Sequence record: PZ452594.1
Strand: one strand, 5' to 3'
Length of the DNA stretch: 64,000 nucleotides
Source of the DNA: a phage
Shown: piece after piece, positions 1 to 64,000 of the stretch
Layout of the letters: each line of letters opens with the position of its first letter
How positions within the stretch are numbered: position 1 is the first letter of the stretch
The notes under the pieces: generated by a model
What the model saw: the letters and a program-made list of their open reading frames with translations, nothing else
Databases searched by the model: none
What the model was told of the DNA's origin: nothing
Made by a program: the position numbers and the translations under genes

Positions 1-325
1 CATCACAAACTTGCTGAGTAACTAATTGAGGTTTAACTACATCTAAAACTTCTGCCATATCTTTAGAATAATGACGAGCACCTGGAATAATAAGAGTTCG
101 TCCATCTTTTAATTTAAAACGGTTGGCTGCACAGACAATTCGTCGTTGATACTTTTGGTTTTCATCCCAATATGCAGTCTGCCAACAGATTTCAGGAACT
201 TCTTTCAGAATATCTTCTTCTGTACATTTATAACCATGCGCTTTAAATTTTTCAACAAGACTTTCTGGAGTCTCACGAGATAAAGGCACATTCAGCATTT
301 TTAAACGATTAATAAATGGGTTCAT
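1..325 (-). CDS. hypothetical protein, N-terminal ~108 codons only (gene continues past left edge)
   Basis: Truncated minus ORF absent from track; ATG at 325-323 ([16 protein letters not shown]...); ATGA overlap with stop of ORF 322-651; no family recognised. Confidence 0.4.
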
Positions 326-651
326 TTAAACCATCCTTTAATACGTTGCCACAAAGTTTTCTGTTGAGCTTTGTTAACACCAATTGAGCGAATAACTGGT
401 TGAGATTCCTGGAATTCTTTATAATCAGCAAGGTAAATTTCGTAAGCTGCATCCGTAAATGAACTTATCGCTGCCATAAAATTATTGCGAATACCTACTG
501 GAGCATCTTTACTTTCACGAATAATCATGTATTTACCAGTCTTAATCTTTACAATAGTTCCAAGATAAGCTCCATGGTACCAAATATCCCAACCCTCTTG
601 TGTAGGTTCTGCACAACGACGAAGTTCATTAACAATTTCTAACTTGTTCAT
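322..651 (-). CDS. hypothetical protein (109 aa) downstream of motA
   Basis: ORF track; 10 nt downstream of motA stop; no family recognised. Confidence 0.5.
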
Positions 652-661
652 TATTTATTCC

Positions 662-1297
662 TCACAGTTCAGATGCTACAGTGATTACAGCTTCAATGTT
701 TTCTGCTGAGCGTTTAATGTCAAGATACACATTACCGTTTTTAGCGATTTTACATGACATTCCGATGTCAGTAAATTTCTGAATATGATGTTCCATCATT
801 TTGTATCCAAAAATTCGCATATTTCCATTATTGTTAATTTCAAAATTGCGAATTCCATGAGTACGTTTTTCTAAAATAGCAAGATAATTACTACGATAAG
901 TTTCAACCTTTTTAAGAACAAATCCATTTTCATCTAAAAGTTTTAACATGAGGTCTTTATCTTCTTCCATATCGGAAGTAATCTCGCGAGCTTTACGAGT
1001 TGCTCGTTTTTTCAGTAGTTCCGGAGCATTTTCCTGTGCGTATAAAGTTGCTGCGTTTGAAATAATATCCTGAGCTTCACCTGTAATGATTAATCCATCA
1101 CCAGATTTCTCCACCAGGCCTTTTTTAATCAATACCCCAATATTACTATTAACTACTGCGTTACCTAAATCTGGATGCACCTCACGAACTTCTGCAGCTG
1201 TAATGAAATCTTTCTTAGCAATAGTAATTAAAATCGCAGCAGTTTTTTCATTCAGAACATCGTTAGAAGTTTTGATGATGTAAGTTACTTTAGACAT
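662..1297 (-). CDS. motA: MotA, activator of middle transcription (211 aa)
   Basis: Protein MSKVTYIIKTSNDVLNEK... recognised as T4 MotA; length 211 aa matches. Confidence 0.9.
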   Translation of the reverse strand: MSKVTYIIKTSNDVLNEKTAAILITIAKKDFITAAEVREVHPDLGNAVVNSNIGVLIKKGLVEKSGDGLIITGEAQDIISNAATLYAQENAPELLKKRATRKAREITSDMEEDKDLMLKLLDENGFVLKKVETYRSNYLAILEKRTHGIRNFEINNNGNMRIFGYKMMEHHIQKFTDIGMSCKIAKNGNVYLDIKRSAENIEAVITVASEL

Positions 1298-1338
1298 TTT
1301 CTAATCTCCGTAATTCTGTATCAGTAGTTGATAGTTGT

Positions 1339-1368
1339 ATAGTACCACAGTATGCTTTGGTTGTAAAC
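1339..1368 (-). promoter_or_regulatory. T4-type early promoter upstream of motA
   Basis: Minus sense GTTTAC (rc of 1363-1368), 18-nt spacer, -10 TACTAT (rc of 1339-1344); ~45 nt upstream of motA ATG. Confidence 0.45.
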
Positions 1369-1390
1369 CGTTTTGTGAAAAAAATTTAAA

Positions 1391-1418
1391 ATAAAAAAGG
1401 GAGAGCCTCGGCTCTCCC
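1391..1418 (-). terminator. intrinsic terminator after the gene 52 operon
   Basis: Hairpin gggagagcc/ggctctccc (1399-1418) followed in transcript sense by a U-run (plus A-run 1393-1398). Confidence 0.55.
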
Positions 1419-1423
1419 TAAAA

Positions 1424-1573
1424 TTACTGCTCGAACGCGATAACTATCGTGATAACACGTTGAATTCCGAACGCAAGAAGACCTCCTGCTACGGCTGGAA
1501 CAACGCCTAAACCCGCCAGTAAAATGCTACCAGATACTAATGCAGCGCTTGTAATACCTATGAATGGACTCAT
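1424..1573 (-). CDS. small hydrophobic membrane peptide (49 aa)
   Basis: Hand-translated MSPFIGITSAALVSGSILLAGLGVVPAVAGGLLAFGIQRVITIVIAFEQ; ATG overlaps gene 52 stop in ATGA; below track size cutoff. Confidence 0.45.
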   Translation of the reverse strand: MSPFIGITSAALVSGSILLAGLGVVPAVAGGLLAFGIQRVITIVIAFEQ

Positions 1574-2898
1574 TTGATTTCCTCTAAATCTTTGGCGTAT
1601 TCTGTAACTACATCAGTAGTTTTCCAATATTCGTTTTCTTCTTTTTTAGCTTTAGCTTCTTCAGCAAGTTTCTTCGCTTCATCGGAAGTCATATGAAAAA
1701 TATTCATTCCAACTAGTTTATCAACATAAGAAGAATACATATCGATTTTCGAAAGTTCTTCGGTCAGTTCTTTACGAGTTTTACCCTGTACAACAATTTC
1801 ACCTGAAATTACTTTCTTAATGAAATGTGCCTTGGCAAAGGCTAAACGAAAAGCTGACTCAGTTTCTTTAATTTTGTTATCAATTCGTTTTTGAACATAA
1901 GTTTTACGAACTTCAACAAAGTCTTTAATTAAATCAACTACGTTATCGTAAACTTGTAGTTTTCCTTTCTCATTAATGACGGTAATATTCTGAGAACGAC
2001 GCTCAATCAACCCGAAGTCTTTCATAATTTTTGCATGGCGTTCTTCTTCGTTATCGCTCAAAGAATATTCTTTACGGAATTTAACTTTGAACCCAAAACC
2101 ATGCTCACCACAAGCATCATCCCACGTAATGAAGCCTTTATCTTCAAGTGGGTCTAAGATTTTACTCACATAAGTTTCACGATCATACTTATACGGAATC
2201 TCAGTGATATGCATTTGAGTTCGTGAAGTAAACTTATATGTTCCACGAATTTCATATTGCCCATCAATTTCAACGACTTCACCACGAAATTCTGGGAATT
2301 CTACCTTCGGTTTAGTTACTTTCTTTCCTTGAAGAGCTTGTAATACAGCTTTCTTAACAGAAGAAACACTATGAGGAAGAATGTAAGTTGCATAACCAGT
2401 TGCAATACCGGAAACGCCATTAAGAAGAACAGTAGGAATAATAGGCAAATAGAAAGCAGGCGGAATGTGTTCTTTATCTTGATGTACCGGAGCATATTCA
2501 GTATCTTTATATACGTTATAGAAATTTTTACTTACACGAGCAAAAATATAACGACTTGCTGCTGCTTTTTGGACGGTACGAGAACCAAAGTTTCCTTGAC
2601 CATCTAACAGAGGAAAGTTATTATTCCAAGTGTTAGCCATCAAAGCACCTGCGTCTTGCGCAGAGTTTTCACCATGATGATATCCAAGGTCCGCTACACC
2701 GCCTGCGATAGAAGCGAGTTTGTGAAACTTATCTTTATTTCCTCGTGCCAAATCAAGAGCTCGAGCAATAACAAATCGTTGAACTGGCTTAAATCCATCA
2801 ATCATATTTGGAATGGCACGATTTTCAACCGTGTACATAGCATAAGCCAATGCTTCATTATCAATGATACTTTTTAAATCGCGATTATTCAGTTGCAT
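1570..2898 (-). CDS. 52: DNA topoisomerase II medium subunit gp52 (442 aa)
   Basis: MQLNNRDLKSIIDNEALAYAMYTVENRAIP... recognised as T4 gp52 (GyrA-like cleavage-religation subunit). Confidence 0.93.
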   Translation of the reverse strand: MQLNNRDLKSIIDNEALAYAMYTVENRAIPNMIDGFKPVQRFVIARALDLARGNKDKFHKLASIAGGVADLGYHHGENSAQDAGALMANTWNNNFPLLDGQGNFGSRTVQKAAASRYIFARVSKNFYNVYKDTEYAPVHQDKEHIPPAFYLPIIPTVLLNGVSGIATGYATYILPHSVSSVKKAVLQALQGKKVTKPKVEFPEFRGEVVEIDGQYEIRGTYKFTSRTQMHITEIPYKYDRETYVSKILDPLEDKGFITWDDACGEHGFGFKVKFRKEYSLSDNEEERHAKIMKDFGLIERRSQNITVINEKGKLQVYDNVVDLIKDFVEVRKTYVQKRIDNKIKETESAFRLAFAKAHFIKKVISGEIVVQGKTRKELTEELSKIDMYSSYVDKLVGMNIFHMTSDEAKKLAEEAKAKKEENEYWKTTDVVTEYAKDLEEIK

Positions 2899-2902
2899 AA
2901 AT

Positions 2903-3043
2903 TTACCATACTAGTGAATGTAGTGCCATAATAACATCAGAAATGAAAAGCACGACTTGAATTAATCCGAACATTACTCCATAATATAGTGCTATTAATA
3001 AAATAGCAAGGGCTAATGAATAGCCCAAGATTTTCTTAATCAT
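2903..3043 (-). CDS. small hydrophobic peptide (46 aa)
   Basis: Hand-translated MIKKILGYSLALAILLIALYYGVMFGLIQVVLFISDVIMALHSLVW; immediately upstream of gene 52. Confidence 0.4.
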   Translation of the reverse strand: MIKKILGYSLALAILLIALYYGVMFGLIQVVLFISDVIMALHSLVW

Positions 3044-3191
3044 TAGATAACAACACAAATGTTAAATATGCACACATACCCTGAGCTAAAGCTTGCGAAA
3101 ACACACTGCTGGCATCAATACAGATAGTTAAAACACATGCTACTATCCAACAAATAAATGAAATAACTCCTAATAATTTTGCAATATTCAT
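3036..3191 (-). CDS. small hydrophobic peptide (51 aa), ac-like by position and size
   Basis: Hand-translated MNIAKLLGVISFICWIVACVLTICIDASSVFSQALAQGMCAYLTFVLLSND; T4 has the 51-codon ac gene in this neighbourhood (from memory). Confidence 0.4.
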   Translation of the reverse strand: MNIAKLLGVISFICWIVACVLTICIDASSVFSQALAQGMCAYLTFVLLSND

Positions 3192-3278
3192 ATTTTCCTC
3201 ACTGGCGTCCGAAGACGCCTTTAGTTTTAAAATTATTACGATAGAACTGCATCACATGTTCGTTATGGAAATTACTCA

Positions 3279-3737
3279 TTAATATGCCTGCAAAACAAAT
3301 TTAAAGTTATCAGCCAACATACGGTTCATTTCTTCAAGTGTTTGATACTCAGAATGATGATTACGAGTAAACGCCAAAGCTAACTGACCTTTACCAAATC
3401 CTGTCGTCAGAGGTTTCATCTTAGAAGCAGGCAGATAAAATACTGTGTATGGAACATTGTTATTTGCAATAGTACGTGCAAGCTGAGACCGACGTTGACG
3501 AATATGACTTAGAACTGCACTGAATCCTTGCTTAGAACGCTGATTACCTACATAAAATCGTGCAGACACACATGGATTACTAAATGGACGACCATCTAAT
3601 TTACTTACTAAAAAGTAAAATCCAGGTTTAGATAAAATATCTTTATGCGGAGTTCCCAAAAACCATTCACCACCCTTGATTGTACCAATAACGGTAGCGC
3701 CCGCATTATTCAGATCAGTAACAGTCATGTATTTCAT
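3279..3737 (-). CDS. ndd: Ndd nucleoid-disruption protein (~152 aa)
   Basis: [35 protein letters not shown]... recognised as T4 Ndd; start moved to internal ATG with SD AGAGGA (track ORF 3279-3785 begins at a non-ATG codon). Confidence 0.8.
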
Positions 3738-3797
3738 ATTAATTTCCTCTAAATTATTTTCTACTCCAAGGCCGCATGAATACACACGGCCATTAAA

Positions 3798-4013
3798 TTA
3801 ATCGTCGCAGTCGACGCTCAATTCCCAAAACTCTTCTACGGTATAAGTTTCAGTATCATTTTCAATACAGAAACGTTCATTACTATTGTTTGCTAAAGTA
3901 GCGTTAACTGTCATTTTCTCGCTGGTGCTCTTAAGAGGTGAAATACGAATTAACTGATCGCCGTTATCTAAACAAAAAATTTCACCAACTTTTACATCTT
4001 TAAAGATTTTCAT
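3798..4013 (-). CDS. hypothetical protein (71 aa)
   Basis: ORF track; position corresponds to T4 ndd.x small ORFs. Confidence 0.5.
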   Translation of the reverse strand: MKIFKDVKVGEIFCLDNGDQLIRISPLKSTSEKMTVNATLANNSNERFCIENDTETYTVEEFWELSVDCDD

Positions 4014-4128
4014 AATTCACCTCAAGGAGTATAAAATCCAAACGCAGTTGTTGACCATCCCATCCAATACGGGAAATTTGCGCCAATGTAAAACATAAGA
4101 ATATAAAACCAACCGCTCAGCAAATTCA

Positions 4129-4326
4129 TCATTTTACACCATTCCAAATTGTTTCAATCACGGATTTTAAACCATTTTGATGAATATCAATTCCGACAAC
4201 TGCCATCAAATAGATTCCAACTACAACTGAACCCAAGGCGAAAATCAGCATGAAAATGAATAAAGCCGGAAAAATATTATCGAAAAACCATTCAATAAAT
4301 GTAAAAGCACTGCGTTTACGCTTCAT
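4129..4326 (-). CDS. small membrane protein (~65 aa)
   Basis: ORF track 4129-4347; start moved to ATG with SD GAGGAAAAT; hydrophobic core IFPALFIFMLIFALGSVVVGIYLMAVV. Confidence 0.5.
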   Translation of the reverse strand: MKRKRSAFTFIEWFFDNIFPALFIFMLIFALGSVVVGIYLMAVVGIDIHQNGLKSVIETIWNGVK

Positions 4327-4333
4327 ATTTTCC

Positions 4334-4447
4334 TCACATAAATCCAAAGTAAACGTTTAATACATCAATCATTAAAACGATTGGGAATATACTCAAAACT
4401 ATTAGTATTATAACTACATTCCATATAGCTTTAACAATCTTTTTCAT
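4334..4447 (-). CDS. small membrane peptide (37 aa)
   Basis: MKKIVKAIWNVVIILIVLSIFPIVLMIDVLNVYFGFM preceded by SD GGAGGAACAG; C-terminal part of track ORF 4334-4582. Confidence 0.45.
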   Translation of the reverse strand: MKKIVKAIWNVVIILIVLSIFPIVLMIDVLNVYFGFM

Positions 4448-4475
4448 TTTCTGTTCCTCCGTAGTTGATAGGGTA

Positions 4476-4505
4476 ATAGTACTACGGAGGAACAGTCTTG
4501 TAAAC
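4476..4505 (-). promoter_or_regulatory. T4-type early promoter flanked by a 14-bp inverted repeat
   Basis: GTTTAC (rc 4500-4505), 18-nt spacer, -10 TACTAT (rc 4476-4481); inverted repeat ctgttcctccgtag / ctacggaggaacag spans the -10 and the downstream SD. Confidence 0.45.
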
Positions 4506-4754
4506 AACTTTTTTAAAAATATTCGTAATAAATGTGAATACCAATCACTACTGCCGAAACCTGTGCAACCCACCACGCACAAGCAATAAGTACAGAATTC
4601 AAAATTTTCATAATAACCTCATCACAAAAGTAAATGTTAAACAAATTACTGGAATACTAATTAACCAAACAAAACACCACCATAATGAACTCATAGTTCA
4701 ATCTCAGCGATTTTCATTTTATTCTCCAAATCTGTATCAGTAGTTGATAGTTGT

Positions 4755-4784
4755 ATAGTACCACGGTCCTTGTGGTATGTAAAC
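4755..4784 (-). promoter_or_regulatory. T4-type early promoter
   Basis: GTTTAC (rc 4779-4784), 18-nt spacer, TACTAT (rc 4755-4760); directly downstream of denB stop. Confidence 0.4.
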
Positions 4785-4799
4785 CATTTTGTGAAATTT

Positions 4800-5357
4800 T
4801 TAAATGGAAAGATACCATCCGTTGTAGTTGCTTTTTCTTACAACCTTACGAAGGTCTTCTCTGTCACCGATGAACTTCGGAGTGTACTGGATGACACCTG
4901 GATGAATTTCTTTAGTGTTGAATATAATTATACAGTCAGCGACTTGATGATTCAGAATGGGCCCTAGATTTATTCCAGAACCGTATGGATACTCTCCGCT
5001 GCATCCGGTTGTTACCGAAATCCATCGTGAGTCAGTTTGATGTGTTTTGACTTCTACACGAAGCCCACAGTATTTTGGATGCGCCAATACATCCCATGCA
5101 TATGTATATGGGTCATTAACATCCTCTTGGCCTTTGTTAACATACCCGCTTAGCCAATCTGCTACAAAAAATTCTGCGTACACAGCGATACGACATCTTT
5201 CAATAACTTCTGCTTTATCCTGGTTCGGGTTTTGTTTTAAAGAGTATCTTGCTGTATCAGCAATTTTGGCCTTCATTTCACTAGTCAAGTCACTGTTCGA
5301 TAGGGTAAATGTCGGAATCTGAAATAGTCTCTGCAAACCCGGATTCGTTTTCTGCAT
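4800..5357 (-). CDS. denB: endonuclease IV DenB (185 aa)
   Basis: 185-aa product, position between rIIB and ndd, sequence recognised as T4 DenB. Confidence 0.85.
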   Translation of the reverse strand: MQKTNPGLQRLFQIPTFTLSNSDLTSEMKAKIADTARYSLKQNPNQDKAEVIERCRIAVYAEFFVADWLSGYVNKGQEDVNDPYTYAWDVLAHPKYCGLRVEVKTHQTDSRWISVTTGCSGEYPYGSGINLGPILNHQVADCIIIFNTKEIHPGVIQYTPKFIGDREDLRKVVRKSNYNGWYLSI

Positions 5358-5420
5358 TTAAACTTTCCTTTATGTCGGAATCATAATTTCCCTTAAAACA
5401 AAAGGGCCGAAGCCCTTATT

Positions 5421-5615
5421 TTATTTGAATTGTGCAATTCTTTTTTCTAAACAATCTGCGTAAGATTTCATTGAGATGAACTGTGAAAGCAACAGTTCTT
5501 GCTCAACTGCACTAACCGTTAGAAACTTTGCGCTTTCTAAAAATTTGCTAAGTGCATTAATTTTGAGCATTAATTGATCGTATTCTTCTTTTACTCGTGC
5601 TTGATAACCTAACAT
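5421..5615 (-). CDS. hypothetical protein (64 aa) between rIIB and denB
   Basis: ORF track; flanked by CUUCGG hairpins at 5402-5417 and 5629-5646. Confidence 0.5.
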   Translation of the reverse strand: MLGYQARVKEEYDQLMLKINALSKFLESAKFLTVSAVEQELLLSQFISMKSYADCLEKRIAQFK

Positions 5616-5643
5616 AATTTTCCTTAGTTAAGGGCCGAAGCCC

Positions 5644-6582
5644 TTATTTAAATTGTTCAGTAACGTCTTCAACTACTTCGTATTGGCAGGTACGCATTTT
5701 AGCATCGTTGTAATCAATCGGAATTGATACTACATCACGCGGATGTACTTTAACTTTTACGACTCGGATGGTTGAACTGCCAAAGTGACGAATATAAGAT
5801 TTAGAACATACATGCAGACCACGAGAACAAGTTTGTGTATCATCGTCATTCACACGAGTACGTGGCATTTTAACTACTTTACCCGGACTGTTATCAAAGG
5901 TGTTTGAGTGACAGTCAAAGTAATTGCTGCGAACTACTTTCCAAGCATAGAAGTAACCATCTTCTGTAATTTCAATATCGTTTGCTACCAAGAAATCAAA
6001 GAGTCGAGATACTGCTTTTTGGCTCGGGTTTTCCAACAGATTTTCCAAGAACGGAAAATAAAATTCAAAGTTTTCGCCTTTTTCCATCGAATCGAGAATA
6101 CGATCAACTAAACCAGACCGCAATTCAATATTTTGATAGAACAAGCTTCCACCTTCAATTCGAACATCACCGGAAATATATTTTTCAACAGCGCGTCGAA
6201 CATTAATTTTTTGTGCAGCTTCTTCTAATTTATCTGCAACAAGCAGATTAAGAATTTCCTGGAAATTTGAATGAGTATTAGGGGTTGCGTTATAAGTTAC
6301 ACCATCAACAGTAATTGAAATGAATTTTTTAGATGCATTCCAAATAATGTCAGATTTAGCAACTGGAGCAATAACTGCATCGCTATTAACTTTAACTGTA
6401 ATATCACCGCTAATAGTAACTTTAGGGTGTTTAGCTTCTTCAGCATTTTTCAAAACACGACGGATTGTGTCAACCGATACACCTTGCCAATCAGCCAATT
6501 CCTGCTGAGTGTAATTACCACTTGAATACAGTTTAACAATTTCAGCTTGTTCGTTTTTGGTCAGGCATTTAATATTGTACAT
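5644..6582 (-). CDS. rIIB: rIIB rapid-lysis/membrane integrity protein (312 aa)
   Basis: MYNIKCLTKNEQAEIVKLYSSGNYTQQELADWQG... recognised as T4 rIIB; 312 aa. Confidence 0.93.
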   Translation of the reverse strand: MYNIKCLTKNEQAEIVKLYSSGNYTQQELADWQGVSVDTIRRVLKNAEEAKHPKVTISGDITVKVNSDAVIAPVAKSDIIWNASKKFISITVDGVTYNATPNTHSNFQEILNLLVADKLEEAAQKINVRRAVEKYISGDVRIEGGSLFYQNIELRSGLVDRILDSMEKGENFEFYFPFLENLLENPSQKAVSRLFDFLVANDIEITEDGYFYAWKVVRSNYFDCHSNTFDNSPGKVVKMPRTRVNDDDTQTCSRGLHVCSKSYIRHFGSSTIRVVKVKVHPRDVVSIPIDYNDAKMRTCQYEVVEDVTEQFK

Positions 6583-6593
6583 AATTTTCCTTA

Positions 6594-8771
6594 TTAGGCC
6601 GCAAGGGCCTTCATAGTTTTGGCGATTTGGGAAACTTCATCATCACTTAAAGAGTTGCGATATCCGATGAAGTCGGAAACAATACGGAATTTCTTGGTAA
6701 ACTCAGCAACCATTTTATCACTGTTTTTTGAAGCATTATTTGATAATACATCAAAAAGATTAGTTACTGTCCAGATGTCATGACCGATGGTATCTTTTCC
6801 ACCATTGAAATATACGCCCCGTAATGAACTAACTATATTAGCGAGTCGTGTATATTCTTCAGAAACATCATCTGTACTGAAATACTTCATCATAAAATCT
6901 AGTTCAGGATATTTAATAATTTTATCAATATATCGTTGAGCTGAACTTGAATAACCTACATACTTATCATAATCTACATCATCAAAAGCATCTACATATA
7001 AATCACGCAAAGCTTCAAAAATACATTGGCACTGACCGAGTTCTTTTACCTTTTTCTGTAAAAGCGGACGAATAACATAAAATTCATTAATGCCAATAAG
7101 ATTAGCCATACGAATCAAAATATTCATAGATGGATGACAAAGAGATGTAGTACCATCCATAGAGAAAATATCAGAACGATGCATATACGCTACATAACCA
7201 GTAATTTCATCTGCTTCTGATGTGAGCGTAAATAATTCCTCTTTTTCCCAACGCCCATCTTTAATTTCAAACTTAAACGCTGTAGCAGCTTTAGGACGAG
7301 GAGCTTTACTTTTAACTACCTTTGGAATATAACTTTTTACTAAAGCTTCAATTTCTGACAAATAATGAATGTTAACTTCATCACTTTCAAACATCGCCAT
7401 AATATCAGGGAGTAAATCAATCTGCGATTCTACTTCTGGGTTAATAAACAGAAGGCGTTCGTTATGATGAATATTTAAAGTGTTATTAAATTCACTATCA
7501 TCTAACGCATGTGCTAATCCACGGACAATATTAACACGATTTTTAATATTATCAATAACGATATTAATTTTTGTTGTATTAATACCAAACAGACGATAAC
7601 TTGATGCAACGGCTGAAGTTTCATGACTTTGCTTAATGCGCTTCAGTCGAGGGTCAAGATTTACTTCATACACAACTCCTGCATTGCATAACTTACTATC
7701 AGGTTCAAACATGCTTTGCATCTTCTTATATGACAGATTTTTAGTCGTAAATTTGACTGAATTACTAATCATATAATCTCGAGCAGAATACCCCATCTTC
7801 ATCAATTCACGATATGTATGACGGGGAGATGTGGATTCTTTAAATCGTTTTACATCTTCATTAAATGCTTTCTCACTGAGTTCTTTAACTCGTTCAATAA
7901 TATTTTTACGAGTACGATCATCCAGTGAAAGAGCCTCGCGAGATGGAGCAATATCAAGTGAACCCATTGGAAACTTAATGTAATTCACTTCATTGCGAAT
8001 GCTTAGCCAGTTACGGTCTCTAATAACACCATCGATAGGATAAACAATACCGCCATAGATAGCATATAATCCACCACGATCAGGCCAGTATCTTTCTGGA
8101 TTTACACCATAATAATCATCAAAATCCGGAAAATAATCAATTTCACGGTCAAGACCATTAATGATAGCCAAATCTTTGAACGGTCGCATGATATAAGAAA
8201 CTTCATAAGCAAAGTTTCTAAAGTCTTTTTCTTCAACTGGAACTACGATTTCAATACCAGTTTTATCATCTGGACCCATTTCTTTTACGAATGTAGGTTT
8301 AATCTGTGGACCATCACCATCCATGTAAGCTACATAACCACGAATTTCACCTTTATGATACGAAGTAATACTAAACGTATCAGTATAACTAAATGGAGAT
8401 TTAGAACCTAAACCAAATCCGCCAATAAAGTCATTAGATTCGGCTTTCGATGAACTGAAGTATGAATTATACAACCCAGGAGAATTATCATCACCTTGAA
8501 TATCAAAATCACTCATACCCGGACCAAAATCTCGACAAACAAATCGTGGATCTAATCGTCCTGGAACTTGAATGATAAATTTTTCAGGATTTCCATTGAG
8601 AGCATGGGCATCAATCATGTTGGTAATCAATTCACGGACTACTGCGCGAATCTTGTTTGTATACAAATCAGATGACAGAATTTTAAATACTTTAGGATTT
8701 GCTGCGATGCTAAATGCTTTTGATTTAGCACCATTACCAAGAATTGTTTCTTTTTCAGTGGTGATAATCAT
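6594..8771 (-). CDS. rIIA: rIIA rapid-lysis protein (725 aa)
   Basis: [30 protein letters not shown]... recognised as T4 rIIA; 725 aa; 11 nt upstream of rIIB. Confidence 0.93.
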
Positions 8772-8781
8772 AATTTCCTCA

Positions 8782-8985
8782 TTAATTCATATTGCGTTTA
8801 ATAACTTCAGCAACTTCTAGTAGTTCATCTTTAGTTGCGGTGTCGGATTGAATTTTATCTCTAATATCCTTAAAGCGGTTTTTAAACTCTTCGGCTTCTC
8901 CCATATCGAAAAAGCGTTGAATGATTCTATATTCTCGATGAACTGCTTTATCAAAAAGTTCTAAATTTACTCTGTATGATTTCAT
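8782..8985 (-). CDS. rIIA.1-like small protein (67 aa)
   Basis: ORF track; position between 39 and rIIA as for T4 rIIA.1. Confidence 0.6.
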
Positions 8986-9010
8986 TTCAATATCCTCATT
9001 TGCCCAATTA

Positions 9011-9040
9011 ATTATACCACATCCTTGTGGTAAAGTAAAC
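9011..9040 (-). promoter_or_regulatory. T4-type early promoter upstream of rIIA.1/rIIA
   Basis: GTTTAC (rc 9035-9040), 18-nt spacer, TATAAT (rc 9011-9016); overlaps gene 39 stop. Confidence 0.45.
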
Positions 9041-10860
9041 TACTGGCTCATCCATTCTTTGCGAAGGTCAGCATTATCTCCCATGAGCATTTCAAAAAGC
9101 TCTTTCCAGTTCTCAGGAAGTTTAACAACATCATATACTGGGTTTTGAATCATCTCACGATATTCAGATTTTTCTAAAGAGCCAAGTCCCTTAATATAAC
9201 GGATGCTATGTTTAGGTAGAGCATCTTTAGCACTCTCATATTCAGCGACTGTATAAAACCATTCTTGTTTTTTACCGACCTGAGCGATGATTACAGGAGT
9301 TTTGACAAAGCGAATTCTTCCTTGTTCAAACAGTTCTGGCCAATTACTAAAAAATCCGAGCAGAGAAGGATAAATGCTTCCTAGACCATCATGGTCAGCA
9401 TCAGTCATAATAGCAATATTATGATAATTCAAGTTTTCAGCTTTTTCACCGAGAACTAGACCAGTGATTGCGCAAATATCAAATAGTTCTTTGTTTTTAA
9501 GCATATCTGCATAAGACATACCCCAACTGTTGAGAACTTTACCACGTAATGGATAACCACCATGAAGTTCTTTATCACGAACATCAATAAGATATCCGAT
9601 AGCAGAATCACCCTCAGTCAAGAAAAGAGTAGTGTCAGCATCTTTACCACAAAGATTCGCTTTGATATGTTTATGAACCTTAGCTTTAGAAGCCTTTTTA
9701 GCTGCTTTAGTTTCTGCTGCTTTTTCTGCCGCCAATTTACGAGCCAAAGCAGCTTCGATAATCGGCATTAGAATTGCTTCATTATTTAGAATAGCACGTG
9801 AAATCTTTTTAGCATCAAGCTGAATATGACTACGGATTTCACCAAATGGAGAAGTCAAACGCTCTTTAGTTTGAGAATCAAATCGCATGTTTTTCATATC
9901 ACGAACAAACATAACGATAGTCAAACATTCTTTGACACGCGCTTTAGTCACATCAATTTTGAACTTACGTTTGATTTGTGGAATAAGGTCTTCACAAATA
10001 TCATCCATAACACAGTCAATGTGATGGCCACCATTCTTAGTGTGGATGTTATTCACATAAGTTAATTGACGAAATCCATCCGGTGAACGACCAACCGCAA
10101 TAGAACAATTTTCTTGTTCTTGAACGATAGCATGCTCATCATATTGGCGTGCATATTTCTTAAAATTGCCCTGAACCTTTTTACCATTAAAGGTAAATTG
10201 AATATCAGGATAAACAACAGCAAGTGTCTGGAGACGATCTAGTGTAATGTCAAGATAAACTTGGGACAGCTCATTAGTTTCAAATGACATAAAATCAGGA
10301 ATGAAAGTAACACGAGTTCCTTTCCATTTTCCTGGAATAGTTTCCCATGATTTATTTTCCATGCCATTTGAACAACGAACTACAATATTATTTTGACCAT
10401 CGCCAGTTTCACCGACAAACATCACAGAAAAAATGTTAGTTAAACTAGAACCAACACCATTCATACCACCGGTGACACGTTCTTTATCATCACCAAAGTT
10501 ACCACCCGCTTTTGGAATAGTCCAAGCAGCAACTGGACCAGGAATTTCTTCACCGGTAGGTGTTTTAACCATCGCTTGTGGAATACCACGACCGTTATCT
10601 TCAACTGTTACTTGATTGTTTTTGATGGTAACATTAATTTTATTCGCGAATTTAAACTTAGTACGAATACCTTCATCTACTGAGTTATCGATAATTTCAT
10701 CAATAAGCTTAACAAGACCAGGTACATACTGAACACTTTCCCATTTACCAAACAGAAAGCGCTCATGCATTTCATTAGCAGAAGAGCCAATGTACATGCC
10801 ACTACGCTTTTTGATATGTTCAATATCGCTCAGAATTTTAATTTCATTCTTAATCATCAC
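9040..10860 (-). CDS. 39: DNA topoisomerase II large (ATPase) subunit gp39, uninterrupted (606 aa)
   Basis: GHKL motif EDNGRGIP and TOPRIM LFLTEGDSA; one continuous ORF spanning what are genes 39 and 60 in T4. Confidence 0.92.
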   Translation of the reverse strand: MMIKNEIKILSDIEHIKKRSGMYIGSSANEMHERFLFGKWESVQYVPGLVKLIDEIIDNSVDEGIRTKFKFANKINVTIKNNQVTVEDNGRGIPQAMVKTPTGEEIPGPVAAWTIPKAGGNFGDDKERVTGGMNGVGSSLTNIFSVMFVGETGDGQNNIVVRCSNGMENKSWETIPGKWKGTRVTFIPDFMSFETNELSQVYLDITLDRLQTLAVVYPDIQFTFNGKKVQGNFKKYARQYDEHAIVQEQENCSIAVGRSPDGFRQLTYVNNIHTKNGGHHIDCVMDDICEDLIPQIKRKFKIDVTKARVKECLTIVMFVRDMKNMRFDSQTKERLTSPFGEIRSHIQLDAKKISRAILNNEAILMPIIEAALARKLAAEKAAETKAAKKASKAKVHKHIKANLCGKDADTTLFLTEGDSAIGYLIDVRDKELHGGYPLRGKVLNSWGMSYADMLKNKELFDICAITGLVLGEKAENLNYHNIAIMTDADHDGLGSIYPSLLGFFSNWPELFEQGRIRFVKTPVIIAQVGKKQEWFYTVAEYESAKDALPKHSIRYIKGLGSLEKSEYREMIQNPVYDVVKLPENWKELFEMLMGDNADLRKEWMSQ

Positions 10861-10884
10861 TTATCCTCGTTTGGTTTCGGGAAT

Positions 10885-10909
10885 ATTATACTCCGGTAAT
10901 CATAAAGCT
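10885..10909 (-). promoter_or_regulatory. MotA-dependent middle promoter upstream of gene 39
   Basis: Minus sense aGCTTTA (MotA box), 12-nt spacer, TATAAT (rc 10885-10890); 25 nt upstream of gene 39 start. Confidence 0.45.
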
Positions 10910-10926
10910 AAAGGCCCGAAGGCCTT

Positions 10927-11187
10927 TTATTTAAAACGGATAGTCGAATCCTTGAAGAATAGACCAGAACACACGGTTCCTTCTACTTTCTGCCCAGTAG
11001 GTCCAATAGCACGAAATCCAGTATGCTGGAAATCATTTTCAGAGCAACCGAACCAGTTATATCCAGTGATTTCAATATTCGTAAAACCACTTGAAGATAA
11101 AACTTTGGTTGCATTATCAGCATCAGTACATCCTGCTAAAGACACTGCTAATACTAATGCTGCGATAGAACGATTAACATATTTCAT
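10927..11187 (-). CDS. predicted lipoprotein (~86 aa)
   Basis: Signal peptide with lipobox LAGC (MKYVNRSIAALVLAVSLAGCTDADN...); start moved to ATG. Confidence 0.55.
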   Translation of the reverse strand: MKYVNRSIAALVLAVSLAGCTDADNATKVLSSSGFTNIEITGYNWFGCSENDFQHTGFRAIGPTGQKVEGTVCSGLFFKDSTIRFK

Positions 11188-11192
11188 AATTT

Positions 11193-11564
11193 TCACTTAA
11201 ATTTAATGGCTTGAAGAAGACTAATAACTCTCAAGCGACTTCTTTCATCTTTAACTGTAAAAGAAAGAGGGTCACCAGATTTCATAGTAATGGTACATTC
11301 AAAATCAAAATCTTCTGTAACTTCTTCGAAGAAGTCAAATTCTTCATCATAAATTAGAACATTACTCTGACAACTATGAAGAATTTTTCCATCATTTCCA
11401 GATGCTGTACTAATCATTGTAACATTATGACCTTTCATATCTTCAACGATAAATTCACTAGTCAATATTACAGCATTAATAGAACTATTCCTATTACTAG
11501 CAGAAAGTAGATATTTCTGTTCTTCACCTTCACGAATGCAATATTTCTTACCGATTTTAAACAT
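11193..11564 (-). CDS. hypothetical protein (123 aa)
   Basis: ORF track; region corresponds to T4 39.1/39.2/goF/cef/motB cluster. Confidence 0.5.
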   Translation of the reverse strand: MFKIGKKYCIREGEEQKYLLSASNRNSSINAVILTSEFIVEDMKGHNVTMISTASGNDGKILHSCQSNVLIYDEEFDFFEEVTEDFDFECTITMKSGDPLSFTVKDERSRLRVISLLQAIKFK

Positions 11565-11745
11565 AATTACCCTTTAAGTAAGTCGTAAAAACCACCATTC
11601 ACATGCTTAGGAGCAGAAGGCCGACGAGTAGACAAACGATGACATTTAGGGCAAACATCATTTTCTCGTTCAGAAATCTTTTTAATTTTTTCATATTCAT
11701 GCCCGCAATCTTCGGATTGGCATTTATAATCATACATTGGCATAA

Positions 11746-12165
11746 TTATTCCTTAAAGTGTGCTTTCAACATCTGATACAAGGACCATGCCTGTTCATTA
11801 TTTTCAATAGTAACTTTCATGACTGGGAATTCTGTGAAATCTTCTATTTGTTCTTGCTCTTTCTCTTCCTGCTCTTCAGCTGCCTGGTATGGATTTTCAA
11901 CTTCATCAAAGAACCCAGCTTCGTTAGTAGAAAGCCAGATAAAGTTTTCGTCAAGGATATCACCATGTGTTGCATATCCAACTGTGCCAGTAGATGTCAC
12001 AATTTTAGTAGGACGACCAAGATGGTCAACATCTAAAATTTTAAAAGGATGCATACCTAAACGGCGTGCATAGATTCCGTTATCAGTATGGTCTTTAATA
12101 AAATTTTCTTGAGCTTGTTTATTTTTAAATTGATACCATTTATTAACTTCAAATTTAATAGCCAT
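11746..12165 (-). CDS. hypothetical protein (139 aa), acidic C-terminus
   Basis: ORF track; size close to T4 goF but not verified. Confidence 0.5.
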
Positions 12166-12413
12166 TAATAAATTTCCTTCCAGTAAGTTGTGCCATCTTC
12201 AGTAATTTCACGAAATACACCGTAAATTGGTTGTTTATCACCAACCTTTTCATACACATAAACCGAAGTCAAGTGAGTAAACTTGATGGTGTGTTCCTTT
12301 TGAACTACTACCAAATCTGGATCGAATAATACATCTTCAAATTCGTCATTAGTGCAATTCTGAACAATTTTACGTTTCATTACAATTTCCTCATTAATTG
12401 AACAGTGGAGCAA
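12165..12413 (-). CDS. hypothetical protein (82 aa)
   Basis: ORF track; overlaps neighbours by a few nt. Confidence 0.45.
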
Positions 12414-12675
12414 TGCGTTTCAGAAGAGTAGTAGCACCTTTGGCGAATTTTACATCATGAAAAACAGTTTCTTCTTCTGTAACAACTCGAACTTTAATAT
12501 TTTCACAATCCCAATTTTTACGAGCAATCTTCAAAAGCTGCAGTAAATCTTTACATTCAGCAATATCGATAACACATCCACGAGAATCTTCCATTATCGC
12601 ACGATAACCGTAAGCCATACCATAATCGTTGAAAGATTGCTCGATGATAATTAAGTTTTCCATTTTATTCTCCAA
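12394..12675 (-). CDS. hypothetical protein (93 aa)
   Basis: ORF track; preceded by SD GGAGAATAAA and by a 12-bp inverted repeat tcagtagttgat/atcaactactga (12689-12729). Confidence 0.45.
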   Translation of the reverse strand: MENKMENLIIIEQSFNDYGMAYGYRAIMEDSRGCVIDIAECKDLLQLLKIARKNWDCENIKVRVVTEEETVFHDVKFAKGATTLLKRIAPLFN

Positions 12676-12760
12676 GTTGTTTTCTGTATCAGTAGTTGAT
12701 ATTGATATAGTACCATAATCAACTACTGATGTATATAGTTTTATGAAAAAATTTTAAACT

Positions 12761-13252
12761 TTATGCATAGCGAGCTTTGCTATAGTGTTTAATCCAACTT
12801 TCAGGAATGACTTTGTATGTTCCTAAAAATACCGCGTTGTATAACTTAACGCCATCTTCTACCCATTGATCAGTAATGTATGCACACATGGCGCGAGTAC
12901 GGTTAACAACCCCTTCCTCACCTTCAGTAAATTCAAACTCATAAGGAGCAACGAACTTAATAGCTTGACCGAGTTTCCACTTAAAGTCTACGCCTACATG
13001 CGAAGTATCAATCGTTTCAATTCCTTTAGCGGGAACAGCTTTCAAAAACGCAGGCTCAAGAAATTTCCATCGAACATAACCAAACTGAGGTTTAGACATT
13101 CCATCTTTAGGAATGATACGCACTTTTACTTCAGAATCTTCATCTTTAACACCATGTTTAAGCTGAATGCTTACGACTTCAACCAATTTTCCTGCTGCCT
13201 TAGAACGGGATTTATCAGATACACGAGCAATTTCACCGATATTAATATTCAT
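12761..13252 (-). CDS. hypothetical protein (163 aa), paralogue of next gene (MotB-sized)
   Basis: Shares TDQWVEDGVKLYNAVFLGTYKVIPES with TDQWIEDGVELLNVVHAGEYSVVPRS of ORF 13326-13826. Confidence 0.5.
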   Translation of the reverse strand: MNINIGEIARVSDKSRSKAAGKLVEVVSIQLKHGVKDEDSEVKVRIIPKDGMSKPQFGYVRWKFLEPAFLKAVPAKGIETIDTSHVGVDFKWKLGQAIKFVAPYEFEFTEGEEGVVNRTRAMCAYITDQWVEDGVKLYNAVFLGTYKVIPESWIKHYSKARYA

Positions 13253-13296
13253 AATTATCTCTCACTTGTTAAAAAGATTTTATACTCCGCAGGACC

Positions 13297-13326
13297 ATTA
13301 TACTCTGGTCCCAAGAGTTTGTAAAC
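13297..13326 (-). promoter_or_regulatory. T4-type early promoter
   Basis: GTTTAC (rc 13321-13326), 18-nt spacer, TATAAT (rc 13297-13302). Confidence 0.45.
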
Positions 13327-13826
13327 TAGCTTACACGAACATTAATCACTGCGCTGCGAGGAACTACGGAGTACTCTCCAGCATGAACTACATTAAGAAG
13401 TTCAACGCCATCTTCAATCCACTGGTCAGTTACCCAACCGCCAATCGGATTCGCGAATGGACGACGAATATAAACTGCCTTACACAACAAATCAGTCGGG
13501 TCTTCAATTTTTTCAACTGGTGTTACATACATAGAAACTAAATCCATATCAATATGGGATTTTTCTTGTTCTTCTTTTTCAATTTCTGTCAATAAATTGA
13601 AATCTTCTTCATAGATGATGAATGATGATACCCTTCCATAATAGTTTCTAATTTCCATGTACACTGTACCAATGAGAATTCCGCTATTAACACTAATAAC
13701 AGTAAAAGGATATCCGCCAGTTGTACCAAGAAGTTCCCAAAACTTGCTATCAGTCGTATTCGACATTGTCTGGAAATCAATTTCAGATGGTTTTTTCATT
13801 TGATACGTAGTATTAATTTTAATCAT
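13326..13826 (-). CDS. hypothetical protein (166 aa), paralogue of previous gene
   Basis: ORF track; C-terminal similarity to ORF 12761-13252. Confidence 0.5.
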   Translation of the reverse strand: MIKINTTYQMKKPSEIDFQTMSNTTDSKFWELLGTTGGYPFTVISVNSGILIGTVYMEIRNYYGRVSSFIIYEEDFNLLTEIEKEEQEKSHIDMDLVSMYVTPVEKIEDPTDLLCKAVYIRRPFANPIGGWVTDQWIEDGVELLNVVHAGEYSVVPRSAVINVRVS

Positions 13827-13835
13827 AATTTTCCT

Positions 13836-14348
13836 TTAATCTAAGGTAATAAAGCCTTTTAATTCGGCATGCGATTTGCGAAACATTACTTGATGCCCAC
13901 CAATGATAACTTGATCATCTGGCACTTCATAAATCGCAATGTACATTCCACGATCTTTTAAGTCTTCACGCTCTTCTCGAGTAAACCATCTCATTATATC
14001 ATATTCACTAGCGAAAGCAAAATGATATAATGCAATAAACCACAATGGAATATAATTTTCAATTCGTGAATAATCTTTATTCCATTTAGTTTTAATAGCA
14101 TCATTAGCATTTTCAACTAATAACTTATCATCGTGTGGAATAGGAATACTTTCATGACTTTCATAATCATTGCTATGATGATGAAATGATGATGAATTAA
14201 TACCGCAAAATTTTAGCCAAGTTCGAGTTTTCATAGAATCAAATCCACGATAAGGAGTTGATTGAACACATAACTCTTGCCTAATTTTCATTATACCACT
14301 ATCATCATTTAATGCGCTAAACGATGATTCAACACGATAAATTTTCAT
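13836..14348 (-). CDS. hypothetical protein (~170 aa)
   Basis: Track ORF 13836-14387; start moved to ATG (MKIYRVESSF...) with SD GAGGATAATAAA so that it lies downstream of the promoter -10. Confidence 0.5.
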   Translation of the reverse strand: MKIYRVESSFSALNDDSGIMKIRQELCVQSTPYRGFDSMKTRTWLKFCGINSSSFHHHSNDYESHESIPIPHDDKLLVENANDAIKTKWNKDYSRIENYIPLWFIALYHFAFASEYDIMRWFTREEREDLKDRGMYIAIYEVPDDQVIIGGHQVMFRKSHAELKGFITLD

Positions 14349-14375
14349 TTTATTATCCTCAGTAGCTATGGTGTT

Positions 14376-14405
14376 ATAATACCACAACTAACCGAGGAAG
14401 TAAAC
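14376..14405 (-). promoter_or_regulatory. T4-type early promoter
   Basis: GTTTAC (rc 14400-14405), 18-nt spacer, TGnTATTAT (rc 14376-14381). Confidence 0.45.
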
Positions 14406-14411
14406 AACTTT

Positions 14412-15095
14412 TTATCGTTTAGTTGGAAGAGATAGAGGATCGCATTCTTCCTCTGATGGAGCGTCTTCAAGACCCATAGCATAGCGCAAAGCATACTTCA
14501 TCATCAGGATGTCTTTCGCACAGTCATGAATAGAATCATGTGCAACGAATCCATCTAAAGTTCCCTTTGGAAGAGGACATGTGGTCATATCACGAACAAG
14601 TAGAAGTGCTTCAATTCTGGTACGAATATCACGCTGATTCCAGAATTTACACGGTTCTAACTTAAATGTATCAAGCTCATTCTCGGAAACGCCATTAAGA
14701 CGTTGAATATCGCGAATGAGATCGACTAAAATTGGAAAATCAAACGACATTCCACGGCACCAGCCTTGAGATTTCCAAGGATCGATATTATGTGCATTGA
14801 TGTAATCGTTGAATTTTGCAATACCATCAATGGTGCTTACATCTTCATCGGATGGTGCAATATTTTTTCGAGCTTCAGGAGACTGATTTTTCCACCATTC
14901 GATAGTGCTTTTAGTAAAAAGACGATGTCCTTTTTGGCTTTTTAAATCAAATTTGATTTTAATGCCACGTGAAACTAATTCATCAAATGTTTCAACAACT
15001 TCTGGGTTAGGGTCAAAGGCAATAACAGCCAAATCAATAACCGCTGCTTTTTCACCGCTTCCCATTGTTTCAAAATCTATAATAAAATCAAACAT
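14412..15095 (-). CDS. dexA: exonuclease A DexA (227 aa)
   Basis: DEDDh-type motif IIDFETMG near N-terminus; 227 aa; recognised as T4 DexA. Confidence 0.88.
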   Translation of the reverse strand: MFDFIIDFETMGSGEKAAVIDLAVIAFDPNPEVVETFDELVSRGIKIKFDLKSQKGHRLFTKSTIEWWKNQSPEARKNIAPSDEDVSTIDGIAKFNDYINAHNIDPWKSQGWCRGMSFDFPILVDLIRDIQRLNGVSENELDTFKLEPCKFWNQRDIRTRIEALLLVRDMTTCPLPKGTLDGFVAHDSIHDCAKDILMMKYALRYAMGLEDAPSEEECDPLSLPTKR

Positions 15096-15352
15096 TAAAT
15101 TTTCCTTGCTAAATCGCGAATTTGACCTACAGTATAGTCTTGAATATAAACTTTATTAATAGGTTCATCAATAAATTTTGCCATAGATTCAATATCTTTT
15201 TGCATCTCTTCAAGACTGTATATTATCTTTAAAGCTTTTTCGCGAATAGTAATATTTTCAGGACCTGGATTTTCTTTAATGACAGCTTTAACATTTGTCA
15301 TAAGAGATTTAAACTGGTACCAACTCAACTCAATCATTAATAATCGCCTCAT
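15095..15352 (-). CDS. hypothetical protein (85 aa), dexA.1-like
   Basis: ORF track; paralogous to ORF 15330-15590 (shared LEE..DI.....F......I.DY..G.I pattern). Confidence 0.45.
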   Translation of the reverse strand: MRRLLMIELSWYQFKSLMTNVKAVIKENPGPENITIREKALKIIYSLEEMQKDIESMAKFIDEPINKVYIQDYTVGQIRDLARKI

Positions 15353-15590
15353 AAAGATAGCTAATTTCGCCTAAAACGTAATCATTGATTGTAACAGTTT
15401 TCACTTCACCACAAAAGAATTCTAACGCAATTAAATCTCGTTCAATTTCTTCTAATTGAAGCATCAACTTACTAGATTCAATTTTTACAGTTTCACGATT
15501 TTTACCATGAGCAATTTCATAAATTTCGCTAACTTTATCCTGAAGAAGATAAAACTGATCTTTAGTTATTTCCACGAATAGCTTCCTCAA
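15330..15590 (-). CDS. hypothetical protein (86 aa), dexA.2-like
   Basis: ORF track; paralogue of previous ORF. Confidence 0.45.
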   Translation of the reverse strand: MRKLFVEITKDQFYLLQDKVSEIYEIAHGKNRETVKIESSKLMLQLEEIERDLIALEFFCGEVKTVTINDYVLGEISYLYEAIIND

Positions 15591-15822
15591 ATTTAATTAG
15601 TAATTTACAGACACTTTCATCTAGTGTAATTACCGTATCTGTATTACTGTGATATGATTGTTTTTCAATTCGTTTAATTGCTAATATAGTATCACTTATA
15701 AGATAAAGCTTATGAAGGAGCTCAGCTCCTGTTACCATAACATCGAGATTATCTTGCTTATTAGTATGCTTCCTTATACCATCTATTAGACGATTTAAAT
15801 ATTTTGAATTGATGTTAATCAT
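15562..15822 (-). CDS. hypothetical protein (86 aa)
   Basis: ORF track; immediately downstream of dda. Confidence 0.45.
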   Translation of the reverse strand: MININSKYLNRLIDGIRKHTNKQDNLDVMVTGAELLHKLYLISDTILAIKRIEKQSYHSNTDTVITLDESVCKLLIKFEEAIRGNN

Positions 15823-15828
15823 ATATCC

Positions 15829-17148
15829 TCACACATAAAATACGTCATAACGACCACGGGTAACACCAACATAAAGAAGTTGTTGAGCTAGTTCAGCATC
15901 TGCATAATGAATACAAGGCGTATAAATGAAAGCACGGTCTACAGACATACCCTGAGCTTTATGGAATGTTGATGCAGGAAGTGCTTTCACTTTACTAAAC
16001 TGTGATTTAGCATCCCAAAAATCACTCCACGGAGCTTTTCCGCCTTTGTTCCAATTTTTATAAGTTTCTGCAGTTTTACCTAAAAATAGGTTAAACTTAT
16101 ATAGCTCTTCATCAGATGAAATTATTTTAATCTTTTCACTATAATATTCATCATCGCCGTAAGTTTCTACTGTTAAATCCCAATGACGAATTAAGTATTC
16201 TCCAGGAACACCACGGGCTTTAACAAACGTCGATGTATACTCTGCTTCTATAATACGAACTAATTGTCCGTTATTAAAAATAATTTCTGACACAGGCTTT
16301 CCATCAATTTTATATGTTTTAATTAATGGTTCCTGCATTACAATAATTTCACCTACAATAAAATCTTTATCAGTTTCAAAAATCTTTTTACGAATAATGC
16401 TATTTAACTTGTCAACAGATTTATTCGTAAATGCCATTACGCGATTTTCAAACAAATCATCTAGAGATTTGACGATTGAAAAATAATTTACCATAAAATC
16501 GCGTAAAGCGGTATCACCTGTAAATCCACGTACTCCATGCCCGTCAACAACTTTATCATAAATCCACTTACCGTTGCGAACATCAGTAGCTACATCAATA
16601 ATAGGAGCATTACTGCGTTTAACTTCAGTAAGTTCACACTGATAAAAATCTTTGTGTGTAAAGAATGGACTGATATAAGCAGTATTTTCTCCTGGATCAA
16701 CAGGTCTAATTTGCTTATTATCACCTATTCCAATTATAGTACACCAAGGTGGAATAGTTGAAAGCAGAATTTTAAATAGCTTTCTATCATACATTGACAC
16801 TTCGTCGCAGATTAATACCCTGCATTTAGCTAAATCTGGTACTTCCTTCTGTTCAAAAAGAACGTTTTCTTCATACGTAACTGGGTTAATTTTAAGAATA
16901 CTGTGAATAGTACTCGCTTCTTTCCCCGACAGTTTTGAAAGAATCTTTTTAGCTGCATGTGTAGGAGCTGCCAAAATGATACCAGTTTCGCCTGTTGATA
17001 TTAAAGCTTCAATGATGAACTTAGTAAGAGTAGTCTTACCAGTACCAGCAGGTCCATTAATAGTTACATGATGTTTCTTTTCTTTAATAGCCCTCATAAC
17101 GATGTTAAAGGCATTTTTCTGGCCTTCTGTCAAATCATCAAATGTCAT
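15829..17148 (-). CDS. dda: Dda DNA helicase (439 aa)
   Basis: Walker A GPAGTGKTT; MTFDDLTEGQKNAFNIVM... recognised as T4 Dda; 439 aa. Confidence 0.93.
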   Translation of the reverse strand: MTFDDLTEGQKNAFNIVMRAIKEKKHHVTINGPAGTGKTTLTKFIIEALISTGETGIILAAPTHAAKKILSKLSGKEASTIHSILKINPVTYEENVLFEQKEVPDLAKCRVLICDEVSMYDRKLFKILLSTIPPWCTIIGIGDNKQIRPVDPGENTAYISPFFTHKDFYQCELTEVKRSNAPIIDVATDVRNGKWIYDKVVDGHGVRGFTGDTALRDFMVNYFSIVKSLDDLFENRVMAFTNKSVDKLNSIIRKKIFETDKDFIVGEIIVMQEPLIKTYKIDGKPVSEIIFNNGQLVRIIEAEYTSTFVKARGVPGEYLIRHWDLTVETYGDDEYYSEKIKIISSDEELYKFNLFLGKTAETYKNWNKGGKAPWSDFWDAKSQFSKVKALPASTFHKAQGMSVDRAFIYTPCIHYADAELAQQLLYVGVTRGRYDVFYV

Positions 17149-17456
17149 CGGAAAGTCCCTGCAATTGGAATACTAACAATACGCCCAGTATCTAGAATTC
17201 GTTGATATAATCTTTGTGTGTCTATGTCAGGCTTAACATGTTTAACTTCTATTTTATTAAACCAAAATTTACGTGGAGTCTCAACTAATCTTGGAATTCC
17301 CTTACCTAAAGCTAGTCGATACTGCTCTTTAAGAGTAGTAAATACTTTATCAGCAATATTCCATTCAAAAAATACAGCAGGACGATGTTCATCAAGTGGA
17401 ACTGGCGCCGTAAATCCGTCTTTGTCTCGGTAAACTATCGCGTATACATAAACCAT
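17145..17456 (-). CDS. hypothetical protein (103 aa), dda.1-like
   Basis: ORF track; ATGA overlap with dda. Confidence 0.5.
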   Translation of the reverse strand: MVYVYAIVYRDKDGFTAPVPLDEHRPAVFFEWNIADKVFTTLKEQYRLALGKGIPRLVETPRKFWFNKIEVKHVKPDIDTQRLYQRILDTGRIVSIPIAGTFR

Positions 17457-17457
17457 A

Positions 17458-18204
17458 TTATCCTCGGATAAGTTTAAAAATTGAACAATTTAGCGGATAT
17501 CCTCTTTTCAGTTTAAGTTTATCAATAAAAGACAAATTTTGATACCGCTCTACACCTTGAATAATTTTATCACACATATCATATTGCATTTCTGCTTCTG
17601 ACAACTTTTTCACAATTTTCCAATCCGAGCCTTTAAGAAGAACGTTCAGTTTAACAACTTCAGCGCCTTCTGCTATGCGAGAACCATCAATACGAGCTTT
17701 GAGTGCTATAATCCTTAGCTTAATGTCAGATGTCTGTTTTGATTTAGAAAGCTGAGAAATGTGTTCAATTCGATTTTCACGTTTTTTCTGTATAGCTTTA
17801 ATTTGATTATAAGTCTTTTTGATTTTAGCCCATTTCTTTTCATCTAAATTTAGTTTATGAACTTTTTTCGCAGATGAACGACCAATTCGCAAAGCAAATA
17901 AATCACGCTTTTCAATCAACTCTTCTAAAGTATAATCAGAACGAAATGTATTATACTTTTTCTTTACTGCAATAACATTCCCTTTAATGTATCCAACGTT
18001 ATTATCAAAACGTTCTAATGATAATTTCTCTCCTTCAATACGATTATCAAAAGGTTCTCCCGAGTAAGCGCAAACTTTTTGATCTAAAATGTTCTTAATG
18101 TAATTGAAGTCTAAGTTAAAATCTTTAGAACGTCTTTTTGCAGATGCCTGAGTATGCTCTAGACGACGTTTAATTTTACGAATTTGATTATTAGACAGCT
18201 TCAT
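17458..18204 (-). CDS. basic 248-aa protein at the position of T4 srd
   Basis: ORF track; Lys/Arg-rich; position between dda.1 and modA and length fit T4 Srd, sequence not verified. Confidence 0.45.
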   Translation of the reverse strand: MKLSNNQIRKIKRRLEHTQASAKRRSKDFNLDFNYIKNILDQKVCAYSGEPFDNRIEGEKLSLERFDNNVGYIKGNVIAVKKKYNTFRSDYTLEELIEKRDLFALRIGRSSAKKVHKLNLDEKKWAKIKKTYNQIKAIQKKRENRIEHISQLSKSKQTSDIKLRIIALKARIDGSRIAEGAEVVKLNVLLKGSDWKIVKKLSEAEMQYDMCDKIIQGVERYQNLSFIDKLKLKRGYPLNCSIFKLIRG

Positions 18205-18327
18205 ATTTTTCTCACATCTTACGGACGGTTAACTACTTATACTATAACATTTTTACTTTAACTTGTAAACAACTTTATGTAAAAATGCTTTAAAAATTTC
18301 ATGGTATAATGAATCTAAGTCCTTCCA

Positions 18328-18930
18328 TTATAGATTAAATCCTTCAAAATCAAGAGTATAGATAGTGTATGTTGAATACTTTTTGTACTCATATCTATCT
18401 GCAATTTTAAATACACTTCCAGCTGGTATCATTACTTCTTGTTCATCTGAAACTAATTCCATATTACGATAACGATGGCTATCCGGAAACTTAAAGTTTG
18501 GATTGTATTCTTTACAGCGTAGAGCTTTTATAGCATACTCCTGGAAATTGAATACCATAGGAGCTTTGAATTCAAAAATAACCTGTGTGTTATACTCTAA
18601 ACCGGAAGCAAAATGTAGAGCTATATTTTTATCATATGAAGCTGATACGACTTTATCAAATGTAATAATATCAATTCCTTGATTTAACACCTGCTTAGTC
18701 TCAGCTGGAACACCTCTCCAAAGAGGTTTATCGTTTGGAACCAAACGAGATTTGATTATTTCATTTAACCAAGTATGGTCATCTGGTTTGTTGGTAATAC
18801 AATGAATTAAAAGTTCAATTTCAGATAAATTAAACCCTTCAGAAAGTAATTCTTCACGAATAGAAGCACGCACCGATGCATCCATTGATTTTATTTTAAA
18901 ATCTTTTAGTTGCATTACTGAGTATTTCAT
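18328..18930 (-). CDS. modA: ADP-ribosyltransferase ModA (200 aa)
   Basis: R-S-ExE ART signature (LWRG, VSASYD, EQEVMIP); 200 aa; position after srd. Confidence 0.8.
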   Translation of the reverse strand: MKYSVMQLKDFKIKSMDASVRASIREELLSEGFNLSEIELLIHCITNKPDDHTWLNEIIKSRLVPNDKPLWRGVPAETKQVLNQGIDIITFDKVVSASYDKNIALHFASGLEYNTQVIFEFKAPMVFNFQEYAIKALRCKEYNPNFKFPDSHRYRNMELVSDEQEVMIPAGSVFKIADRYEYKKYSTYTIYTLDFEGFNL

Positions 18931-19562
18931 TCAACTACCTCAATATCATAAACTTTAAATGTTCCAAATGAATCGTGTAATTTTTCTTTTGAAATAGAAG
19001 TTATTCTATACTTTCCAATTGGAATCATCCATTCTTGTTCATGTACAATCATCATTAAGTTATCAGTACGCTCTGAATCTAATCCATCAGTGTCTTCATA
19101 CGTGTACTTAAACTCAGTATTAGGAGAAGAAAGTATAATATCGCTGATATGGTCAGAGTAATTAAAAGCTTTATCAGTTTTTAAACGAAGTATTGTTTCA
19201 GTGAAATATTCAGCATAAGAAAAAGAACACGCTGTATGCAAACTAGTAGTAAATGAATCTACCCTGTTCGTTGAAAACACTTCTCCAACCTGTAAATCTT
19301 TAATAAGTTCTTTTGTCGATTTTGATATACCACGATATAATTGATAAGGTGATTTAGTTAAATGCTTTTTAATGATTTTATTCAATTGCCGATGAAGAGC
19401 TTCATTCTTTTTAGCTTCCATACATTGCCAAAGAACAGACTGCTCAAAGTCAGTAAATTTTTCACAGACTTTTTTATACATATCATATTGAAAATCAACG
19501 CTTTCAGCTTTTATAGATAACTGTTCAACATCTGCAAGATTAATAATCATGATAGCCTCCAT
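18927..19562 (-). CDS. modB: ADP-ribosyltransferase ModB (211 aa)
   Basis: R-S-ExE signature (LYRG, FSTN, EQEWMIP); ATGA overlap with modA. Confidence 0.8.
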   Translation of the reverse strand: MEAIMIINLADVEQLSIKAESVDFQYDMYKKVCEKFTDFEQSVLWQCMEAKKNEALHRQLNKIIKKHLTKSPYQLYRGISKSTKELIKDLQVGEVFSTNRVDSFTTSLHTACSFSYAEYFTETILRLKTDKAFNYSDHISDIILSSPNTEFKYTYEDTDGLDSERTDNLMMIVHEQEWMIPIGKYRITSISKEKLHDSFGTFKVYDIEVVE

Positions 19563-19576
19563 ATACTTCAGAAGCT

Positions 19577-19606
19577 ATCATATCATCGTTAGAAAGGAAA
19601 GTAAAC
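19577..19606 (-). promoter_or_regulatory. T4-type early promoter upstream of modB
   Basis: GTTTAC (rc 19601-19606), 18-nt spacer, -10 TATGAT (rc 19577-19582). Confidence 0.4.
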
Positions 19607-19617
19607 AACTTTTTGAA

Positions 19618-19800
19618 TTATTTTGCCCAGGGAGCCCAAGGCGGAGGGTCAAGATGGTATGAAGCTAGTTCTTCTAGAAGAGCATCTGGGGCTTCAATTC
19701 CATAATTCTGTAATACTATACGGTACTCTTTCTTATAATCGCTAGAATCATTCTGGATATTCGTAGAATGATTATCTTCTAACATCTCAAATAAATCCAT
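19618..19800 (-). CDS. hypothetical protein (60 aa)
   Basis: ORF track; C-terminal PPPWAPWAK. Confidence 0.45.
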   Translation of the reverse strand: MDLFEMLEDNHSTNIQNDSSDYKKEYRIVLQNYGIEAPDALLEELASYHLDPPPWAPWAK

Positions 19801-19808
19801 ATTAATTC

Positions 19809-20279
19809 CTAGCGATAAAAACCAAATTGACGATTAGCTTCAATAATCTTTCTTTCTTCTTCTGACATTCTCCAGCGTAGTCCAACGTCAAAATGAGCCC
19901 AGACCATCTTAACAAATGCATTTATATCTTTAATATCTTCAATAATGAATGTTTTACTTTTAGAAGGTTGACTCGCTAATTTAACTTTATCATCTTCAAA
20001 CAGGTCAAAAAGACCATATTCGTGAGCTCTTTTATAGCCTTTAATAGTTAAAGCTTCAGAAGAAGAAAATGGTGAATCTGTATTCTGCAAAATATCTTCA
20101 GTATGCTTTATAACTAGAATAACATTTTCTGGATATTTTCTTTCTTTTATATCTTTAATTAAAATATCCGGATTTTCTGCTAAAGGAATAATTAATGAGC
20201 ACTTTTTATCAAGTGTATTTACTGATTTACCTTCTTTAGACATAAATTCTATTGAATAATGTTTTGCTACTTCAATCAT
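19809..20279 (-). CDS. hypothetical protein (156 aa)
   Basis: ORF track; T4 mrh/srh neighbourhood. Confidence 0.5.
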
Positions 20280-20432
20280 GTGATTTCCTCTTGCCTACTA
20301 ATGGGCCGTCAGGAATTTTGTTTTCCTGAATGTATTTCTCATTTTCTTCCATCATTTTAATGCCAATTTTAAGAAGCAAATCCATTGCTTCATTTGCTTT
20401 AGCTTTAGCCTCTTCTAACGTCATATCTCTGT

Positions 20433-20636
20433 TCATGATTTATCCCCATAGATGTCTCTCATCAATTTAAGCGCTGAGCGTTCTAATTTCTTTTCTTTCT
20501 CAACGCTAATCATTGATTTCATCCATTCTTCTGATTCGTTCTGCATTTCTTTATTTGCCTGTTCAACCCAACCATCATCAATGTACATTGAGTTTGGTCT
20601 ATTGAACCATTCAAACATTTTCTTCAGAACTTTCAT
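20433..20636 (-). CDS. hypothetical protein (67 aa)
   Basis: ORF track. Confidence 0.45.
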
Positions 20637-21108
20637 TTGTTTTACCTAAAACGATAGTATGGACACCGTCAAATTCATGAATTTTTAGCAAATTAGGATT
20701 TAAATTATTCCATAAAGAGGTAATAAAATATGATAGCGCACTTTCGTCCGTAATTATAAATTTATTTCCTTTATCTATTTTCCAATCATATATTGAATCG
20801 TATGAATAGAAGGATAACGGTTTATTATTATAGTATGCTTCAGCAACATCAATATAGTTAGATTTAGTAAATGCTTGAATTGCCATAAATGGAGAATTTT
20901 GTACAGTTTCAATAATTCCGATCTTTTTAAGTTTTATTTCAACATCTTCTGGAACTGGCATTGAAATAAAATCTTCTACTAGATACATGTCATTGTCATA
21001 TCTTTTATCAATCATTACTGCTACTGTAATTGGAACATCCTTGACAAACGCCATACTAATACTATTGATAGACATTTCAAACAAAATCGCTTCCATAATT
21101 TTCCTCAA
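20611..21108 (-). CDS. hypothetical protein (165 aa), Mrh-sized
   Basis: ORF track; size near T4 Mrh, not verified. Confidence 0.5.
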
Positions 21109-21446
21109 TCACAAGATGTAGATGAACAACTAGAATCACAAGAACTTCCACATGAATCGCCCGTCCATACATGAACAGGAACATTAGTATCATATGAATC
21201 AGAACTAGACTGTGTATTCTGTGCATTAGATGATGTAGTAGGTACTGACCAGCGCCAAGGATTTTTATAATATTCTTGGGCTTCTTCATAAGTCATAGTA
21301 ACTGCTTCTACTGTTCCATCTCCCATATAAACATATTCAACTACAGTTAAAGGAATGTAGTCATTTGAAATAGGAACTACACCTTCTCCGGGAGTTGTAG
21401 AGAAAAAATCCGTAAAGAAACTTTTAAACCAATTAAAGATAAACAT
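21105..21446 (-). CDS. hypothetical protein (113 aa) with Cys/Ser-rich C-terminal tail
   Basis: ORF track; tail ...[18 protein letters not shown]. Confidence 0.5.
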
Positions 21447-21652
21447 TACAAAAAGCCTCTTTTGAATTCGACTTGCTTTTCGCCATAATCATATCGAATC
21501 TCTGCATTAAATTCGACAGAACCATCTGCATACATCATAAATGAATGCACAACAACTTCTGTAGACCATGGTTGTAGTTCATATTTCTTCATTACATGTC
21601 GTGAAATGATAATATCTAAATCTTCATTCGGTTTAATCCAACGATTTAACAT
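21446..21652 (-). CDS. hypothetical protein (68 aa)
   Basis: ORF track; upstream of soc. Confidence 0.45.
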   Translation of the reverse strand: MLNRWIKPNEDLDIIISRHVMKKYELQPWSTEVVVHSFMMYADGSVEFNAEIRYDYGEKQVEFKRGFL

Positions 21653-21710
21653 AGCGCTCTCCTCTATAAGATAATTTTATTATACCATACTCATTTTGGA
21701 AAGTAAACCA

Positions 21711-21744
21711 TTTAAATGAAAAAAGGACTCCCGAAGGAGTCCTT
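21711..21744 (-). terminator. intrinsic terminator after soc
   Basis: Hairpin aaggactcc-cgaa-ggagtcctt (21723-21744; UUCG loop in RNA) followed by U-run (plus A-run 21717-21722). Confidence 0.6.
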
Positions 21745-21748
21745 GAAT

Positions 21749-21994
21749 TTATTCACCAGTTACTTTCCACAAATCTTCATTTGCAGCAATCCATTCAGTA
21801 CGTTGATTTTCTTCATATACTGTAGAATATGCTGCTTTTTCTGAAGGGAATGTCTGGTAATGTGCACCAGAAATTTTGTGAACGTCAGAATAAAGAGGGA
21901 AAGCTACGGAAATTTCCTTTCCTTCAATTTTCTTATTTCCATCTAATTTCTGCTCAAATGTTTTGATATTAACATAACCGCGAGTACTAGCCAT
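21749..21994 (-). CDS. soc: small outer capsid protein Soc (81 aa)
   Basis: MASTRGYVNIKTFEQKLDGNKKIEGKEISVAFPLYSDVHK... recognised as T4 Soc. Confidence 0.92.
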   Translation of the reverse strand: MASTRGYVNIKTFEQKLDGNKKIEGKEISVAFPLYSDVHKISGAHYQTFPSEKAAYSTVYEENQRTEWIAANEDLWKVTGE

Positions 21995-22024
21995 GTAATT
22001 CTCCTTTTATTTAAATTACATGAT

Positions 22025-22032
22025 TATTTATA
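22025..22032 (-). promoter_or_regulatory. late promoter (TATAAATA) for soc
   Basis: Minus sense TATAAATA (rc of tatttata 22025-22032) ~30 nt upstream of soc ATG; soc is a late gene in T4. Confidence 0.5.
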
Positions 22033-22077
22033 ATAAATTCTCGCGGCTTTTAAGTCGTCGTTTATTTAAACGAGCTA

Positions 22078-22596
22078 TTAATAGCCTCGGTCTTGACGAG
22101 CGAAATTTTCAGCATTTTTCAGATAATAAAGTTTAAATATTTCTTCAGCTGACATTCCAAGAGCAATAAATTTATTCATGAAAAAGTGAAATTGGTCAAT
22201 CAGTTCAAATTTAATTTCAAGCTGATCTTCAGGAGATAAGTCTTGAATTTTCTTGGATTGCATTTCAGAATAACGTTTCTTCCAAGGTTTCCATACGGCA
22301 GAAGCTTCTTTTTCACCATTACTCATACCACCAAGAGAAGTATATAGCTCGCGAGTTTCATCTGCGATATAATCGTCTTGGTTTCGCAACCAAGCAAGAA
22401 CTTCTCCTGCAGTTTCAAGTGAATCAGGATGACGATTTGTTTCTGGTTTATCATTAGCCAAACGAATCTGTAAATGCCGCTGCATATCAAGCATAACCTG
22501 CAGTGGGTCAATATTGTGCATAATATTCTCAGCATATGCACGATTTGCTTTATCAACACCTTCGATCAAATGAGCGCATTCATTAAAGTAAGCCAT
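22078..22596 (-). CDS. 56: dCTPase/dUTPase gp56 (~172 aa)
   Basis: MAYFNECAHLIEGVDKA... recognised as T4 gp56; track ORF 22078-22689 is an upstream non-ATG extension. Confidence 0.88.
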   Translation of the reverse strand: MAYFNECAHLIEGVDKANRAYAENIMHNIDPLQVMLDMQRHLQIRLANDKPETNRHPDSLETAGEVLAWLRNQDDYIADETRELYTSLGGMSNGEKEASAVWKPWKKRYSEMQSKKIQDLSPEDQLEIKFELIDQFHFFMNKFIALGMSAEEIFKLYYLKNAENFARQDRGY

Positions 22597-22667
22597 TATT
22601 TTTCCTTTCAATTCATGGGTTAGTAGATTAATTATACAATAAATATATAAAGCAATAAGGAGGACAT

Positions 22668-22868
22668 ATGGTACAAAAATTAATGGCACTTGTTAATGCC
22701 ATAAAAGGTAATAAAAAACGTATAGCTTTTACTATTTCTGCTATGGTAGGAATTTTACTCTGGAACTTTATTCTATCACCTGTTGCAATTGCACATGGTA
22801 TTAATATTCCAGTAGTTACTCTTGATACATTTGTAGATTTAGCATTTGCTTTAGTTGGGTTGATTTAA
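22668..22868 (+). CDS. small hydrophobic protein (66 aa) on the opposite strand
   Basis: ATG 22668 preceded by AAGGAGG (22657-22663); two hydrophobic segments; convergent with gene 61 and ends 3 nt into it. Confidence 0.5.
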   Translation: MVQKLMALVNAIKGNKKRIAFTISAMVGILLWNFILSPVAIAHGINIPVVTLDTFVDLAFALVGLI

Positions 22869-23893
22869 ATCTTAGCATATTTAGATAGCCGCATTTTAGC
22901 CATCAACCCCTGGGCAATATTATTTTTCATATATTCCATAATTTGTTCAGGGGTTGCACCTTCCTTTCTAATCATATCATTAACATCTTTTGATTTCCAG
23001 GGAGATTTATCCCAAAACATAACCCTTTCTCCTGCATCAACTAATTTAGTCATTCGCTTAATAGTGTCAGGATGACGAGGTTCATTATCTAAAACCCACA
23101 CTCGTCTATCTTTAAATGGAACAACTTCTAGGTCTAATTGACCACCCGTAATAGCTATACCATTTTCAATAAAAAGTGAATCTATAGGTCCTTCTAGAAC
23201 ATATACATCACCATCTTTAACTCGTTCGACTCCATAGATTTTTGTTGCTTCAGGATAAGCTTTGATGGTGATATATTTTTGGGGAGCATCTTTCTTTAAT
23301 GCACGTCCTTGAAAAGACTCAGCTTTTCCATTAGCATTATAAATTGGAATAACAAGACGAGGCTCAGGTATTTCCTTTTTATATGTTCCCGGTGCTATGC
23401 TATTAACTAATTTAGGCCATTCAGTTGTAAACCAAAGATATTTCCATTTATCCTTTGGAATACAACGAGCTTTTATATATTTTATAATTGCATGGTCTTC
23501 CGCCAGTTTATCTAATCTAACACATGACGGAAGAGATTTAATTATTTTCTTCTCAGGTTGTTTAGGAAGTTCTTTAGGTTTTTCTACTGGACGACTTTTA
23601 CCTTTTTCTTTTCTTATTTCAAAGATATACTCACGATATAAATCGGGTTCAAACTCCTTTAAATATATTCCGATTGGCGCATGATAGTTGCAGTTATAAC
23701 AATGAATATTTCCTTCATTATTATCACCATAATACCATCCACGGGCTTTATTTTGATCGGTTTTTGAATCTCCACAAACAGGACATCTAAACCGTAATTT
23801 AAAAGTTGAACTATTATTTACTTGCGCGAATTTAGGTAAATGAGCCAATGCACGGTATGCAAACTCATTATCAATCCAAGGTATTGATGACAT
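22865..23893 (-). CDS. 61: DNA primase gp61 (342 aa)
   Basis: Zinc-binding CPVCGDSK...CYNC; MSSIPWIDNEFAYRALAHLPKF... recognised as T4 gp61; 342 aa. Confidence 0.92.
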   Translation of the reverse strand: MSSIPWIDNEFAYRALAHLPKFAQVNNSSTFKLRFRCPVCGDSKTDQNKARGWYYGDNNEGNIHCYNCNYHAPIGIYLKEFEPDLYREYIFEIRKEKGKSRPVEKPKELPKQPEKKIIKSLPSCVRLDKLAEDHAIIKYIKARCIPKDKWKYLWFTTEWPKLVNSIAPGTYKKEIPEPRLVIPIYNANGKAESFQGRALKKDAPQKYITIKAYPEATKIYGVERVKDGDVYVLEGPIDSLFIENGIAITGGQLDLEVVPFKDRRVWVLDNEPRHPDTIKRMTKLVDAGERVMFWDKSPWKSKDVNDMIRKEGATPEQIMEYMKNNIAQGLMAKMRLSKYAKI

Positions 23894-23894
23894 T

Positions 23895-24060
23895 TTTACT
23901 CTTCTTTTTCTTTAGATTCCTCTTTTTTCTTTTTAGGAATCTGTTCAGGGCCTTTATTTACTACAGCACCTGATGTTGTTCCAGTAGAGATATTTTCAGG
24001 ATTACCACCTGAATCTCCAGCAACCATATCTTCTTTGATAAATTCTTTATATGTTTTCAT
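23895..24060 (-). CDS. small hydrophilic protein (~54 aa)
   Basis: Hand-translated MKTYKEFIKEDMVAGDSGGNPENISTGTTSGAVVNKGPEQIPKKKKEESKEKEE; below track cutoff. Confidence 0.35.
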
Positions 24061-24061
24061 A

Positions 24062-24418
24062 TTAACCTCTATTCATAAAAGCATTAAAAATTTGGTCATC
24101 AATCGATGGAATAGCAACCTTTTCGGCATCATTTAGCAAATCATTAATTTCATCAGATAGCATAACGCATGTACCTTTATTTCCTGTAATTGTTACTGCG
24201 CAATTACGAACGTTTTCTTTATCAAATTTTAGGTTAATATTTTCGTAGTGAAAATCCTTTAATGCCGAATATATTTTTAAAATGAAATTGTCTTTTACTA
24301 CAATAAACCCAACCTCACTATTAAAACGTGGTTCATGGAAACTGTAATAAACCTTTTCATCTATAAAATCGTATGAAATTTTTTCCATTTTTAAATATGA
24401 AAATTCAGAACTATACAT
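24062..24418 (-). CDS. hypothetical protein (118 aa)
   Basis: ORF track; within the 61-41 interval (T4 61.1-61.4 region). Confidence 0.5.
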   Translation of the reverse strand: MYSSEFSYLKMEKISYDFIDEKVYYSFHEPRFNSEVGFIVVKDNFILKIYSALKDFHYENINLKFDKENVRNCAVTITGNKGTCVMLSDEINDLLNDAEKVAIPSIDDQIFNAFMNRG

Positions 24419-24430
24419 ACTAACCTCTAA

Positions 24431-24724
24431 TTACTCACCTACCACTTCAGCGATGATATTTTTATTATTAAAGTTTTTATCACAATACAGAACGTAATTG
24501 TATTGCATTACACCACCAGACTTAAGCTGTTTTTGCACTTCAGCTTTCATTTCAGGGCGATCGCGCTCAACGATATTCATAATATCTGCTTCAATTTGAG
24601 TTTCAACCTCAGTCTGATCAGCAGTCATAGACCACTCACACAAATCTTTATCATAACCTGCCATAGCAGGCTGAGCAGCACAAGAAGCTAAAGCAAAAAT
24701 TGTAGCAAAGATAAATTTTTTCAT
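24431..24724 (-). CDS. sp: periplasmic/lipoprotein Spackle-like superinfection-exclusion protein (97 aa)
   Basis: Signal peptide MKKFIFATIFALASCAAQPAMAG; 97 aa; position in the 61-41 interval as for T4 sp (61.3), recalled from memory. Confidence 0.6.
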   Translation of the reverse strand: MKKFIFATIFALASCAAQPAMAGYDKDLCEWSMTADQTEVETQIEADIMNIVERDRPEMKAEVQKQLKSGGVMQYNYVLYCDKNFNNKNIIAEVVGE

Positions 24725-24784
24725 GATAATCTCCTCAGCAGTTTATGTTTATATAGTATCTCAATTTCCAACAAAAGTAAATAG

Positions 24785-25084
24785 TTATTTTAAAACTTCT
24801 GCGTAATCACATGTTACAAACTGTTTCTCTAGCTTGACGATTTTACGAAAGTATCTTTTACATTGACGAATCTGTCGCTTAGTAGGGCGCACAGCAAACT
24901 TAATAAATTCCACTCGACCAAATGGAGGGCTTTCTTCTGATGGAATATCTAACACCAATTCCCACGTATCTGCAATAAGTGCTTTGAATTGAGTATTTTT
25001 CCTAACGTTATACGGAGTAGGTTTAAATAAAACAATATGCATATTATCCTCGGCAATCCACTTCACATACTTTCTTGTCATCAA
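24785..25084 (-). CDS. hypothetical protein (99 aa)
   Basis: ORF track; 61.4-like position. Confidence 0.5.
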   Translation of the reverse strand: MMTRKYVKWIAEDNMHIVLFKPTPYNVRKNTQFKALIADTWELVLDIPSEESPPFGRVEFIKFAVRPTKRQIRQCKRYFRKIVKLEKQFVTCDYAEVLK

Positions 25085-25226
25085 TGAAAGCTTTAACTAA
25101 TGCTTTATTAACTTCAGCATACTGAGTAGTAGCCCATTGAACGTCATCTTTCATCATTGTGGTTTCTTTAGTAAACATGCTTTCATTCTTAAACCACCCC
25201 ATAAAAACTACCTTTACCAATTCCAT
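25044..25226 (-). CDS. dmd: Dmd-like protein (60 aa)
   Basis: 60 aa, immediately downstream of gene 41 as for T4 61.5/dmd; MELVKVVFMGWFKNESMF... Confidence 0.6.
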   Translation of the reverse strand: MELVKVVFMGWFKNESMFTKETTMMKDDVQWATTQYAEVNKALVKAFIDDKKVCEVDCRG

Positions 25227-25255
25227 AACAATCTCCTCATTTAACCAACAAGACT

Positions 25256-25285
25256 ACTATACCATAGTCTCGTCAGCTTGTAAAC
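25256..25285 (-). promoter_or_regulatory. T4-type early promoter upstream of dmd
   Basis: GTTTAC (rc 25280-25285), 18-nt spacer, TATAGT (rc 25256-25261); overlaps gene 41 stop. Confidence 0.45.
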
Positions 25286-26712
25286 TAAAATTTTAATTCA
25301 TTTGCCAAAGCATCTAACTGAGCTCGAGTAGATTCATTTCTTTGATAGCGATTCTGTTCAGCCTGAATCTGTTGTGAACCTGCTACTTCACTCACTTCAG
25401 TTGGAGTAGAATCTTGTTCAATTTCTACCCATTTCTGATTTCCCTTTTGAACACCCATCAAAAACTTATTCCATTTATTCTTATCACCATATCGTGATTT
25501 GATTTGCTTAATTAGTTGTTGTTCAGCAGCTGCTAACTCCTCGGTTTCAATGACCGCAAGCATAAAATCGGCTGTTGCTGGAAGACCGGCAGATTCTGCA
25601 ATATCGCTCATGTTAACATCAGAAGAATCCCAAGCTTGCTTACCAACTTGTGCTGCGGTCCAAAGAACAGTTTCGGTTTCAACAGCCAGAGCACGCAATT
25701 CCTCTGCGATAGCTTTAACAGTTGTGTAACTATTTTCTGAATAAACTCTGATGCGACAAGATTTACAAATACCCAGATAGTCAACAATAATGATTGTTGG
25801 AACAAAATTCTTCTTGAGCTTTAATTCATTTAAAAGCGACCGAAATGTATTAGCGTCTGCTCCACCAGTAGGATACTGTTTAACGATTAAACGTCCAAGA
25901 GTAGATTTCTCACGCCATTTTTCCATTTTTCCTTTATATTCAGCGTAAGAAATATGCCCATCATCAATGTCATCAAGAGAAACATCAAGCATGTTAGCGT
26001 CAATACGTTTAGCACAGACTTCTTCTGCCATTTCCATTGAAATGTAAAGAACATTATGACCGAGCTGTAAATAATCTGCTGCCAATGAACACAGACCTAA
26101 TGACTTACCAACGTTAACACCAGCCATTAAAACGTTCAGTGTTCCAGTCTCAGCTCCGCCTTTAGTAATTTTATTTAGAATTTTGAGTTTAAATGGAACC
26201 TTACGAGCTTTATTCATATAAGATAGCCAACGTGCTTCGTAGTCATCCATCCAATCATGACCAACGTAGCTATCAAATGAAATTGATAATGCTTGGCGCA
26301 TGATGTCAGGAATAGCACCTACATCTGGCATTTTCTTATTTCGTTTTTCCGGAGGAAGCTCAGCATTAGTTTGAATTTCAATTATTTTAGATGTGGCGTT
26401 AAACATCGCCCTTTGCTGAACATATTTTTCTGTTTCTTTTACTAACCAGCTATGGTCTTCTGGAGAATCAGCTAGTTTTGAAATAAGTGTTTTTACACCA
26501 GAATATTCTGTTTCAGTAAATGAACTATTTTCTAATGCAACATTTAACGCATTAATAGATGGAACGCTATGGTACTCATTAACATGAGATTTAATTAATT
26601 TGAATGTATTTTTAGCTGGACCACTTTCAAAATATTCTGAATCCATATATGGCCAAACTTTTGAAAAATAAGCTTGATCAAATATAAGATGAGAAAGAAT
26701 AATTTCTACCAC
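25285..26712 (-). CDS. 41: replicative DNA helicase gp41 (475 aa)
   Basis: Walker A GVNVGKS; recognised as T4 gp41; 475 aa; GTG start in this window. Confidence 0.93.
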   Translation of the reverse strand: MVEIILSHLIFDQAYFSKVWPYMDSEYFESGPAKNTFKLIKSHVNEYHSVPSINALNVALENSSFTETEYSGVKTLISKLADSPEDHSWLVKETEKYVQQRAMFNATSKIIEIQTNAELPPEKRNKKMPDVGAIPDIMRQALSISFDSYVGHDWMDDYEARWLSYMNKARKVPFKLKILNKITKGGAETGTLNVLMAGVNVGKSLGLCSLAADYLQLGHNVLYISMEMAEEVCAKRIDANMLDVSLDDIDDGHISYAEYKGKMEKWREKSTLGRLIVKQYPTGGADANTFRSLLNELKLKKNFVPTIIIVDYLGICKSCRIRVYSENSYTTVKAIAEELRALAVETETVLWTAAQVGKQAWDSSDVNMSDIAESAGLPATADFMLAVIETEELAAAEQQLIKQIKSRYGDKNKWNKFLMGVQKGNQKWVEIEQDSTPTEVSEVAGSQQIQAEQNRYQRNESTRAQLDALANELKF

Positions 26713-26721
26713 ACTTACTCC

Positions 26722-27066
26722 TTAAAAGAATTTAAATTTTTTCTTTGACCTTTTATTAAATGCATCTTGTAGTTGCATTGTAATACATTTTTCTACATGA
26801 GGAGCTAACTCAGCTTTTCTTTCTTGGTCAAGAACAGCAAAGTCCATTACAACCTTTCCATTAACCCAATCTAATTTTGTCACATACACAATGTGTGTAG
26901 AACCATCTTCTAGTTTAATGACAATCTCCTGGATAACATTTTCCATGGCAGATTTAATTATCTTAAGAGATTCATTAAAAAGACGTTCTTTTCTTTCTTC
27001 TTCCCCCTCCGAAGAGGGGGATTCATCGATAATTTCTAGATCTAAATCTAAATCATCTTTATTCAT
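26722..27066 (-). CDS. 40: gp40-like protein (~114 aa)
   Basis: Position between uvsX and 41; start moved to ATG (MNKDDLDLDLEII...); track ORF begins at GTG. Confidence 0.6.
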   Translation of the reverse strand: MNKDDLDLDLEIIDESPSSEGEEERKERLFNESLKIIKSAMENVIQEIVIKLEDGSTHIVYVTKLDWVNGKVVMDFAVLDQERKAELAPHVEKCITMQLQDAFNKRSKKKFKFF

Positions 27067-28240
27067 TAAATTCTTCCATATCACTTAGCTGATCTAGGTC
27101 AGTTTCTAAATCAGCTGCTGATTTACTTTTACTTTCTGAGGATTTAAATTTTTCAACTTTTGAGTTAATTAATTCATCAACTTCCGCTTCAACAATTTCA
27201 TTACTATCAATAGCACCTAACTGATAAGCACGCTTAATAGCATCACGGAATGGTTGATGCTTAAATAAAGGACCCCAGAATGTAGTGCAGTTGGTATCTT
27301 TTGCACGCCAAGATTTTTCTTCGCGAATCATCTCGCCGGTTTCTTCATCAAGAAATTCACGAGCATACCAACCATTCTTAGGTTTTACTACAAATCCTAA
27401 TTCTAGAGCCATATCTAACAATCCAGAATAAGGATCGATACCGCCGTCAAATTTAACATCAATAAAGAATTTACTTTTTTCTTTAACTGTACGAGATTTT
27501 TCTACATTTAGAACAAATTGATACCCCTGAAGATCAGAACCATCTTTAATCTGACGCTTACCGATAATGAATACAGTATCAGCCGAATACATTACACCTG
27601 TACCGCCTGTCATTACGGTTTTGCTAAACATTTCAATTGTTTCAATTGTATGGTTAACCGCAACACATGGAATATTTTTAATGCTAAAATAAGGAGTAAC
27701 AATACGGAATAATGACTTCAGTGATTTAGCACGAGTCATATCTGCCACAGATTTTTCATTCAAGGCATCTTCCGTTTCTTTCTTAGAAGCCATATTACCG
27801 ATTGAGTCGATGAATACAATAACTTTTTCACCGCGCTCAATAGCTTCAAGCTGATTCACCATATCAATTTTCAGCTGTTCAACTGACTGAATTGGCGTAT
27901 GAATTACTCGTTCCGGGTCAACTCCCATGGATCGCAAATAAGCTGGAGTAATACCAAATTCGCTATCATAGAATAGACAAACCGCGTCAGGATATTTGTT
28001 CAAATACGCCGCAACCATAGTCAAAGACATATTTGATTTAAAGTGTTTAGAAGGCCCTGCGAAAATAGTTAAACCAGACTGCATACCGCCATCAATCGCA
28101 CCAGAAATAGCGATATTAAGCATTGGGATTTTTGTACGGATTACATCCTTTTCATTAAAGAATTTAGATGTAGTCAGTTCAGCAGTCATTTTAGAAGTGG
28201 AAGCTTTAATCAAACGGGATTTTAAATCTGCAATAGACAT
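27059..28240 (-). CDS. uvsX: UvsX recombinase (393 aa)
   Basis: RecA-family P-loop GPSKHFKS; MSIADLKSRLIKASTSKMTAELTTSKFFNEK... recognised as UvsX; acidic C-terminus. Confidence 0.93.
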   Translation of the reverse strand: MSIADLKSRLIKASTSKMTAELTTSKFFNEKDVIRTKIPMLNIAISGAIDGGMQSGLTIFAGPSKHFKSNMSLTMVAAYLNKYPDAVCLFYDSEFGITPAYLRSMGVDPERVIHTPIQSVEQLKIDMVNQLEAIERGEKVIVFIDSIGNMASKKETEDALNEKSVADMTRAKSLKSLFRIVTPYFSIKNIPCVAVNHTIETIEMFSKTVMTGGTGVMYSADTVFIIGKRQIKDGSDLQGYQFVLNVEKSRTVKEKSKFFIDVKFDGGIDPYSGLLDMALELGFVVKPKNGWYAREFLDEETGEMIREEKSWRAKDTNCTTFWGPLFKHQPFRDAIKRAYQLGAIDSNEIVEAEVDELINSKVEKFKSSESKSKSAADLETDLDQLSDMEEFNE

Positions 28241-28317
28241 TCATTTTTTCCATAGGCATCATTATATTTTCCTCACTGGTTAAAGATAGAGTAATTATAA
28301 CACAATAAATTTAGGCA

Positions 28318-29160
28318 TTAATCAACTGCTATTGGATGAATAGCATTAAACTTATGAAATGCTTCTGATTTTTCTTTACGCGAAACACACATGCGAAGAA
28401 CCTTTAATGGCTCATCTTCTTCACCCAACGATTTTCGTTTTTCAATATTAGAAGTTTTCCAACGAGCTTGCTCTGGAAACTCTCTGTTGATTTGCTCAAG
28501 CGCTCTATTATGTTTAGAATTACTACGAATTGAACTGCACCCGCCAGGAGCTTGTGCTTTTCCAGATACAACCAGATATTTGAACAAGGCCAAATGCGGA
28601 TAACCTTGATTAATTAAATTGAGAAATGCATACATATCTTCGCACAAATCAATTTTTCCATACCCAATTTGTTCTGTCGTAAGTTTTCCAAGGTCATACC
28701 ATGTATTCGTGAATCCATATGAATTTTCACGATAATTACCCCAAGATGAAGTAATTTTAAAAATTGGTAGACGAGCATGGCCATGATAATACCCACAATC
28801 CATGGCATCCTCAACATATTGAATCAATTCATAGAACTGTTCACGGGTTAATTGATTGACTTTATCTACACAGCGACGATCATCTCTTTTTCGCATTGAG
28901 CTCATACGAATCGTAGTATCATCGTCAATCATCCAGATTCGTTGACCTGCATACATATCAGTAATTGCTTTACGAGTACCGGCAATTCCATTTACGTCAT
29001 CAGGAATAGTTATAATTTTAGCTCTAGACCCATAGGCATCATAATAAGCTTTTTCTTCATGTTCACGCACTACAATATGGGGTTCATAATCAGTCGGAAA
29101 CATATCAAGGGCAGAAACTGCCCCGACACGCTGATAACTTGGAATTACGAATTGAATCAT
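28318..29160 (-). CDS. GT-A fold (DxD) glycosyltransferase in the beta-gt slot (~280 aa)
   Basis: N-terminal VIPSYQR and DxD motif WMIDDDTT; lies between uvsX and 42; not T4 beta-gt (351 aa); start moved to ATG, ATGA overlap with gene 42 stop. Confidence 0.6.
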   Translation of the reverse strand: MIQFVIPSYQRVGAVSALDMFPTDYEPHIVVREHEEKAYYDAYGSRAKIITIPDDVNGIAGTRKAITDMYAGQRIWMIDDDTTIRMSSMRKRDDRRCVDKVNQLTREQFYELIQYVEDAMDCGYYHGHARLPIFKITSSWGNYRENSYGFTNTWYDLGKLTTEQIGYGKIDLCEDMYAFLNLINQGYPHLALFKYLVVSGKAQAPGGCSSIRSNSKHNRALEQINREFPEQARWKTSNIEKRKSLGEEDEPLKVLRMCVSRKEKSEAFHKFNAIHPIAVD

Positions 29161-29897
29161 TTCCACTCACCTTTATAGTCTTTTTTCACAATATGAGTTT
29201 CGCCAGTATTCCACCAATGATCAACCAAGTAAAAATGACGAGAATATACATGAAGACTTCCAACATTCCATATAATAGAACCTGCTTTATACTGACGAGT
29301 TGAATCGCCGGCATTCAAATCAGATACTAATTTATCTAATACGTATTTTTGCCATGCATAATCATTACGGAATCCGAAGACCACGTCATTTGAGCGCATG
29401 TTAACAACCGCATTGACTTTCTTATCACGAATCAGGTACTGTACTGTATTAGTACACATGAAATCTGACATACCATCTTTATTGTAGTCAAATTGCATGG
29501 ATGGACGAGTATAAATCATGATACCACGTCGAGAATCAGGATTTTGACCAAGTTCAGCTAAACACATATCATATTGAGCATAGTTATCTTCTGACCAGAT
29601 AGCCCAACCATAATTCGAGTTAATTTCACCTTTAGAAGATGCTACTTGTTGCCAAATCTTCGGTGTTTCACCCGGAATATCTTTAACGAACAAGCTCTTA
29701 GATTTATACCATTCAAGTTCACGCTGAATGTATTCATCATTAAGAGCGCCAAAAATAAACGGTTCATCTGCTATAAATGATGCGCCAATAATTTCAATAG
29801 TTTTAACGCCAGTTTTATCAACTACGAAATCTTTTTCCTTTAATGCAAGACCCAAATGAAGACGGATTTCTTCAACTGTCATAGAGTCACTAATCAT
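29157..29897 (-). CDS. 42: dCMP hydroxymethylase gp42 (246 aa)
   Basis: MISDSMTVEEIRLHLGLALKEKDFVVDKTG... recognised as T4 gp42; 246 aa. Confidence 0.93.
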   Translation of the reverse strand: MISDSMTVEEIRLHLGLALKEKDFVVDKTGVKTIEIIGASFIADEPFIFGALNDEYIQRELEWYKSKSLFVKDIPGETPKIWQQVASSKGEINSNYGWAIWSEDNYAQYDMCLAELGQNPDSRRGIMIYTRPSMQFDYNKDGMSDFMCTNTVQYLIRDKKVNAVVNMRSNDVVFGFRNDYAWQKYVLDKLVSDLNAGDSTRQYKAGSIIWNVGSLHVYSRHFYLVDHWWNTGETHIVKKDYKGEWK

Positions 29898-30050
29898 TTA
29901 AACCTCAATTGATACATTCATATTTAACTTGTAACAGTAATAAACCCCAACCTATAATAAGTGGCGGAATCATAAGAGGAACTGTTACGCTATAGTATAT
30001 ACTTATTATAACCATCAAGATTAAAAGCAACACTGCTATAATTTTGCTTT

Positions 30051-30302
30051 TCATTCTTTCTCTCTGATGATAATTACCTGATTTGGATGTGCAGACTTTT
30101 TGGTTTCACCCGCAATTGACCAAATGAATGTAATAAACCAACCAATAATTGACCAATTAAACAGTAAAGACGTGAAAAAGATTCCTACTGTCGATTTTGA
30201 CCCACGCATCAAGGCGATGAACCATGGAAGCATGTATATAATAATAGCCAACACACCTGAAACTAAAACCATAAAAATTGAACCTGCTACTAAAGTTTCC
30301 AT
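30051..30302 (-). CDS. imm: Imm superinfection immunity membrane protein (83 aa)
   Basis: Two hydrophobic helices (METLVAGSIFMVLVSGVLAIIIYMLPWFIALM...); 83 aa; position between 43 and 42. Confidence 0.85.
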   Translation of the reverse strand: METLVAGSIFMVLVSGVLAIIIYMLPWFIALMRGSKSTVGIFFTSLLFNWSIIGWFITFIWSIAGETKKSAHPNQVIIIREKE

Positions 30303-30309
30303 GTTTTCC

Positions 30310-30690
30310 TCACTTAGTCAAATTTTTTACGCATGAATTATAAGAATTCACTACATACTCCATCGGAGCATTTTTACCGGTACGCCATTGGTAATTATTA
30401 GCCCAATTTGCCCAAAGCTCGGCGCAGTAGTTTTCAATTTTTTCTTCGCGTGTAATTACATCCGAATTACGATATGCTTGAGCAGATTCATCTGGACGAA
30501 TAGCTTCGTCAAAATTCGCCTGCATTTGTTCTACTGTTTGCTTTGGAGCTTCTTTATAACACTTGACATTAGGATTATAAAATTTGCTTGAACAGTTTAC
30601 AATTTTTCCTACATCAGACTGATTTACTACCGGTTCTTGAGCTACACAACCAGTAAGACCTAATGCAATAACCAAAATAGCGATTTTCAT
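30310..30690 (-). CDS. predicted lipoprotein (126 aa), imm.1-like position
   Basis: Signal peptide with lipobox LTGC (MKIAILVIALGLTGCVAQ). Confidence 0.55.
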   Translation of the reverse strand: MKIAILVIALGLTGCVAQEPVVNQSDVGKIVNCSSKFYNPNVKCYKEAPKQTVEQMQANFDEAIRPDESAQAYRNSDVITREEKIENYCAELWANWANNYQWRTGKNAPMEYVVNSYNSCVKNLTK

Positions 30691-30702
30691 AATAATTTCC
30701 TC

Positions 30703-30954
30703 TTAAAACTTAACAAATAACTTTAAAGCATCTTCAATTTTAATTCCTTTTCTTACACCCATAACAGAAATTGGCTGTGACTGAAATTTTCCTTTACCAT
30801 TATAAATTTCTAATCCAGTCACCATTCCATTTTGTTCTATAATACCGTAAGTGTTACCTTCATTTTCAAATTCTTTAACTTTAAAGAGTTTATTAGCTTT
30901 TTCTGCGTTAACAACTTTTAAATTTTGAATAAAATTAGTTTGAATATTTTTCAT
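30703..30954 (-). CDS. hypothetical protein (83 aa)
   Basis: ORF track; SD GGAGGAACA upstream; downstream of early promoter cassette. Confidence 0.5.
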   Translation of the reverse strand: MKNIQTNFIQNLKVVNAEKANKLFKVKEFENEGNTYGIIEQNGMVTGLEIYNGKGKFQSQPISVMGVRKGIKIEDALKLFVKF

Positions 30955-30982
30955 TTTGTGTTCCTCCGTAGTTGATAGTTGT

Positions 30983-31012
30983 ATAGTACCACAGAGGAAC
31001 AGTCTTGTAAAC
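30983..31012 (-). promoter_or_regulatory. T4-type early promoter (cassette copy)
   Basis: GTTTAC (rc 31007-31012), 18-nt spacer, TACTAT (rc 30983-30988); 52-bp block identical to 56878-56929. Confidence 0.5.
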
Positions 31013-31087
31013 AGTTTTGTGAAAATTTTTTAGGGAATTCTAAAGGTCCAGAATCATCTGTTTTTCATAAGTATAGATTTATATTAC

Positions 31088-31115
31088 TTGTATGAAAAAG
31101 GGACCCGGAGGTCCC
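31088..31115 (-). terminator. intrinsic terminator after gene 43
   Basis: Hairpin gggacc-cgga-ggtccc (31100-31115) followed by U-run (plus A-run 31095-31099). Confidence 0.55.
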
Positions 31116-31128
31116 TAGATTTATTCTA

Positions 31129-33825
31129 TCAGCCAAACAGGAAGTCTAACGAAGCTTTTTCTTCATAGTCCATACCAGCCGATTCACACATGCCTGCAAG
31201 CGGTTTAACAAACGATTTTTGGAACAAAGTTGAGTAGTCAATCCAAGATAGTACATCAGAACGAATTTCTTTTGGAAGTTCTGTACCCGACGGCCAAGCA
31301 ATGCACTTGTCGCCAAATGGATTTCCTTCACGTAATGGAAGAACCATTACCTTATTTCCATCCAAAATTGGAGCTACACCCAAACCACTAACAGCTCGAC
31401 GATAAGTTAGCACACCACGAATATGGAACGGGCATTTAAATCCTGGCCAACCTTTATCATCATATTTCGCTATATCGTTCGCAGTTTTTACTTCAGCAAT
31501 AACTTTATAGTCAAGTTGACGATATTCTTTCTCGAAGTTCTTGTAATATTCTTGGACAGACTCTTCACCTTCCTGAAGAATACGACGAATACTTTCTTCA
31601 AGAGCTTCTTGTACTGCTTTTGGTGTTGAACTTTGCTGAGTTTCCATACCCATGATTTTTAGATGCGGTTCAGCAAATCGCTTATCTTCCATATCATAAA
31701 CGTTCAGAGCATAACGTTTTTTCGCTTTCCAAAATCCACCAACACCCTTTGAACCGAGCGGAGGACAAGAAATAGCTTCACGGTCCATATGCATCAGATG
31801 CTCGCGGTTATTCATATAGTCACATAACTCACGATATGCAACATCAATCATAGGTTCCATCTTTTTCTTACCGAACTGATTCATGAATTCAACTAAATCG
31901 TTCTGCTCTTTGAATCGGTCAAGACCAACTTTTTCAATAACTTTATCTACACAAACATATACCGAATCAGTATCACCTGCTGCGATGAAATCTTCACCAT
32001 TAGTTCCGCATACTTTATTCAGATATTCATTAATTTTACGAGCAATCCACTGAATACCGACTTGGCCGAAAATTGTGATAGCAGTAGCATTTCGCAGATC
32101 ATAATAACGGAAATGAATATTACCAAGAGCACCATAAAGACTATTAATGAGAATTTTACGGTTCAGCTGATTTGTGTTAGCAAGTGTAGCTGCTTTTTCA
32201 CATTCTTCAATCAAACTATTGAGAACAGATTCAGTATAATTCGATAGTTCATTTAAGAAATCATCACTGAACTTAACATATCGTTCAACTTCAGGTTTAG
32301 TTGAACAAGACCCTGCGCCTTTCATAATAATCTTTTTAATAGCTTCGGCATTCATTTCTTCAGCGAACATTTTCTTTTTCCAATCTTTACGCTGGAAAAA
32401 TACTTTAGCGATTTCCTTTGGAATGATACCTTCTTGATGCTTATCATACATCCATCCATTCGGAGAACAAGAATATTCATCACTCGGTTTAGGAGCTGTT
32501 CCTGCGATATATTCATGAATTGGATGAACTTTAAACTGACCACGAATAGTTTCAGGACTAATGTTAACCTGACGAATAATGCTCGGATACAGAGACGTCA
32601 AGTCAAAACTCATAATATATCGACGAGCAATTGGTTTAGGTTCAAATACAAATGCACCCGGAAAACTCTGTTTAACGTGCGAACCTTGTTGAGGAATAAC
32701 CTTATGTTCACCTTTCAATGAGTTAAAAATAATAGCATCCCAAGTTTTAATAGGACTCATTACACCGGAAAAAGGCATTTTAGCGTAATAAGACATACTT
32801 AAAACTAGATCGATAAACCCGCGAATTTTATCAATTGCTTGAACTGATTCTACGTCAATGATGTTATAACTAATGTATCGTTGATGATTAGTCTCACGAA
32901 GTTTATTAATAGGACCGTCGTATGGTAATTTACCTTTTTTGGTTTCATGTTGAGCAACTGATTCCAAAGAGAATGACGGCAAATTAGTAAAAGCGAATTT
33001 CTTGTACAAATCTAAATAATCAAGAATAGATACGCCATCAATAGAATAAATTTCTTTGCTGCCGTACATATTTTGAATTAGTTTAGATTTTACTCGACCG
33101 ATTGGAGAGAAACGTTTCATACTGCGTTCGCCCAGAATCATTTTAACACGATTCATGATATACGGAACGTCAAACCCCTCAATATTCCAACCAGTAAAAA
33201 TAGCAGGTCGTTTCTGTTCCCAGAGATTAATATATTCCATGAGCATATCACGCTCATTATCAAATGGCATATAAATTACTCGGTCAAGAATTTCTTGAGG
33301 AACTTCATCACCACCTTCACAGTCAAGCTTAGCAGCTAACTTTGCATCCCATTTTGATACTGAACCGTACATTGAATTCAAAAGGTCGAAAACATAAAAA
33401 CGATCGTCAATTGAATCGTAATGAGTGATAGCATCAATTTCATATTCAGCTTTCATTGGGTCAGGAAATTTATCACCAGTAACCTCAATGTCGCAGTTAG
33501 CTACACGAACAAATTTTCGGTCATAAACAATTTCTGAACCATATGTATCACTGATATAAGCGAGTTTAAAATCGTTCATACCGAGAGCTTCGAGACCAAT
33601 GTCTTCCATTCGCTTCATCCAATCTCGAGCATCTTTCATTGATGGAAATTTTTGAGGAGCGCAGTTTTTACCATAGATGTCTTTGTATTTTGACTCTTCC
33701 TTACAATGCCTAAACATAGTTGGAAGATATTCTACTTCACGAGTACGTTCCTTTCCGTTTTCATCAATATAACGTTCAACAATGTTATTTCCGACTGTTT
33801 CAATAGAGATATAAAATTCTTTCAT
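31129..33825 (-). CDS. 43: DNA polymerase gp43 (898 aa)
   Basis: Family B polymerase motifs (exo DIE, pol DTDS); MKEFYISIETVGNNIVERYIDENGKERTREVEY... recognised as T4 gp43. Confidence 0.95.
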   Translation of the reverse strand: MKEFYISIETVGNNIVERYIDENGKERTREVEYLPTMFRHCKEESKYKDIYGKNCAPQKFPSMKDARDWMKRMEDIGLEALGMNDFKLAYISDTYGSEIVYDRKFVRVANCDIEVTGDKFPDPMKAEYEIDAITHYDSIDDRFYVFDLLNSMYGSVSKWDAKLAAKLDCEGGDEVPQEILDRVIYMPFDNERDMLMEYINLWEQKRPAIFTGWNIEGFDVPYIMNRVKMILGERSMKRFSPIGRVKSKLIQNMYGSKEIYSIDGVSILDYLDLYKKFAFTNLPSFSLESVAQHETKKGKLPYDGPINKLRETNHQRYISYNIIDVESVQAIDKIRGFIDLVLSMSYYAKMPFSGVMSPIKTWDAIIFNSLKGEHKVIPQQGSHVKQSFPGAFVFEPKPIARRYIMSFDLTSLYPSIIRQVNISPETIRGQFKVHPIHEYIAGTAPKPSDEYSCSPNGWMYDKHQEGIIPKEIAKVFFQRKDWKKKMFAEEMNAEAIKKIIMKGAGSCSTKPEVERYVKFSDDFLNELSNYTESVLNSLIEECEKAATLANTNQLNRKILINSLYGALGNIHFRYYDLRNATAITIFGQVGIQWIARKINEYLNKVCGTNGEDFIAAGDTDSVYVCVDKVIEKVGLDRFKEQNDLVEFMNQFGKKKMEPMIDVAYRELCDYMNNREHLMHMDREAISCPPLGSKGVGGFWKAKKRYALNVYDMEDKRFAEPHLKIMGMETQQSSTPKAVQEALEESIRRILQEGEESVQEYYKNFEKEYRQLDYKVIAEVKTANDIAKYDDKGWPGFKCPFHIRGVLTYRRAVSGLGVAPILDGNKVMVLPLREGNPFGDKCIAWPSGTELPKEIRSDVLSWIDYSTLFQKSFVKPLAGMCESAGMDYEEKASLDFLFG

Positions 33826-33905
33826 AGATATTCCTTAGTTTATAGCCCGAGTTATTAGGCTCTTGATATATTATACTCCAAATAAGGGGCCGAAGCCCCT
33901 TTGCT

Positions 33906-34142
33906 TTAAATTTCTATTGTACGACGCGATATAACGGACTTGCCATCTTTATTTGCGGTTTTGATAATCGCATGAAATGCGCGTTGGTGTGGGTAAACTA
34001 ATCGTTGGAATTCTTTTTGGAATTCTATTTGTTTATCTTCCGGGAGGTCAAAAACCAGTTGGGTAGAAGACAGACCATATGTTTGTTTTAGATTTTCAAA
34101 TATTAGAAAAGCTTCGGTAAACTGAATCTCTGATTGTGTCAT
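33906..34142 (-). CDS. hypothetical protein (~78 aa) between regA and 43
   Basis: Track ORF 33906-34193; start moved to internal ATG (MTQSEIQF...) to avoid overlap with regA. Confidence 0.4.
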   Translation of the reverse strand: MTQSEIQFTEAFLIFENLKQTYGLSSTQLVFDLPEDKQIEFQKEFQRLVYPHQRAFHAIIKTANKDGKSVISRRTIEI

Positions 34143-34152
34143 ATAATTTGCC

Positions 34153-34521
34153 TTAATTACCAATCGTATATTTAGGAACGAGTTTCCATTCATGTTTTTG
34201 TTTAAAAGAAATAACTCGGAAGTTATTAGTTAAATCTTTCATAAAAGTTCTTTGACCAGGAACGATTTCAATCAGTCCCCAATCTTCTAACAACCATGCA
34301 ATCGAATCACGACGAACTTCATCTTCTTCTGTCATTTCAACTTGACGACCATCCATACGAAGCATTTCTTTAAAATGAACGATATAGTATAGTCCTTTTT
34401 TCTGAAGAATATGACAGGACTGATACAGAACTTTATCTTTATTATTAGCAATTCCCATACGAGTCAAAGTTTCTTTTACTTTCAGAAAATCTTCAGGTTT
34501 TTTAAGAGTAATTTCAATCAT
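34153..34521 (-). CDS. regA: RegA translational repressor (122 aa)
   Basis: MIEITLKKPEDFLKVKETLTRMGIANNKDKVLYQSCHILQKKGLYYIVHFKEM... recognised as T4 RegA. Confidence 0.9.
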   Translation of the reverse strand: MIEITLKKPEDFLKVKETLTRMGIANNKDKVLYQSCHILQKKGLYYIVHFKEMLRMDGRQVEMTEEDEVRRDSIAWLLEDWGLIEIVPGQRTFMKDLTNNFRVISFKQKHEWKLVPKYTIGN

Positions 34522-34522
34522 T

Positions 34523-35086
34523 TTACCATTCCAATGCTAGTTTTTTGAGTTGTTTCTGTTCTTTTACGTTCTTAGTCACTTCTTTCAAAAAATCATCCGT
34601 GACTAAACCTTTTAGTTCTTTTAATACTAAAGGAAGTTTTCCATTTTTAGTAAGAATTGATTTATAGTTAATTGCATCATTTGTATTAACTTGATACCGC
34701 TTAGCAAGTAACTTAATAATCAATACTTCGGTGGAATCTTCAACCAGTTTTGCCCATTTACCATATCTTTTACCACGAGGAACAGCAGCCATCAGATAAT
34801 TAAAATGGGCTTCATCGCTTAATCCTGATCCAATTAAATTCATAGCATATACAGCTGGCATGCACTCTGGAAATTGTGATAATGCATTCTCAACCATGAA
34901 TTTTGAATAATCTTTTTGAACAATAGAGCATTTAGTTTTATTATTAATAGCTCCAATTATTTCAAAAAACTCATTTTCAGCTTTTTCTTTAAAAGAATCA
35001 GCAGCGGATTGGACAGCTGTCCAATCTTTTGAATACCAAGCAACTTGATGCTCGTTTAATTGAATATCATCTTGAAATAAGCTCAT
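34523..35086 (-). CDS. 62: clamp-loader subunit gp62 (187 aa)
   Basis: Sequence recognised as T4 gp62; directly downstream of 44. Confidence 0.9.
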
Positions 35087-35087
35087 A

Positions 35088-36047
35088 TCACTTCCACTGC
35101 ATTTCGCACGCTAATTGAATGAAAAGATAAGCTAGATGCAATTCAGTATTAGCTGCAATACCATGATACTGATTATTTTCGCCGACAATTTCGTACATAC
35201 GAATAATACTCTGTGGAGTTACACGTGAATAAATTTCTTCGGCAAGTTTACCAACAAACCAAGAATAATCTGCTGCATATTTTGGTGCTAAAGCTCTGAG
35301 TTGTTTAACATCTTTATTTTTGAGAGACTCAAGAACATCATCAATAGCACCACGATCGTTAGTAACCAGTGATAAAATACCAGCATCCAAAACACCTTTA
35401 GATGAATAACTATCGAGCTCGCCAATAGTTTTACGAAAATCAGGAAAATTCTTTTTAACCAAAGCTGCTACAACTTTCATATCAGCTATAGCAATTCCTT
35501 CATGCTTGCAGATTTCAGTCAATCGACGAATCATCTGCTTCATCATTTCAATTTTATCTTCATCGGTCGGTTGACCGAATGTAATAACTCGGCAGCGTGA
35601 CTGAAGCGGTTTAATAATACCATCAATATTGTTAGCAGTAATAATAATACTACAGTTTGAACTATAAGCTTCCATAAAGGAACGAAGATGTCGCTGAGAC
35701 TCTGCTAGCCCTGAACGGTCAAATTCATCAATAACGATTACTTTTTGACGACCATCAAATGAAGCTGCACTGGCAAAATTAGTCAAAGGACCGCGAACGA
35801 AATCAATTTTACAATCTGATCCATTCACAAACATCATATCAGCATTTACATCATGACACAATGCTTTTGCTACAGTTGTTTTACCTGTTCCTGGAGAAGG
35901 AGAATGAAGAATAATATGTGGAATCTTACCTTTACTTGTAATAGATTTAAAGGTTTCTTTATCAAAGGCGGGAAGAATACATTCATCGATAGTAGATGGA
36001 CGATATTTCTGTTCAAGAATGTGTTCTTTTTCATTTACGGTAATCAT
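35088..36047 (-). CDS. 44: clamp-loader ATPase gp44 (319 aa)
   Basis: AAA+ Walker [11 protein letters not shown]; start at [22 protein letters not shown] with SD GAGGAAATT (track ORF adds 5 codons). Confidence 0.92.
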
Positions 36048-36098
36048 AATTTCCTCATTCAAGTTTTAGTGTAAATTATAAAGGGCCGAAGCCCTCTA

Positions 36099-36785
36099 TT
36101 AAAAATCGTGGGTAGAATCAGCTTCAAGAGCTACTACATAATTCGCGTGTTCACCTTCAAATTTAGCAGCACCTTGTTTACCTTTTGCCCAGAGCAGAAG
36201 TTTATAATTTCCTGGTTGCATTTTCATATTTGCCATATTGATAATGAAATTAAATGTATTTTCACCATCATAATCACCAAGAGTCAAAGAATATTTAACA
36301 CGGGTCAAAGCAGAATCTTCCACTTTATTAAAACCGTTAATTACGATTTTACCTTCTTTTACTGTGATAGCAATTGTATCAATCTGCAGACCGCGAGATA
36401 CACGCAACAGCTGCTGAAGGTCTTCAGCTTTAATTTCAGTAACAACAGATGCTACCGGGAATGGAATTGGTTTATTAGGAGCAACTACTGTACTCGGATC
36501 GGCTGCTGGCCAAAAAATTGTTGAACGAGCATCAGCAATTTTAATATTTCCATCTTCTGACTGGGAAATTTCTGCATCATCATTAACTAGGGACAGAATA
36601 CCGAGAAAACCGTTCAAATCGTAAATCGCTACATCAAAATCAATAGTGTCAGAAATATTTGCTTCTGCATAAGTTGTACCATTAACTGCGCGAGTCATAA
36701 TAAATTGACCGGATTTAAGCATAATACCAGAGTTAATAGTAGCGAAATTTTTAAGCAGAGCAGTAGTATCTTTAGACAGTTTCAT
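36099..36785 (-). CDS. 45: sliding clamp gp45 (228 aa)
   Basis: MKLSKDTTALLKNFATINSGIMLKSGQFIMTRAVNGTTYAEANIS... recognised as T4 gp45. Confidence 0.93.
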   Translation of the reverse strand: MKLSKDTTALLKNFATINSGIMLKSGQFIMTRAVNGTTYAEANISDTIDFDVAIYDLNGFLGILSLVNDDAEISQSEDGNIKIADARSTIFWPAADPSTVVAPNKPIPFPVASVVTEIKAEDLQQLLRVSRGLQIDTIAITVKEGKIVINGFNKVEDSALTRVKYSLTLGDYDGENTFNFIINMANMKMQPGNYKLLLWAKGKQGAAKFEGEHANYVVALEADSTHDF

Positions 36786-36840
36786 GTAATTTCCTTCAAT
36801 TCAAATGAGATTTAATTTTATAACTAATTTAATAAAGCAA

Positions 36841-37230
36841 TTAACGATTAAAATCAGCCGCAATTGTTTCCGCAACAATTTGAGCAGCAACAATTAGACG
36901 TTCATCTGCATTACCGCAATAATCATCTTCAAGGCGTTCACCGCATGAAGTCATAATAAATTTAGCACCGGCGTTTAGAGATTCTGTAGTATGTTTGCGC
37001 ATTAGTTCAATCCATTTATTACTTACTTCACGATCGATAGCTTCATAATACGCATGACGAGCAGGTGCAGATTTAATTTTATTCTGAATAACTTCCATTG
37101 CGTTATCAGAAAGAGACAAAACCCATGCTCGACGAATTTTATTTTGGTTTTGTGGATTTGATTCAGAACGCACGTGTTTTGGCTGAATATCTTTTACGTC
37201 AACAGTATAATTCACAGTAATTTTAGTCAT
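36841..37230 (-). CDS. rpbA: RNA polymerase-binding protein RpbA (129 aa)
   Basis: Position between 46 and 45; 129 aa as for T4 RpbA. Confidence 0.75.
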
Positions 37231-37239
37231 AATACACCT

Positions 37240-37428
37240 TTAGTCATAATAATCAGTAACAGTCCAAGCTTCATTTCTATTGGACATTATTTTTGTATAT
37301 TCTGCTTTAAATGCATTCCTAAGCATAGATTCAGTAACTATATGCTCTTCATTAGAAAAATTATTTCTCAGAATATATCGTTTTATTTCAGGAATAGTTA
37401 ATAGATGCTGTCCAGTTGAATATTCCAT
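37240..37428 (-). CDS. hypothetical protein (62 aa), 45.2-like
   Basis: ORF track. Confidence 0.55.
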   Translation of the reverse strand: MEYSTGQHLLTIPEIKRYILRNNFSNEEHIVTESMLRNAFKAEYTKIMSNRNEAWTVTDYYD

Positions 37429-37483
37429 GTTTTTCCTCCATAGAGATTATACTCTAATAAATTAAAGCATAATCTCTTATAAA

Positions 37484-39166
37484 TTAAACCATTACAGTAA
37501 ATCGACCAACTTTCTTCATTTGAAGATGCTGACCATATTCTTGCGGGTCATGGTCTTTATGTGAAATTATAAAAACATTAGTGTTTTTCATTGAATTTAT
37601 AATATTAGCTACACCTTTAATACCTTCGGCATCAAATGACCCATCAAACACTTCATCGAGTATTAATGTACTAATACTAACACCAGATACAATAGAAGCA
37701 ATATCACGCCAAGTAAATAAAAGAGCAATATCAATTCGTGCCTTTTCACCTTCACTAAATGAAGCATAACTAAAATCTTCACGACCACGGGATTTAATTG
37801 TCTCATTAAATTCTTCATCTAATGTAAACACATAATCCGCTTCCATTATTTTAAGATAATGGTTAATCTGCTTATTAAATAATGGAATGTACTTTTTAAT
37901 AATAGCACCTTTAATACCAGAATCTTTGAGCATATCAGTCAAAATTCCTCGGTGGTATTTTTCCATTACTAAATTAGTTTTTGTCTTAACAATTTTATCA
38001 AGTTCTTCTTGAAGCAGTGCTATTTCATCGGCATGGTCAATAAACTCAGATGATGCTTTTTCTATAGCCGCTTTAACCTTTTTAGCTTTATCTACCGTCG
38101 TGATTAGAGATTGCTTTTTATTGCGAATATCATTTGCCAACGACTGTTGGGTTTTAATATTATCTCGGTATTCATCAACAAGAACTTTTAAATTATCACG
38201 ATGTGTTGAAAGCTGTTCAAATGAATGTGTGCATTCAGAAACTTTATCTTTAATTTTAGAAACAACTTTATCACCGGAACTTAATTGTGACAAACAGGTT
38301 GGGCATAATCCACCTTCGTGATACATATTAATGACTTTATTATACGAGTCAATTTTTGATTTAATTAAAACTGCTTCTTGACCGATTTTATTAAATGCAT
38401 CAGTCGGATCTTCGTCTAAAACAATATTAACTAATCTTTCATTAGCTTCTTCTATTTCCGATTTTAGCGTTCTAGCTTCTTTTGCCAAATCATCATACAT
38501 ATTCTGCAAACGAGTAAGATTGTCACCCGTTAATTTTTTCTGGCGTTCAACGTTATCATTATATATTTTAATTTGTTGGATAATACTATCTTTTTTAACA
38601 TCAAGCACTTGGTTTTGTGAATTTAATTCACGTATTAGTGCTTTATTAAGCTTATCCATTTCAGCTAATGTTCCTACCTCGAGCAGGTCTTCCACAAGCT
38701 TTCTTCGCGCAGGGGTCGACAAACCCATGAAAGGGGTATACCCTGCTGTACCAAGGACAACAATCTGCTTGAAACTGGCATATGACATTCCGATAAGCTG
38801 TTCAAATTCTGCTTGGAAATCTTTACTGCTGGCAGATTCATTAAGACGTGTACCGTTAACGGTGATTTCGAAAACGTTTGGTTTTTGTCCTCTTTTGATA
38901 TAGTACTTTTTCTCATCATATTCCATCCACAGTTCAACTAAAAGTTCTTTCTTATTTGTGCTGTTTATTAATTGACCTTTCTTTACATCACGAAATGGCT
39001 TACCAAAAAGCCCAAATGTGATGGCTTCTAACATAGTAGACTTACCACCGCCATTTCGTCCAGTAATAAGAGTTTTTTGAACCTTATCTAATTGAATGTC
39101 AACTCCATTTTGACCAACTGACATTATATTTTTATATTTTACTCTATTAAGTTTAAATGATTTCAT
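37484..39166 (-). CDS. 46: recombination endonuclease subunit gp46 (Rad50/SbcC-like, 560 aa)
   Basis: Walker A GRNGGGKST, central coiled coil with CPTC zinc hook, C-terminal signature/Walker B; recognised as T4 gp46. Confidence 0.93.
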   Translation of the reverse strand: MKSFKLNRVKYKNIMSVGQNGVDIQLDKVQKTLITGRNGGGKSTMLEAITFGLFGKPFRDVKKGQLINSTNKKELLVELWMEYDEKKYYIKRGQKPNVFEITVNGTRLNESASSKDFQAEFEQLIGMSYASFKQIVVLGTAGYTPFMGLSTPARRKLVEDLLEVGTLAEMDKLNKALIRELNSQNQVLDVKKDSIIQQIKIYNDNVERQKKLTGDNLTRLQNMYDDLAKEARTLKSEIEEANERLVNIVLDEDPTDAFNKIGQEAVLIKSKIDSYNKVINMYHEGGLCPTCLSQLSSGDKVVSKIKDKVSECTHSFEQLSTHRDNLKVLVDEYRDNIKTQQSLANDIRNKKQSLITTVDKAKKVKAAIEKASSEFIDHADEIALLQEELDKIVKTKTNLVMEKYHRGILTDMLKDSGIKGAIIKKYIPLFNKQINHYLKIMEADYVFTLDEEFNETIKSRGREDFSYASFSEGEKARIDIALLFTWRDIASIVSGVSISTLILDEVFDGSFDAEGIKGVANIINSMKNTNVFIISHKDHDPQEYGQHLQMKKVGRFTVMV

Positions 39167-39181
39167 TTTGTATCCAATTGT

Positions 39182-40036
39182 TCACAATGAAGAAAATTCT
39201 TTAACTAAAGCCTGTAATGAAGCCTCTATTGGATATCCATTCTTAACTAACATTTTCCTAAACATTACATGTTTAGGACGATTATATGATATCCACAATT
39301 CATACAATTTATCTTTATTATCCCAATGATAGCCTTTTCGTCGAGATGCTATATGAGCTTTTCTAATCTCCGGATTTTTCCAACTAGCAGCTACTGAATT
39401 TGATATAGCTATTTTATATTCAGGTTTTGATAAAGCAGCACGAACAGCCTTTTGGTGTTTAATTTTATTTTCTTCGTTATTAAACCATTCCCTTGAAGCC
39501 ATTGAAATTTTTTGTTTTGTTTTAAAATTATTTAATCTTTCTTTATTATCTTTCCTATTTTTTGCTACTGAAAAATATTTTAATGCCCTTTCTCTAGCAG
39601 CATTTCTATTTTGCGGATTTGAATAATACTGTTGAAGCCTTTTTGATATTGTGTCACTTACATCTTGTTTTATAAAACTATATTCAGCAGCTATTAAATC
39701 AACTTCGGCTAAAGATAAATTTTTATATGTTTTTCCTGACATCATTCTATTTAAAGCATTTAACATTTTTCCATTTTTACCTTTTGCTAATAAGAAGTGT
39801 GCTTTAAAATGATTAAAATGACTTAAATTAACTAAATTCCATGTAGATTTTAAATATTCAGGAAATATTGATTTAGGAAGCACGTGGTGTGCTTCCGTTT
39901 TACCTGGAGTTTTAACAGTTGAATTCACAGAAATAAAATTAATGTAAGACTTGGCGTCTTCTTCACTCAACGCTAATTTTTCAACTAATTCCTTTATTAA
40001 AAATTCATCATTAATGTCAAGTTTAAAATTCTTCAC
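39182..40036 (-). CDS. HNH-family homing endonuclease-like protein (284 aa)
   Basis: HNH motif EAHHVLPKS...NLVNLSHFNHFKAH; basic C-terminal region; GTG start; lies between 46 and 47. Confidence 0.6.
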   Translation of the reverse strand: MKNFKLDINDEFLIKELVEKLALSEEDAKSYINFISVNSTVKTPGKTEAHHVLPKSIFPEYLKSTWNLVNLSHFNHFKAHFLLAKGKNGKMLNALNRMMSGKTYKNLSLAEVDLIAAEYSFIKQDVSDTISKRLQQYYSNPQNRNAARERALKYFSVAKNRKDNKERLNNFKTKQKISMASREWFNNEENKIKHQKAVRAALSKPEYKIAISNSVAASWKNPEIRKAHIASRRKGYHWDNKDKLYELWISYNRPKHVMFRKMLVKNGYPIEASLQALVKEFSSL

Positions 40037-40248
40037 AAAAGATTCCTTTTAATGTATCTTTTAGACCATTCTATCATATCATCATAATCTAAAAAGTATT
40101 CATCAAATTCAGCCATGCAAACAACACCTTGTGCTGTTTTTGATGTAATATAAATTATTCCAACATATCTAGAATCTTCTTCGGTATAATCAATGTTTGC
40201 TATGAATTCATCATTAATGTCAAATGTCGAAAACTTCACAGTATGCAT
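40033..40248 (-). CDS. hypothetical protein (~71 aa)
   Basis: Track ORF 40033-40296; start moved to ATG (MHTVKFSTFDINDEF...). Confidence 0.4.
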   Translation of the reverse strand: MHTVKFSTFDINDEFIANIDYTEEDSRYVGIIYITSKTAQGVVCMAEFDEYFLDYDDMIEWSKRYIKRNLL

Positions 40249-40483
40249 CCTTAATACAAGATACAGCCATATCTCGTAATGATTTAGGTGTGTCATTATC
40301 TAAAATGTTGAAGTTAAAAGATACAGCCCAGTCAGTGCAGACCGTGACCTTTTTAATACAATTATCTTCAACCTCTAACGGTTCAAACCAATATTCAATA
40401 ATTTCTTTATGCCCAATATCATCTTTTACTTCGCATTCAAAATGCTGACTCATCATAACATTTTTAAATTCATCAAAAGTCAT
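40220..40483 (-). CDS. hypothetical protein (87 aa)
   Basis: ORF track; ATGA overlap with gene 47 stop. Confidence 0.45.
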   Translation of the reverse strand: MTFDEFKNVMMSQHFECEVKDDIGHKEIIEYWFEPLEVEDNCIKKVTVCTDWAVSFNFNILDNDTPKSLRDMAVSCIKDAYCEVFDI

Positions 40484-41499
40484 TGTGTTGCCTCTACATA
40501 TAACTGATTTGCATATTGAATAAGTGCTTCACGGTCAGAATCAGTGATGTCTGGAATTGCATTAATGTATTCTTCCATCAACGTCTGAAGCGATTGAACT
40601 TCAACTTCTTCACTGTCATCTGACTCGACAGAGTTATCAATCTTTGACACAACTCGTAACGAATGCACAACTTTTTCTAGTTCAGATTCGAACTTCGTCA
40701 GATTTTTGTCTACTTCAGTTACTATAACACGTACTGATAGATTTGTAAAATCTTTATAGTCAATTTTTCCTTTAAATGGATAATGAATTCTACGGTGCCA
40801 GGTAGTGTTGTTTGGAATAAATTCCATTCGTTCTGTTTCTGTATCAAACATCCAGAACCCGCGAGGGTCATTCTCGTCACCTGCTGTTAGTGTCCATGGT
40901 GTCCCAATATATCTGACGTTTGCAGCCTCAGAAATAGTATGGAAGTGACCAGACCACACTTCTTTATAAGTCTTAAGGAAATCAGGTTCAAGACCGTGAG
41001 ATTTCATTCCTTTATAAAAATAAAATCCATTCAGTTCCCAGTGACCAACACAAAAAGAAGCAGATGAAGTTTTGATGTGTTCAAGAATTTCACCAGTATT
41101 TTCTTCGCACATCCAAGGAATTAAATCAATCAAACATCCGTCAAAATCTACTGTAGTAGGCTTATCATATACTTTAACATTGGGATATTTAGCCAAAAGC
41201 TCAGTAGAGGCATTTGGAGTTAAAGTATTTTTAAAGTGCATATCATGGTTTCCTACAACAGTATGTAGGGTAATACCAGCATCATCAAGCATTTGAACTA
41301 TTTCACGAGCAAACTCCATAGTTTTATGCGTGATTGCTTTTCGCACATCAAAAATATCGCCGTATTGAATCCAGGTAGTAATTCCATTTTTCTTAGAATA
41401 TTCTATTGCTTGTTTAATTCCATCCAACTGAATAGATTGAACCCACTCATCATCGGCTTTAACGCCTAAATGCCAATCACCTAAATTTAAAATTTTCAT
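40480..41499 (-). CDS. 47: recombination endonuclease subunit gp47 (Mre11/SbcD-like, 339 aa)
   Basis: Phosphoesterase motifs LNLGDWHLG, GNHD, GHFH; recognised as T4 gp47. Confidence 0.93.
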   Translation of the reverse strand: MKILNLGDWHLGVKADDEWVQSIQLDGIKQAIEYSKKNGITTWIQYGDIFDVRKAITHKTMEFAREIVQMLDDAGITLHTVVGNHDMHFKNTLTPNASTELLAKYPNVKVYDKPTTVDFDGCLIDLIPWMCEENTGEILEHIKTSSASFCVGHWELNGFYFYKGMKSHGLEPDFLKTYKEVWSGHFHTISEAANVRYIGTPWTLTAGDENDPRGFWMFDTETERMEFIPNNTTWHRRIHYPFKGKIDYKDFTNLSVRVIVTEVDKNLTKFESELEKVVHSLRVVSKIDNSVESDDSEEVEVQSLQTLMEEYINAIPDITDSDREALIQYANQLYVEATQ

Positions 41500-41634
41500 A
41501 TATCAAGAACCGTCATTGAAATGCAAAATAAAATTATTGAAATAAATCCATCTGGAGTGCTAAAGAACCCAATCCAACATGCTCTAGTGAATAGATAAAA
41601 TGCAAGAAAAAGTATCACATATCCAAGAAATATC

Positions 41635-41659
41635 ATTATATCAAACTCCGTATAAAGCT
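41635..41659 (-). promoter_or_regulatory. MotA-dependent middle promoter upstream of gene 47
   Basis: Minus sense aGCTTTA (MotA box), 12-nt spacer, TATAAT (rc 41635-41640); adjacent to CUUCGG hairpin 41660-41677. Confidence 0.45.
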
Positions 41660-41675
41660 AAAGGGCCGAAGCCCT

Positions 41676-42878
41676 TTATTTTGTAATAATGTCAAACTGT
41701 TCTTTAAAGCAGAAGCTTGAATCTTGATGCTGATACAAAAATTCATACGCTTTTTCTCGCTCACGGTCATAAAGAGCTCGGTCAGATGACAGTTCTTTAA
41801 TACGCTCGAATGTTGATTCCATATCATTTTCATCAAACCAAATGATACCGCTATCATGCGAGGTCAAAGGAGTATTATCAACACGGAATTTTAAATTTTC
41901 GCCAGTAGATTTCCAAAATACCGGAATTGTTCCACATGCACCAAGCTCGAGATGAGTATATTCTAAAGAACGTTGTAGATATTTTTTATCCAACTTACTC
42001 AACTGATAACCAAATCCGGATTTACTCATGCGTTCAAGCATTTCGCTATTTACATAACGGTCAAGAATTTGCGTTGGCAAATTAGGAGCAATTTTAATTT
42101 GGTCTACTTGATGAAGACGATAATATTCATATGGAATTCCCTTTTCTTTAATAGGAATGAACGCTGGAGAACGTTCCAGACCTTCCATAATAGTACTTAG
42201 TCCTGCAGGTTTAAGATGTTTTTCGTGAAAATCAAACATCTGATAAAAACCTTTCCATGTAGTCGTACGACCAATCCAACGGTTAACATTCATGTTAATT
42301 TCAGAAACATCTTTCCAGTATGTTGATCGAACCTTCGCAATATCCATAGGAGGCTGAAAGTTGTATACGGTCGGTGCTTCTTCAATATCATCAAACAGAG
42401 AAACTGTTTCTGGATACCATTCTTTCATCAGAACTTTATTAAAATCGCCATTATCAGAATGACTAAAAATAACATCAGCTCGACGAACAGTTTCTTCTAA
42501 TCCCAAATTTCGGCGCAAAGAAAGAGAAGAATGGTCATGTTGATAAACTACAACACGAACCGAAGGTTTAATGTTATCAATAATTTTTTTATAGTTATTA
42601 ATAGTGTCTTCTTCAACCGAAGTAGCAGGAACTGAATTGATAATTAGAATATCACAATCATTTACCAGCTTAAGTGTTTTATCGTATTCTTTTGCCAATA
42701 AAACCGGAATTGAAAATGATTTATAATCATGCGCGCAATTACGAGTAAATGATTTATCTTTAGCATAAACCAAAGTTACTTCATGACCATTTTTAATAAA
42801 CCAATCACGTTGCTCAAGAGAAAATTTAGTTACACCGCAACCTTCAAGACCTCGAGCCATAAAAATACATACTTTCAT
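41676..42878 (-). CDS. agt: DNA alpha-glucosyltransferase (400 aa)
   Basis: MKVCIFMARGLEGCGVTKFSLEQRDWFIKNGHEVTLVYAKDKSF... recognised as T4 alpha-gt; 400 aa. Confidence 0.92.
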   Translation of the reverse strand: MKVCIFMARGLEGCGVTKFSLEQRDWFIKNGHEVTLVYAKDKSFTRNCAHDYKSFSIPVLLAKEYDKTLKLVNDCDILIINSVPATSVEEDTINNYKKIIDNIKPSVRVVVYQHDHSSLSLRRNLGLEETVRRADVIFSHSDNGDFNKVLMKEWYPETVSLFDDIEEAPTVYNFQPPMDIAKVRSTYWKDVSEINMNVNRWIGRTTTWKGFYQMFDFHEKHLKPAGLSTIMEGLERSPAFIPIKEKGIPYEYYRLHQVDQIKIAPNLPTQILDRYVNSEMLERMSKSGFGYQLSKLDKKYLQRSLEYTHLELGACGTIPVFWKSTGENLKFRVDNTPLTSHDSGIIWFDENDMESTFERIKELSSDRALYDREREKAYEFLYQHQDSSFCFKEQFDIITK

Positions 42879-42944
42879 TTAATATCCTCTTTGTTTTGGT
42901 TTATTTTACCAAAAATTTATAAAGCAATATAGGAGCCGAAGCTC

Positions 42945-43061
42945 CTATCCGCATAATACGCCATACAGAGGCTCATTAGAACTTTTAAATTTTATGCGCT
43001 TATATTTTATAGTTCCTTCTGCTTTAGCTTTATCATGAGACTCTTTAAAGAGTCTCATCAT
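42945..43061 (-). CDS. small ORF (38 aa) whose start lies in a 24-bp perfect palindrome
   Basis: Hand-translated MMRLFKESHDKAKAEGTIKYKRIKFKSSNEPLYGVLCG; SD AGAGGAA; palindrome 43035-43058. Confidence 0.3.
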   Translation of the reverse strand: MMRLFKESHDKAKAEGTIKYKRIKFKSSNEPLYGVLCG

Positions 43062-43121
43062 TTCCTCTTTAGAGGAACGAATTTTATTATAATCTATTTC
43101 AGAAGTCTGGGTGTTCATCTT

Positions 43122-43328
43122 TCATAACTGCCACCATTTTTTGACTTGATAAGAATCAACCCACACTTTCATATTAGGGTCTGCTCTTACAATAGGAGGA
43201 TTAACTTCTTTAATTGAACTATCATGGTATTCTTTTTCAGAAATTTTCACACAAAGATGACCATTCAAAGATTCAGTAAATCCTGCATTAATTTTAAGAC
43301 GCTTGAATTTTACGTGTGTAAGCATCAA
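43122..43328 (-). CDS. hypothetical protein (68 aa)
   Basis: ORF track; between 55 and alpha-gt. Confidence 0.45.
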   Translation of the reverse strand: MMLTHVKFKRLKINAGFTESLNGHLCVKISEKEYHDSSIKEVNPPIVRADPNMKVWVDSYQVKKWWQL

Positions 43329-43611
43329 TCATATCCTCAATTTGCGATCTAGTAGTCTTCCAAAGAATACTAATGAGTTCATCGTTATATGGCTGTTTTA
43401 GAATATCCCGACTTTTCTTGATAGCATATTCGTATTGAGCAAAATTATTATTTTCAGCTGCAATCTGAGCGTGCTTATAAAGACGATTCAGTTCGCGTTT
43501 GTTTTTAGACAATAACTTATTTGCTTTTCTTTCTGCTTCAAGACGGTTCTTTTCTTCAATAGAAGAAATAAGCTTTTCCACTTCATCATTAATTTCGGGT
43601 TTATCAGTCAT
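43294..43611 (-). CDS. hypothetical protein (105 aa)
   Basis: ORF track. Confidence 0.5.
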   Translation of the reverse strand: MTDKPEINDEVEKLISSIEEKNRLEAERKANKLLSKNKRELNRLYKHAQIAAENNNFAQYEYAIKKSRDILKQPYNDELISILWKTTRSQIEDMIDAYTRKIQAS

Positions 43612-43612
43612 A

Positions 43613-43831
43613 TTATTTCTCTAATATAAAATAAAAATCATCATCTGTTAAATGATACCGATAGTTTAATTCTACACCATTAGATTTAAAAGCGGTATCA
43701 TACGGATTTTCTGGATCAATATCAATGTCAAGAGCTAAAACTTCCCTGAGATACATTTTAAGTAAATAGGGAATAGCTTCAACTTCAGGTATTTCTTCCA
43801 AGAATCCGGAGAGGTTAATCGTTAGCCTCAT
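43613..43831 (-). CDS. hypothetical protein (72 aa)
   Basis: ORF track. Confidence 0.5.
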
Positions 43832-44372
43832 ATAAAAAATCCAAACTAGGAGAATCGTCTACAACACTTTTCTTTTCAGCCCCCGGTGTTCTATAGGTTG
43901 ATTCTTCGTAATGCGTCATTTTATCATAGATGTCTTGAATAAAAGTTTCATCTACTAACGCAACCATATCGTCGTCACGACTGTCATAGACATTGTGAAC
44001 GAAGTAACTGTATTTCTTTGCAACTTCCTTACGTTCTTTTTTAATACGTTGGACGAATGCATTAAAACAAGCTTGAGTTATATATGCATGCGGGTTTTTA
44101 TATTTCGTTTCATCAAAATTATGAAGCCCCTTAATAGAAGCTTCTATACCATCTGCAATCATTTCTTGTTTCCAAGATTGGGTGTATCCTGAAAAGTTGA
44201 AACGTTTAGATAAGCCTTCTGCAATAAGCATAATGGCTAATCCGATAGTATCATTCTGACGAACTACTTTATTTGGGTCTTTATTATTTGCTAATTCTGT
44301 TTTCCAATCAATAATAGCTTGTAAAAGCTCTTTATTGTTTACGTAATTATATTTAGGCTTAGTTTCTGACAT
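43815..44372 (-). CDS. 55: late sigma factor gp55 (185 aa)
   Basis: [35 protein letters not shown]... recognised as T4 gp55; start at ATG with SD GAGGTGAAA (track adds 2 codons from GTG). Confidence 0.9.
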
Positions 44373-44450
44373 TTTCACCTCTTAGCTCAATTCATAGATC
44401 TATTATATCATAATATTTGAAGATCTATCTTAAAGCATAGAGGATATCAG

Positions 44451-44720
44451 TTATCTAAGTAAACAGTATGCTTGGAACACTTTCTCCATCATCTTTTTAA
44501 ATTCATGAATATCTATATAATGACTAGTTAAATCAGCATGATATAAAAAGTCTAAAAACTTTTCATGTGTGCTAACATATTCACTTTCATTTAATTCAGA
44601 AACATGACTTTCCCAATATCCAACACCAGTCTTATTTGGGAAAAATGAAATTTTCATGTATTGGTCAACATAGAAAATGCCATAATTTTCAATAGTAATA
44701 GAAATATTAATAAATTTCAT
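44451..44720 (-). CDS. hypothetical protein (89 aa)
   Basis: ORF track; 55.x region. Confidence 0.45.
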   Translation of the reverse strand: MKFINISITIENYGIFYVDQYMKISFFPNKTGVGYWESHVSELNESEYVSTHEKFLDFLYHADLTSHYIDIHEFKKMMEKVFQAYCLLR

Positions 44721-44932
44721 ACATTCATCAACTTAGCCGCTTCAAGAGCTGCATCTAGTGAATCAAATTGATCAACATATTCAATCAATTCGCCGTAATT
44801 GGCATATAACCACCATTGGCTAAATTCATACTCAAGGATGAATCCGTTTCCTTCAATTTGAGTTAAACCAATGCCATTTGTATTTACTTCATATCCAGCA
44901 AGACGCAAATCGTTAATAAGAGCTTCGTTCAT
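44717..44932 (-). CDS. hypothetical protein (71 aa)
   Basis: ORF track; ATGA overlap. Confidence 0.45.
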   Translation of the reverse strand: MNEALINDLRLAGYEVNTNGIGLTQIEGNGFILEYEFSQWWLYANYGELIEYVDQFDSLDAALEAAKLMNV

Positions 44933-44934
44933 AA

Positions 44935-45261
44935 TTATACCTTAGTAATTTTCAGGTCTGCAAATTTTTTCTTGCGTTGATTTTTCATGCGACGAATAGT
45001 TTTATCGGAAATTTCATGCTTTTGATAAGCTTTAGATTCTACACCAAAAGCTTTAACATCAAATTCTGACAAGATATATTGAACCAACAATTCACGGACA
45101 GTATTGCGTCCAATCTTCTGATCATTCTGTTTCATCGTCTGATGAAGCTCTTTTTCCCATTTATCCAAACTTTGAGGAGTTACAATATCGCCTTTTTCTA
45201 GCAAAGAAACTACTTTATCATATGCGTAAGAATTAATGACGTTTTTAATTTGAATAGTCAT
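44935..45261 (-). CDS. hypothetical protein (108 aa), basic C-terminus
   Basis: ORF track. Confidence 0.5.
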   Translation of the reverse strand: MTIQIKNVINSYAYDKVVSLLEKGDIVTPQSLDKWEKELHQTMKQNDQKIGRNTVRELLVQYILSEFDVKAFGVESKAYQKHEISDKTIRRMKNQRKKKFADLKITKV

Positions 45262-45313
45262 ACATTATCCTCAATTACGTTAAAATTTTATTATCCAAAA
45301 AGGGCCGAAGCCC

Positions 45314-45514
45314 TTAGCTAAACTTTTTGGCACCCTTCCAGCCTTCATACATCATTGCGGCTGATATTAATATTGCTCCTGAGCAACTTGAATATTTGTG
45401 ATTCCAAAACCAGTTTAGAAAAACTTCATCATCAATACCTTGAGCTATCATATTTTCAAAGAACTGACGACGAGCTTCGGCAATTCGCTGCGATAATTTA
45501 GATTCAGGATTCAT
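45314..45514 (-). CDS. hypothetical protein (66 aa)
   Basis: ORF track. Confidence 0.45.
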   Translation of the reverse strand: MNPESKLSQRIAEARRQFFENMIAQGIDDEVFLNWFWNHKYSSCSGAILISAAMMYEGWKGAKKFS

Positions 45515-45646
45515 TTAAATTTCCCAATTACCATTTTCATCAATAAATTTAATCCAATCATTTACTGACCACTTGGTCGTATCGCCTTTTGGAGCAACAT
45601 TTAAAGTGTATAATCCTTGCTTAAAAAGCATGCGTTTGATATTCAT
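45515..45646 (-). CDS. hypothetical small protein (~43 aa)
   Basis: Track ORF 45515-45730; start moved to ATG with SD GAGGAAAAT, which removes overlap with upstream ORF. Confidence 0.4.
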   Translation of the reverse strand: MNIKRMLFKQGLYTLNVAPKGDTTKWSVNDWIKFIDENGNWEI

Positions 45647-45653
45647 ATTTTCC

Positions 45654-45947
45654 TCAGCTGTAACGATAGCACTCATTTGATTTACGTTTAGCAACTCGTT
45701 GAGAAGTATTATAATCAAAATCATCGTCAATATAAACTGATTTTTTCAACTTTCTTACTTCACCGCGTAATTGGCGATTTAGCTCATCTTTAACTTCTGA
45801 ATCAATGCCTTTCATTCTACGCCATTTATCAGAGCGAAAAATGTTTTCAACCATATCTTTATGACTTACACCATCAGGAGCTTTACGCTTTCCGAAATAG
45901 TCATAATCACGTACTTTTAAATCTTTACGACGATACGTTTTACCCAT
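45654..45947 (-). CDS. hypothetical basic protein (~97 aa)
   Basis: Track ORF 45654-45992; start moved to ATG (MGKTYRRKDLKVRDYDYFGKRK...). Confidence 0.45.
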   Translation of the reverse strand: MGKTYRRKDLKVRDYDYFGKRKAPDGVSHKDMVENIFRSDKWRRMKGIDSEVKDELNRQLRGEVRKLKKSVYIDDDFDYNTSQRVAKRKSNECYRYS

Positions 45948-46122
45948 GGAGTTTAATTTCCTTAGCAACTGAACTAAATACAGCACGATCACAAATCATG
46001 CGTTTATGTAACTTGAGTATAATATAGCAAACTTCAAAACTATTTACATGAGTAACACGAACAGCATTACCATTCACGAGATAATACTGTCCCTTTTTAA
46101 TTTCTTTATCAACCACAACCAT
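45940..46122 (-). CDS. hypothetical protein (60 aa)
   Basis: ORF track; downstream of early promoter 46153-46182. Confidence 0.45.
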   Translation of the reverse strand: MVVVDKEIKKGQYYLVNGNAVRVTHVNSFEVCYIILKLHKRMICDRAVFSSVAKEIKLHG

Positions 46123-46152
46123 ATCAATTCCTCAAAGGTAATTCATATGTTA

Positions 46153-46182
46153 ATAATATCATGGTTTGAACTTGTTGTAAAC
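46153..46182 (-). promoter_or_regulatory. T4-type early promoter
   Basis: GTTTAC (rc 46177-46182), 18-nt spacer, TATTAT (rc 46153-46158). Confidence 0.4.
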
Positions 46183-46280
46183 AACTTTGTGAAAAATATT
46201 TTAGGGAATGTTAAGAAAGGAACGATAGCTTAGAATGGTAATATACAGAATGTGAGAAAGAAAGGCCCAGAGGGCCCGTC

Positions 46281-46589
46281 TTAATCTTCTATGATATCTC
46301 TATCATATCCAAGTGAAATGAGAGTTTCTTTGAAGTGTTTAATGTTCTTTTGTCTAGAATCATTAATGAAAATGACCGGATAACGAATGTTAAGAGATGT
46401 GAATCCAGCGCGTTTAGCAAGAGATACAATCAGTGGACGATCATACTCAATCTTACCGTTATTTGTAAGAACTTTATAGAAAGTAAAAGGAGCATTGAGC
46501 TCCTTTAGAAGTTTTGTAACTGATTGACATCCAGGACAACGACCTACTTCATCTGGAATTCCATAGACTTCAATCTTATTTTGTTTCAC
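46281..46589 (-). CDS. nrdH: glutaredoxin-like protein NrdH (102 aa)
   Basis: Redox motif CPGC near N-terminus; position upstream of nrdG/nrdD. Confidence 0.65.
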   Translation of the reverse strand: MKQNKIEVYGIPDEVGRCPGCQSVTKLLKELNAPFTFYKVLTNNGKIEYDRPLIVSLAKRAGFTSLNIRYPVIFINDSRQKNIKHFKETLISLGYDRDIIED

Positions 46590-46591
46590 AA

Positions 46592-46828
46592 CTATTCCTT
46601 ACTAAGAGCAGCATTCAGCTTGTTAGTAATTTTATCTAGACGCTCATTGAATTCGCTAGAAGATAGTCCTTTTTCTGGAGAAATCAAACTAATCACGAAA
46701 AATATAGCAATAAAAGGAATAAGGAAAATAGCTCCAACTGCCATAAACAAAAAGAATGTTACGGTTGTAAGAAAATCAGCTAAACCTTTACGAAATTTAT
46801 ACATATTTACCCTTAATTGATTAACCAA
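46592..46828 (-). CDS. small membrane protein (78 aa)
   Basis: ORF track; hydrophobic stretch FLTTVTFFLFMAVGAIFLIPFIAIFFVISLI. Confidence 0.45.
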   Translation of the reverse strand: MVNQLRVNMYKFRKGLADFLTTVTFFLFMAVGAIFLIPFIAIFFVISLISPEKGLSSSEFNERLDKITNKLNAALSKE

Positions 46829-46918
46829 GCATTGATAAGCACTAAACTATACTGCGAATAAAATTCTGGACCAAAATGAAAAATCATATCATTTATAGTA
46901 TCCATAATATAATTCAAT

Positions 46919-47389
46919 TTAATCATGTTTCCACACCCCATCGGTATTTGACCAAAGTCGCTGATTATCTGATCCTCGCCACAGCTTTTTAGTCGGAAGA
47001 TTTTTCTCATACTTCCCATCAATAATAACATCAACATATTTAAGCATTTCTAGTTGTTTAATATCTTCAAATTTATATCCTGTCCACAACCAAATGCTTT
47101 TATTGGGATAAAGATTTTTTACTGTTTGAACCACAGAGTGAATCACGTCTCTGTTATCAGGATAAAGAGGGTCACCTCCGGTTATAGTTAATCCTTCTAT
47201 ATAATCATTATTCAAACATTCAATCAATTGTTCTAGTGTTTCACCAGTAAATGGAATACCATTTCTAGCATTCCATGTTGATTTATTATAACACCCTTCG
47301 CATTTATGCAAACAACCTGTAACGAAAAGAACGACCCTGCAACCAGGGCCATTAACAAAATCGCAAGGATAAAATCTATCATAATTCAT
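46919..47389 (-). CDS. nrdG: anaerobic ribonucleotide reductase activating protein NrdG (156 aa)
   Basis: Radical-SAM CxxxCxxC (CLHKCEGC); ATGA overlap with nrdD. Confidence 0.9.
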   Translation of the reverse strand: MNYDRFYPCDFVNGPGCRVVLFVTGCLHKCEGCYNKSTWNARNGIPFTGETLEQLIECLNNDYIEGLTITGGDPLYPDNRDVIHSVVQTVKNLYPNKSIWLWTGYKFEDIKQLEMLKYVDVIIDGKYEKNLPTKKLWRGSDNQRLWSNTDGVWKHD

Positions 47390-49203
47390 TGGTGTTTAAC
47401 CCTATGCATGATTTCTTTATTTTTACCGAGATTAAATCCGCGTTCGTTTGGATTTCCCAAATAACCACATGTTCTTCTTATGGTGTTCATCTTTTTAGGA
47501 TCAGTTTCTCCACAAATAGAACAAACAAATCCGTTTTCAGTAGGAGTCATTTCATGGGTACTTCCACATGTAAAACATTTATCTACTGGCATATTAACAC
47601 CAAAATAATCTAAATGTTGTGCAGCATAATCCCATACGGCCTCAAGACCTTTTAAGTTATTTTTCATATCAGGAAGTTCAACATAAGAAATGTGACCACC
47701 TGTCGCAATGAAATGATATGACGCTTCACGAGAAATCTTTTCAAACGGAGTAATATTTTCTTCTACTGAAACATGGAAACTGTTAGTGTACCAGCCTTTA
47801 TCGGTAACATCTTTTACACTTCCATATTTTTCTGTATCAAGTTTACAGAAGCGATAACAAAGGTTTTCAGCAGGAGTCGAATATAAACTAAAAGCAAATC
47901 CAGTTCTTTCAGTCCACTGTTTAAGATGAGCATTCATTTTAGTTAAAATTTCTCGTCCAATATCACGACCGACAAGAATATTCAATTCGTGAATACCAAT
48001 GTATCCTAAAGACACTGAACTTCTACCGTTTTTAAATAACTCAATTATGTCGTCATCAGGTTTAAGACGAACCCCGAATGCACCTTCTTGGTAAAGAATA
48101 GGAGCAACAGTAGCTTTAACTCCTTTTAAGGAACTAATTCTACACATCAATGCTTCAAAACATAAATCCATTCGTTCATTAAATAGCTCAACAAATTTTT
48201 GTTCATTGAATTGTGTTCCAATATAAGAATCTAACGCGATGCGAGGAAGATTCAGTGTTACAACACCAAGATTATTACGTCCATCAAGAATTTCATTACC
48301 AGTCGAATCTTTCCATACGCTCAAGAAACTACGGCAACCCATTGGAGAAACAGGAACAGATGAACCAGTGATAGCTTTATTGTTCTTAGCTGAAATAATA
48401 TCAGGATACATCCTTTTGCTTGCACACTCTAGAGCAAGCTGCTTAATATCATAGTTCGGATCGTCTTTGTAAAGATTAACGCCTTCTTCGACGAACATAA
48501 CAAGCTTAGGAAAAATAGGAGTTATCCCATCACGACCGAGACCTTTAATACGATTTTTCAGAATTGCTTTCTGAATCATTCGTTCAGTCCAGTCAGTTCC
48601 CGTACCAAATGTAATTGTTACAAAAGGTGTTTGCCCGTTTGAACTAAAGAGAGTATTTACTTCATATTCATAAGCTTGGAATGCATCGTATACGTCTTTT
48701 TCTGTTTTAGATTGAGCATAATTCAACGCATCAGCGATTTGCCATTTTTCTGCATCCTCAATATGTTTTGCATAGGTGCGTTTAACATAAGGAGAAAGTA
48801 CTTTATCTACATTAGCAAAAGTCGTTCCGCCATATTGATGGGAAGCAACTTGCGCAGTAATTTGTGCCATAATTGCAGTAGCAACGCCAATTGATTTAGG
48901 AGTTTCAATCTGTGCATTACCAAGCTTAAATCCGTTCTCAAGCATTCCTTTTAAATCTACTAAACAGCAATTAGTAAATGGAAGAGCAGGGGAATAATCA
49001 ATATCATGGAAATGGATAATTCCGCTTTCATGCGCTTTCATAATAAAAGACGGGACCATATTTTTGGCAATGTGTTTAGACACAATACCAGCCATAAGGT
49101 CCCGTTGAGTTGGAAAAACACGAGAATCTTTATTAGCATTCTCGTTTAAAAGGTCTTTATTAGTTTTATGAATCAATCCTTCAATTTCTTTTTCAATTGT
49201 CAT
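47386..49203 (-). CDS. nrdD: anaerobic ribonucleoside-triphosphate reductase NrdD, intron-less (605 aa)
   Basis: Glycyl-radical motif RRTCGYLG and C-terminal zinc ribbon CFTCGS...CSICG in one continuous ORF. Confidence 0.93.
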   Translation of the reverse strand: MTIEKEIEGLIHKTNKDLLNENANKDSRVFPTQRDLMAGIVSKHIAKNMVPSFIMKAHESGIIHFHDIDYSPALPFTNCCLVDLKGMLENGFKLGNAQIETPKSIGVATAIMAQITAQVASHQYGGTTFANVDKVLSPYVKRTYAKHIEDAEKWQIADALNYAQSKTEKDVYDAFQAYEYEVNTLFSSNGQTPFVTITFGTGTDWTERMIQKAILKNRIKGLGRDGITPIFPKLVMFVEEGVNLYKDDPNYDIKQLALECASKRMYPDIISAKNNKAITGSSVPVSPMGCRSFLSVWKDSTGNEILDGRNNLGVVTLNLPRIALDSYIGTQFNEQKFVELFNERMDLCFEALMCRISSLKGVKATVAPILYQEGAFGVRLKPDDDIIELFKNGRSSVSLGYIGIHELNILVGRDIGREILTKMNAHLKQWTERTGFAFSLYSTPAENLCYRFCKLDTEKYGSVKDVTDKGWYTNSFHVSVEENITPFEKISREASYHFIATGGHISYVELPDMKNNLKGLEAVWDYAAQHLDYFGVNMPVDKCFTCGSTHEMTPTENGFVCSICGETDPKKMNTIRRTCGYLGNPNERGFNLGKNKEIMHRVKHQ

Positions 49204-49673
49204 TTTAAACTCTTTCTAAGCTGCTTCTTAAATGAAGCTATTAACTGTGTTTTAGTGTCAGATTCATTATATTCAAATCCTCTTTGAAGCATCTCAGCCA
49301 TCATTTCCTCTTTTCCTAAACGAGAAAATTCCTTTGATTTATCTCCAACGAAGTTAGGGTGAATATTATTTTGGGTGTAATCGGATTTTAAATAAGTAAG
49401 TAAATTTTCTAACCATTCAAGATAATCAACACCTTGTCCCTTTAAGCCAGAACGATTAAATTTATGCTTCATTTGACCTTCTGCGGCATTGCAGAGATTA
49501 CAAAGCAATCCACGTACCTTTCCTGCTTTTGGTCCATTTAATTCATGGTCATGATCAAGATGATTAGCTTGAACATCAGGATTTAGTTCTCGTTGGCAAA
49601 TTAAGCATTTACCATTTTGTGCATCATAAAATTTCTGTTTTTCTTCTTTATATAATTTGCCAGTCAATAACAT
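49200..49673 (-). CDS. 49: endonuclease VII gp49 (Holliday junction resolvase, 157 aa)
   Basis: MLLTGKLYKEEKQKFYDAQNGKCLICQRELNPDVQANHLDHDHEL... recognised as T4 endo VII. Confidence 0.92.
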   Translation of the reverse strand: MLLTGKLYKEEKQKFYDAQNGKCLICQRELNPDVQANHLDHDHELNGPKAGKVRGLLCNLCNAAEGQMKHKFNRSGLKGQGVDYLEWLENLLTYLKSDYTQNNIHPNFVGDKSKEFSRLGKEEMMAEMLQRGFEYNESDTKTQLIASFKKQLRKSLK

Positions 49674-49714
49674 AATAAACCCTTACCTTAAATAGATAAG
49701 GGTATTTATTATTT

Positions 49715-50200
49715 TCAAGTATTGTAAAACATTTGATTCAATCGCTTATATTGCCGAATCTTTTGGTCAGAAAAAGAAATTTGGGTTTCAAGCCATTCAA
49801 TATATTCTGCCGCAGCTTGCATCAAATTTCCTTCATAGCCATCGTTATTTTCTTGTGCAGCTAATTTAGCTAATGCGTATGAAATGCGTTCACCTTGAAA
49901 AGCGGCTTTAGGTTTATGAACAACTTGATTAGTTCGCTCTACAACTTCTTCAATTTCGCCATTTTCAATGGATTCAGTATTCCACAAGCACCAATACGTA
50001 ATTGGCTTATCGTAGATGTTAATAATCTTTCCATCAGAAAGTTCAATTTCAATAATTCCAGTGTCAGGCTCTATATCATCTTCACATTCTTTTGCAAGTT
50101 CACGAACTTTAAAGACAGTACCTGCACTAAGTTCCGGCCAGTAATTACACAGCCCTGTATCAGCACGATTAATTCTAAACCACTTATCTACTGTAATCAT
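49715..50200 (-). CDS. pin: Pin protease inhibitor-like (161 aa)
   Basis: Position after 49; 161 aa after moving start to ATG (MITVDKWF...); track ORF starts at TTG. Confidence 0.65.
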   Translation of the reverse strand: MITVDKWFRINRADTGLCNYWPELSAGTVFKVRELAKECEDDIEPDTGIIEIELSDGKIINIYDKPITYWCLWNTESIENGEIEEVVERTNQVVHKPKAAFQGERISYALAKLAAQENNDGYEGNLMQAAAEYIEWLETQISFSDQKIRQYKRLNQMFYNT

Positions 50201-50323
50201 GTCCCATCTCCATATCAATTAAGTCATTTATCGTTGGTTCATTATATACTGTTTCTTCATCAGTGTAAACCGGTTCTTCCGGCTCTGGCTCTACAGTTTC
50301 CCATCTAGCCGCCCACCAAGGTT

Positions 50324-50644
50324 TTATAGCGTAATCCATTCTCGTACTATCTGAGTTACTACACGTTCACGGGGCTCGACTAGTTCAACAGTCGGAACTG
50401 CATAATACCAGTCAGAATGATAAGAACCTGACCGAGATTCATTTACAGCCACATGTACATTATGTTTTGGACTAAAGTAAACACACTGACGATATTGACA
50501 TTTACCATCTTGCACCCAGTCTTCTATTTCGACAGGTTTAAGATAATCGGAAAAATCGAAATCATAGTTTTCCGAAAATGCATCATGGTCTTCAATGATT
50601 TCGCTCAGAACTGCATCAACATCTAATTTATTTTCAATAGTCAT
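50324..50644 (-). CDS. hypothetical protein (106 aa)
   Basis: ORF track; 49.x/pin-nrdC interval. Confidence 0.5.
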   Translation of the reverse strand: MTIENKLDVDAVLSEIIEDHDAFSENYDFDFSDYLKPVEIEDWVQDGKCQYRQCVYFSPKHNVHVAVNESRSGSYHSDWYYAVPTVELVEPRERVVTQIVREWITL

Positions 50645-50654
50645 TTTTCACCAA

Positions 50655-50864
50655 TTAATTTCGCAATTTATTAAGTTCTTCATCATCAATCCAGGATTCT
50701 AGTCCTGATGGCAAATCAGATTCAATTTCCCAAAGAAGTTCTTCAATTTTATGAAGACGATCTAGTTCTTCAGCAGGAATAGTAACCATTGACGGAGCTC
50801 TTGCTACATTAATATCGTAAATCATATTTACCCCAGTTTGACCATACAATCGCCGTATTTCCAC
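50655..50864 (-). CDS. hypothetical protein (69 aa)
   Basis: ORF track. Confidence 0.45.
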   Translation of the reverse strand: MEIRRLYGQTGVNMIYDINVARAPSMVTIPAEELDRLHKIEELLWEIESDLPSGLESWIDDEELNKLRN

Positions 50865-51043
50865 TTAGAAATAGACTTTTCACCATTAGAATAATAAACT
50901 TCAAGTTTAGCACGATTATTTTTAATTTGAATAACCTTGGCTGTCATCAAAGTTCCATACCCATAATAAACTGCAACTTCATCACCTACATATACCGCGC
51001 TTCCGCGGTAATCATGAATATAGTCAGTTCCTTCGAGCATCAT
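50828..51043 (-). CDS. hypothetical protein (71 aa)
   Basis: ORF track; ATGA overlap with nrdC. Confidence 0.45.
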   Translation of the reverse strand: MMLEGTDYIHDYRGSAVYVGDEVAVYYGYGTLMTAKVIQIKNNRAKLEVYYSNGEKSISKWKYGDCMVKLG

Positions 51044-51303
51044 TTAAAATATTCTCGCAGTTGGTCAAATCCACCAATATGACTTCCATCAGGAGCAAAT
51101 ACCTGGGGCATTGTCAAGCCGATTTGAGTATCACGACCTAGTTTAGTCAGAAGCTCAGCGATTTTCTCATCATCAAAAACACCTTTTTCCGGCATAATGT
51201 TGATAAATTCAAACGGCTGTTTCTTCACGGTCAAAAGACGTTTTGCATTATCGCAATACACGCATTTATGAATGTTGCTATCATAACCATATACTTTAAA
51301 CAT
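51040..51303 (-). CDS. nrdC: thioredoxin/glutaredoxin NrdC (87 aa)
   Basis: Active site CVYC; MFKVYGYDSNIHKCVYCDNAKRLL... recognised as T4 NrdC. Confidence 0.9.
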   Translation of the reverse strand: MFKVYGYDSNIHKCVYCDNAKRLLTVKKQPFEFINIMPEKGVFDDEKIAELLTKLGRDTQIGLTMPQVFAPDGSHIGGFDQLREYFK

Positions 51304-51304
51304 A

Positions 51305-51547
51305 TTATTCCTTAATTCCTAGTACTTGTTTAAAAGTCTCGTCGTAATCAAGACTTTGGCCCGTTTGTTCTTTATGTTTGTATATAATATCACTTACTTC
51401 TGATAGCATATTTTTATATGAACGAGTTAAAGCAGATTTAAGCACGCTGTATCTATCAGGAAATTTACCATGTTCATTATAATAAGCTATTGCTAATTCA
51501 CGGACTGCCTTTTCAGCAGCCTCCATATATTCTTTACGCTTGGTCAT
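51305..51547 (-). CDS. hypothetical protein (80 aa)
   Basis: ORF track; nrdC.x accessory stretch. Confidence 0.5.
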
Positions 51548-51549
51548 TT

Positions 51550-51939
51550 TTAATCCAAAATATTATTAGGCATTGGTTGAACACTCACAAGTTCTTTAAA
51601 GAACTCAGTAGAGTCAGGCAATTTAACCATTTCCGGAGCATGCTTACTGAATTTATGTTTACATTGACGGCATTTATATTCAAGCTCTGGTTTACGCCAG
51701 TTAATCAACTGAACTTGTTCAGTACCGCATTCAGGGCAATTAGGAACGTTTTTAGAAGCTCTTTCACGTCGTTCAACCATAGCCATAATAGCATCCCATG
51801 CTGGAGGTTTAAAATCTAAATCGTCGCAGCCGTGAATCTTTCCACGCATTTCCATATCATCTTCCTCACCAGCCATAATAATTTTAATTAAACTGGAATT
51901 ACTTGAAGCTGCAATGTCTTCTAATAAACGCTTTTTCAT
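51550..51939 (-). CDS. zinc-ribbon protein (129 aa)
   Basis: CPECG...CRQCKHKF (CxxC-x17-CxxC); acidic N-terminal part. Confidence 0.5.
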
Positions 51940-52865
51940 TTCAATACCTCAATAGCATTACGTAAACCATTTGCTTTTGCATTAAGAGCTTTTAACAATT
52001 TGGTGTGTTCTGCAATTTGGGCTTCAACTTCAATCAAACGGGCATTGAGATATTCACGTTCTTCACTCAGATTATCAACCTTTTCTACTTTAGGCTCTTT
52101 TACAACTGTCTTATATGTATTAGGGTTCTTCAGTTTAATTAGAATGCGTGAACTGTATAACATTGAACCATTATCTTCGGTTTCGTCATACATTTCCACT
52201 ACGTCCATAATTTTTAACATCATGCGGAGTTTATAAGACAACGAACGAATAGTTTTGTTGTGCTTATTAATTTCTTTAGCTGTCATGGTGCCAAGATTAC
52301 GTGAGTAATAATAAGGAACCTGGATATTAATTAATACTGATGAACCACCTGGCTTGTGTGTTACTTCATCAGCAATAACCCAGTCCTTAACATGAACTGT
52401 ATTTGTACGGTCATCGCCCGCGGTAAATAGTTTGCGAGCATGCTTAAAAAGCATATTCACTTGGTCATTGAATTGACAAGCAAATTTATCAGCAAATTTA
52501 GTTTCAGGAATGGTAGAAAACCAATCAGCCAAATGAGTCTTTTTAACATCATTAACAATAGTAAATTCAACCAAATCGGTTATAGATGTCTCAGATTTAA
52601 TGAAGCTCGGCTTCATAAAGTTTTTAATGTTCTCATGAGCTACAGTAGAAGATAACATACGAGAACGTTTAAACCATTCAAGCAAATTGCCTAACGAATG
52701 AGAATAAGCGTTTTGAGTATCTTTACAGATATGATTTTCCTGACCAACATATTGAAGGAAATCACGAAGAATATTATTGATTACTGCTCTGTGTCCTATC
52801 TGATAATTACGATGTTTAGTAATAAGACTGTCAAAATAATCAATATAATGTTTACGAGTTTTCAT
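51936..52865 (-). CDS. hypothetical protein (309 aa) with C-terminal coiled coil
   Basis: ORF track; C-terminal heptad repeats ...[42 protein letters not shown]. Confidence 0.55.
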   Translation of the reverse strand: MKTRKHYIDYFDSLITKHRNYQIGHRAVINNILRDFLQYVGQENHICKDTQNAYSHSLGNLLEWFKRSRMLSSTVAHENIKNFMKPSFIKSETSITDLVEFTIVNDVKKTHLADWFSTIPETKFADKFACQFNDQVNMLFKHARKLFTAGDDRTNTVHVKDWVIADEVTHKPGGSSVLINIQVPYYYSRNLGTMTAKEINKHNKTIRSLSYKLRMMLKIMDVVEMYDETEDNGSMLYSSRILIKLKNPNTYKTVVKEPKVEKVDNLSEEREYLNARLIEVEAQIAEHTKLLKALNAKANGLRNAIEVLK

Positions 52866-52917
52866 GTTCTTCTCACTTGGTTAATGGTTTATACTCCGAG
52901 CCATCCTTGGCTTTAAA

Positions 52918-53916
52918 TTACTTAATTAACTGTAAAGCTTGTTCAAGACGATCAAGACGATTAACGGATTCTTCCCAAATCTTTTTAGCCTGCTCATATT
53001 CTTTCTGCGCTTTATTAGAAATTTCTAGAACTTCTTTATAAGCTTTTTCTAATGCAATAACTTCTGGACGAATTTCTACCGGTTCAGGTGAATCATCAAG
53101 ACATTCCATTAGTTCCTCAAGGGTAGTTTCTTCTTTAGGAGTATTCACAATTTCATCACATTTTTGTTGGTAAATTTCTTTACTAGTAGGTGAATAAGTA
53201 CATTTCACTTCACGAAGACTAACTACAATTTTATATCCTTCCCAACCGCATATATTCTTAAAAGGATATGTATGAATATTTTCTACTGTTTCCATACAGC
53301 CCAAAACCGCCTCTAATTGATAAGTTATAGTGCTAGCAATTGAGAAAAATTTATTAATATTCTTTTGGTTAGCGTTTGGTGTAAAAAATCCATAATTCAC
53401 AAAAATAGCTACTTTATTTTCATCAAGCTCATATTCTTTTACGATAATCATATCAGAAGCCAAAGGATGAATTTGACGATAATCGCCATAACATAATTTA
53501 GAAGCTGATTTTAGAATTTGTCCTTTGAAAAGTCTGAAATTACTAATCCAACGACGAGTAAAAATATTCTCAGGGTCTTCTTTATTAAGATGATAAGAAT
53601 TAACATCACCGAACCAATTATATCCTACTACATCTTTAGTTCGTTTAATTTCTTTCCCAAATTTACTAAGAATATCTCTGTTGACTAAGTATGAAAGAAG
53701 ACGAGACCCTTTAAAGGTTTTCTTAATGTCATCTTTATCTGTACGACTAGAAATTTCACGAACTTCATGAATAAATTTGCCGGAAGAAACAATACTTGCA
53801 TCAGTATTATTGAGCCATTGATTGATAATAGAAATCACACTATTCTGACTAGACATAGGTTTAACTTTATCATCAATAACGCTGTTGAACGATTTAATAT
53901 ATTCGTTGCGAGTCAT
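52918..53916 (-). CDS. hypothetical protein (~332 aa) with C-terminal coiled coil
   Basis: Track ORF 52918-53946; start moved to ATG with SD GAGGAG downstream of promoter; C-terminal ...KEYEQAKKIWEESVNRLDRLEQALQLIK. Confidence 0.55.
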   Translation of the reverse strand: MTRNEYIKSFNSVIDDKVKPMSSQNSVISIINQWLNNTDASIVSSGKFIHEVREISSRTDKDDIKKTFKGSRLLSYLVNRDILSKFGKEIKRTKDVVGYNWFGDVNSYHLNKEDPENIFTRRWISNFRLFKGQILKSASKLCYGDYRQIHPLASDMIIVKEYELDENKVAIFVNYGFFTPNANQKNINKFFSIASTITYQLEAVLGCMETVENIHTYPFKNICGWEGYKIVVSLREVKCTYSPTSKEIYQQKCDEIVNTPKEETTLEELMECLDDSPEPVEIRPEVIALEKAYKEVLEISNKAQKEYEQAKKIWEESVNRLDRLEQALQLIK

Positions 53917-53944
53917 ATTAATCTCCTCAGTAGAAAGTAAGAAC

Positions 53945-53974
53945 ATTATACCACATCCTTGTGGCGAAGTAAAC
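53945..53974 (-). promoter_or_regulatory. T4-type early promoter
   Basis: GTTTAC (rc 53969-53974), 18-nt spacer, TATAAT (rc 53945-53950). Confidence 0.45.
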
Positions 53975-54978
53975 TAGTTTAGTGCATTTAGTGCGTTGTT
54001 CAATTTAGAACGTTGCTTCGTGAGATTTTTTACTTTTTCTTGGGCTTTTTCTAGCATCTTTTCAGCTTCTAACACTTCATTAGTTGCTTTAACGAGTTCA
54101 TCATCTACTGCCTTGATAGACTTCTCAATCGCATCCGCGTGCCATTTTTCAACAGGTTTAAGACTCGGATTTTCAACAGGAAGAAAATTCACTTTATTGA
54201 ATTTCCATGCATCATTATTACCTGAACTATACATCCAAAATTTAGGATCGTTTGATGAGTAATTAGTTTGGGGTTCAGGTTTTTTCTCTTGTGTAACTTC
54301 GTCCTTTCTCAAAAAATCATATTTAAATGAAACGATCATATCAAGTTCATATGTTGTCGTATCTAATTTAAATCGTTCGAAATGCTGCGAAATCTTAGAT
54401 TGAACAGCAGCAACAACATCCATATACTTAAATGCTTCTGTCAGCTGTGATTTAAGACATTCACAAATTGAAAGAGAATTTTTTGTATTAGGTTTAAAGC
54501 TAATTCGTGCAGTTCTATTATTTTCTTTAGATGGTCTTACTTCCATCTGAAGAGTATAACCATCAAATTTCAGATTCTTTAAGTTAATATCAGAACCTTT
54601 TAATCGACTAGCCGTCGACAAAATTTGCTTTAATTGTTTACGGAATAGAGCAATAAATCTCCATTCAATACGATAATGATTTGGATTGAAAAATCCAGAT
54701 GATAAATCGACCTTACTCTGACCAACACCTTGAACAAATAGAGGATTTTTATAATCAATAGTTTTACAGAAATCGGTGAGCTGCTCACGAGCAGTCATTT
54801 GTGTAATATACCCCGCTTTACTAAAATGACGTAACCATTCACTGCTATTCATATATTTAAAGTGAATATCACGATTAACTTTATCAGGGTCTAAATTATT
54901 TTGGCACAAAAATGTCATAACATCGCGAGTATAGCTGGCATTACGAACCATATCTTCAATTTGAGAACGAGTTTTCAT
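53974..54978 (-). CDS. hypothetical protein (334 aa) with C-terminal coiled coil
   Basis: ORF track; C-terminal ...LVKATNEVLEAEKMLEKAQEKVKNLTKQRSKLNNALNALN. Confidence 0.55.
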   Translation of the reverse strand: MKTRSQIEDMVRNASYTRDVMTFLCQNNLDPDKVNRDIHFKYMNSSEWLRHFSKAGYITQMTAREQLTDFCKTIDYKNPLFVQGVGQSKVDLSSGFFNPNHYRIEWRFIALFRKQLKQILSTASRLKGSDINLKNLKFDGYTLQMEVRPSKENNRTARISFKPNTKNSLSICECLKSQLTEAFKYMDVVAAVQSKISQHFERFKLDTTTYELDMIVSFKYDFLRKDEVTQEKKPEPQTNYSSNDPKFWMYSSGNNDAWKFNKVNFLPVENPSLKPVEKWHADAIEKSIKAVDDELVKATNEVLEAEKMLEKAQEKVKNLTKQRSKLNNALNALN

Positions 54979-54986
54979 GGTGTTCC

Positions 54987-55895
54987 TTAAGATTTAAGTA
55001 AATCAACAATTTTAATTAATTTTTCACGTTCAGATTTAGCTTTACTACTCAGTCCAGATAGTCTGAAAATTTCATCGTCATATTGTTGAATAGAAATATT
55101 CAGCTCTTCAATTTGCTTATTAAAATAATCAATTTGTTCAGAATGTTTTTCGTTACTACGAACTGGTACAGGTTTTGTAGGAAATTTAGTTAAACTGGAT
55201 TCATCCGGGCGATAAATTAAAATGCAATTTGAACCAATCGGGCATTTAGCACCAGATGAATATTCTAACGTTCCAGCTTCTTTTAAAACTTCAAAAGCTA
55301 AACAGAGATGATGCCCCATATTAACATAATCTGTAGAGCGAGCTCTGATATAATAATCATCGCCGCGAATACTAAATTTAAAGCATTTAAGGTCTTCTGT
55401 ATTATTGGTCTTAAAAATCATTTGTTTATCTAGACCTTTAGCTAATCGAGCGCCTAATGCTAATAATCGTCGTTGATTTTCCCACAAATCCGCAATCATT
55501 TGATCGAATGACAATTTCGGCATTAGTCTACCATAAAGGTCATATCCTTTATTATAATTGCGAAGAATTTCACTCGCGTTAATACGAGACAACGCTCCAA
55601 TTTTATTAAGGGCTTTCATGATGCGATTAGATAAACCCATTCCAGACCCGTTTGTTCGCTGTAAATGTTTTTCTAATCCAAATCCAATATCAACTTTAAA
55701 CTTATCTAAAATTTCTGCATGAACATCTCTGTCAATAACATTCAAATCCAAAGTTGGGTTAAATCTATGAAAAAATTTATCTGGCTCTCCACGACGAAGT
55801 ACAGTCCATTCATTCAATTTTTTATTAACTAAAGATTTAATTACTGCATTGACATTATTAATTACTACTGACATATTTTCCTCACTCAATTTCAA
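54987..55895 (-). CDS. hypothetical protein (302 aa) with C-terminal coiled coil
   Basis: ORF track; C-terminal ...QIEELNISIQQYDDEIFRLSGLSSKAKSEREKLIKIVDLLKS. Confidence 0.55.
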   Translation of the reverse strand: MKLSEENMSVVINNVNAVIKSLVNKKLNEWTVLRRGEPDKFFHRFNPTLDLNVIDRDVHAEILDKFKVDIGFGLEKHLQRTNGSGMGLSNRIMKALNKIGALSRINASEILRNYNKGYDLYGRLMPKLSFDQMIADLWENQRRLLALGARLAKGLDKQMIFKTNNTEDLKCFKFSIRGDDYYIRARSTDYVNMGHHLCLAFEVLKEAGTLEYSSGAKCPIGSNCILIYRPDESSLTKFPTKPVPVRSNEKHSEQIDYFNKQIEELNISIQQYDDEIFRLSGLSSKAKSEREKLIKIVDLLKS

Positions 55896-56289
55896 TTTTA
55901 CTAAATACGCAGAATATGATGGAAAAGACTATATAAGCACCGCATACAGATTGAACTAATACCATTCCAAAGAACCAAACAATATTATCAAACAATGTCT
56001 GTTTTACGTCGAAAGGACGTAAACTTACAGTAATATTATCGCCTTTTTCTATTGATGAATACATCTCTGGGGAAATATATTCGCTAAATCTATAACCGTC
56101 TTTGAGTTCATATACGGCAATAAACGATAAACTAGACCCCTTTCCTTGAGTTCCTGTAAGGGTATTAACTACAGTAACATCATAATCTTTATAATGCATA
56201 TAATCATTAATTGCGTAATAACCATATGCAATTACTATACATAAACAACATATCAATAAATTCAATCTTTTAATTATCAACTGTTTCAT
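55882..56289 (-). CDS. membrane protein (135 aa)
   Basis: Hydrophobic segments at both ends (LLICCLCIVIAYGYYAI; VWFFGMVLVQSVCGAYIVFSIIFCVF). Confidence 0.5.
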   Translation of the reverse strand: MKQLIIKRLNLLICCLCIVIAYGYYAINDYMHYKDYDVTVVNTLTGTQGKGSSLSFIAVYELKDGYRFSEYISPEMYSSIEKGDNITVSLRPFDVKQTLFDNIVWFFGMVLVQSVCGAYIVFSIIFCVFSKIEIE

Positions 56290-56318
56290 AATAATCTCAA
56301 TTAAAAGGGCTTAGAACC

Positions 56319-56343
56319 ATTATACCATCCTTGGTATAAAGCG
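56319..56343 (-). promoter_or_regulatory. MotA-dependent middle promoter
   Basis: Minus sense cGCTTTA (MotA box), 12-nt spacer, TATAAT (rc 56319-56324); 30 nt upstream of ORF 55882-56289. Confidence 0.4.
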
Positions 56344-56344
56344 G

Positions 56345-56872
56345 TTATGCGAGTACCGTCTTTAACCGTTCTTCAAACTTCCGAAGAGTATTCTGGCGTT
56401 CAGCTCTTTGCTTTTTGTAAGTTTCAATACGCTCTGAAATGAGAGTGTATCGTTCATTTACTGATTCTTTCATAAAATCAGGAATTTCACGAGAAGCTTT
56501 AATCTCGTCAAATTTATCAATAACAGCTTGCTCTTCAGCAATTAAGTTATCATACATCAAAATATCTTTCTTGATGAACTCAATATCTTCTTGAGTTACA
56601 CGAGATAATTTAGATGCTTTATCCTTTTTGTACTGTTCGTTAGTATCACGAGACCAGTGTAATGTACGATTTTTATTCGTATTCTTATAAATTTCTACAA
56701 TACCAATCTCATCAATAATAACGATCCAATTCCAACGGGATTTGTAAATTTGTCCTCCATCAACAGTGATTTCACCTCCGATTGAGATGTCATTAAAGAA
56801 CTTGCTTTGTGCTTCAGATTTAAATTTACCATCATTGTAGTTTACCAAGTTGAAAATATCTTTAGCATTCAT
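56345..56872 (-). CDS. hypothetical protein (~175 aa), coiled-coil C-terminus
   Basis: Track ORF 56345-56932; start moved to ATG (MNAKDIFNLV...) downstream of promoter cassette, SD GGAGGAACA. Confidence 0.5.
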   Translation of the reverse strand: MNAKDIFNLVNYNDGKFKSEAQSKFFNDISIGGEITVDGGQIYKSRWNWIVIIDEIGIVEIYKNTNKNRTLHWSRDTNEQYKKDKASKLSRVTQEDIEFIKKDILMYDNLIAEEQAVIDKFDEIKASREIPDFMKESVNERYTLISERIETYKKQRAERQNTLRKFEERLKTVLA

Positions 56873-56899
56873 TTTTGTTCCTCCGTAGTTGATAGTTGT

Positions 56900-56929
56900 A
56901 TAGTACCACAGAGGAACAGTCTTGTAAAC
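56900..56929 (-). promoter_or_regulatory. T4-type early promoter (cassette copy)
   Basis: GTTTAC (rc 56924-56929), 18-nt spacer, TACTAT (rc 56900-56905); 52-bp block identical to 30961-31012. Confidence 0.5.
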
Positions 56930-56931
56930 CA

Positions 56932-57246
56932 CTAAAAGAAACTTCTTTCACAATTTTTTCCACTGAACCAAGCGCTCACTGCTTTCTTAGTCTCAGGAGC
57001 AGTGTTATCCATAAACCATTCAAAGGCAGCCTTTTTATGATTCTGGAGGGCTTCTCGGGCTTTAATCTGCTCACGGTCTATTAACACTAACATATGAGCC
57101 TTTCTTGTCACCAAGGGCTTCTTATGATTCTTGGAGTATTCCCAGTCATTTGTCCAACGCATTGTCGTTGCGAACTGATGAACCGCGTCTTTAATTTTAG
57201 TTTCGTAAATTTCACGAGCCTTTGAGTATAACATCACTACCTCCAT
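56932..57246 (-). CDS. hypothetical protein (104 aa)
   Basis: ORF track. Confidence 0.4.
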   Translation of the reverse strand: MEVVMLYSKAREIYETKIKDAVHQFATTMRWTNDWEYSKNHKKPLVTRKAHMLVLIDREQIKAREALQNHKKAAFEWFMDNTAPETKKAVSAWFSGKNCERSFF

Positions 57247-57335
57247 TTACCAGTTTAATTCTAATCATCTTTTTGATGGCAGTCCATATAATCTATTTCT
57301 GAACTGCCTTTTTGTCATAGAAGTCCTCTTATGAA

Positions 57336-58304
57336 TTATTTCAGAAGAGTAACCTCAGCGATTTCTTCCCAACCGTTTTTGTCGGTCATAATAAAGTCAG
57401 CAAGATAAAGAGCAGTACGCAGTGAAACATTACGTAAACGATTAACATTGACTTTCATCCATGATAATGCTTTATAAGTTTCTTCATCAGAAAGACCGCG
57501 CTTTTGCATCATGTCAGTTGAAAGAATAACATCTTCAACCCTGACCATAATTTCTTCATTAGTGTGAACACCCAAATCCAAATAAACTGAGCGGGACACT
57601 AATGCTTGTAAATGTGGAGCAAGTTTAGTACCACGGTCTAATTCGCGGTCAATGTCAACGTTTGTGATAAAAACAATCGTTCCTTTAAATTCAAACTCAC
57701 GCTCAATGCCTTTTTCTTCTAAGTAAGAAGATGCGGTGCTCCAGCAGACTTTACGGGTCTCTCCAGTGTCCAGAGCAGCTTTCAGAAGATTAAGAATGTC
57801 CATATCAGAGAAAACATCCACATCATCAATCAAAAGGACAGAATTCTCTTCACGATTATTCCAAAGCTGCTCATAAAGACCAATACCAGAGATTTTACCA
57901 TTAATGCTTTTATATTCAATGTATCCAATATCATTTGCTTTATTTAAAGCTTTATCTAAAGAATACGTTTTACCAATACCTGCTGCACCAGAGATAATTA
58001 ATGAACGAATGTTTCCGTTAATAATACCATTCGTCATCATTCCCATAACATTAAATCTTTTATTAATGCGGGTTTTCATATCTTCATACGATTCTTTAAC
58101 TTCTTCAACTTTTACACCATCATATGAAATGTCTGATTTGTAAACCCAAACACCGCGACGTTTACCGTCAATTTCAACAAAAACTTTACCATCTCCTTGT
58201 GCATCTACCGGAGCATTATCTGGGAACCATTCGCCTAAGAGCTCAAAAGTTCCAGAAATTTCTTTACCGAAGTAGATACCCTTATTGATAGTTACAGTTT
58301 TCAT
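57336..58304 (-). CDS. P-loop NTPase (322 aa)
   Basis: Walker A GAAGIGKTYS and Walker B VLLIDDVD. Confidence 0.6.
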   Translation of the reverse strand: MKTVTINKGIYFGKEISGTFELLGEWFPDNAPVDAQGDGKVFVEIDGKRRGVWVYKSDISYDGVKVEEVKESYEDMKTRINKRFNVMGMMTNGIINGNIRSLIISGAAGIGKTYSLDKALNKANDIGYIEYKSINGKISGIGLYEQLWNNREENSVLLIDDVDVFSDMDILNLLKAALDTGETRKVCWSTASSYLEEKGIEREFEFKGTIVFITNVDIDRELDRGTKLAPHLQALVSRSVYLDLGVHTNEEIMVRVEDVILSTDMMQKRGLSDEETYKALSWMKVNVNRLRNVSLRTALYLADFIMTDKNGWEEIAEVTLLK

Positions 58305-58361
58305 TTTATTCTCCTTTGATTTGATAGGACTACTATAACATAGTCCTATCAGTTTGTATAC

Positions 58362-58562
58362 TTATTTTGACATTTCTTCGATGTCACGACGATACCCGTC
58401 ACGAACTTCACGAAGAGCTTCAAGGCCACACATAGGCTCGATACCAGTAATGTGAACTTGATTAATCTGATACTCTACATCTTCTAACTGAGCGAAAACA
58501 TAACGACGTTCAGCTGCACAACCAGATTTAGCTTTACCGAAACGTTTATTCAAAGTAGTCAT
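58362..58562 (-). CDS. hypothetical protein (66 aa)
   Basis: ORF track; downstream of promoter 58601-58630. Confidence 0.45.
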   Translation of the reverse strand: MTTLNKRFGKAKSGCAAERRYVFAQLEDVEYQINQVHITGIEPMCGLEALREVRDGYRRDIEEMSK

Positions 58563-58600
58563 TTTGTATCTCCAATTTACTCATTTGTTTTGATAGTTGT

Positions 58601-58630
58601 ATAGTACCATAAAGCTTTATGCTTGTAAAC
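58601..58630 (-). promoter_or_regulatory. T4-type early promoter
   Basis: GTTTAC (rc 58625-58630), 18-nt spacer, TACTAT (rc 58601-58606). Confidence 0.45.
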
Positions 58631-58649
58631 AGTTTTGTGAAAAAATTTT

Positions 58650-58679
58650 TGAAATAAAAAAGGGAGCCCGAAGGCTCCC
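58650..58679 (-). terminator. intrinsic terminator
   Basis: Hairpin gggagcc-cgaa-ggctccc (58662-58679; UUCG loop in RNA) followed by U-run (plus A-run 58654-58661). Confidence 0.6.
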
Positions 58680-58681
58680 TA

Positions 58682-59695
58682 TCATTTATAATAACTTCGG
58701 TGGTTTTCAAGATAGACCTTCTCAAGGAAGTCATCCCAGAAACTCATGTCTACTTTTTGCTGCATACCGTTCTTAGAAGCTTCAGTAGATGCTGCTTCTA
58801 CTTGATCAACCACATCTTCCAAAAACTCTTGAACTGTTTTAAATGGATGTTTACCCAACTTCACGTCGAGAATAAATGGAGCATCTTGGAGTGGATAAAT
58901 CAAGTCGCCAGTTTTGTAAATTTCCAATAGTTGAAGTCCACCACGACAAGCATGACTTAGTGCTTTCCAATCAATACCTTCATTAGCTTCGGCTTTACGA
59001 GCACGTTCACCATATTCAGCATCTAATTTGTTCAGTGACTGCTTAAGCTCAATAAGAGAAAGTGTTGTCTGATATTTACGACCCAACACAGTGTAGAACG
59101 TTTGCGGGCCTGTTTTCTCGTGATTATGGAACACCCATTCACAGAATTCGTTTTCTGGAAGACGATGCTTAATATCTTCAACTTTAGTGCGACGCTGCTT
59201 AATAGAACCATCTTCTTGGTAATCAATCCACTGCTCAGGAATTTGATTAACTACTTTCAATACATCACGTAATGCAGCCAAACGAGAACCCTTGACACCG
59301 TATTTAGAAGCTTGCTTGCGAACATATCCTAAATAGGATTTCATGTTAGTCGTATAAAAACGAGAACGGTTGTCTTGAATAAACTTCCACACGTCAGGCA
59401 AATCAGATTTAACCACTAGTTCAGGTGGAGTGTGAAGCATATCCAATGCTACAGTTTCACCATCTGCTGCTAATTTAAAGAAATATTTAAGACTGTATAG
59501 TTCATGGTCAATATCATCTTTAGTGTTTTTAGATGATGTGTTGTTGGTATTTTTACTCATATGCTCTTTAACATTTCCGATAAGAATATCGCGAGCAGGA
59601 GGAACAAAGATTTCTTTAAAATCTACATCAGATTCTGGGGTAGAAGTTCCATAAAGATGACTACCAAAATAGCTTTTCATTACTGTTTTCATCAT
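58682..59695 (-). CDS. Pol-beta-superfamily nucleotidyltransferase-like protein (337 aa)
   Basis: N-terminal GSHLYGTSTPESDVDF fits the hG[GS]x9-13 D-x-[DE] nucleotidyltransferase signature; followed by terminator. Confidence 0.5.
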   Translation of the reverse strand: MMKTVMKSYFGSHLYGTSTPESDVDFKEIFVPPARDILIGNVKEHMSKNTNNTSSKNTKDDIDHELYSLKYFFKLAADGETVALDMLHTPPELVVKSDLPDVWKFIQDNRSRFYTTNMKSYLGYVRKQASKYGVKGSRLAALRDVLKVVNQIPEQWIDYQEDGSIKQRRTKVEDIKHRLPENEFCEWVFHNHEKTGPQTFYTVLGRKYQTTLSLIELKQSLNKLDAEYGERARKAEANEGIDWKALSHACRGGLQLLEIYKTGDLIYPLQDAPFILDVKLGKHPFKTVQEFLEDVVDQVEAASTEASKNGMQQKVDMSFWDDFLEKVYLENHRSYYK

Positions 59696-60153
59696 TCAGC
59701 CTTATATTCAATAACAGGACATACTTTAGCTTTACGCGCTTTTAAAAATTCAACGATAACCGATTTCTTGGGTTGAATAGGAGGTAAACCTTTATACGCC
59801 CTATCAATATTTTCTACGTGTAAAGCATAATCCTTTTTCCATTTATAATCTTTATATTTTTCACGCAAATGTGCAGGAATAACAAATGAACCGATAATAA
59901 GTAAAACAACCAAAATCGCAAGTATAAATGCTGATGGAAGCAAAGTCCATAAACTACCAAAAATAATCCAACGCTGTAGGCTTTCTGCACAAATAATTGT
60001 TAGCCCTACGAGTATAGCACATCCAAAAATAGAAACGAAAAATGTAGGAATGGCAATAGACCAAAAATATGCGCATAGTGTCTTAGGTCGTTGCCATTCA
60101 TCGTTAAACAATTTGAATAATTTATAGTGCCAAGAGTTTTCATTAATAATCAT
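59692..60153 (-). CDS. membrane protein (153 aa)
   Basis: Two or three hydrophobic helices (FWSIAIPTFFVSIFGCAILVGLTIICA; LLPSAFILAILVVLLIIGSFVI). Confidence 0.5.
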   Translation of the reverse strand: MIINENSWHYKLFKLFNDEWQRPKTLCAYFWSIAIPTFFVSIFGCAILVGLTIICAESLQRWIIFGSLWTLLPSAFILAILVVLLIIGSFVIPAHLREKYKDYKWKKDYALHVENIDRAYKGLPPIQPKKSVIVEFLKARKAKVCPVIEYKAE

Positions 60154-60155
60154 AA

Positions 60156-60677
60156 TTATACTTTCATTGAAGGTGTAACAGTTGTTAAATACTTAATCAT
60201 AGCTTCAGCTTCTGATTTTGATAATGAAATTTCTCCACTGTTTTGACGAATAGAAATAAAATCCGGATGACGGTCACCACCAGCTTTTAAAACACACATA
60301 TAAGTATCAACTTCGCCTTCAATATTTGAAATGATTGAAGCAGTTCCACATGAATGCGGTTTTTGATAAATCAACACAGCTTTTCTTCCGCCATTTGACT
60401 GTTCATAGGCTTTTAATACATCAAACAAATCAGTTCTTTTATCAATAGCTAAAATGTTATTTTCATCTTCAATGTTAAATCCTTCGGATACTTCATAAAG
60501 TGTTACCCATAAATCACCAATGTCAATAACAGCATTTACTTTTCCACGGCTTTCAAGAGTATGACAAATTTTCTTGATTTCGTCATAACTCATTTTAATA
60601 ATATCATCTCCTTGACTAAGAAAGATGTCATTTTTAAATTCAACACGAATTAAACCGCTTTCACTTGAAATAAACAT
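60156..60677 (-). CDS. hypothetical protein (173 aa), paralogue of next gene
   Basis: C-terminus SEAEAMIKYLTTVTPSMKV resembles DEAIALKTYLDSVIPTMISK of ORF 60684-61238. Confidence 0.5.
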   Translation of the reverse strand: MFISSESGLIRVEFKNDIFLSQGDDIIKMSYDEIKKICHTLESRGKVNAVIDIGDLWVTLYEVSEGFNIEDENNILAIDKRTDLFDVLKAYEQSNGGRKAVLIYQKPHSCGTASIISNIEGEVDTYMCVLKAGGDRHPDFISIRQNSGEISLSKSEAEAMIKYLTTVTPSMKV

Positions 60678-60683
60678 ATTTCC

Positions 60684-61238
60684 TCACTTTGAAATCATAG
60701 TTGGAATAACAGAATCAAGATAAGTCTTTAGTGCAATAGCTTCGTCTTTGGTAAATGTGACAATATGTGCTCGAGAATCATCAATTTGGCGAACAAGTAC
60801 GACATCGCCATCTTCATAAGAAGTCTTGACATCCAAAGTCGTAGTATAATTTGCAGCTACTGGATTAATAATGCTAGCACCGCGATCTTTAGCCCATTGA
60901 AGTTTAGCCTTTTCGGGTGTTTCGACTGTTTCAGATTCCAAGAATTCTTTCACCTTGGCAACGAATGTTGCCCAATTGTTGATAGAAAGACACATAAATT
61001 CAGTTTCAATATTACCGCCGTAAAGGCCACGATAAAAACGAACTTGGAGGTCGCCTGTAATATTAGTTACACCGGTAACTCCTGAGGGAGCATAAGATAA
61101 AATCGCAGCCAGTTCCATAGGAAGAATAGTAATACTATCGTCTTCCTGCGTCAGAACGTATACATTATCACGTTTTTCGATAACCAGGTCACCGAACAAA
61201 TCAGTTGTTTCAATTACAGCTTTCATATTATTTACCAA
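60684..61238 (-). CDS. hypothetical protein (184 aa), paralogue of previous gene
   Basis: ORF track; shared C-terminal motif. Confidence 0.5.
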   Translation of the reverse strand: MVNNMKAVIETTDLFGDLVIEKRDNVYVLTQEDDSITILPMELAAILSYAPSGVTGVTNITGDLQVRFYRGLYGGNIETEFMCLSINNWATFVAKVKEFLESETVETPEKAKLQWAKDRGASIINPVAANYTTTLDVKTSYEDGDVVLVRQIDDSRAHIVTFTKDEAIALKTYLDSVIPTMISK

Positions 61239-61413
61239 TTAAAGTTTCAATATAAGAATCAAGATTTACTTTAGCTTCTTCCATAAGAGTTTTGTATTTA
61301 ATCTTGTTAGCATGTCCGGAGAAAGCTGATTCATCAATAATTGTTGATGTATGAACAGCTCTACTATACGTCTCAATTAATTCTCTTAATTTAAAAGCCT
61401 GCTCACTCGTCAT
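61228..61413 (-). CDS. hypothetical protein (61 aa)
   Basis: ORF track. Confidence 0.45.
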   Translation of the reverse strand: MTSEQAFKLRELIETYSRAVHTSTIIDESAFSGHANKIKYKTLMEEAKVNLDSYIETLIGK

Positions 61414-61545
61414 TACATACTCCTTTGAATAATATCAATAATGTTATTCACCAAATTATAAGTAAACATTGGGTAATTATATTGAATCATCACATACACA
61501 ACAAACAAAACTTTCATTCTCTTCTCCTTGGCAGTTGACAAGATT

Positions 61546-61575
61546 ACTATACCATAACCTTGCCAACTTGTAAAC
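61546..61575 (-). promoter_or_regulatory. T4-type early promoter
   Basis: GTTTAC (rc 61570-61575), 18-nt spacer, TATAGT (rc 61546-61551). Confidence 0.35.
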
Positions 61576-61740
61576 CATTAAATGACGTTTTCAATAAAAT
61601 TCTGAAGCTTTGTGTGAGCATCAACCATGATTTTCAATTCTTCTTTGGCGAAAGCTATACCTCTTTCCCGAGAAGAACACTCATAGTCAGAAACTGCATT
61701 AGCATATTCTTCAATTAGCTTCATTAAAAACATCTGCTTT

Positions 61741-61935
61741 TCAGTTTTCATTATTCCACCTAATCATTTCAAGATATTGAACTAACTTAGCTTTGGATTT
61801 ATCCAAATCCTTTTTAGCTGCTTCTATACCGTCGTATGAATATCCTTCACAATGCTCAACTGCTAATTGGTATGAATCTATTTCAATATCACGTGCTAAT
61901 TTAATGATTTTTTCAAACTGTTCACGTGTTAGCAT
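61741..61935 (-). CDS. hypothetical protein (64 aa)
   Basis: ORF track. Confidence 0.45.
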   Translation of the reverse strand: MLTREQFEKIIKLARDIEIDSYQLAVEHCEGYSYDGIEAAKKDLDKSKAKLVQYLEMIRWNNEN

Positions 61936-61937
61936 AC

Positions 61938-62141
61938 TTAAACTCTCGTATTATGATCGATAATTTCATCAAGAAACATATCTAACGCTTCTAAAGCATT
62001 ATCAACTTTAGCTTCAAGTTCATCAATGCCTTTATTTGCAATGCCTGACGAAAACCAAGCAAAGTCACTAAGTTCCTCGTCTGCTTTACGAATTAAAGCT
62101 ACCAATTCTTTAATCTTATCCGCTTGTTCGATACTAATCAT
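61938..62141 (-). CDS. hypothetical protein (~67 aa)
   Basis: Track ORF 61938-62177; start moved to ATG with SD GGTGGAA, TAATG junction with upstream ORF. Confidence 0.45.
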   Translation of the reverse strand: MISIEQADKIKELVALIRKADEELSDFAWFSSGIANKGIDELEAKVDNALEALDMFLDEIIDHNTRV

Positions 62142-62374
62142 TATTCCACCACATATGAAAGAGAGAATATTGCACACGCCATGTGAGTTGCAACTTCATC
62201 ACACATATTATAACGTTTCTTAAGAAGTTCTACAAGTTCTTCACTAGTAACTTCATCCATGTCGACGAAAAAATCACCATTAATGATGACGTAGATATTT
62301 CCTTCTTGATTGAGTGCTTCAATTTTCATGATGTTCTCCTCTTTATCCGATAGTTGTATAGTATCACAGCTCAA
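62141..62374 (-). CDS. hypothetical acidic protein (77 aa)
   Basis: ORF track; downstream of promoter 62358-62387. Confidence 0.45.
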
Positions 62375-62387
62375 ACGGAAAGTAAAC
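62358..62387 (-). promoter_or_regulatory. T4-type early promoter
   Basis: GTTTAC (rc 62382-62387), 18-nt spacer, TACTAT (rc 62358-62363). Confidence 0.4.
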
Positions 62388-62390
62388 CGG

Positions 62391-62420
62391 TAAAATGAAA
62401 AAAGTCTCCCGAAGGAGACT
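62391..62420 (-). terminator. intrinsic terminator after rI operon
   Basis: Hairpin agtctcc-cgaa-ggagact (62403-62420) followed by U-run (plus A-run 62398-62402). Confidence 0.55.
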
Positions 62421-62424
62421 AATG

Positions 62425-62811
62425 TTATTCGAGGGAAAGAAGATACTTACTCTGGTAAAACATTCCAGTAATATCATCTATCGTGCTTTGGATGGCTGGA
62501 GGCATTTCTTTATAAATGCTGTTAGATTGGTCTAGTATGCGATCAATCATTTTAATTGTGTCGGTAGGAAGTTTACTGGCATCTGGAATTGAAGGTGTGT
62601 ATTTTCTACCAGAATACCCCAAATATTGCTCACCAAATTTATCAATCAAATCTGGCAACTCGGAGAAAATAAAATCGTATGCTTTATGTCTAGCATAACT
62701 TTTAGTTTCAAAATGTGCAGAATGAAAATAAGCTTGTGCAGCCATTAATAAACCTAAGTATTCATCTGCCTTTGAAGGTTTTCCACTTTGTGAAAAGTCG
62801 CTGAATTTCAT
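62425..62811 (-). CDS. hypothetical protein (128 aa), rI.-1-like position
   Basis: ORF track; ATGA overlap with rI. Confidence 0.5.
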
Positions 62812-63101
62812 TCAGTCTCCAATTTAATGTTCATAATTCTAGCGTATGATTGTGCCATCTCCGCGCCTCGTTCTATACATTCAAAATCAGAAGAGCACGG
62901 GTCATTTTTATAGGTCGTTCTCATAAAACTATAGAATTGTTCAGACGATTCTACGCTTTTATTTTCAAAAAGCATATAAACGTGCCTAATACCAGATTCC
63001 ATAAATTTATCAAAATGAGAATCGACATTCGCTTCAATTGATGGAGATAAAACAAATGACAATCCTAGCATGGCAAAAAGTGCCGTTGCTTTTAAGGCCA
63101 T
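62808..63101 (-). CDS. rI: lysis-inhibition regulator rI (97 aa)
   Basis: MALKATALFAMLGLSFVLSPSIEANVDSHFDKFMESGIRHVYMLF... recognised as T4 rI; N-terminal signal-anchor. Confidence 0.9.
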   Translation of the reverse strand: MALKATALFAMLGLSFVLSPSIEANVDSHFDKFMESGIRHVYMLFENKSVESSEQFYSFMRTTYKNDPCSSDFECIERGAEMAQSYARIMNIKLETE

Positions 63102-63113
63102 AAAGGCCTCCTA

Positions 63114-63326
63114 TCATTTTTGTCCTGTATTTACTTTATGCCGGTGCACGGCCTTAACTTTATCAAAGTATTTTTCAAAATTTCGCAATCTAGTATAGTC
63201 TGCCGGAGATTGGTTGAGCGATACTTCTCGACGCAAAGCTGAAATGATATTTCCAACTTCCCTACGAATTTCATCTAATTGAAGAACAGTAAGATTGCGA
63301 AGTTGCTTTTCAGTTAATTGTAGCAT
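63114..63326 (-). CDS. hypothetical protein (70 aa), rI.1-like
   Basis: ORF track. Confidence 0.5.
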
Positions 63327-63368
63327 ATATACCCCTTTAGTTAGATAAACCTATTTATAACTTTTGCA

Positions 63369-63950
63369 CTAACCAAGCTTTTTAGTTAATTCATTCCAAT
63401 GTTTTCTACACAAAGAAACATAAATTTCATCACCAATACAGATTTGATTACCTTCTTTAACTGGTGTTCCATCTTCCATTAATCGAGCTGTCATAATCGC
63501 TTTTTTACCGCAATGACAAACTGCTTTTAGTTCAATAAGTTTATCTGCAATCGCTAAAAGTTCTTTAGAACCTTCAAACAATTTTCCAGCGAAATCAGTC
63601 CTTAATCCATAAGCCATAACAGGAACATTATATGTATCAACAATTCGGCTCAATTGATGCACTTGTTCAGTTTTTAAAAACTGGGCTTCATCTACAAATA
63701 CGCAATGAATATCTTTTTGTGCTTCAGCCCATTTATAGAACTCGAAAATATCCATATCATCTGTGATAATATTCGCTTCCTGTTTAATTCCAATGCGAGA
63801 AACGACTTCACAGACAGAGTCGCGAGTATCAATAGCAGGCTTAAGAACTAATACACTCATTCCACGTTCTTTATAATTATGTGCAGCAGTCAAAAGAGAA
63901 GCAGATTTTCCAGCATTCATTGCTGCATAAGTAAAAATTAAACTCGCCAT
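63369..63950 (-). CDS. tk: thymidine kinase (193 aa)
   Basis: P-loop AAMNAGKS, zinc ribbon CHCGKK...C; recognised as T4 Tk. Confidence 0.92.
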   Translation of the reverse strand: MASLIFTYAAMNAGKSASLLTAAHNYKERGMSVLVLKPAIDTRDSVCEVVSRIGIKQEANIITDDMDIFEFYKWAEAQKDIHCVFVDEAQFLKTEQVHQLSRIVDTYNVPVMAYGLRTDFAGKLFEGSKELLAIADKLIELKAVCHCGKKAIMTARLMEDGTPVKEGNQICIGDEIYVSLCRKHWNELTKKLG

Positions 63951-63962
63951 TTTAGTCCTTAG

Positions 63963-64000
63963 TTAAATTTTCTAAATATGTTTCTAAATCATTTTCAGCT
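63963..64000 (-). CDS. C-terminal fragment of a gene upstream of tk (runs off right edge)
   Basis: Open minus-strand frame ending at TAA 63965-63963; only ~12 codons in window. Confidence 0.25.

What the first reader, a model, noticed from the sequence alone, without database searches (positions are those of the whole stretch)
21105..21446. Small protein with a Ser/Cys-repeat C-terminal tail
The 113-aa ORF ends in [18 protein letters not shown], an alternating Ser-Cys low-complexity tail that is uncommon in phage early proteins. It could bind metal, be a site of modification, or be a frameshift-prone tract.
Basis: seen in the sequence. Interest (0 to 1): 0.4.

Follow-up and report, generated by a model that had tools for sequence, protein, structure and literature searches.

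The report
T4 Mrh.1: conserved Ser/Cys tail
The ORF is the T4-type phage early gene mrh.1, a known family of unknown function, and its odd Ser/Cys tail is a real, strongly conserved, probably disordered C-terminal motif always ending in Cys-Asp, not a sequencing error or slippery tract, though what it does is still untested.

Summary
Window 21105-21446 (- strand) encodes a 113-aa protein ending [18 protein letters not shown]. It is the orthologue of phage T4 Mrh.1 (96% identical, identical tail) and belongs to Pfam DUF7206 / phrog_2031. It sits in the early cluster soc - mrh.2 - mrh.1 - mrh.

The tail is not an artefact. Across 114 distinct family proteins from T4-like enterobacterial phages, with 26% mean column identity:
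- the penultimate residue is always Cys;
- the last residue is Asp in 112 and Asn in 2;
- a second Cys lies 5-10 residues upstream.

Codons vary synonymously, including TCN/AGY serine switches. The tail DNA has no tandem repeat, no homopolymer and no RNA structure signal. The four-Cys "alternating" version occurs in only 4 of the 114 proteins, all T4-type or T4-mosaic. Other lineages have Tyr or Ser at two of those positions.

AlphaFold predicts an N-terminal amphipathic helix, a small beta-hairpin/helix core (EYVYMGDG) and a disordered tail. No structural or functional homologue was found, and no paper found in the library names the gene.

My best guess, at low confidence, is a tethered thiolate/carboxylate claw that binds a metal ion or a host metal site. 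Redox, docking-motif and modification readings remain open. This is a known gene, of modest interest.

The parts
21105..21446 (-). mrh.1 coding sequence (113 aa plus TGA stop at 21105-21107); orthologue of T4 Mrh.1, Pfam DUF7206
   Evidence: ORF listed. Pfam PF23836 E=1.5e-29, 103 bits against a cutoff of 25.6, covering the full length. phrog_2031 E=2e-33. 96% identical to T4 AAD42613. Annotated Mrh.1 in phage NR1.
21108..21161 (-). Ser/Cys/Asp tail, residues 96-113 ([18 protein letters not shown]). Family-conserved Cys are C103 or C107 and C112, followed by terminal Asp113. C99 and one further Cys are T4-type extras.
   Evidence: Tail statistics over 114 family proteins: Cys at -2 in 114/114, Asp at -1 in 112/114, Ser at -3 in 104/114, second Cys 5-10 residues upstream. 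Codons vary synonymously. Most tail residues have pLDDT below 50. No tandem repeat. RNA folding z-score +0.62.
21180..21248 (-). Variable Ser/Thr/Asn/Gln-rich linker, residues 67-89
   Evidence: Indels and substitutions among close orthologues. Replaced or extended by a helical segment in RB69/JS98-type proteins and in the mosaic P0003. AF2 pLDDT below 50 from residue 70.
21264..21347 (-). Small folded core, residues 34-61: beta-hairpin (34-40, 46-52) carrying the near-invariant EYVYMGDG motif (residues 37-44, nt 21315-21338), followed by a helix (53-61)
   Evidence: AF2 secondary structure, block mean pLDDT 76-86 over residues 31-60. The hairpin is also predicted for the RB69-type protein. 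Invariant or near-invariant columns E37, Y40, G42, D43, G44, E47, V49.
21402..21443 (-). N-terminal amphipathic helix, residues 2-15 ([14 protein letters not shown]); family consensus M-I-x-W-L-K-N-L-F
   Evidence: AF2 helix 3-15. Hydrophobic moment 0.47 against a shuffle mean of 0.24, with 3% of shuffles reaching it; homologues less clear, 0.44-0.69. K8 and F15 near-invariant.
21446..21652 (-). mrh.2 (68 aa), upstream gene. Its TAA stop shares one base with the mrh.1 ATG (TAATG), which suggests translational coupling.
   Evidence: phrog_1873.
20611..21096 (-). mrh (161 aa from the ATG at 21096), downstream gene. Its Shine-Dalgarno sequence (GAGGA) overlaps the mrh.1 stop codon.
   Evidence: Pfam T4_MRH E=8e-41. 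Annotation in NR1 and T4. Sequence read.
21679..21707 (-). Sigma-70-type early promoter candidate for mrh.2-mrh.1-mrh (TTTACT, 17 nt spacer, TATAAT, with extended TG)
   Evidence: 10 of 12 consensus matches, the best site in the region. T4 mrh.1 RNA is classed as early.
21723..21744 (.). GC-rich hairpin terminator between soc and the mrh.2 promoter
   Evidence: 9-bp stem followed by a T-run on the - strand. Annotated as a terminator at the same place in phage NR1.

Best explanation
Shown:
- The ORF is the orthologue of phage T4 early gene mrh.1 (family DUF7206). The family was found only in T4-like phages of enterobacteria.
- It lies in the plastic early region between soc/56 and mrh/srh/mod/dda. 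In T4 the 39-56 region that covers this stretch is reported as a nonessential deletion.
- The protein has three predicted parts: a short N-terminal amphipathic helix; a small beta-hairpin/helix core around the near-invariant EYVYMGDG motif; and a long disordered Ser/Asp/Gly/Tyr-rich tail.
- The end of the tail is fixed by selection as two S-C-D triads. The second triad is the very C-terminus. The tail is therefore a functional peptide motif, not an error or a slippery tract.

Inferred, and my preferred mechanism: the tail is a flexible thiolate-plus-carboxylate claw. Two Cys, their neighbouring Asp residues and the free C-terminal carboxylate would chelate a metal ion. The ion could be free (Zn, Fe or Cu), bridged between two chains, or the metal site of a host protein that the tail plugs. 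The helix and hairpin would dock the protein on its partner or at the inner membrane. T4-type phages doubled the number of thiols by replacing Tyr/Ser with Cys.
For: Identity:
- Pfam DUF7206 at 103 bits against a 25.6 cutoff, and phrog_2031.
- 96% identity to T4 Mrh.1 with an identical tail.
- Synteny in NR1 and T4.
- tblastn found the protein in 502 phage records.

Selection on the tail:
- Across 114 distinct proteins with 26% mean column identity, Cys is at -2 in 114/114, Asp at -1 in 112 (Asn in 2) and Ser at -3 in 104.
- A second Cys lies 5-10 residues upstream.
- Cys is followed by Asp in 215 of 240 cases and preceded by Ser in 221 of 240.
- The last 25 residues contain no Lys, Arg, Glu, Leu, Met or Gln, and Cys is almost absent elsewhere in the protein, 0.1%.
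- Ser codons switch between TCN and AGY, Cys between TGT and TGC, and Asp between GAT and GAC, while the residue is kept.
- The tail survives domain shuffling. P0003 has a different middle with the same tail, and P0011 has a T4-like N-domain with a 2-Cys tail.
- It also survives changes of the downstream gene, so an overlapping ribosome-binding site does not explain it.

Disorder and architecture: two AF2 runs with a 114-sequence alignment put most of the tail below pLDDT 50.

Chemistry (inference): variable Cys-Cys spacing in a Gly/Ser spacer fits two ligands that must close on one centre rather than dock in a rigid groove. A thiol next to a free carboxylate is a classical zinc-binding arrangement (my knowledge of thiol-carboxylate metalloprotease inhibitors such as captopril). 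Tyr/Cys exchange at the x-Asp positions fits ligand roles.

Dispensability: the 39-56 region is described as a nonessential deletion, and mrh.2 as nonessential, in PMC8262927.
Against: - No metal-binding family, zinc finger or metallothionein model matches.
- There is almost no His in the tail.
- Most lineages have only two Cys, too few for a tetrahedral site unless the protein dimerises.
- An exactly penultimate Cys in 114/114 proteins looks more like a terminus-anchored recognition or reaction motif than a generic chelator.
- The T4 proteome study assigned the protein no expression class. Its tryptic peptides of 8, 53, 4 and 48 aa would make detection hard.
- No partner, phenotype or publication was found.
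- Membrane binding by the N-terminal helix rests only on a modest hydrophobic-moment signal.
Confidence: 0.35

Rival explanations
1. Terminus-anchored short linear motif. The free -Ser-Cys-Asp-COOH end, with the upstream SCD and SYD repeats as extra weak copies, is read by a pocket of a host or phage protein. It may also be the site of an enzymatic modification of Cys, Tyr or Ser, for example as a decoy substrate. No bound metal is involved.
For: The last three residues are fixed relative to the C-terminus in all 114 proteins, and no member extends beyond the terminal Asp/Asn. The tail is disordered, as linear motifs usually are. The repeated S-[Y/C]-D-S-G-S units suggest multivalency.
Against: No candidate reader or modifying enzyme is encoded nearby. 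The neighbouring genes differ between lineages. Two invariant Cys are unusual for a purely non-covalent docking motif.
Confidence: 0.22
2. Redox-active dithiol tail. The two Cys on a flexible C-terminal tail cycle between dithiol and disulfide. This would resemble the C-terminal Cys pair of class Ia ribonucleotide reductase alpha or of methionine sulfoxide reductase. The tail would then engage or titrate thioredoxin/glutaredoxin systems or sense oxidative conditions.
For: There are two invariant Cys 5-10 residues apart in a flexible Gly/Ser-rich C-terminal tail, with no other Cys in the protein. Cys counts are almost always even: 2 in most proteins and 4 in T4-type. Comparable Cys-pair tails on reductases are known from my own knowledge, not tested here.
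Against: No reductase or thioredoxin-fold domain is attached; the rest is a ~60-residue helix/hairpin. Three-Cys members exist (P0056, P0120). The invariant terminal Asp and the Cys-Asp pairing are not explained.
Confidence: 0.13
3. RiPP-like precursor. The N-terminal part acts as a leader and the Ser/Cys/Asp tail as a core peptide that is cross-linked (lanthionine, Cys-Asp thioether or azole formation) by a host or phage enzyme.
For: The tail gives a sub-threshold hit to the FxLD lanthipeptide precursor model TIGR04363 (E=0.014, 15.3 bits). Ser/Cys/Asp-rich C-termini are typical of RiPP cores (my knowledge).
Against: The score is half the curated cutoff of 30. No Pfam family was recorded for several flanking small genes, and none of the families that were recorded is a lanthipeptide synthetase, YcaO or radical-SAM maturase. 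No bacterial-genome relatives in a biosynthetic context were found. A 113-aa protein with a folded core is atypical for a precursor.
Confidence: 0.03
4. Artefact or neutral low-complexity sequence: a sequencing or assembly error, a slippage-prone tract, or a spacer without specific function.
For: The sequence is low complexity, and BLAST masks it so that alignments stop at residue 94. Frameshifted copies of the gene do exist (P0006, L007).
Against: The tail is identical in independently sequenced genomes including T4. It is conserved at 26% overall column identity with synonymous codon turnover. There is no DNA repeat or homopolymer in the tail. The frameshifts lie outside the tail.
Confidence: 0.02

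Closest known systems
Phage T4 Mrh.1 (UniProt P20706; Pfam DUF7206 / PF23836; phrog_2031)
   Same: Same gene: 96% identity, same length, identical tail, same neighbours (mrh.2 upstream, mrh downstream) and the same early expression class.
   Different: Nothing of substance: 4 substitutions, none in the tail. The family itself has no assigned function.
Lambda CIII and Bacillus SpoVM (small amphipathic-helix inhibitors of the membrane Zn-protease FtsH)
   Same: Small phage or cell proteins with a predicted amphipathic helix. CIII stabilises sigma-32 (PMC1838920). mrh.1 sits next to mrh and srh, which are annotated as sigma-32-related. A long unstructured tail ending in a thiol plus carboxylate could in principle reach a zinc active site (inference).
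   Different: There is no sequence homology and no CIII Pfam hit. CIII and SpoVM have no Cys tail. No evidence links Mrh.1 to FtsH. In RB69/JS98-type and Cronobacter phage loci mrh.1 occurs without mrh.
C-terminal Cys-pair tails of thioredoxin-dependent enzymes (class Ia RNR alpha, MsrA)
   Same: Two Cys a few residues apart on a flexible extreme C-terminal tail (my knowledge, compared).
   Different: Those tails serve a catalytic domain in the same protein. Mrh.1 has none.
RiPP core peptides (FxLD lanthipeptide precursors, TIGR04363; microcin B17-type Gly/Ser/Cys cores)
   Same: Ser/Cys-rich C-terminal peptide following a non-Cys N-terminal part; weak model hit.
   Different: The hit is below threshold. 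No maturase family was recorded on the neighbouring genes. The protein has a folded core and is much longer than typical precursors.
Metallothionein-like or MerR-type (CueR C-x7-C) thiolate metal sites
   Same: Cys thiolates separated by short Ser/Asp/Gly-rich spacers (my knowledge).
   Different: No family match. Only 2 Cys in most lineages. The site is on a disordered tail rather than a structured loop.

Membership tests
DUF7206 / T4 Mrh.1 family | Pfam PF23836 score above the gathering cutoff over the full length | tested here: met
   103.2 bits against a cutoff of 25.6; residues 3-113 match profile positions 1-107 of 107.
DUF7206 / T4 Mrh.1 family | Orthology with T4 mrh.1: high identity and the same genomic position | tested here: met
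   109/113 residues identical. Gene order soc - mrh.2 - mrh.1 - mrh as in T4 and NR1.
DUF7206 / T4 Mrh.1 family | Family motifs: EYVYMGDG core and C-terminal S-C-D | tested here: met
   Both are present in the window protein and in 113 other members.
Lanthipeptide / RiPP precursor (TIGR04363 FxLD family) | Model score at or above the curated cutoff | tested here: not met
   15.3 bits against a cutoff of 30, E=0.014.
Lanthipeptide / RiPP precursor (TIGR04363 FxLD family) | A maturase gene (LanB/C/M/KC, YcaO or radical SAM-SPASM) in the neighbourhood | tested here: not met
   The annotated or Pfam-assigned neighbours are soc, 56, mrh, srh, Mod ADP-ribosyltransferase and dda in four lineages. Several small neighbours have no Pfam assignment.
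FtsH inhibitors of the lambda CIII / SpoVM type | Amphipathic alpha helix | tested here: inconclusive
   AF2 predicts a helix at 3-15. Hydrophobic moment is 0.47, reached by 3% of shuffles; homologues are weaker.
FtsH inhibitors of the lambda CIII / SpoVM type | Sequence relationship to CIII | tested here: not met
   No Pfam family other than DUF7206 at E<=1.
FtsH inhibitors of the lambda CIII / SpoVM type | Inhibition of, and degradation by, FtsH; stabilisation of sigma-32 | not testable with these tools
   Needs biochemistry or genetics.
Zinc-finger / metallothionein / other curated metal-binding domains | Match to a curated metal-binding model or to a solved metal site | tested here: not met
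   No Pfam or NCBIfam hits. No PDB sequence hit for the tail at E<=10. No significant fold hits.
Zinc-finger / metallothionein / other curated metal-binding domains | Actual metal binding | not testable with these tools
   Requires ICP-MS, native MS or spectroscopy on purified protein.
Redox shuttle tails (RNR alpha / MsrA type) | Cys pair on a flexible C-terminal tail | tested here: met
   Two invariant Cys 5-10 residues apart in the last ~15 residues, mostly pLDDT below 50.
Redox shuttle tails (RNR alpha / MsrA type) | Attached reductase catalytic domain | tested here: not met
   Only a ~60-residue helix/hairpin/helix core without Cys.

The most novel reading that the evidence does not exclude
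The invariant -Ser-Cys-Asp-COOH end on a long disordered tether, combined with an N-terminal amphipathic helix, could be a previously unrecognised phage 'thiol warhead'. The tail would be fed into a host metal-dependent machine and plug its catalytic metal with the terminal thiol and carboxylates. The membrane Zn-protease FtsH, which degrades sigma-32, is the most attractive candidate given the neighbouring srh and mrh genes. On this reading Mrh.1 would be a T4-group functional counterpart of lambda CIII that works by a different chemistry. Nothing here tests this. It rests on motif position, composition and gene neighbourhood only.
Probability: 0.06. Interest if true: 0.75.

Novelty: already known. 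Interest (0 to 1): 0.33.

Why it matters
T4 is among the most studied phages, yet many of its early genes, mrh.1 included, have no known function. This analysis gives Mrh.1 (DUF7206) a concrete anatomy and a sharply defined motif that can be tested by mutation: two S-C-D triads, the second exactly at the C-terminus, conserved across very divergent T4-like phages. That points to thiol chemistry (metal, redox or covalent) as the thing to test. It also explains why tryptic proteomics is likely to miss the protein. If the tail proved to target a host metalloenzyme or a defence factor, it would add a new type of small phage effector. As it stands, this is an ordinary orthologue of a known uncharacterised gene.

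Tried and rejected
- Literature. Full-text searches for 'mrh.1', 'DUF7206' and 'P20706/Y01F' returned no papers. The only traces were in a supplement.
- Searching for the tail on other protein families all failed:
  - A tail-only profile search of 5.8 billion proteins gave nothing significant.
  - tblastn with a C-terminal half found only the same family.
  - The weak hits to other PHROG profiles could therefore not be followed.
- Structure. Foldseek against BFVD found only the protein's own family. Against PDB nothing had E below 2. PDB sequence searches for Mrh.1, Mrh.2, Mrh and the tail alone were empty or insignificant.
- Distribution. No bacterial-genome relatives were found. RB49 (Krischvirus) lacks the cluster and any such tail in its first 50 kb.
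- RNA-level explanations were rejected. There are no Rfam hits in the window, and the tail-coding RNA folds no better than shuffles.
- Slippage was rejected: no tandem repeat and no homopolymer in the tail.
- An obligate partnership with Mrh or Mrh.2 was rejected. mrh is absent beside mrh.1 in RB69/JS98-type loci. Both mrh and srh are absent in a Cronobacter phage. The upstream small ORF is not homologous across lineages.
- The overlapping 70-aa ORF at 21077-21289 is just the out-of-frame reading that appears in the frameshifted copy P0006.

Full report
**What is there**

- The last 17 residues contain 4 Cys (positions 99, 103, 107, 112), 8 Ser and 3 Asp.
- With the composition of the window's long ORFs, the chance of at least 4 Cys in 17 residues is 5.6e-5, and of at least 8 Ser is 4.9e-6.
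- The only other S/C-rich stretch found in the six-frame scan lies in a + strand ORF antisense to a 139-aa - strand ORF, so I treat it as spurious.

**Identity**

The window is a Tequatrovirus (T4-type) genome.
- The 1.5-kb region matches 505 phage records at 80-99% identity.
- The ORF is annotated Mrh.1 in phages NR1, AR1, PP01 and T4.
- It is 109/113 identical to T4 Mrh.1, with an identical tail.
- It matches Pfam DUF7206 (PF23836) over its full length at 103 bits against a cutoff of 25.6, and phrog_2031.

The surrounding genes on the - strand are, in order:
- primase 61 and dCTPase 56;
- soc (21749-21994);
- a hairpin terminator (21744-21723);
- a strong sigma-70-like promoter, TTTACT-17-TATAAT with extended TG (21707-21679);
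- mrh.2 (21446-21652), whose TAA stop shares a base with the mrh.1 ATG;
- mrh.1;
- mrh (ATG at 21096), whose Shine-Dalgarno sequence overlaps the mrh.1 stop.

In T4, mrh.1 RNA is classed as early, while the protein has no expression class in the proteome table (supplement of PMC9697503). That is unsurprising, because trypsin would give peptides of 8, 53, 4 and 48 residues. PMC8262927 describes the T4 39-56 region, which covers this stretch, as a nonessential deletion and treats mrh.2 as nonessential.

**Is the tail real?**

Yes.
- Close relatives keep it: RB68, IMG/VR contigs and T4.
- Distant relatives were found through IMG/VR loci, an exhaustive HMMER search and a profile search.
- These gave 114 distinct full-length proteins with only 26% mean column identity. 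The named ones come from phages of Escherichia, Salmonella, Edwardsiella, Serratia, Enterobacter and Cronobacter, including Tevenvirinae such as Kanagawavirus and the genus Muldoonvirus.

In all 114 proteins:
- the penultimate residue is Cys;
- the last residue is Asp in 112 and Asn in 2;
- position -3 is Ser in 104;
- a second Cys lies 5-10 residues upstream, with spacing 6 in 54 proteins and 8 in 33;
- Cys is followed by Asp in 215 of 240 cases and preceded by Ser in 221 of 240;
- the last 25 residues are 43% Ser, 14% Asp, 14% Gly, 8% Cys and 8% Tyr, with no Lys, Arg, Glu, Leu, Met or Gln;
- Cys is 0.1% of the rest of the protein.

The family motif is therefore [S-Y-D-S-G-S]n - S-C-D - (S/G)4-8 - S-C-D-COOH. 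Other lineages carry Tyr or Ser at two of those positions.

Selection acts on the protein:
- Ser codons switch between the TCN and AGY families, Cys between TGT and TGC, and Asp between GAT and GAC, while the residues stay the same.
- The tail-coding DNA has no tandem repeat and no homopolymer.
- Its RNA folds no better than shuffles, z = +0.62. There are no Rfam hits in the window.
- The downstream gene differs between lineages (mrh, srh or a Mod ADP-ribosyltransferase), so an overlapping ribosome-binding site cannot explain the conserved ending.
- Two frameshifted copies exist. Both break outside the tail: L007 has an extra T in the T6 run at nt 38-43, and P0006 has lost a base in TATTAT at codons 59-60.

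**Anatomy**

AlphaFold2 with the 114-sequence alignment predicts:
- a helix at residues 3-15;
- a beta-hairpin at 34-40 and 46-52 carrying the near-invariant EYVYMGDG, with block mean pLDDT 76-86 over residues 31-60;
- a helix at 53-61;
- almost all of residues 70-109 below pLDDT 50.

The RB69-type protein gives the same picture, with two extra helices in its longer middle region and most of its tail also below pLDDT 50.

The N-terminal helix is amphipathic in the window protein. Its hydrophobic moment is 0.47 against a shuffle mean of 0.24, and 3% of shuffles reach it. The signal is less clear in homologues. The family consensus there is M-I-x-W-L-K-N-L-F.

The parts recombine:
- P0003 (164 aa) joins a T4-type N-domain, an RB69-type middle and a 4-Cys tail.
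- P0011 joins a T4-like N-domain and a 2-Cys tail.

**What it resembles**

Nothing solved or characterised.
- Foldseek finds only the family itself in BFVD, and nothing with E below 2 in PDB.
- PDB sequence searches with the family profile, the tail, Mrh.2 and Mrh gave nothing significant.
- NCBIfam gives only a sub-threshold hit of the tail to a lanthipeptide precursor model, 15.3 bits against a cutoff of 30. This reflects composition.
- None of the Pfam families recorded on neighbouring genes is a RiPP maturase, and no bacterial-genome relatives exist.
- No paper in the searchable library names mrh.1 or DUF7206.
- No constant partner gene exists. mrh is missing beside mrh.1 in RB69/JS98-type loci. 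Both mrh and srh are missing in a Cronobacter phage. The upstream small ORF is unrelated across lineages.

**Mechanism**

Shown: a selected, terminus-anchored, disordered tail with two S-C-D triads, attached to a small helix/hairpin protein expressed early.

Inferred:
- Cys occurs essentially only in the tail and is invariant there, so thiol chemistry is the point of the motif.
- The variable Gly/Ser spacing between the two Cys suggests they must close on one centre.
- The neighbouring Asp residues and the free terminal carboxylate add hard ligands.
- I therefore favour a flexible chelating claw that binds a metal ion or plugs a metal site of a partner. The helix and hairpin would provide docking, possibly at the membrane. 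Confidence is about 0.35.

Rivals:
- a terminus-anchored docking or modification motif without metal (0.22);
- a redox dithiol tail like those of RNR alpha or MsrA, but without a catalytic domain (0.13);
- a RiPP-like core (0.03);
- an artefact or neutral spacer (0.02).
- The remaining probability is 'something else'.

A more daring reading is a functional analogue of lambda CIII or SpoVM. These are small amphipathic-helix inhibitors of the membrane zinc protease FtsH, and CIII stabilises sigma-32 (PMC1838920). The idea is prompted by the neighbouring sigma-32-related srh and mrh genes. A PLoS Genetics 2012 paper (PMC3486835, seen in title and abstract only) reports a T4-related phage protein that stabilises sigma-32. 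This reading is untested, and I give it about 6%.

**Verdict**

- The 'error or frameshift-prone' reading is refuted.
- The 'metal or modification' readings remain open.
- The feature is an orthologue of a known but uncharacterised T4 gene, so novelty is low.
- The useful output is the sharply defined family motif and the experiments it suggests.

Noticed in passing
L034:1224-2738 (+), Enterobacter T4-like phage contig: A 504-aa protein combines a Soc (small outer capsid) domain with GDSL lipase/esterase domains. It sits right next to a normal 82-aa soc gene, which suggests a capsid-displayed enzyme.
   Followed up: no
window 22596-22865, compared with T4 (L038): This phage lacks segF and dam, which T4 carries between soc, 56 and 61. 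Instead, a 66-aa + strand ORF (22668-22868) sits between 56 and 61. It is annotated as an RB51-like hypothetical protein in phage NR1.
   Followed up: partly
P0003 (164 aa) and P0011 (96 aa), relatives of window 21105-21446: These are mosaic Mrh.1 variants. P0003 has a T4-type N-domain, an RB69-type helical middle and a 4-Cys tail. P0011 has a T4-like N-domain with a 2-Cys tail. This shows domain shuffling within the family.
   Followed up: partly
L007:1480-1587 and P0006: Frameshifted copies of mrh.1. L007 has an extra T in the T6 run (nt 38-43 of the gene). P0006 has lost one base in TATTAT at codons 59-60. Either sequencing errors or pseudogenes; both changes lie outside the Ser/Cys tail.
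   Followed up: yes
P0057, P0073, P0074, P0112, P0125 (C-terminal halves): Weak hits (E 1e-3 to 3e-6) run to or near the end of other PHROG profiles of unknown function (phrog_17348, 13684, 29057, 22391, 29294, 36383, 14698). Other phage protein families may carry a similar tail. The members could not be retrieved.
   Followed up: partly
L008, L010, L012 (RB69/JS98-type) and L035 (Cronobacter phage): mrh is absent next to mrh.1 in RB69/JS98-type loci, where srh follows directly. In the Cronobacter phage both mrh and srh are absent, and a Mod ADP-ribosyltransferase follows.
   Followed up: yes
L037 (RB49, Krischvirus, 1-50000): RB49 has modB directly next to gene 56, with no soc/mrh cluster. 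No ORF in its first 50 kb has an S-C-D-type tail. DUF7206 therefore seems absent from this T4-like lineage.
   Followed up: partly
window 11777-12073 (+): A second S/C-rich stretch ([13 protein letters not shown]) lies in an ORF antisense to a 139-aa - strand ORF (11746-12165). It is most likely spurious.
   Followed up: yes
PMC8076793 (literature): The neighbouring protein Mrh is reported to purify as a megadalton assembly, with a 3.3 A cryo-EM structure mentioned as 'data not shown'. No matching PDB sequence was found.
   Followed up: partly

Follow-up and report, generated by a model that had tools for sequence, protein, structure and literature searches.

What does a T4-like phage carry between its soc gene and its primase gene 61 when neither dam nor segF lies there, and is the short reading frame on the opposite strand of this region a gene? 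The question comes from a stretch of phage DNA of 64,000 nucleotides (sequence record PZ452594.1), hereafter the window, in which an earlier note made from the letters alone had singled out positions 21,995 to 22,868. A megablast search with the window retrieved 516 phage records, nearly all from Tequatrovirus, and the top match, CrRp10 (98.9%), is collinear with it in one piece. We consider it very probable, as a single joint reading, that the window derives from a Tequatrovirus whose soc-56-61 region has its common, minimal form and that the plus-strand ORF is a real, probably late gene for a membrane protein; this estimate concerns the locus and the identity of the gene and leaves the specific role of its product aside. 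The features of the locus were assigned as follows.

21749-21994, minus: soc (small outer capsid protein), an ORF of 81 aa with a match to Pfam Soc PF16855 (E 2.3e-55)
21995-22077: the soc-56 interval of 83 bp, without segF or soc.1/soc.2, containing the soc ribosome-binding site and the soc late promoter
22025-22032, minus: predicted soc late promoter TATAAATA, assigned by motif; its T4 homolog P(L)15.32 is annotated in X01416
22078-22596, minus: gene 56 (dCTPase/dUTPase), 172 aa, ATG at 22596 (MAYFNE), collinear with T4 gp56, with a weak dUTPase_2 match
22631-22656, minus: predicted MotA-type middle promoter of gene 56, with MotA box ATTGCTTTA (22656 to 22648), 11-nt spacer, and -10 element TATAAT (22636 to 22631)
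22638-22645, plus: predicted late-promoter (gp55-type) -10 motif AATAAATA, 23 nt before the ATG of the 66-codon ORF, with a predicted start at about 22651 (A)
22657-22663, plus: Shine-Dalgarno sequence AAGGAGG, 4 nt before the ORF ATG
22668-22868, plus: ORF of 66 aa, phrog_2024 (RB32ORF030w / RB69ORF029w), assigned by open frame, profile match, and conservation
22683-22702: palindrome ATGGCACTTGTTAATGCCAT within codons 6-12 of the ORF, which on the minus strand forms a terminator-like hairpin with a T-run 160 nt downstream of 61; identical in T4
22865-23893, minus: gene 61 (DNA primase), 342 aa, whose stop codon overlaps the ORF stop (TTTAAA)

The spacing given in the earlier note, 83 bp between soc and 56 and 268 bp between 56 and 61, is recovered from the gene coordinates, and its description of a 66-codon plus-strand ORF that follows an AAGGAGG and converges on gene 61 holds down to the overlap of the two stop codons. 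No minus-strand ORF of at least 30 aa is present within 22690-22865. Genes on the opposite strand had been called rare in this arm, and among the 48 ORFs of at least 150 aa in the window all but one lie on the minus strand, the exception itself overlapping minus-strand ORFs and being probably spurious. As judged by its predicted elements, the 268-bp interval is fully occupied by the minus-strand middle promoter of gene 56 and a plus-strand late unit.

The reported lack of segF is borne out. The 83-bp gap between soc and 56 contains no homolog of SegF (about 224 aa, a GIY-YIG free-standing homing endonuclease), and the only tblastn match to SegF in the window is weak (E 0.36) and falls at 39275-39916, in a different homing endonuclease (phrog_655). 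The same is true of the statements that the 56-61 interval has no ORF of methyltransferase size and that the window has no ORF containing DPPY: tblastn with T4 Dam reaches a best E of 0.8 in the window, the DPPY sequence (catalytic motif IV) occurs in none of its six frames, and the sole [DNS]PP[YFW] motif in these frames is an SPPF inside a 103-codon ORF. The position of T4 dam, which the earlier note had given as lying in this neighborhood, is placed between 56 and 61 by the T4 annotation. A dam gene elsewhere in the genome had been named, in combination with no expression of the ORF, as an outcome that would overturn the proposal; the complete genome of ES12, a dam-less relative collinear with the window, gives zero Dam matches at E<=1, which supports a genuine absence of a phage Dam. 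By extension from this relative to the whole genome, a Dam gene is most likely missing from the phage altogether.

Two points in the reading of the earlier note needed correction. The ORF had been described as standing there instead of dam; in T4, this same 66-aa frame lies between dam and 61, and we rejected the ORF as a dam replacement since the two coexist in T4 (NC_000866) and in the T4-type dam-plus contigs L012 and L013. Nor are the absences unusual: T4 represents a minority state, with 182 records for T4-type Dam (at least 90% identity) and 46 for SegF (at least 95%) versus 503 for the ORF (at least 90% identity), all of these counts including RefSeq/GenBank duplicates. Among relatives represented in the sequence records, the dam-less and segF-less arrangement is the majority state, and dam, segF, and soc.1/soc.2 appear as optional elements that happen to be present in T4. 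For instance, T6 has only some 340 bp more than the window where the two match, less than dam would need; segF is described as a free-standing homing endonuclease inserted at soc/56 (PMC2988022), and T2 is without it (PMC5931544). The genes dam, 56, and 61 are unmentioned in the PeSL paper. In phage RZ, a 249-aa gene beside the ORF was considered as a relocated methyltransferase and rejected as HNH-like. The absence of dam and segF thus offers little to pursue, being the usual state in the genus, with textbook T4 as the exception.

The plus-strand ORF belongs to a known family. Its product matches phrog_2024 with E 1.4e-31, residues 2-66 covering positions 1-65 of the 65-position profile, and RB14 ACP30675.1 and proteins encoded on 259 contigs share its sequence at 100% identity. 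By these matches, the ORF is a member of a conserved, uncharacterized family that has been annotated since 2006 as RB69ORF029w / RB32ORF030w. In T4, the same ORF with two amino acid differences is found at NC_000866 17738-17938, within the 310 bp that separate dam from 61 and carry no annotation. Three sequence types of phrog_2024, namely the A type, the B type, and the Karam type, were distinguished, and all divergent forms match the profile with E values of 1e-22 to 1e-31 (1e-22 to 1e-28 for the Dhaka-, Jiaoda-, and Karamvirus forms). Sequence searches of Pfam, NCBIfam, and PDB with members of the family gave no meaningful match; phmmer against 1.84 billion representatives returned only the family itself and two repeat-protein artefacts (P0032 and P0036), Foldseek against viral structures only family members, and a word-indexed protein search only relatives above 90% identity. 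A search for related loci with the single ORF protein retrieved only five. The names of the ORF led to no paper in a literature search, and a search of the literature on T4 Ribo-seq or unannotated T4 ORFs found nothing relevant.

Conservation of the ORF at the protein level extends over 699 phage records. We examined the position opposite 61 in the window, T4, RB14, F31, VR26, EAWsc9, CkP1, RZ, RPN187, MN04, and Lion_ER11, and at least six Tevenvirinae genera (Tequatro-, Mosig-, Gapriver-, Karam-, Dhaka-, and Jiaodavirus-like) were found to have the gene adjacent to the 3' end of 61, on the side of gene 56 and oriented opposite to 61. The end of the ORF overlaps the 61 stop in most loci outside Tequatrovirus and is 18-120 nt away from it in Lion_ER11 and EAWsc9; an HNH-like gene separates the ORF from 61 in RZ, and a tandem paralog with its own ribosome-binding site does so in VR26. 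The frame stays open at 63-69 codons across seven divergent lineages that share 22-55% amino acid identity. In an alignment of nine sequences from six genera, W32, N33, P38, G44, P48, and G64 are invariant, and the conserved core of phrog_2024 reads W-N-x4-P-x5-G-x3-P followed by a C-terminal G. The dN/dS ratio is 0.10-0.29 within Tequatrovirus and 0.25-0.43 between genera, and the variable sites at codon positions 1/2/3 number 9/3/14, 7/3/11, and 1/0/7 in three genera (17/6/32 when summed). A GGAGG sequence, or GGAG in Mosigvirus, is kept upstream of those orthologs that have their own promoter motif. As read from these comparisons, the plus-strand ORF is a real conserved gene under purifying selection, predicted to encode a small hydrophobic protein.

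The upstream region of the ORF carries promoter motifs on both strands. On the plus strand, AATAAATA fits a late element of the TATAAATA type (-13 to -6, without a -35 element) located shortly before a gene. It is the sole plus-strand WATAAATA in the 64 kb, where 25.4 +/- 4.3 copies of the motif would be expected and 5 are present, a five-fold depletion. In five of the six genera (Tequatro-, Mosig-, Gapriver-, Dhaka-, and Jiaodavirus-like loci), the ORF is preceded at 20-30 nt by an nATAAATA sequence, and the motif is kept even where the flanking sequences are unrelated, as between dam-plus and dam-minus haplotypes. Of the 50 T4 late promoters listed in PMC2988020, 9 have A at -13. Two observations count against a late promoter: Karamvirus CkP1 has ATTAAATA rather than nATAAATA, and a hidden Markov model scan of RB69 published in 2006 called no late promoter at this site. 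On balance, the plus-strand unit, consisting of the predicted late promoter, the strong ribosome-binding site, and the 66-codon gene, is probably expressed late. On the minus strand, the pattern TGCTTYA-N10-13-TANNNT matches at 22631-22654, one of 17 sites in the window versus 3.2 expected. In T4, the MotA-dependent promoter of 56 serves as the oriA primer promoter. The middle promoter predicted for 56 in the window is in the same position as the mot-box and -10 element of T4 P(M)16.53 (X01416).

The earlier note had described the product as a two-helix hydrophobic peptide. Its hydrophobicity stands, with a maximum Kyte-Doolittle hydropathy of 2.01 over a 19-residue window in the 66-aa product; the two helices hold only in part. 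The AlphaFold2 model (pLDDT 76) contains helices at residues 2-12, 16-42, and 52-62, only the second of which is of membrane length, the C-terminal one having 11 residues, and the published prediction for the RB69 ortholog RB69ORF029w has one transmembrane segment, at residues 21-41. The mean hydropathy of the C-terminal segment is 2.05 in Tequatrovirus and 0.74-0.85 in the Dhaka- and Karamvirus forms. The C-terminus (...DLAFALVGLI) has no basic residues, the basic cluster K13-R18 being N-terminal. For trypsin, residues 19-66 make up a single hydrophobic peptide of 48 residues. The predicted layout of the product thus comprises a helix at 2-12, the basic cluster at 13-18, a transmembrane helix at approximately 19-42 with W32, N33, and P38, the loop HGINIP, and a helix at 52-62. 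Because the hydropathy profile, the AlphaFold2 helices, and the published transmembrane segment of RB69ORF029w point the same way, the product is probably a small inner-membrane protein with one transmembrane helix and a short C-terminal helix.

Several other explanations of the locus were weighed against a conserved late membrane-protein gene. According to one, the ORF is non-coding, and the conservation stems from minus-strand signals (the 3' end or terminator hairpin of 61, the 56/dam promoters) or from a late antisense RNA that lowers primase or early mRNA. The region indeed overlaps the early polycistronic transcript of the other strand and contains the terminator-like palindrome at 22683-22702; there is no intrinsic terminator after the ORF, so that a plus-strand transcript would run antisense into 61; the T4 reference annotation omits the ORF; and T4 is known to use the two strands of some sites as templates at different times (PMC2988020). 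However, these signals would have to coexist with a frame open in seven lineages and six invariant residues, a dN/dS well below 1 with substitutions mostly at the third codon position, and a strong conserved Shine-Dalgarno sequence, with a ribosome-binding site also before the VR26 paralog; moreover, Rfam gives zero matches, and the fold of the 5' region is not significant (z -0.49). We find a non-coding ORF barely credible, and an antisense effect could accompany coding. It is also very doubtful that dam was lost specifically in this lineage and that the loss has a functional meaning, with the membrane ORF or another gene compensating for it. That dam is missing from the window and from its relative ES12 and is present at exactly this site in T4, T2, and 182 records agrees with such a loss, and the short imperfect repeats TAATTAAA / TAATTTAA that flank the T4 cassette, as read by eye, fit recombinational gain or loss; however, the ORF occurs with or without dam and is thus not a replacement, and Dam homologs of other genera are located at quite different record coordinates. 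Furthermore, the order 56-ORF-61 without dam is found in the sister genera Mosig-, Gapriver-, and Dhakavirus as well, which suggests that the dam-less form is the simpler ancestral state here and dam an inserted cassette. The T4 dam gene is non-essential.

Once the ORF is taken as a late membrane-protein gene, its product could be a holin or pinholin, i.e., a small protein of the membrane, made late, whose lethal lesions set the time of lysis. In length (65-69 aa) it resembles class II holins and pinholins, its hydrophobic helix is accompanied by another hydrophobic segment, a late-promoter motif lies upstream, and UniProt names the OE5505 ortholog "Holin", as the EAWsc9 record has "holin family protein". 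These labels seem, however, to have been assigned without support by automatic pipelines or submitters, nearly all named cluster members being listed as "hypothetical"; searches with seven members of the family gave no match to a Pfam or NCBIfam holin, even at cut-offs of E<=1 to 10, the protein ends in a hydrophobic C-terminus (...ALVGLI) and not in the charged cytoplasmic tail typical of holins, the second helix has only 11 residues in the model and shows little hydrophobicity in the forms from Dhaka- and Karamvirus, and the neighbors in all genera examined are 56 (dCTPase) and 61 (primase) instead of endolysin or spanins. The holin of T4 is gpT, the loss of which abolishes lysis. With no family match, no charged tail, and no linkage to lysis genes, we rejected the holin label and regard this function as highly improbable. 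Possible, if on the unlikely side, is a late envelope factor unrelated to lysis: an anchor or chaperone of membrane-bound head or baseplate assembly, an exclusion protein, or a counter-defence factor against a membrane-located host system. The late-promoter motif combined with the membrane topology would suit such a factor, the restriction of the family to Tevenvirinae genera infecting Enterobacteriaceae suggests a host-envelope-specific role, and duplication of paralogs and replacement of types, both seen here, are frequent in host-interaction genes. On the other hand, no assembly or defence gene is connected with it by homology or context, Imm and Sp, which act in T4 exclusion, are early proteins, and the sequence data fit an accessory role in lysis equally well.

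For the late membrane-protein gene, we propose the following scheme. The gene would be transcribed late by RNA polymerase modified with gp55/gp33/gp45, from the strand opposite the early genes, and its product would insert into the inner membrane through one transmembrane helix, with the N-terminus and its basic cluster K13-R18 inside. The buried W-N pair and P38 in this helix probably mediate helix-helix association, and the short acidic, hydrophobic C-terminal helix would be at or beyond the periplasmic face. The product is probably an accessory of a late envelope-associated process. Given its size, membrane location, and presumed timing, modulation of lysis timing or lysis inhibition is a tentative first guess that we hold to be unlikely as it stands; membrane-associated assembly or exclusion would be the alternatives. 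A family or fold match that would explain the role was found neither in Pfam, NCBIfam, or PDB nor in the fold search. Lysis in T4 is already covered by t, e, rI, rIII, and the spanins, and thus no missing function demands the phrog_2024 gene. A further and decidedly unlikely proposal is that phrog_2024 represents an overlooked late membrane component of T-even biology, maybe a modulator of holin T/antiholin RI acting on lysis timing or lysis inhibition, or of another envelope-linked late step, and that late polymerase in the spacer of the 56 promoter, where the late promoter is located in dam-less phages, could help to switch the MotA promoter off.

To what was known of phrog_2024 we add that T4 encodes an unannotated copy, that a late-promoter motif travels along with the gene, and that the family spans at least six genera and three sequence types. 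The T4 copy (17738-17938) is missing from the reference annotation and from T4 protein databases, and consequently annotation-based screens and omics of T4 miss the gene, which lies on the reverse strand within the cluster of early replication genes. It offers a cheap and well-defined knockout target in the best-studied lytic phage.

Comparison with known systems places the locus as follows. Class II holins and pinholins such as S68 of the lambdoid phage 21 resemble the window product in size, late promoter motif (late expression being deduced from it), and helical hydrophobic architecture; however, they have a charged C-terminal tail, whereas the window product has none, its second helix is either too short or weakly hydrophobic, and it is not linked to lysis genes. 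The small hydrophobic peptide of type I toxin-antitoxin systems finds a counterpart in the 66-aa product (hydropathy 2.01); for an antitoxin-like antisense sRNA, no Rfam family, significant fold, or sRNA promoter was found, and the opposite strand is occupied by the early 61-to-56 read-through mRNA. The T4 locus (NC_000866 16270-18963; X01416), annotated in the order soc-segF-56-dam-61, shares with the window soc, 56, and 61, the MotA middle promoter before 56, and the 66-aa plus-strand ORF abutting 61. It differs in that segF separates soc from 56, whereas the window is without segF, and in a cassette of about 890 bp, consisting of dam and its promoters, between the 56 promoter and the ribosome-binding site of the ORF. 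The late motif before the ORF is accordingly dam-proximal in T4 (GATAAATA), whereas AATAAATA of the window falls within the spacer of the middle promoter of 56. Phages of the T2/T6/RB14 type (soc-soc.1-soc.2-56) are likewise without segF, and T6 and RB14 are also without dam and have the same plus-strand ORF, RB14 in the order soc-ncORF-56-RB32ORF030w-61; however, this type has, between soc and 56, some 340 bp that contain one or two small ORFs, in contrast to 83 bp in the window. The short 83-bp interval is common to the window, CrRp10, RB3, CM8, and SH7. The closest counterpart of the ORF is the RB32ORF030w / RB69ORF029w family, from which it shows no structural difference and whose members occupy the same place opposite gene 61.

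The window represents an arm of early or middle genes from a T4-like phage (Tequatrovirus). With a single exception, which overlaps minus-strand ORFs and is probably spurious, its ORFs of at least 150 aa are all encoded by the minus strand. The genes around the 56-61 interval are the following:

21749-21994, minus strand, soc (Pfam Soc, E 2e-55)
22078-22596, minus strand, gene 56 (start ATG, MAYFNE…)
22668-22868, plus strand, 66-codon ORF (AAGGAGG at 22657-22663)
22865-23893, minus strand, gene 61, primase
25285-26712, minus strand, gene 41

The TAA of the plus-strand ORF overlaps the stop of gene 61. The sequence bears out exactly the 83-bp soc-56 and 268-bp 56-61 gaps described in the earlier note, as well as this ORF and its upstream AAGGAGG. 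At the 61.2 position, the window has a 118-aa ORF (24062-24418, minus strand), RB14 has a 118-aa "RB32ORF033c, similar to gp61.2", and T4 has the 208-aa gp61.2, a further length polymorphism within the same arm.

The gene order in the T4 reference annotation is soc - segF - 56 - dam - (310 bp unannotated) - 61; dam thus does lie between 56 and 61 there, in the neighbourhood where the earlier note had placed it. The proposed absence of segF and dam from the 64-kb window also holds, since the T4 SegF and T4 Dam queries found no homologue there (best E 0.36 and 0.8, respectively); the only DPPY-type motif in all frames is one SPPF in a 103-codon ORF. A megablast search with window positions 21700-23950 retrieved 516 phage records, nearly all of them Tequatrovirus, with Citrobacter phage CrRp10 as the best match (98.9%, one collinear piece); T6, RB14, RB18, phiD1, and many others differ solely by a ~340-bp insert between soc and 56. 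The 66-aa ORF occurs in 503 phage records (identity at least 90%), T4-type Dam in 182 (at least 90%), and SegF in 46 (at least 95%), counts that include RefSeq/GenBank duplicates but leave the proportions clear: dam is present in roughly one Tequatrovirus record in three, and segF in fewer than one in ten. The segF polymorphism is already known: this free-standing GIY-YIG homing endonuclease is inserted at soc/56 and targets gene 56 (PMC2988022), and a passage in PMC5931544, citing Belle et al. (2002), describes T2 as missing segF, with soc.1 and soc.2 filling the site. The studied phage is missing segF, yet it has a different free-standing homing endonuclease, a 284-aa ORF (39182-40036, minus strand; phrog_655, E 8e-45; no Pfam match) between gp46 (37484-39166) and gp47 (40480-41499).

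The 56 - ORF - 61 arrangement without dam is also found in the sister genera Mosigvirus, Gaprivervirus, and Dhakavirus, and the Dam homologues of other genera are located at quite different record coordinates; thus, dam is most simply regarded as a mobile accessory cassette, and the layout seen in the window as minimal and probably ancestral. The earlier note had also suggested a search for dam outside the window, and we addressed this with the complete genome of ES12, which is a Tequatrovirus without dam that aligns collinearly with the window (90-98% identity). T4 Dam matched nothing in it at E<=1, and E. coli Dam gave only a spurious 41-residue match (E 0.51); dam is therefore absent genome-wide from this relative, which by analogy supports its real absence from the studied phage. 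In one dam-plus Tequatrovirus contig (L013, IMGVR_UViG_2974787500_000001), a 186-aa gene (841-1401, minus strand) is located between dam and the 66-aa ORF, immediately upstream of dam and overlapping its start. Its family is phrog_8706 (unknown function), its match to the Pfam DpnII restriction endonuclease is weak and below threshold (E 0.0045), and its equivalent is named "putative restriction endonuclease" in the Shinka record; a cassette of dam plus a GATC-nuclease-like gene may thus exist in some T-even phages.

The unannotated 310 bp of T4 contain the same plus-strand ORF (T4 reference region L001 4739-4939; NC_000866 17738-17938), encoding 66 aa with two substitutions, and the ORF is also present in the dam-plus contigs L012 and L013. 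Since T4 has the ORF and dam together, the former is not found "instead of" the latter, as had been suggested, and we rejected it as a dam replacement given their coexistence in all three sequences. The gene is unannotated in both T4 reference genome records (NC_000866 and AF158101) and is described in RB14 as "RB32ORF030w, similar to RB69ORF029w." Neither NCBI nor UniProt has an accession for the exact T4 protein variant, which was found only in raw-read (Logan) assemblies; the variant of the window occurs on 259 contigs, always named "hypothetical."

The 66-aa ORF is a real gene, as is evident from its position, selection, family, a paralogue, and narrow distribution. Phages of six genera have an ORF of 63-69 codons next to the 3' end of gene 61 and on the strand opposite to it: Tequatrovirus, Mosigvirus (F31, RPN187), Gaprivervirus (VR26, EAWsc9, RZ), Karamvirus (CkP1), Dhakavirus (MN04), and a Jiaodavirus-like Klebsiella phage (Lion_ER11).

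Motif upstream of the ORF, by lineage
Tequatrovirus, dam-less: AATAAATA
Tequatrovirus, dam-plus sequence context (T4, L012, L013): GATAAATA
Mosigvirus: AATAAATA
Dhakavirus: AATAAATA
Gaprivervirus: CATAAATA
Lion_ER11: CATAAATA
CkP1: ATTAAATA, does not fit nATAAATA

No such ORF was found beside gene 61 in Winklervirus, Serratia phage 92A1, and Krischvirus. Its dN/dS is 0.10-0.29 within Tequatrovirus, 0.10 in Mosigvirus, 0.18-0.50 in Gaprivervirus, and 0.25-0.43 between genera, with variable sites at codon positions 1/2/3 numbering 9/3/14, 7/3/11, and 1/0/7 in three genera. All forms match phrog_2024 ("unknown function"; E 1e-22 to 1e-31), and W32, N33, P38, G44, P48, and G64 are invariant among nine aligned sequences. 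A full phmmer scan of 1.84 billion cluster representatives recovered, apart from two repeat-protein artefacts, this family only, in about three clusters at 50% identity. VR26 has a second, tandem copy, whose sequence type is the one found alone in Dhakavirus; the family would thus have undergone duplication and replacement of one type by another. The two VR26 paralogues (L005 2495-2901) are both on the plus strand, 8 nt apart, the second without its own promoter motif, and the sole MN04 copy is at L023 2226-2426. Other genera likewise have insertions in the 56-61 interval, which makes it a hotspot: in RZ, a 249-aa HNH-like gene separates the ORF from 61 (L016 1872-2621; Pfam HNH E 8e-4, below threshold), and in CkP1 an additional gene of 101 aa, on the minus strand, separates 56 from the ORF (L007 2139-2444).

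WATAAATA, which is the core of T4 late promoters with the A/T often found at -13, occurs only five times in the 64-kb window against 25.4 +/- 4.3 in shuffles, a roughly five-fold depletion, and thus the genome avoids this motif. Its sites are:

652-659, minus strand
22025-22032, minus strand, known soc late promoter (cf. X01416 P(L)15.32)
22638-22645, plus strand, AATAAATA, 23 nt before the ORF ATG
49703-49710, minus strand
63352-63359, minus strand

From the sole plus-strand site, transcription is predicted to start at A22651, giving a 17-nt leader that includes the Shine-Dalgarno sequence. The variant with A at -13 is supported by two papers: Geiduschek and Kassavetis list 50 T4 late promoters, 32 perfect and nine with A at -13, and describe late transcripts of either polarity (PMC2988020), and Nolan et al. 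found -13 poorly conserved, A or T (PMC1524935). A 2006 HMM scan of RB69 called no late promoter at this locus. In all lineages compared except CkP1, an nATAAATA motif precedes the ORF by 20-30 nt. Between dam-plus and dam-minus haplotypes the sequence upstream of the ORF is unrelated, yet both keep the motif, the strongest indirect evidence that this putative promoter belongs to the ORF.

A MotA-type middle promoter pattern for gene 56, TGCTTTA-N11-TATAAT, is located at 22631-22654 (minus strand) and is the positional equivalent of T4 P(M)16.53; the general pattern TGCTTYA-N10-13-TANNNT is about five-fold enriched in the window (17 sites, 3.2 expected). The late motif falls wholly inside the 11-nt spacer of the gene 56 promoter, so that two divergent, temporally distinct predicted promoters share ~26 bp. 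We found no plus-strand intrinsic terminator after the ORF, and a late transcript would therefore run antisense into gene 61. A T4 dRNA-seq study reports 150 start sites in the phage, of which 22 are antisense. A perfect-stem palindrome, ATGGCACTTGTTAATGCCAT (22683-22702), is contained in codons 6-12 of the ORF. Read on the minus strand, it resembles a terminator, with a hairpin and a T-run, and lies 160 nt downstream of gene 61; T4 has the identical sequence, whereas in Mosigvirus it is not obvious.

By hydropathy, the protein begins with a short amphipathic segment (residues 1-12), followed by basic residues clustered at K13-R18, ~24 hydrophobic residues (19-42), a HGINIP loop, and a hydrophobic 18-residue C-terminal tail containing D53 and D57. 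For RB69ORF029w, the prediction of Nolan et al. was a single TM segment (21-41) without a signal peptide. AlphaFold2 places helices at 2-12, 16-42, and 52-62 (mean pLDDT 76, from a shallow alignment of 16 sequences), and the C-terminal segment is weakly hydrophobic in the Dhaka- and Karamvirus forms. These helices, the RB69ORF029w prediction, and the weak C-terminal hydrophobicity favour a topology with the N-terminus in, a single span, and a periplasmic or interfacial C-terminal helix over a possible helical hairpin. From what is generally known of membrane proteins, the invariant Asn and Trp at mid-span suggest helix-helix association. No Pfam, NCBIfam, PDB-sequence, or informative fold match was obtained for the protein.

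In sum, the ORF is a gene that is conserved, evolves under purifying selection, encodes a small hydrophobic protein, and is accompanied by a late-promoter motif and a strong ribosome-binding site; that it is non-coding is very improbable. Late transcription would be carried out by gp55-programmed polymerase, on the opposite strand to that of the early genes, the product would insert into the inner membrane, and we would guess at an accessory part in a late, envelope-linked process. Our first choice, itself rather doubtful, is a role in lysis timing or lysis inhibition; other envelope roles, taken together, are slightly likelier but still doubtful. Two records carry "holin" labels, but neither a holin family match, nor a charged C-terminal tail, nor linkage to lysis genes, the testable defining features, was found, and a holin is highly unlikely.

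The finding is essentially ordinary overall, and one inexpensive, well-defined experimental target remains. Databases and literature already contain this locus layout, with its segF polymorphism, and the ORF family, as RB69ORF029w (2006) and phrog_2024. To these our analysis adds, modestly, that the ORF coexists unannotated with dam in T4, that its family spans at least six genera and three sequence types, and that it has a conserved late-promoter motif, which in dam-less phages is nested in the gene 56 middle promoter.

Follow-up and report, generated by a model that had tools for sequence, protein, structure and literature searches.

The T4 beta-gt slot of a phage genome very probably carries the T2/T6 second DNA glucosyltransferase gene

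Background

The second DNA glucosyltransferase of the phages T2 and T6, beta-glucosyl-HMC-alpha-glucosyltransferase (ba-gt, ggt, g-gt or TAGT), is an enzyme that we take to be EC 2.4.1.28, and the original cloning of the T2 and T6 genes is reportedly the work of Winkler and Rueger in 1993. In a T-even phage, this gene decides between mono- and diglucosylated hydroxymethylcytosine. According to the literature, this state alters the sensitivity to glucose-dependent defences, including GmrSD-type restriction enzymes such as BrxU, the DNA glycosylase Brig1, and BapA, which is unable to strip gentiobiosyl groups.

The chemistry described for T2 and T6 comprises gp42, alpha-gt and then a second enzyme that leads to beta-1,6 gentiobiosyl-5hmC (PMC13216743, PMC13390438, PMC13160076). 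A preprint reports about 75 % alpha-glucosyl-5hmC in the DNA of T6(delta g-gt), matching the modified fraction of the wild type, and the glucose-removing enzyme BapA frees glucose from this DNA but not from wild-type T6 DNA (PMC13160076). In an LC-MS study of twelve new coliphages, Tequatrovirus phages with alpha-GT and TAGT contained 5hmdC, alpha-glucosyl-mdC and alpha-gentiobiosyl-mdC, and no beta-glucosyl form. The DNA of one of the phages studied, Solly, consisted of about one third 5hmdC and about two thirds alpha-gentiobiosyl-mdC with background levels of alpha-glucosyl-mdC, again without a beta-glucosyl form. The second glucose was assigned to the TAGT gene, which is syntenic with T4 beta-gt, and gentiobiose in T6 and Solly was identified against standards (PMC13390438). 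The extent of diglucosylation ranges from about 5 % in T2 over about 40 % in Geo, EL and BGP to about 67-72 % in Solly and T6 (PMC13390438). Since the genes of these phages are very similar, factors beyond the presence of the gene matter.

Among the RefSeq genomes, phages encoding such glucosyltransferases have either alpha-GT or beta-GT, accompanied by TAGT or not, except for T4 and Bacillus phage G, and the T4 pair of alpha-GT and beta-GT was found in only 6 of 753 genomes of a larger set (PMC13216743). That the gene is syntenic with T4 beta-gt and its product has a GT-A fold was explicitly described in two papers from 2026 (PMC13390438, PMC13216743), the latter of which placed an AF3 model of T6 TAGT in the GT-A class as a sister group to GT2.

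Gene and genomic neighbourhood

The window, i.e. the whole stretch of phage DNA analysed here, is 64 kb long. Its features are collected in Table 1. In the list of open reading frames, ggt appears as a GTG-start ORF of 282 AA (28318..29166, minus strand). The ATG at 29160 lies two codons inside this ORF and gives a protein that begins with MIQFVIPSYQR. The TGA stop codon of gene 42 is part of an ATGA that overlaps this ATG, reading AAAGGTGAGTGGAAATGATTCAATTC on the minus strand, and the corresponding ATG is the annotated start of ggt in T2, Solly and Geo. The GTG at 29166 was therefore rejected as a start codon. The start of ggt is intact and translationally coupled with gene 42.

Table 1. Coordinates of the genes and protein motifs, and conservation of single residues among the aligned family representatives
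Feature	Coordinates	Strand	Description	Conservation
ggt / ba-gt / TAGT (beta-glucosyl-HMC-alpha-glucosyltransferase)	28318..29160	-	280 aa plus stop	
gene 42, dCMP hydroxymethylase	29157..29897	-	Pfam PF00303, thymidylate-synthase family	
uvsX	27059..28240	-	downstream flank of ggt; Pfam T4_UVSX_C and RecA	
alpha-gt, DNA alpha-glucosyltransferase	41676..42878	-	400 aa; Pfam PF11440, E 3.9e-237	
VIPSYQR, residues 5-11	29128..29148	-	end of strand beta1 and loop, includes R11	
WMIDDDTT, residues 76-83				
D79-D80-D81, DxD motif	28918..28926	-	right after beta4 (model strand 74-77)	
E174-D175 ('CED'), candidate catalytic base	28636..28641	-	N-terminus of model helix 174-184	
R11				138/138
R63				134/143
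D79				141/143
D80				143/143
D81				135/143
E174				119/143
D175				143/143
G206				141/143
G207				143/143
R212				137/143

The sequence-only reading of this DNA had claimed a protein of about 280 AA between uvsX and gene 42 in the slot of T4 beta-gt, with alpha-gt retained. All three points held: the ORF has this length, both flanking genes are supported by Pfam, and alpha-gt is present. In T4, the interval between uvsX and gene 42 is filled by segA, a GIY-YIG homing endonuclease gene, and the 351-AA beta-gt. In the window, only 77 nt (28241-28317) separate ggt from uvsX and segA is missing there. A tblastn search with T4 beta-gt against the whole 64-kb window found no homolog, the best match having an E-value of 1.5 and lying away from the ggt locus. 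Likewise, the ggt protein did not match PF09198, the family of T4 beta-gt, and a Pfam scan up to an E-value of 1 returned TAGT alone. PADLOC defence models gave no match.

A scan of positions 27900-30400 for promoters and terminators resulted in site counts that were not above those of shuffled sequence. A terminator-like hairpin on the minus strand at 29108-29124, GGGGCAGTTTCTGCCCT with a T-rich tail behind it, falls within codons 13-18 of ggt. With two terminator-like sites in the scanned region compared to 1.2 expected from the shuffles, this hairpin is probably due to chance. The spacer at 28241-28317, which reads TAATGCCTAAATTTATTGTGTTATAAT on the minus strand, resembles by eye a MotA-box plus -10 middle promoter for uvsX. 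Elsewhere in the window, just downstream of gene 46, an ORF of 284 AA on the minus strand (39182-40036) is homing-endonuclease-like. It matches PHROG 655 'homing endonuclease' with an E-value of 8e-45 and also PHROG 12434 'HNH endonuclease', and has neither a Pfam nor a PADLOC match. T6 has an ORF of equal length (855 nt, T6ORF054) at the matching position.

Identity and distribution

Profile searches assign the protein to a described family. PHROG 842 'beta-glucosyl-HMC-alpha-glucosyltransferase' was matched with an E-value of 2.2e-89 over residues 2-277 of the 282-AA GTG-start ORF. The Pfam family PF20691 (TET-associated glycosyltransferase, TAGT) was matched with 38.9 bits against a gathering threshold of 27.5, and this alignment, from 5-209 of the protein to 2-205 of the 205 profile positions, covers the whole domain. 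Homologs of ggt carry a precomputed match to the same Pfam family.

The region of 4 kb around ggt shares 97-98 % identity with numerous Tequatrovirus genomes, among them T2 and RB27. In T2, RB27 and others, the gene is annotated as b-gt or ggt with the product name beta-glucosyl-HMC-alpha-glucosyltransferase. In total, homologs occur in 687 phage records, with at least 95 % protein identity in 472, and at the nucleotide level 475 phage records match with at least 90 % identity. This distribution shows that the ORF is not a product of chance. Approximately 200 T4-like phages of Klebsiella, Enterobacter and Salmonella have a homolog with a protein identity of about 65 %. The order uvsX-ggt-gene 42 is common to the window, T2, T6, Geo and Solly, and gene 42 is annotated as gp42 in T2, T4 and T6.

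The closest protein is that of Solly (OY720021, SOLLY_044), which is 100 % identical without any difference, and the alpha-gt of Solly (SOLLY_064) differs only by V198I. At the nucleotide level, the ggt genes of Solly and the window are about 98 % identical, so that Solly is a different phage. The T2 protein (BBC14657.1) is identical at 278 of 280 positions, with R11H and P251S in T2, where the window has R11 and P251, and three residues differ in alpha-gt. For T6, 276-277 of 280 positions are identical (e.g. YP_010067197.1), and the 3-4 differences comprise Y40N, D55G and R106H in T6 plus one lesion that is specific to each T6 record, while alpha-gt differs at 34 residues. Overall, the protein identity of ggt to T6 and T2 is 98.6-99.3 %.

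Judged by these alignments, the ORF at 28318-29160 is the T2/T6 gene itself and not merely a relative of the T2/T6 enzyme. Its product is very probably the second DNA glucosyltransferase of the T-even phages, which beta-1,6-glucosylates alpha-glucosyl-5hmC to alpha-gentiobiosyl-5hmC. Earlier work has already described this gene along with its position, fold class and product. Moreover, most Tequatrovirus phages have the combination of alpha-gt and TAGT, which is common among T4-like coliphages, and it is T4 that is the exception, the window being ordinary in this respect. The terms glucosyltransferase, glucosyl transferase and gentiobios- are not mentioned in the BASEL collection paper.

Fold and conserved residues

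A sequence search of the PDB with ggt found no solved relative. The best matches, with E-values of 1.6-2, were to a pyridoxamine-phosphate-oxidase-like protein and were dismissed as chance. A crystal structure or residue-level mutagenesis of a TAGT was not found either. An AlphaFold2 model was built from an alignment of 10 sequences and reached a mean pLDDT of 69.7 and a pTM of 0.72. Residues 1-80, the N-terminal beta-alpha-beta half, are well defined with a pLDDT of 85-95, including the strand at 3-7 in the VIPSYQR region with about 88, while the segments 126-151 and 203-211 are poorly defined. The predicted fold is a single Rossmann-like alpha/beta/alpha domain that resembles solved GT-A structures and matches GT2 enzymes. 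The fold matches were cellulose synthase BcsA (9fmv, 10.0), RmlT (8bz4, 9.2), AvpGT (9jma, 8.9), GlfT2 (4fix, 8.9) and TarP (6h1j, 8.7).

An exhaustive scan with HMMER over 1.84 billion cluster representatives gave 336 relatives at an E-value of at most 0.001, and conservation was counted in an alignment of the 143 relatives of roughly full length. The ggt of the window keeps every residue that is conserved in at least 93 % of these 143 representatives. By analogy with characterized enzymes of this fold, the VIPSYQR loop would be the N-terminal motif with which GT-A enzymes bind the nucleotide, and the three consecutive aspartates would bind the metal and the UDP diphosphate. D175 is the likely catalytic base, comparable to the Asp of the (T)ED motif in inverting GT2 enzymes.

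Predicted DNA modification and alternative explanations

From the motifs VIPSYQR and WMIDDDTT, both of which are present, the sequence-only reading had proposed a GT-A sugar transferase, and it had predicted a glycosylation pattern other than that of T4, possibly with a second sugar on alpha-glucosyl-HMC as in T2 and T6, or else another sugar. The structure prediction agrees with the GT-A assignment, with the DDD motif following the fourth strand, and the comparison with the T2 and T6 enzymes, from which the protein differs by two and three to four amino acids, supports the T2/T6-like function. The alternative of another sugar found no support, given that the identical and near-identical enzymes of Solly and T6 yield gentiobiose (PMC13390438).

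In the proposed pathway, gp42 would produce 5-hydroxymethyl-dCMP, which would be incorporated in place of C, and alpha-gt would then attach alpha-glucose to most of the 5hmC in the duplex and thereby provide the acceptor for ggt. Using UDP-alpha-glucose in an inverting reaction, ggt would add a beta-1,6-linked glucose to the first one, which would result in alpha-gentiobiosyl-5hmC. The UDP-glucose may be held by the beta1 loop with R11 and, via a divalent metal, by D79-D81, with D175 acting as the base. An enzyme that forms a beta bond from UDP-alpha-glucose must be an inverting one, in agreement with the GT2-like GT-A fold. Both metal dependence and inverting stereochemistry are presumed for ggt, given the beta linkage of gentiobiose and the UDP-alpha-glucose donor described in the literature. 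Since ggt is identical to that of Solly and alpha-gt differs by a single substitution, the DNA of the window phage is predicted, by extrapolation from Solly, to be T6-like, with gentiobiosyl-5hmC at about two thirds and bare 5hmC at about one third, together with little monoglucosyl-5hmC, and to lack beta-glucosyl-5hmC.

Other explanations of the locus have to be considered. Standing in the position of beta-gt, ggt could be a primary 5hmC glycosyltransferase that replaces the T4 enzyme and acts on the 5hmC left bare by alpha-gt, and an inverting GT-A enzyme would indeed form a beta linkage. In addition, a TAGT homolog is present without alpha-GT or beta-GT in 288 of 753 genomes, and some members may act on the unglycosylated base (PMC13216743). 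However, such a role is very unlikely for the protein of the window, because in Solly, which has the identical protein, about one third of the 5hmC is unglucosylated and no beta-glucosyl-5hmC was detected (PMC13390438), and because the DNA of the T6 deletion phage is alpha-monoglucosylated to the same extent of about 75 % to which wild-type DNA is modified (PMC13160076). That ggt transfers a sugar other than glucose and forms a disaccharide other than gentiobiose is extremely improbable. The donor sugar is not specified by the fold or the motifs, and arabinose is used by the related T4-like Mosigvirus phages (PMC13390438), but gentiobiose was identified in both T6 and Solly, whose enzymes are nearly or fully identical to that of the window. 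Furthermore, an unsystematic look through the ORF lists revealed near ggt no sugar-nucleotide biosynthesis genes of the kind that make up the arabinose cluster in Mosigvirus.

It is also unlikely, though somewhat less so, that ggt is present but weak or inactive and that the DNA is mostly monoglucosylated as in T2. Apparently lesioned alleles do occur in sequenced stocks, namely R11H in T2, the TAG at codon 10 in T6 MH550421 and the reduction of DDD to DD in T6 NC_054907, and the extent of diglucosylation varies widely among carriers of the gene (PMC13390438). Against this, the ggt of the window has none of these lesions and all family-invariant residues, the translational coupling of its start to gene 42 is preserved, and its allele is that of Solly, for which about two thirds gentiobiosyl modification was measured (PMC13390438). 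The assignment as the second glucosyltransferase of the T2/T6 type is therefore preferred.

Alleles in T2, T6 and Geo

The comparison also draws attention to unusual alleles of the laboratory phages. H11 is found in seven T2 records and in SV76, and the exact N-terminus of 50 AA bearing it occurs in these 8 of the 687 phage records and in no others. The R11 codon of the window is located at 29128-29130, and ggt of T2 LC348380 spans 2319-3161 in the numbering of the sequence compared. Across both transferases, T2 and Solly differ at four positions, R11H and P251S in ggt and E327D and A368T in alpha-gt. Since R11 is invariant across the family, the site of P251S is not conserved and the alpha-gt of T2 is only two residues away from that of Solly, R11H is a good candidate for the cause of the low diglucosylation of T2 of about 5 % compared to about 67 % in Solly. 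No statement of this explanation was found in the cited papers. A broader proposal, which we put forward tentatively and consider possible rather than probable, is that the allele of the window represents the fully active wild type and that the contrast between T2 (about 5 %) and T6 (about 72 %) reflects a hypomorphic R11H in the T2 laboratory lineage instead of two natural 'types'.

The two deposited T6 genomes disagree within ggt. In MH550421 (ggt at 4138-4980 in the numbering of the sequence compared), codon 10 is changed from CAG to TAG and the CDS is annotated from Met20 with 261 AA. In AP018814/NC_054907 (ggt at 301-1140, likewise numbered), one Asp of the DDD motif is lost in frame, which leaves WMIDDTT. 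The protein of the latter record, YP_010067197.1, served as the T6 TAGT reference in PMC13216743. These lesions could be mutations of the respective stocks or sequencing errors. The window has Y40, D55 and R106 at the positions where T6 differs, and neither the TAG codon nor the Asp deletion.

In Geo (OZ034685), ggt is located at 23868-24710 and alpha-gt at 36320-37522. Its ggt differs from that of the window by seven substitutions, I50V, M89I, R95K, C97R, V101I, A202S and Q203H, and its alpha-gt is a T6-type allele with 34 differences from that of the window. The DNA of Geo was measured at approximately 1:2:2 for 5hmC and its mono- and diglucosylated forms. Either ggt or alpha-gt could be the source of this intermediate pattern.

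Comparison with described systems

The locus corresponds to the ba-gt of T2 and T6, with a protein of 280 AA, the position between uvsX and gene 42, the ATGA overlap and the partnership with alpha-gt. The relation to T4 is different. T4 beta-gt (PF09198) occupies the genomic slot in which the window has ggt, but shows no sequence similarity to it. T4 beta-gt is an early/middle gene, and its UDP-glucose-dependent product links glucose to modified phage DNA through a beta-glucosidic bond; ggt would be alike in these properties. The acceptors would differ, as ggt is predicted to use the glucose of alpha-glucosyl-5hmC and T4 beta-gt uses the hydroxymethyl group of 5hmC. The folds differ as well, being GT-A for ggt and GT-B for T4 beta-gt (PMC13216743).

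Within the PF20691 TAGT family, R11, DDD, (E)D175, GG206-207 and R212 are common to the ggt of the window and the 143 diverse representatives. Nevertheless, the T-even proteins form a divergent branch of this family, which is reflected in the modest profile score of 38.9 bits. They also differ in the enzyme that supplies the modified base: in the window, a thymidylate-synthase-like hydroxymethylase modifies dCMP, in place of a TET/JBP dioxygenase that acts on DNA.

Follow-up and report, generated by a model that had tools for sequence, protein, structure and literature searches.

An identical early-promoter and leader cassette at two loci of a T2/RB51-like phage genome, probably copied between loci by recombination

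A 54-bp repeat precedes two unrelated small genes in the 64-kb window of phage DNA considered here (the window being the whole stretch analysed), and it is very probably a T4-type early promoter with its short 5' leader that has been copied, as a recombining cassette, between loci in gene-poor, plastic parts of the genome. The copies would owe their identity to homologous recombination or gene conversion between paralogous regulatory cassettes, with the conserved -35, -10/ITS, and leader patches mediating the exchange, and not to any demand of promoter function. The phenomenon is real and has already been described (T4 early promoters; promoter-early stem-loop or PeSL cassettes, Arbiol et al. 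2010, Comeau et al. 2014), and the interpretation is supported rather than new. The residual novelty is a hairpin enclosing the SD that, we infer, is gated by the early promoter.

The repeat, its relatives, and their genomic setting

The 52-mer that the initial annotation reported as identical at two places has exactly two exact matches in the whole 64-kb window (30961-31012 and 56878-56929), compared with none in 100 shuffles, and the true extent of the exact identity is 54 bp. Copy 1 occupies 30959-31012 and copy 2 occupies 56876-56929, both on the minus strand; since this is the functional strand, the sequence originally given is the reverse complement of the promoter. An 18-nt core (GATAGTTGTATAGTACCA) is present without mismatch at 1330, 4746, 30974, 56891, and 58592, with one mismatch at 62349, and with three at 12698, for a total of seven matches versus 0.05 expected. 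All five of the related copies proposed earlier are recovered with this core at three mismatches or fewer, but the earlier list was incomplete: it missed the closest diverged relative of the repeat (46/52 identical, found at 4436-4523 in a repeat search of the window) and ~13 more cassettes with this type of promoter, again on the minus strand. The closest relative, a third copy at 4445-4505, forms the promoter and leader of a 37-aa ndd.4-like ORF. The other diverged copies, likewise on the minus strand, are P-motA (1297-1368; leader ..CAACTACTGATACAG..GGAG), a cassette in the ndd.6 position (4717-4784) whose leader and first four codons (ATGAAAATCGCT) are those of T4 imm.1, a cassette with the -35 element ATATACA (12663-12736) whose spacer TCAGTAGTTGAT is complementary to its leader ATCAACTACTGA (hairpin of -20.2 kcal/mol), the orthologue of T4 P-nrdC.10 (58562-58630), and a cassette reading GTTTACT...TGATACTAT ACAACTATC that is preceded by a terminator hairpin (62329-62387).

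The window has a G+C content of 34%, carries every substantial ORF on the minus strand, and is the early region of a T2/RB51-like Tequatrovirus; around the three closest copies, its sequence matches T-even phages (RB51, RB68, T2, and others) at 97-98% identity, with 97.5-98% for RB51, RB68, and T2. As annotated in these relatives, the neighbours of copy 1 are gene 43 (DNA polymerase), imm.1, imm, and gene 42, those of copy 2 are nrdC.7 to nrdC.10, and those of the third copy are rIIB, denB, and ndd. All three cassette-bearing regions (43/imm.1, nrdC.x, and denB-ndd) are hyperplastic. Copy 1 lies 5' of, and would drive, an 83-aa accessory ORF (30703-30954, minus strand), a homologue of RB51ncORF048c that is absent from T4 and is called ORF048c below; imm.1 (30310-30690, minus strand) is the second gene behind this promoter, and its T4-type leader is replaced by GAGGAAATTATT. 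In T4, the orthologous promoter directly precedes imm.1, without ORF048c. Copy 2 is the putative promoter and leader of nrdC.8 (175 aa; 56345-56872, minus strand, with the ATG at 56872), which has no sequence relation to ORF048c. Pfam searches returned no family for ORF048c, nrdC.8, the ndd.4-like ORF, or an inserted 66-aa ORF discussed below, Rfam returned no family anywhere in the window, and a literature search on nrdC.8, ndd.4, imm.1, and early-promoter inverted repeats yielded nothing useful.

Anatomy of a probable early promoter

Read on the minus strand, the repeat consists of a -35 element GTTTACA, a 17-nt spacer (AGACTGTTCCTCTGTGG) ending in TGg, a -10 element TACTAT, ACAACTATCAACTAC, and GGAGGAACA; its leader has ACAACTATCAACTAC and then the SD GGAGG, and the repeat ends 5-6 nt from the ATG. 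In copy 1 (all elements on the minus strand), the -35 element lies at 31006-31012, the spacer at 30989-31005, the TGg and -10 element together at 30983-30991 (with the -10 element at 30983-30988), and the SD at 30963-30967; the predicted +1 falls at ~30976 on the basis of the -10 position. The -35 element of copy 2 lies at 56923-56929 (minus strand). A generic sigma-70 promoter scan calls both copies as TTTACA-17-TACTAT with a TG extension before the second hexamer. Across the window, a pattern describing this architecture matches 25 times on the minus strand versus once on the plus strand, and ~20 of the matches are intergenic and directly 5' of ORFs (e.g., P-motA, P-rIIA.1, P-srd, P-modB, P-sp, P-dmd, P-nrdC.4, and P-nrdC.10).

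Upstream of the -35 element, copy 1 has an A/T-rich UP-like element (CCCTAAAAAATTTTCACAAAACT; 31013-31040, minus strand) that is common to P-motA, the cassettes at 4784, 12736, 46182, and 58630, and T4 P-imm.1. At the UP position itself, copy 1 carries the family-typical AAAAAATTTTCACAAAACT, and in copy 2 the last part of the nrdC.9 reading frame (GAAAGAAGTTTCTTTTAGTG) stands there, without the motif. The -35 element of copy 2 begins only 2 nt past the nrdC.9 stop codon, and copy 2 therefore has neither an UP element of its own nor a terminator ahead of it. Between gene 43 and copy 1 lies an intrinsic-terminator-like hairpin (AGGGACCTCCGGGTCCCT followed by TTTTT; 31099-31116, minus strand).

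These features are those of T4 early promoters, which combine GTTTAC at -36 to -31 with an UP region rich in A, a TGn, a -10 element, and "additional regions of consensus" (PMC1524935, PMC2988021). The orthologous promoters of T4, at 27080 (imm.1), 53943 (nrdC.8), and 166807 (ndd.4), share with the window's copies their loci, strand, GTTTACA, 17-nt spacing, TGn, TACTAT, ACAACTATCAAC leader, and GGAG SD, along with the UP-like tract seen at copy 1. With this architecture directly 5' of an SD and ATG in a T-even early region, and with orthologous T4 promoters at the same loci, the designation of the repeat as an early-promoter cassette is well founded, and its activity as a promoter is what we infer from that resemblance. 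The cassette promoter would be fired by the host sigma-70 RNA polymerase immediately after infection, producing a leader of ~22 nt. The small early genes that it precedes, nrdC.8 and, downstream of gene 43, the accessory ORF048c, are unrelated.

Exchange of modules between loci

None of the three T4 orthologues is identical to another. In T4, the promoters of imm.1 and nrdC.8 differ at four spacer positions and in their leaders (...ACTAC|TGATACGGATTTGGAGAAT versus ...ACTAC|GGAGGAACA), and only a single nucleotide in 54 separates T4 P-nrdC.8 from the window cassette. An exact-string scan of IMG/VR with the upstream region and spacer of copy 1 retrieved one contig only; a pattern anchored on the invariant bases, with the arms left free, matched at 8 viral and 13 metagenome loci. 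The anchored pattern yielded 24 further family members from viral and metagenome contigs, and when these are sorted by their flanking sequences the modules are seen to be mosaic. The ndd.4 locus, for example, carries either its own TACC-ITS module or a complete nrdC.8-type module (retrieved loci L013 and L023), and the near-identical pair on contig OBRH01000009 consists of nrdC.8 and ndd.4 cassettes whose sole difference is CAC versus CAG just before AAAATG. The leader type found at 12736 stands behind a family-B promoter in another retrieved locus (L018), versus a different -35 element and spacer in the window.

Reassortment is most complete at the 43/imm.1 locus. Denoting the spacer types S1 and S2 and the leader types L1 and L2, T4 has S1 with L1, retrieved locus L017 has S2 with L1 (an nrdC.8-type spacer and an imm.1-type leader), RB51 has S1 with L2 (an imm.1-type spacer and the hairpin leader, together with ORF048c), and the window has S2 with L2, as does T2, whose cassette at this locus is the same as the window's. 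The occurrence of all four spacer and leader combinations at one locus requires recombination within the ~25-bp conserved -10/ITS core. Additionally, copy 1 shares 63 exact nucleotides (GTTTACA...AAAATGAA) with nrdC.8 cassettes of other phages, which exceeds its match to the window's own nrdC.8 cassette, where a 1-nt deletion intervenes. In this lineage, an nrdC.8-type module would have replaced the T4-type module at 43/imm.1, together with the insertion of ORF048c.

The exchange could also be the work of an autonomous mobile element, with a dedicated site-specific recombinase or nuclease recognising the stem-loop, as Arbiol et al. speculated. Junctions do fall at the same short motifs (CTATCAA and ACTAC), mini-circles have been reported for RB49/phi1 (PMC2839356), and homing endonuclease genes are plentiful in these T4 regions. 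However, no recombinase is associated with the cassettes, the arm sequences differ among cassette families, and the exchange tracts end in any available conserved patch, as expected of T4 general recombination, which needs <50 bp (cited in PMC2839356); a dedicated element is accordingly judged improbable.

Identity above the promoter consensus

Selection for promoter strength alone might have driven the copies to the same optimum without any exchange between loci. The consensus of T4 early promoters is unusually long (PMC2988021), high conservation is normal for them ("uber UP/-35/TGn/-10"; PMC2988021), and over 20 cassettes of the window the -35 element, the -10 element, and part of the ITS are 80-100% conserved. 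When the 52 nt from the -35 element onward are compared for these 20 cassettes (190 pairs), the median pairwise identity is 26/52, and 27.9 is expected from the column frequencies; copy 1 and copy 2 share 52/52 with each other, and each shares 46/52 with the 4505 copy. The spacer is unconserved in the family (median 6/17 among the 20 cassettes), yet it is identical in the pair (17/17). The initial annotation had allowed that the copies might prove no more similar than the promoter consensus alone would make them, and by these figures their similarity lies well above it. Convergence also fits poorly with the four-gamete pattern, with orthologous cassettes that differ at the same locus between phages and match across loci, and with T4's own two orthologues not being identical, and it is very improbable as an explanation of the pair.

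An ancient segmental duplication of a gene with its promoter, making ORF048c and nrdC.8 paralogues, is close to impossible and was rejected: both copies do stand directly before small ORFs of unknown function, but BLASTP of the ORF048c protein against the nrdC.8 protein gives no alignment, and with unrelated proteins downstream and a DNA identity that stops at the upstream edge of the -35 element and just before the ATG (5-6 nt from it), the repeat is purely regulatory.

Accessory ORFs at the junctions

Compared with T4, the ORF048c insertion has its left junction exactly after ATCAACTAC and its right junction at the imm.1 SD; a cassette flanks it on one side only, which argues against the plain integration of a mini-circle. 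Among Tequatrovirus records, just 31 contain ORF048c, in every case at the 43/imm.1 locus, and a homologue with 55% amino-acid identity occurs in 7 Dhakavirus records. In IME08, the homologue belongs to the tk-rI-mobD-nrdC.11 hyperplastic region and follows a terminator and an early promoter of its own. At nrdC.10, T4 has one promoter, versus the order P58630, leader, 66-aa ORF, P58361, and nrdC.10 in the window. The 58630 cassette would drive the inserted 66-aa ORF (58362-58562, minus strand), beyond which a second promoter cassette (GTATACA-N17-TATAGT; 58304-58361, minus strand), with an 11-12 bp hairpin around its -10 element, would now drive nrdC.10; both junctions of the insertion lie at the leader motif CTATCAA. 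The suggestion in the initial annotation that the repeat could drive recombination or represent a mobile promoter/leader module thus gains support from the reshuffling of modules across phages, the four-gamete locus, the accessory ORF, and this cassette-bounded insertion.

The association should not be overstated. Over the whole window, ~21 indel or replacement events separate the sequence from T4, and junctions lie inside cassettes in only 3 of them, which is not clearly above the expectation from the intergenic position of the cassettes alone. Approximately 7 of the ~21 events are T4 homing-endonuclease or intron insertions (mobA/gene 60, segF, segA, mobB, mobC, I-TevII, and mobD). The cassettes are one contributor among several to the differences between the window and T4, and Comeau et al. 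conclude likewise (PMC4122927).

A predicted hairpin joining spacer and leader

In the three family-B copies, the spacer (UGUUCCUCYGURGU in the RNA) is complementary to the leader ACUACGGAGGAACA. The 5' arm of the resulting hairpin in copy 1 (30988-31001, minus strand; equivalent to 56905-56918 in copy 2) falls within the spacer of the promoter, ahead of the predicted +1, and the 3' arm (ACUACGGAGGAACA; 30959-30972, minus strand; equivalent to 56876-56889 in copy 2) contains the SD. RNA that starts upstream of the -35 element is predicted to form a 14-bp stem that closes a 15-nt loop (-20.5 kcal/mol, z = -5.4), and the 4505 copy, with a perfect 14-15 bp inverted repeat of spacer and leader (TGTTCCTCCGTAGT / ACTACGGAGGAACA), gives -25.7 kcal/mol. 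RNA from the cassette's own promoter, beginning at the predicted +1 (AUCAAC...), is unstructured in the same predictions (-0.3 kcal/mol). The predicted pairing probability of the SD at 31012, 56929, and 4505 is 1.00 in read-through RNA versus 0.14-0.20 in own-promoter RNA. Read-through RNA would thus fold into a 14-bp hairpin that buries the GGAGG, own-promoter RNA would lack the 5' arm and stay open, and translation of the downstream ORF would thereby depend on its own early promoter. Read-through into nrdC.8 is to be expected, since nrdC.9 ends 2 nt before the -35 element of copy 2. Whether the hairpin acts as such a translational gate is, on these folding models, about evenly balanced.

P-motB.2 (14405) and P-modB (19606) repeat this geometry with arms of unrelated sequence. 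Equally strong hairpins around the -10 element that do not include the SD are found at 61575, 58361, 25285, 13326, and 12736, and such hairpins make up about half of those at the window's promoters. This last group agrees better with another function, in which the inverted repeat around the -10 element serves as an attenuator or terminator, or as a stabiliser of the 3' end of the upstream mRNA, and has no translational role. Arbiol et al. read such stem-loops as terminators or attenuators and not as translational devices, and one RB49 PeSL stem-loop cut lacZ expression as strongly as rrnB T1 (PMC2839356). Against this, the stem in the 54-bp cassette is followed by CAAAAUGAAAAA, with no U tract, its 3' arm is the SD itself, fully paired in the predicted structure, and T4 provides a precedent for SD-sequestering hairpins with an internal promoter (PMC3014915); a role in attenuation or 3'-end stabilisation is a serious candidate, if a rather doubtful one.

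The palindrome might alternatively be a DNA operator at which a dimeric phage or host repressor shuts off early promoters, given that it straddles the -10 element and that the shut-off of these promoters is not fully understood (PMC3014915). But the geometry is kept while the arm sequences are unrelated between promoter families, and the pairing relies on G.U pairs that work only in RNA of the transcribed strand. The mRNA strand folds more stably than its complement in 23 of 25 distinct hairpin variants, with 55 versus 9 G.U pairs, and the mean ddG over nine independent hairpin families is -7.0 kcal/mol, compared with composition-matched backgrounds of -1.5 (all windows) and -2.9 (strongly folding windows; P = 0.004). 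Folding that is specific to one strand favours structure in the RNA over an operator or cruciform in the DNA; the operator, rejected on this asymmetry, is barely tenable.

Variation within the family-B hairpin includes five one-sided G.U variants and no two-sided covariation, and the shuffle control was uninformative. Some relatives leave four pairs of the stem unpaired, the cases being the terminal pair, the nrdC.8 copy of T2, and the two copies of RB51. The proposition that all substitutions keep the pairing is weakened by A.C and C.U mismatches in the RB51 and T2 copies. In the T2 nrdC.8 copy, GGAG is changed to GGAT as well.

Early promoters and possible translational gating

The closest precedent comes from T4 itself: at e, soc, 49, and I-TevI, long transcripts hide the SD, and a shorter RNA from a promoter inside or over the 5' arm exposes it (PMC3014915). 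The cassette resembles them in the predicted pairing of the SD with an upstream arm in the long RNA and in the putative absence of the 5' arm from the RNA of its own promoter. However, their promoters are late ones (gp55, TATAAATA) that delay translation, whereas the cassette's is of the early sigma-70 type; its mode of action may thus be theirs with the timing reversed, but it falls outside their class. An early internal promoter would confine translation to the immediate-early burst.

The endoribonuclease RegB offers a second point of comparison. The consensus of a strong RegB/S1 cleavage site, GG*AGRAYARAA in an unpaired translation-initiation region, is found in early-gene SDs, and base pairing protects against RegB (PMC3014915). 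All cassette leaders contain GGAG, and GGAGAATAAAA at 4784, 12736, and 58361 matches the consensus in full; by contrast, the leader of the 54-bp cassette (GGAGGAACACA) matches at only 8 of 11 positions and would be paired in read-through RNA.

It is possible, though this is put forward tentatively, that a subset of T-even early promoters constitutes an "own-promoter-only" translation gate, comprising at least 5 of the 20 in the window (P-ORF048c, P-nrdC.8, P-ndd.4, P-motB.2, and P-modB). The 5' arm would lie in the non-transcribed spacer or the -10 region and the 3' arm would be the SD, polycistronic read-through RNA would go untranslated at that cistron, its GGAG being protected from RegB, and translation would proceed only from RNA of the proximal early promoter. 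No description of such a gate at early promoters was found in the literature examined. If the proposal is true, the gate would mirror those that late promoters provide at e, soc, 49, and I-TevI, and it would explain why the "neutral" spacer and the SD leader are inherited together as one cassette.

Relation to PeSL cassettes and significance

In the PeSL model, composite early-promoter/stem-loop cassettes in hyperplastic regions act as homology patches for the insertion, deletion, and exchange of small ORFs (PMC2839356, PMC4122927). PeSL mini-circles were shown for RB49/phi1 (PMC2839356), and the model has also been applied to T4 and PST, with the exchange at ndd.4/.5 among its examples and TTTACW-N17-TAYWAT as the T4/PST consensus (PMC2839356, PMC4122927). 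From its sequence, the cassette described here appears to be a shuffling cassette of the PeSL type and agrees with the PeSL definition in every feature that the sequence allows to be judged. It combines an AT-rich tract, a sigma-70-like promoter that fits the T4/PST consensus, a stem-loop, and an SD with ATG, and it adjoins accessory ORFs in hyperplastic regions and sits at indel junctions between close relatives. It differs in the placement of the stem-loop, which is drawn upstream of the promoter for PST/T4 and which in the window spans the -10 element and the SD, as in some RB49 subclasses. A broader likeness exists to integron gene cassettes and lambdoid "morons", in which small ORFs also travel with or beside their own expression signals; the cassette, however, lacks an integrase and attC, and its exchange apparently proceeds by general homologous recombination through the promoter sequence.

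The hairpin geometry, if its gating function is real, would offer a simple way to tell which early genes have their expression limited to the first minutes after infection. As a whole, the findings mainly confirm established biology in a T2/RB51-like genome, and the single 64-kb window illustrates how accessory genes are remodelled in T4-like phages: near-identical promoter/leader cassettes would serve as portable homology patches, through which small ORFs may be swapped in and out while their expression is kept correct.

Hairpins associated with early promoters and intergenic regions

Two families of UUCG-type hairpins recur in the window. The first, with the mRNA-strand form GGAGxCC-TTCG-GGxCTCC followed by a T run, comprises three terminator-like hairpins, each lying directly upstream of an early promoter (21713-21739 at promoter 21708, 58650-58676 at promoter 58630, and 62391-62417 at promoter 62387). 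This arrangement is the form of the promoter-early stem-loop (PeSL) as drawn for PST and T4, in which the stem-loop sits just upstream of the promoter. The second family, GGGCC-GAAG-GCCC(TT), is intergenic and present in six copies (5400-5421, 5628-5649, 10909-10930, 36079-36100, 41659-41680, and 45298-45319); its mRNA-strand form, GGGC-UUCG-GCCC, is capped by a C(UUCG)G tetraloop, and T-rich sequence usually lies on its 3' side. These six hairpins are probably terminators or mRNA stabilisers. GGGC/GCCC motifs were also carried by T4 deletion endpoints (Arbiol et al., PMC2839356).

Other predicted hairpins lie around the -10 itself. Amongst those examined, the largest strand asymmetry was observed at P-dmd (25226-25285; strand ddG -12.7 kcal/mol) and at 61517-61575 (-11.4 kcal/mol), both of which make heavy use of G.U pairs (five and three, respectively) and leave the SD outside the stem. 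The cassette at 13252-13326 and one on contig ULRM01008302 (mRNA-strand index ~3238) have the -35 and spacer start (GTTTACAAACTCTTGGGA) in common, and their -10 hairpins differ by two fully compensatory pairs (GGGACCA...TGGTCC versus GGGAGTA...TACTCCC); the comparison is one of related cassettes, not of established orthologues. In the T2 nrdC.8 leader (LC348380.1, locus position ~26303; ACGGATGAACA), GGAG is changed to GGAT, creating a C.U mismatch in the promoter hairpin, a change predicted to weaken the SD and the hairpin alike. The Dhakavirus homologue of the accessory ORF048c, orf92 of IME08 (NC_014260, locus positions 3395-3480), has an annotated start at an ATA within the promoter -10 region. 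The true start is likely the ATG 16 nt downstream, at which there is no obvious SD.

Differences from T4 and apparent exchange of promoter cassettes

The topoisomerase large subunit is encoded by one 606-aa ORF (9040-10860), the '60plus39' form of RB51 and T2. T4 2793-3911, which holds the T4-specific gene 60/mobA insertion and the region of translational bypass, is missing. Comparison of the window with T4 also revealed none of the homing-endonuclease genes segF, segA, mobB, mobC, and mobD, no nrdD intron with I-TevII, and a T2-type glucosyltransferase gene in place of b-gt, with breakpoints near 22032-22078, 28228-29175, 42869-42894, 47369-47389, 48665-48668, and 59696-60659.

The 4784 promoter cassette (4691-4784) was compared with those at T4 167086 and T4 27080. 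Its leader and first four codons (ATGAAAATCGCT, MKIA) are those of T4 imm.1, and the ORF behind it reaches a stop after 8 codons (ATGAAAATCGCTGAGATTGAACTATGA); first codons can apparently travel with an exchanged cassette. Relative to T4 55320-55384, the region 58304-58630 contains an insertion of a 66-aa ORF (58362-58562) and a second promoter, located between the T4-type nrdC.10 promoter and nrdC.10, with CTATCAA forming the junction on both sides. The resulting order is the promoter-ORF-promoter topology predicted by the mini-circle integration model.
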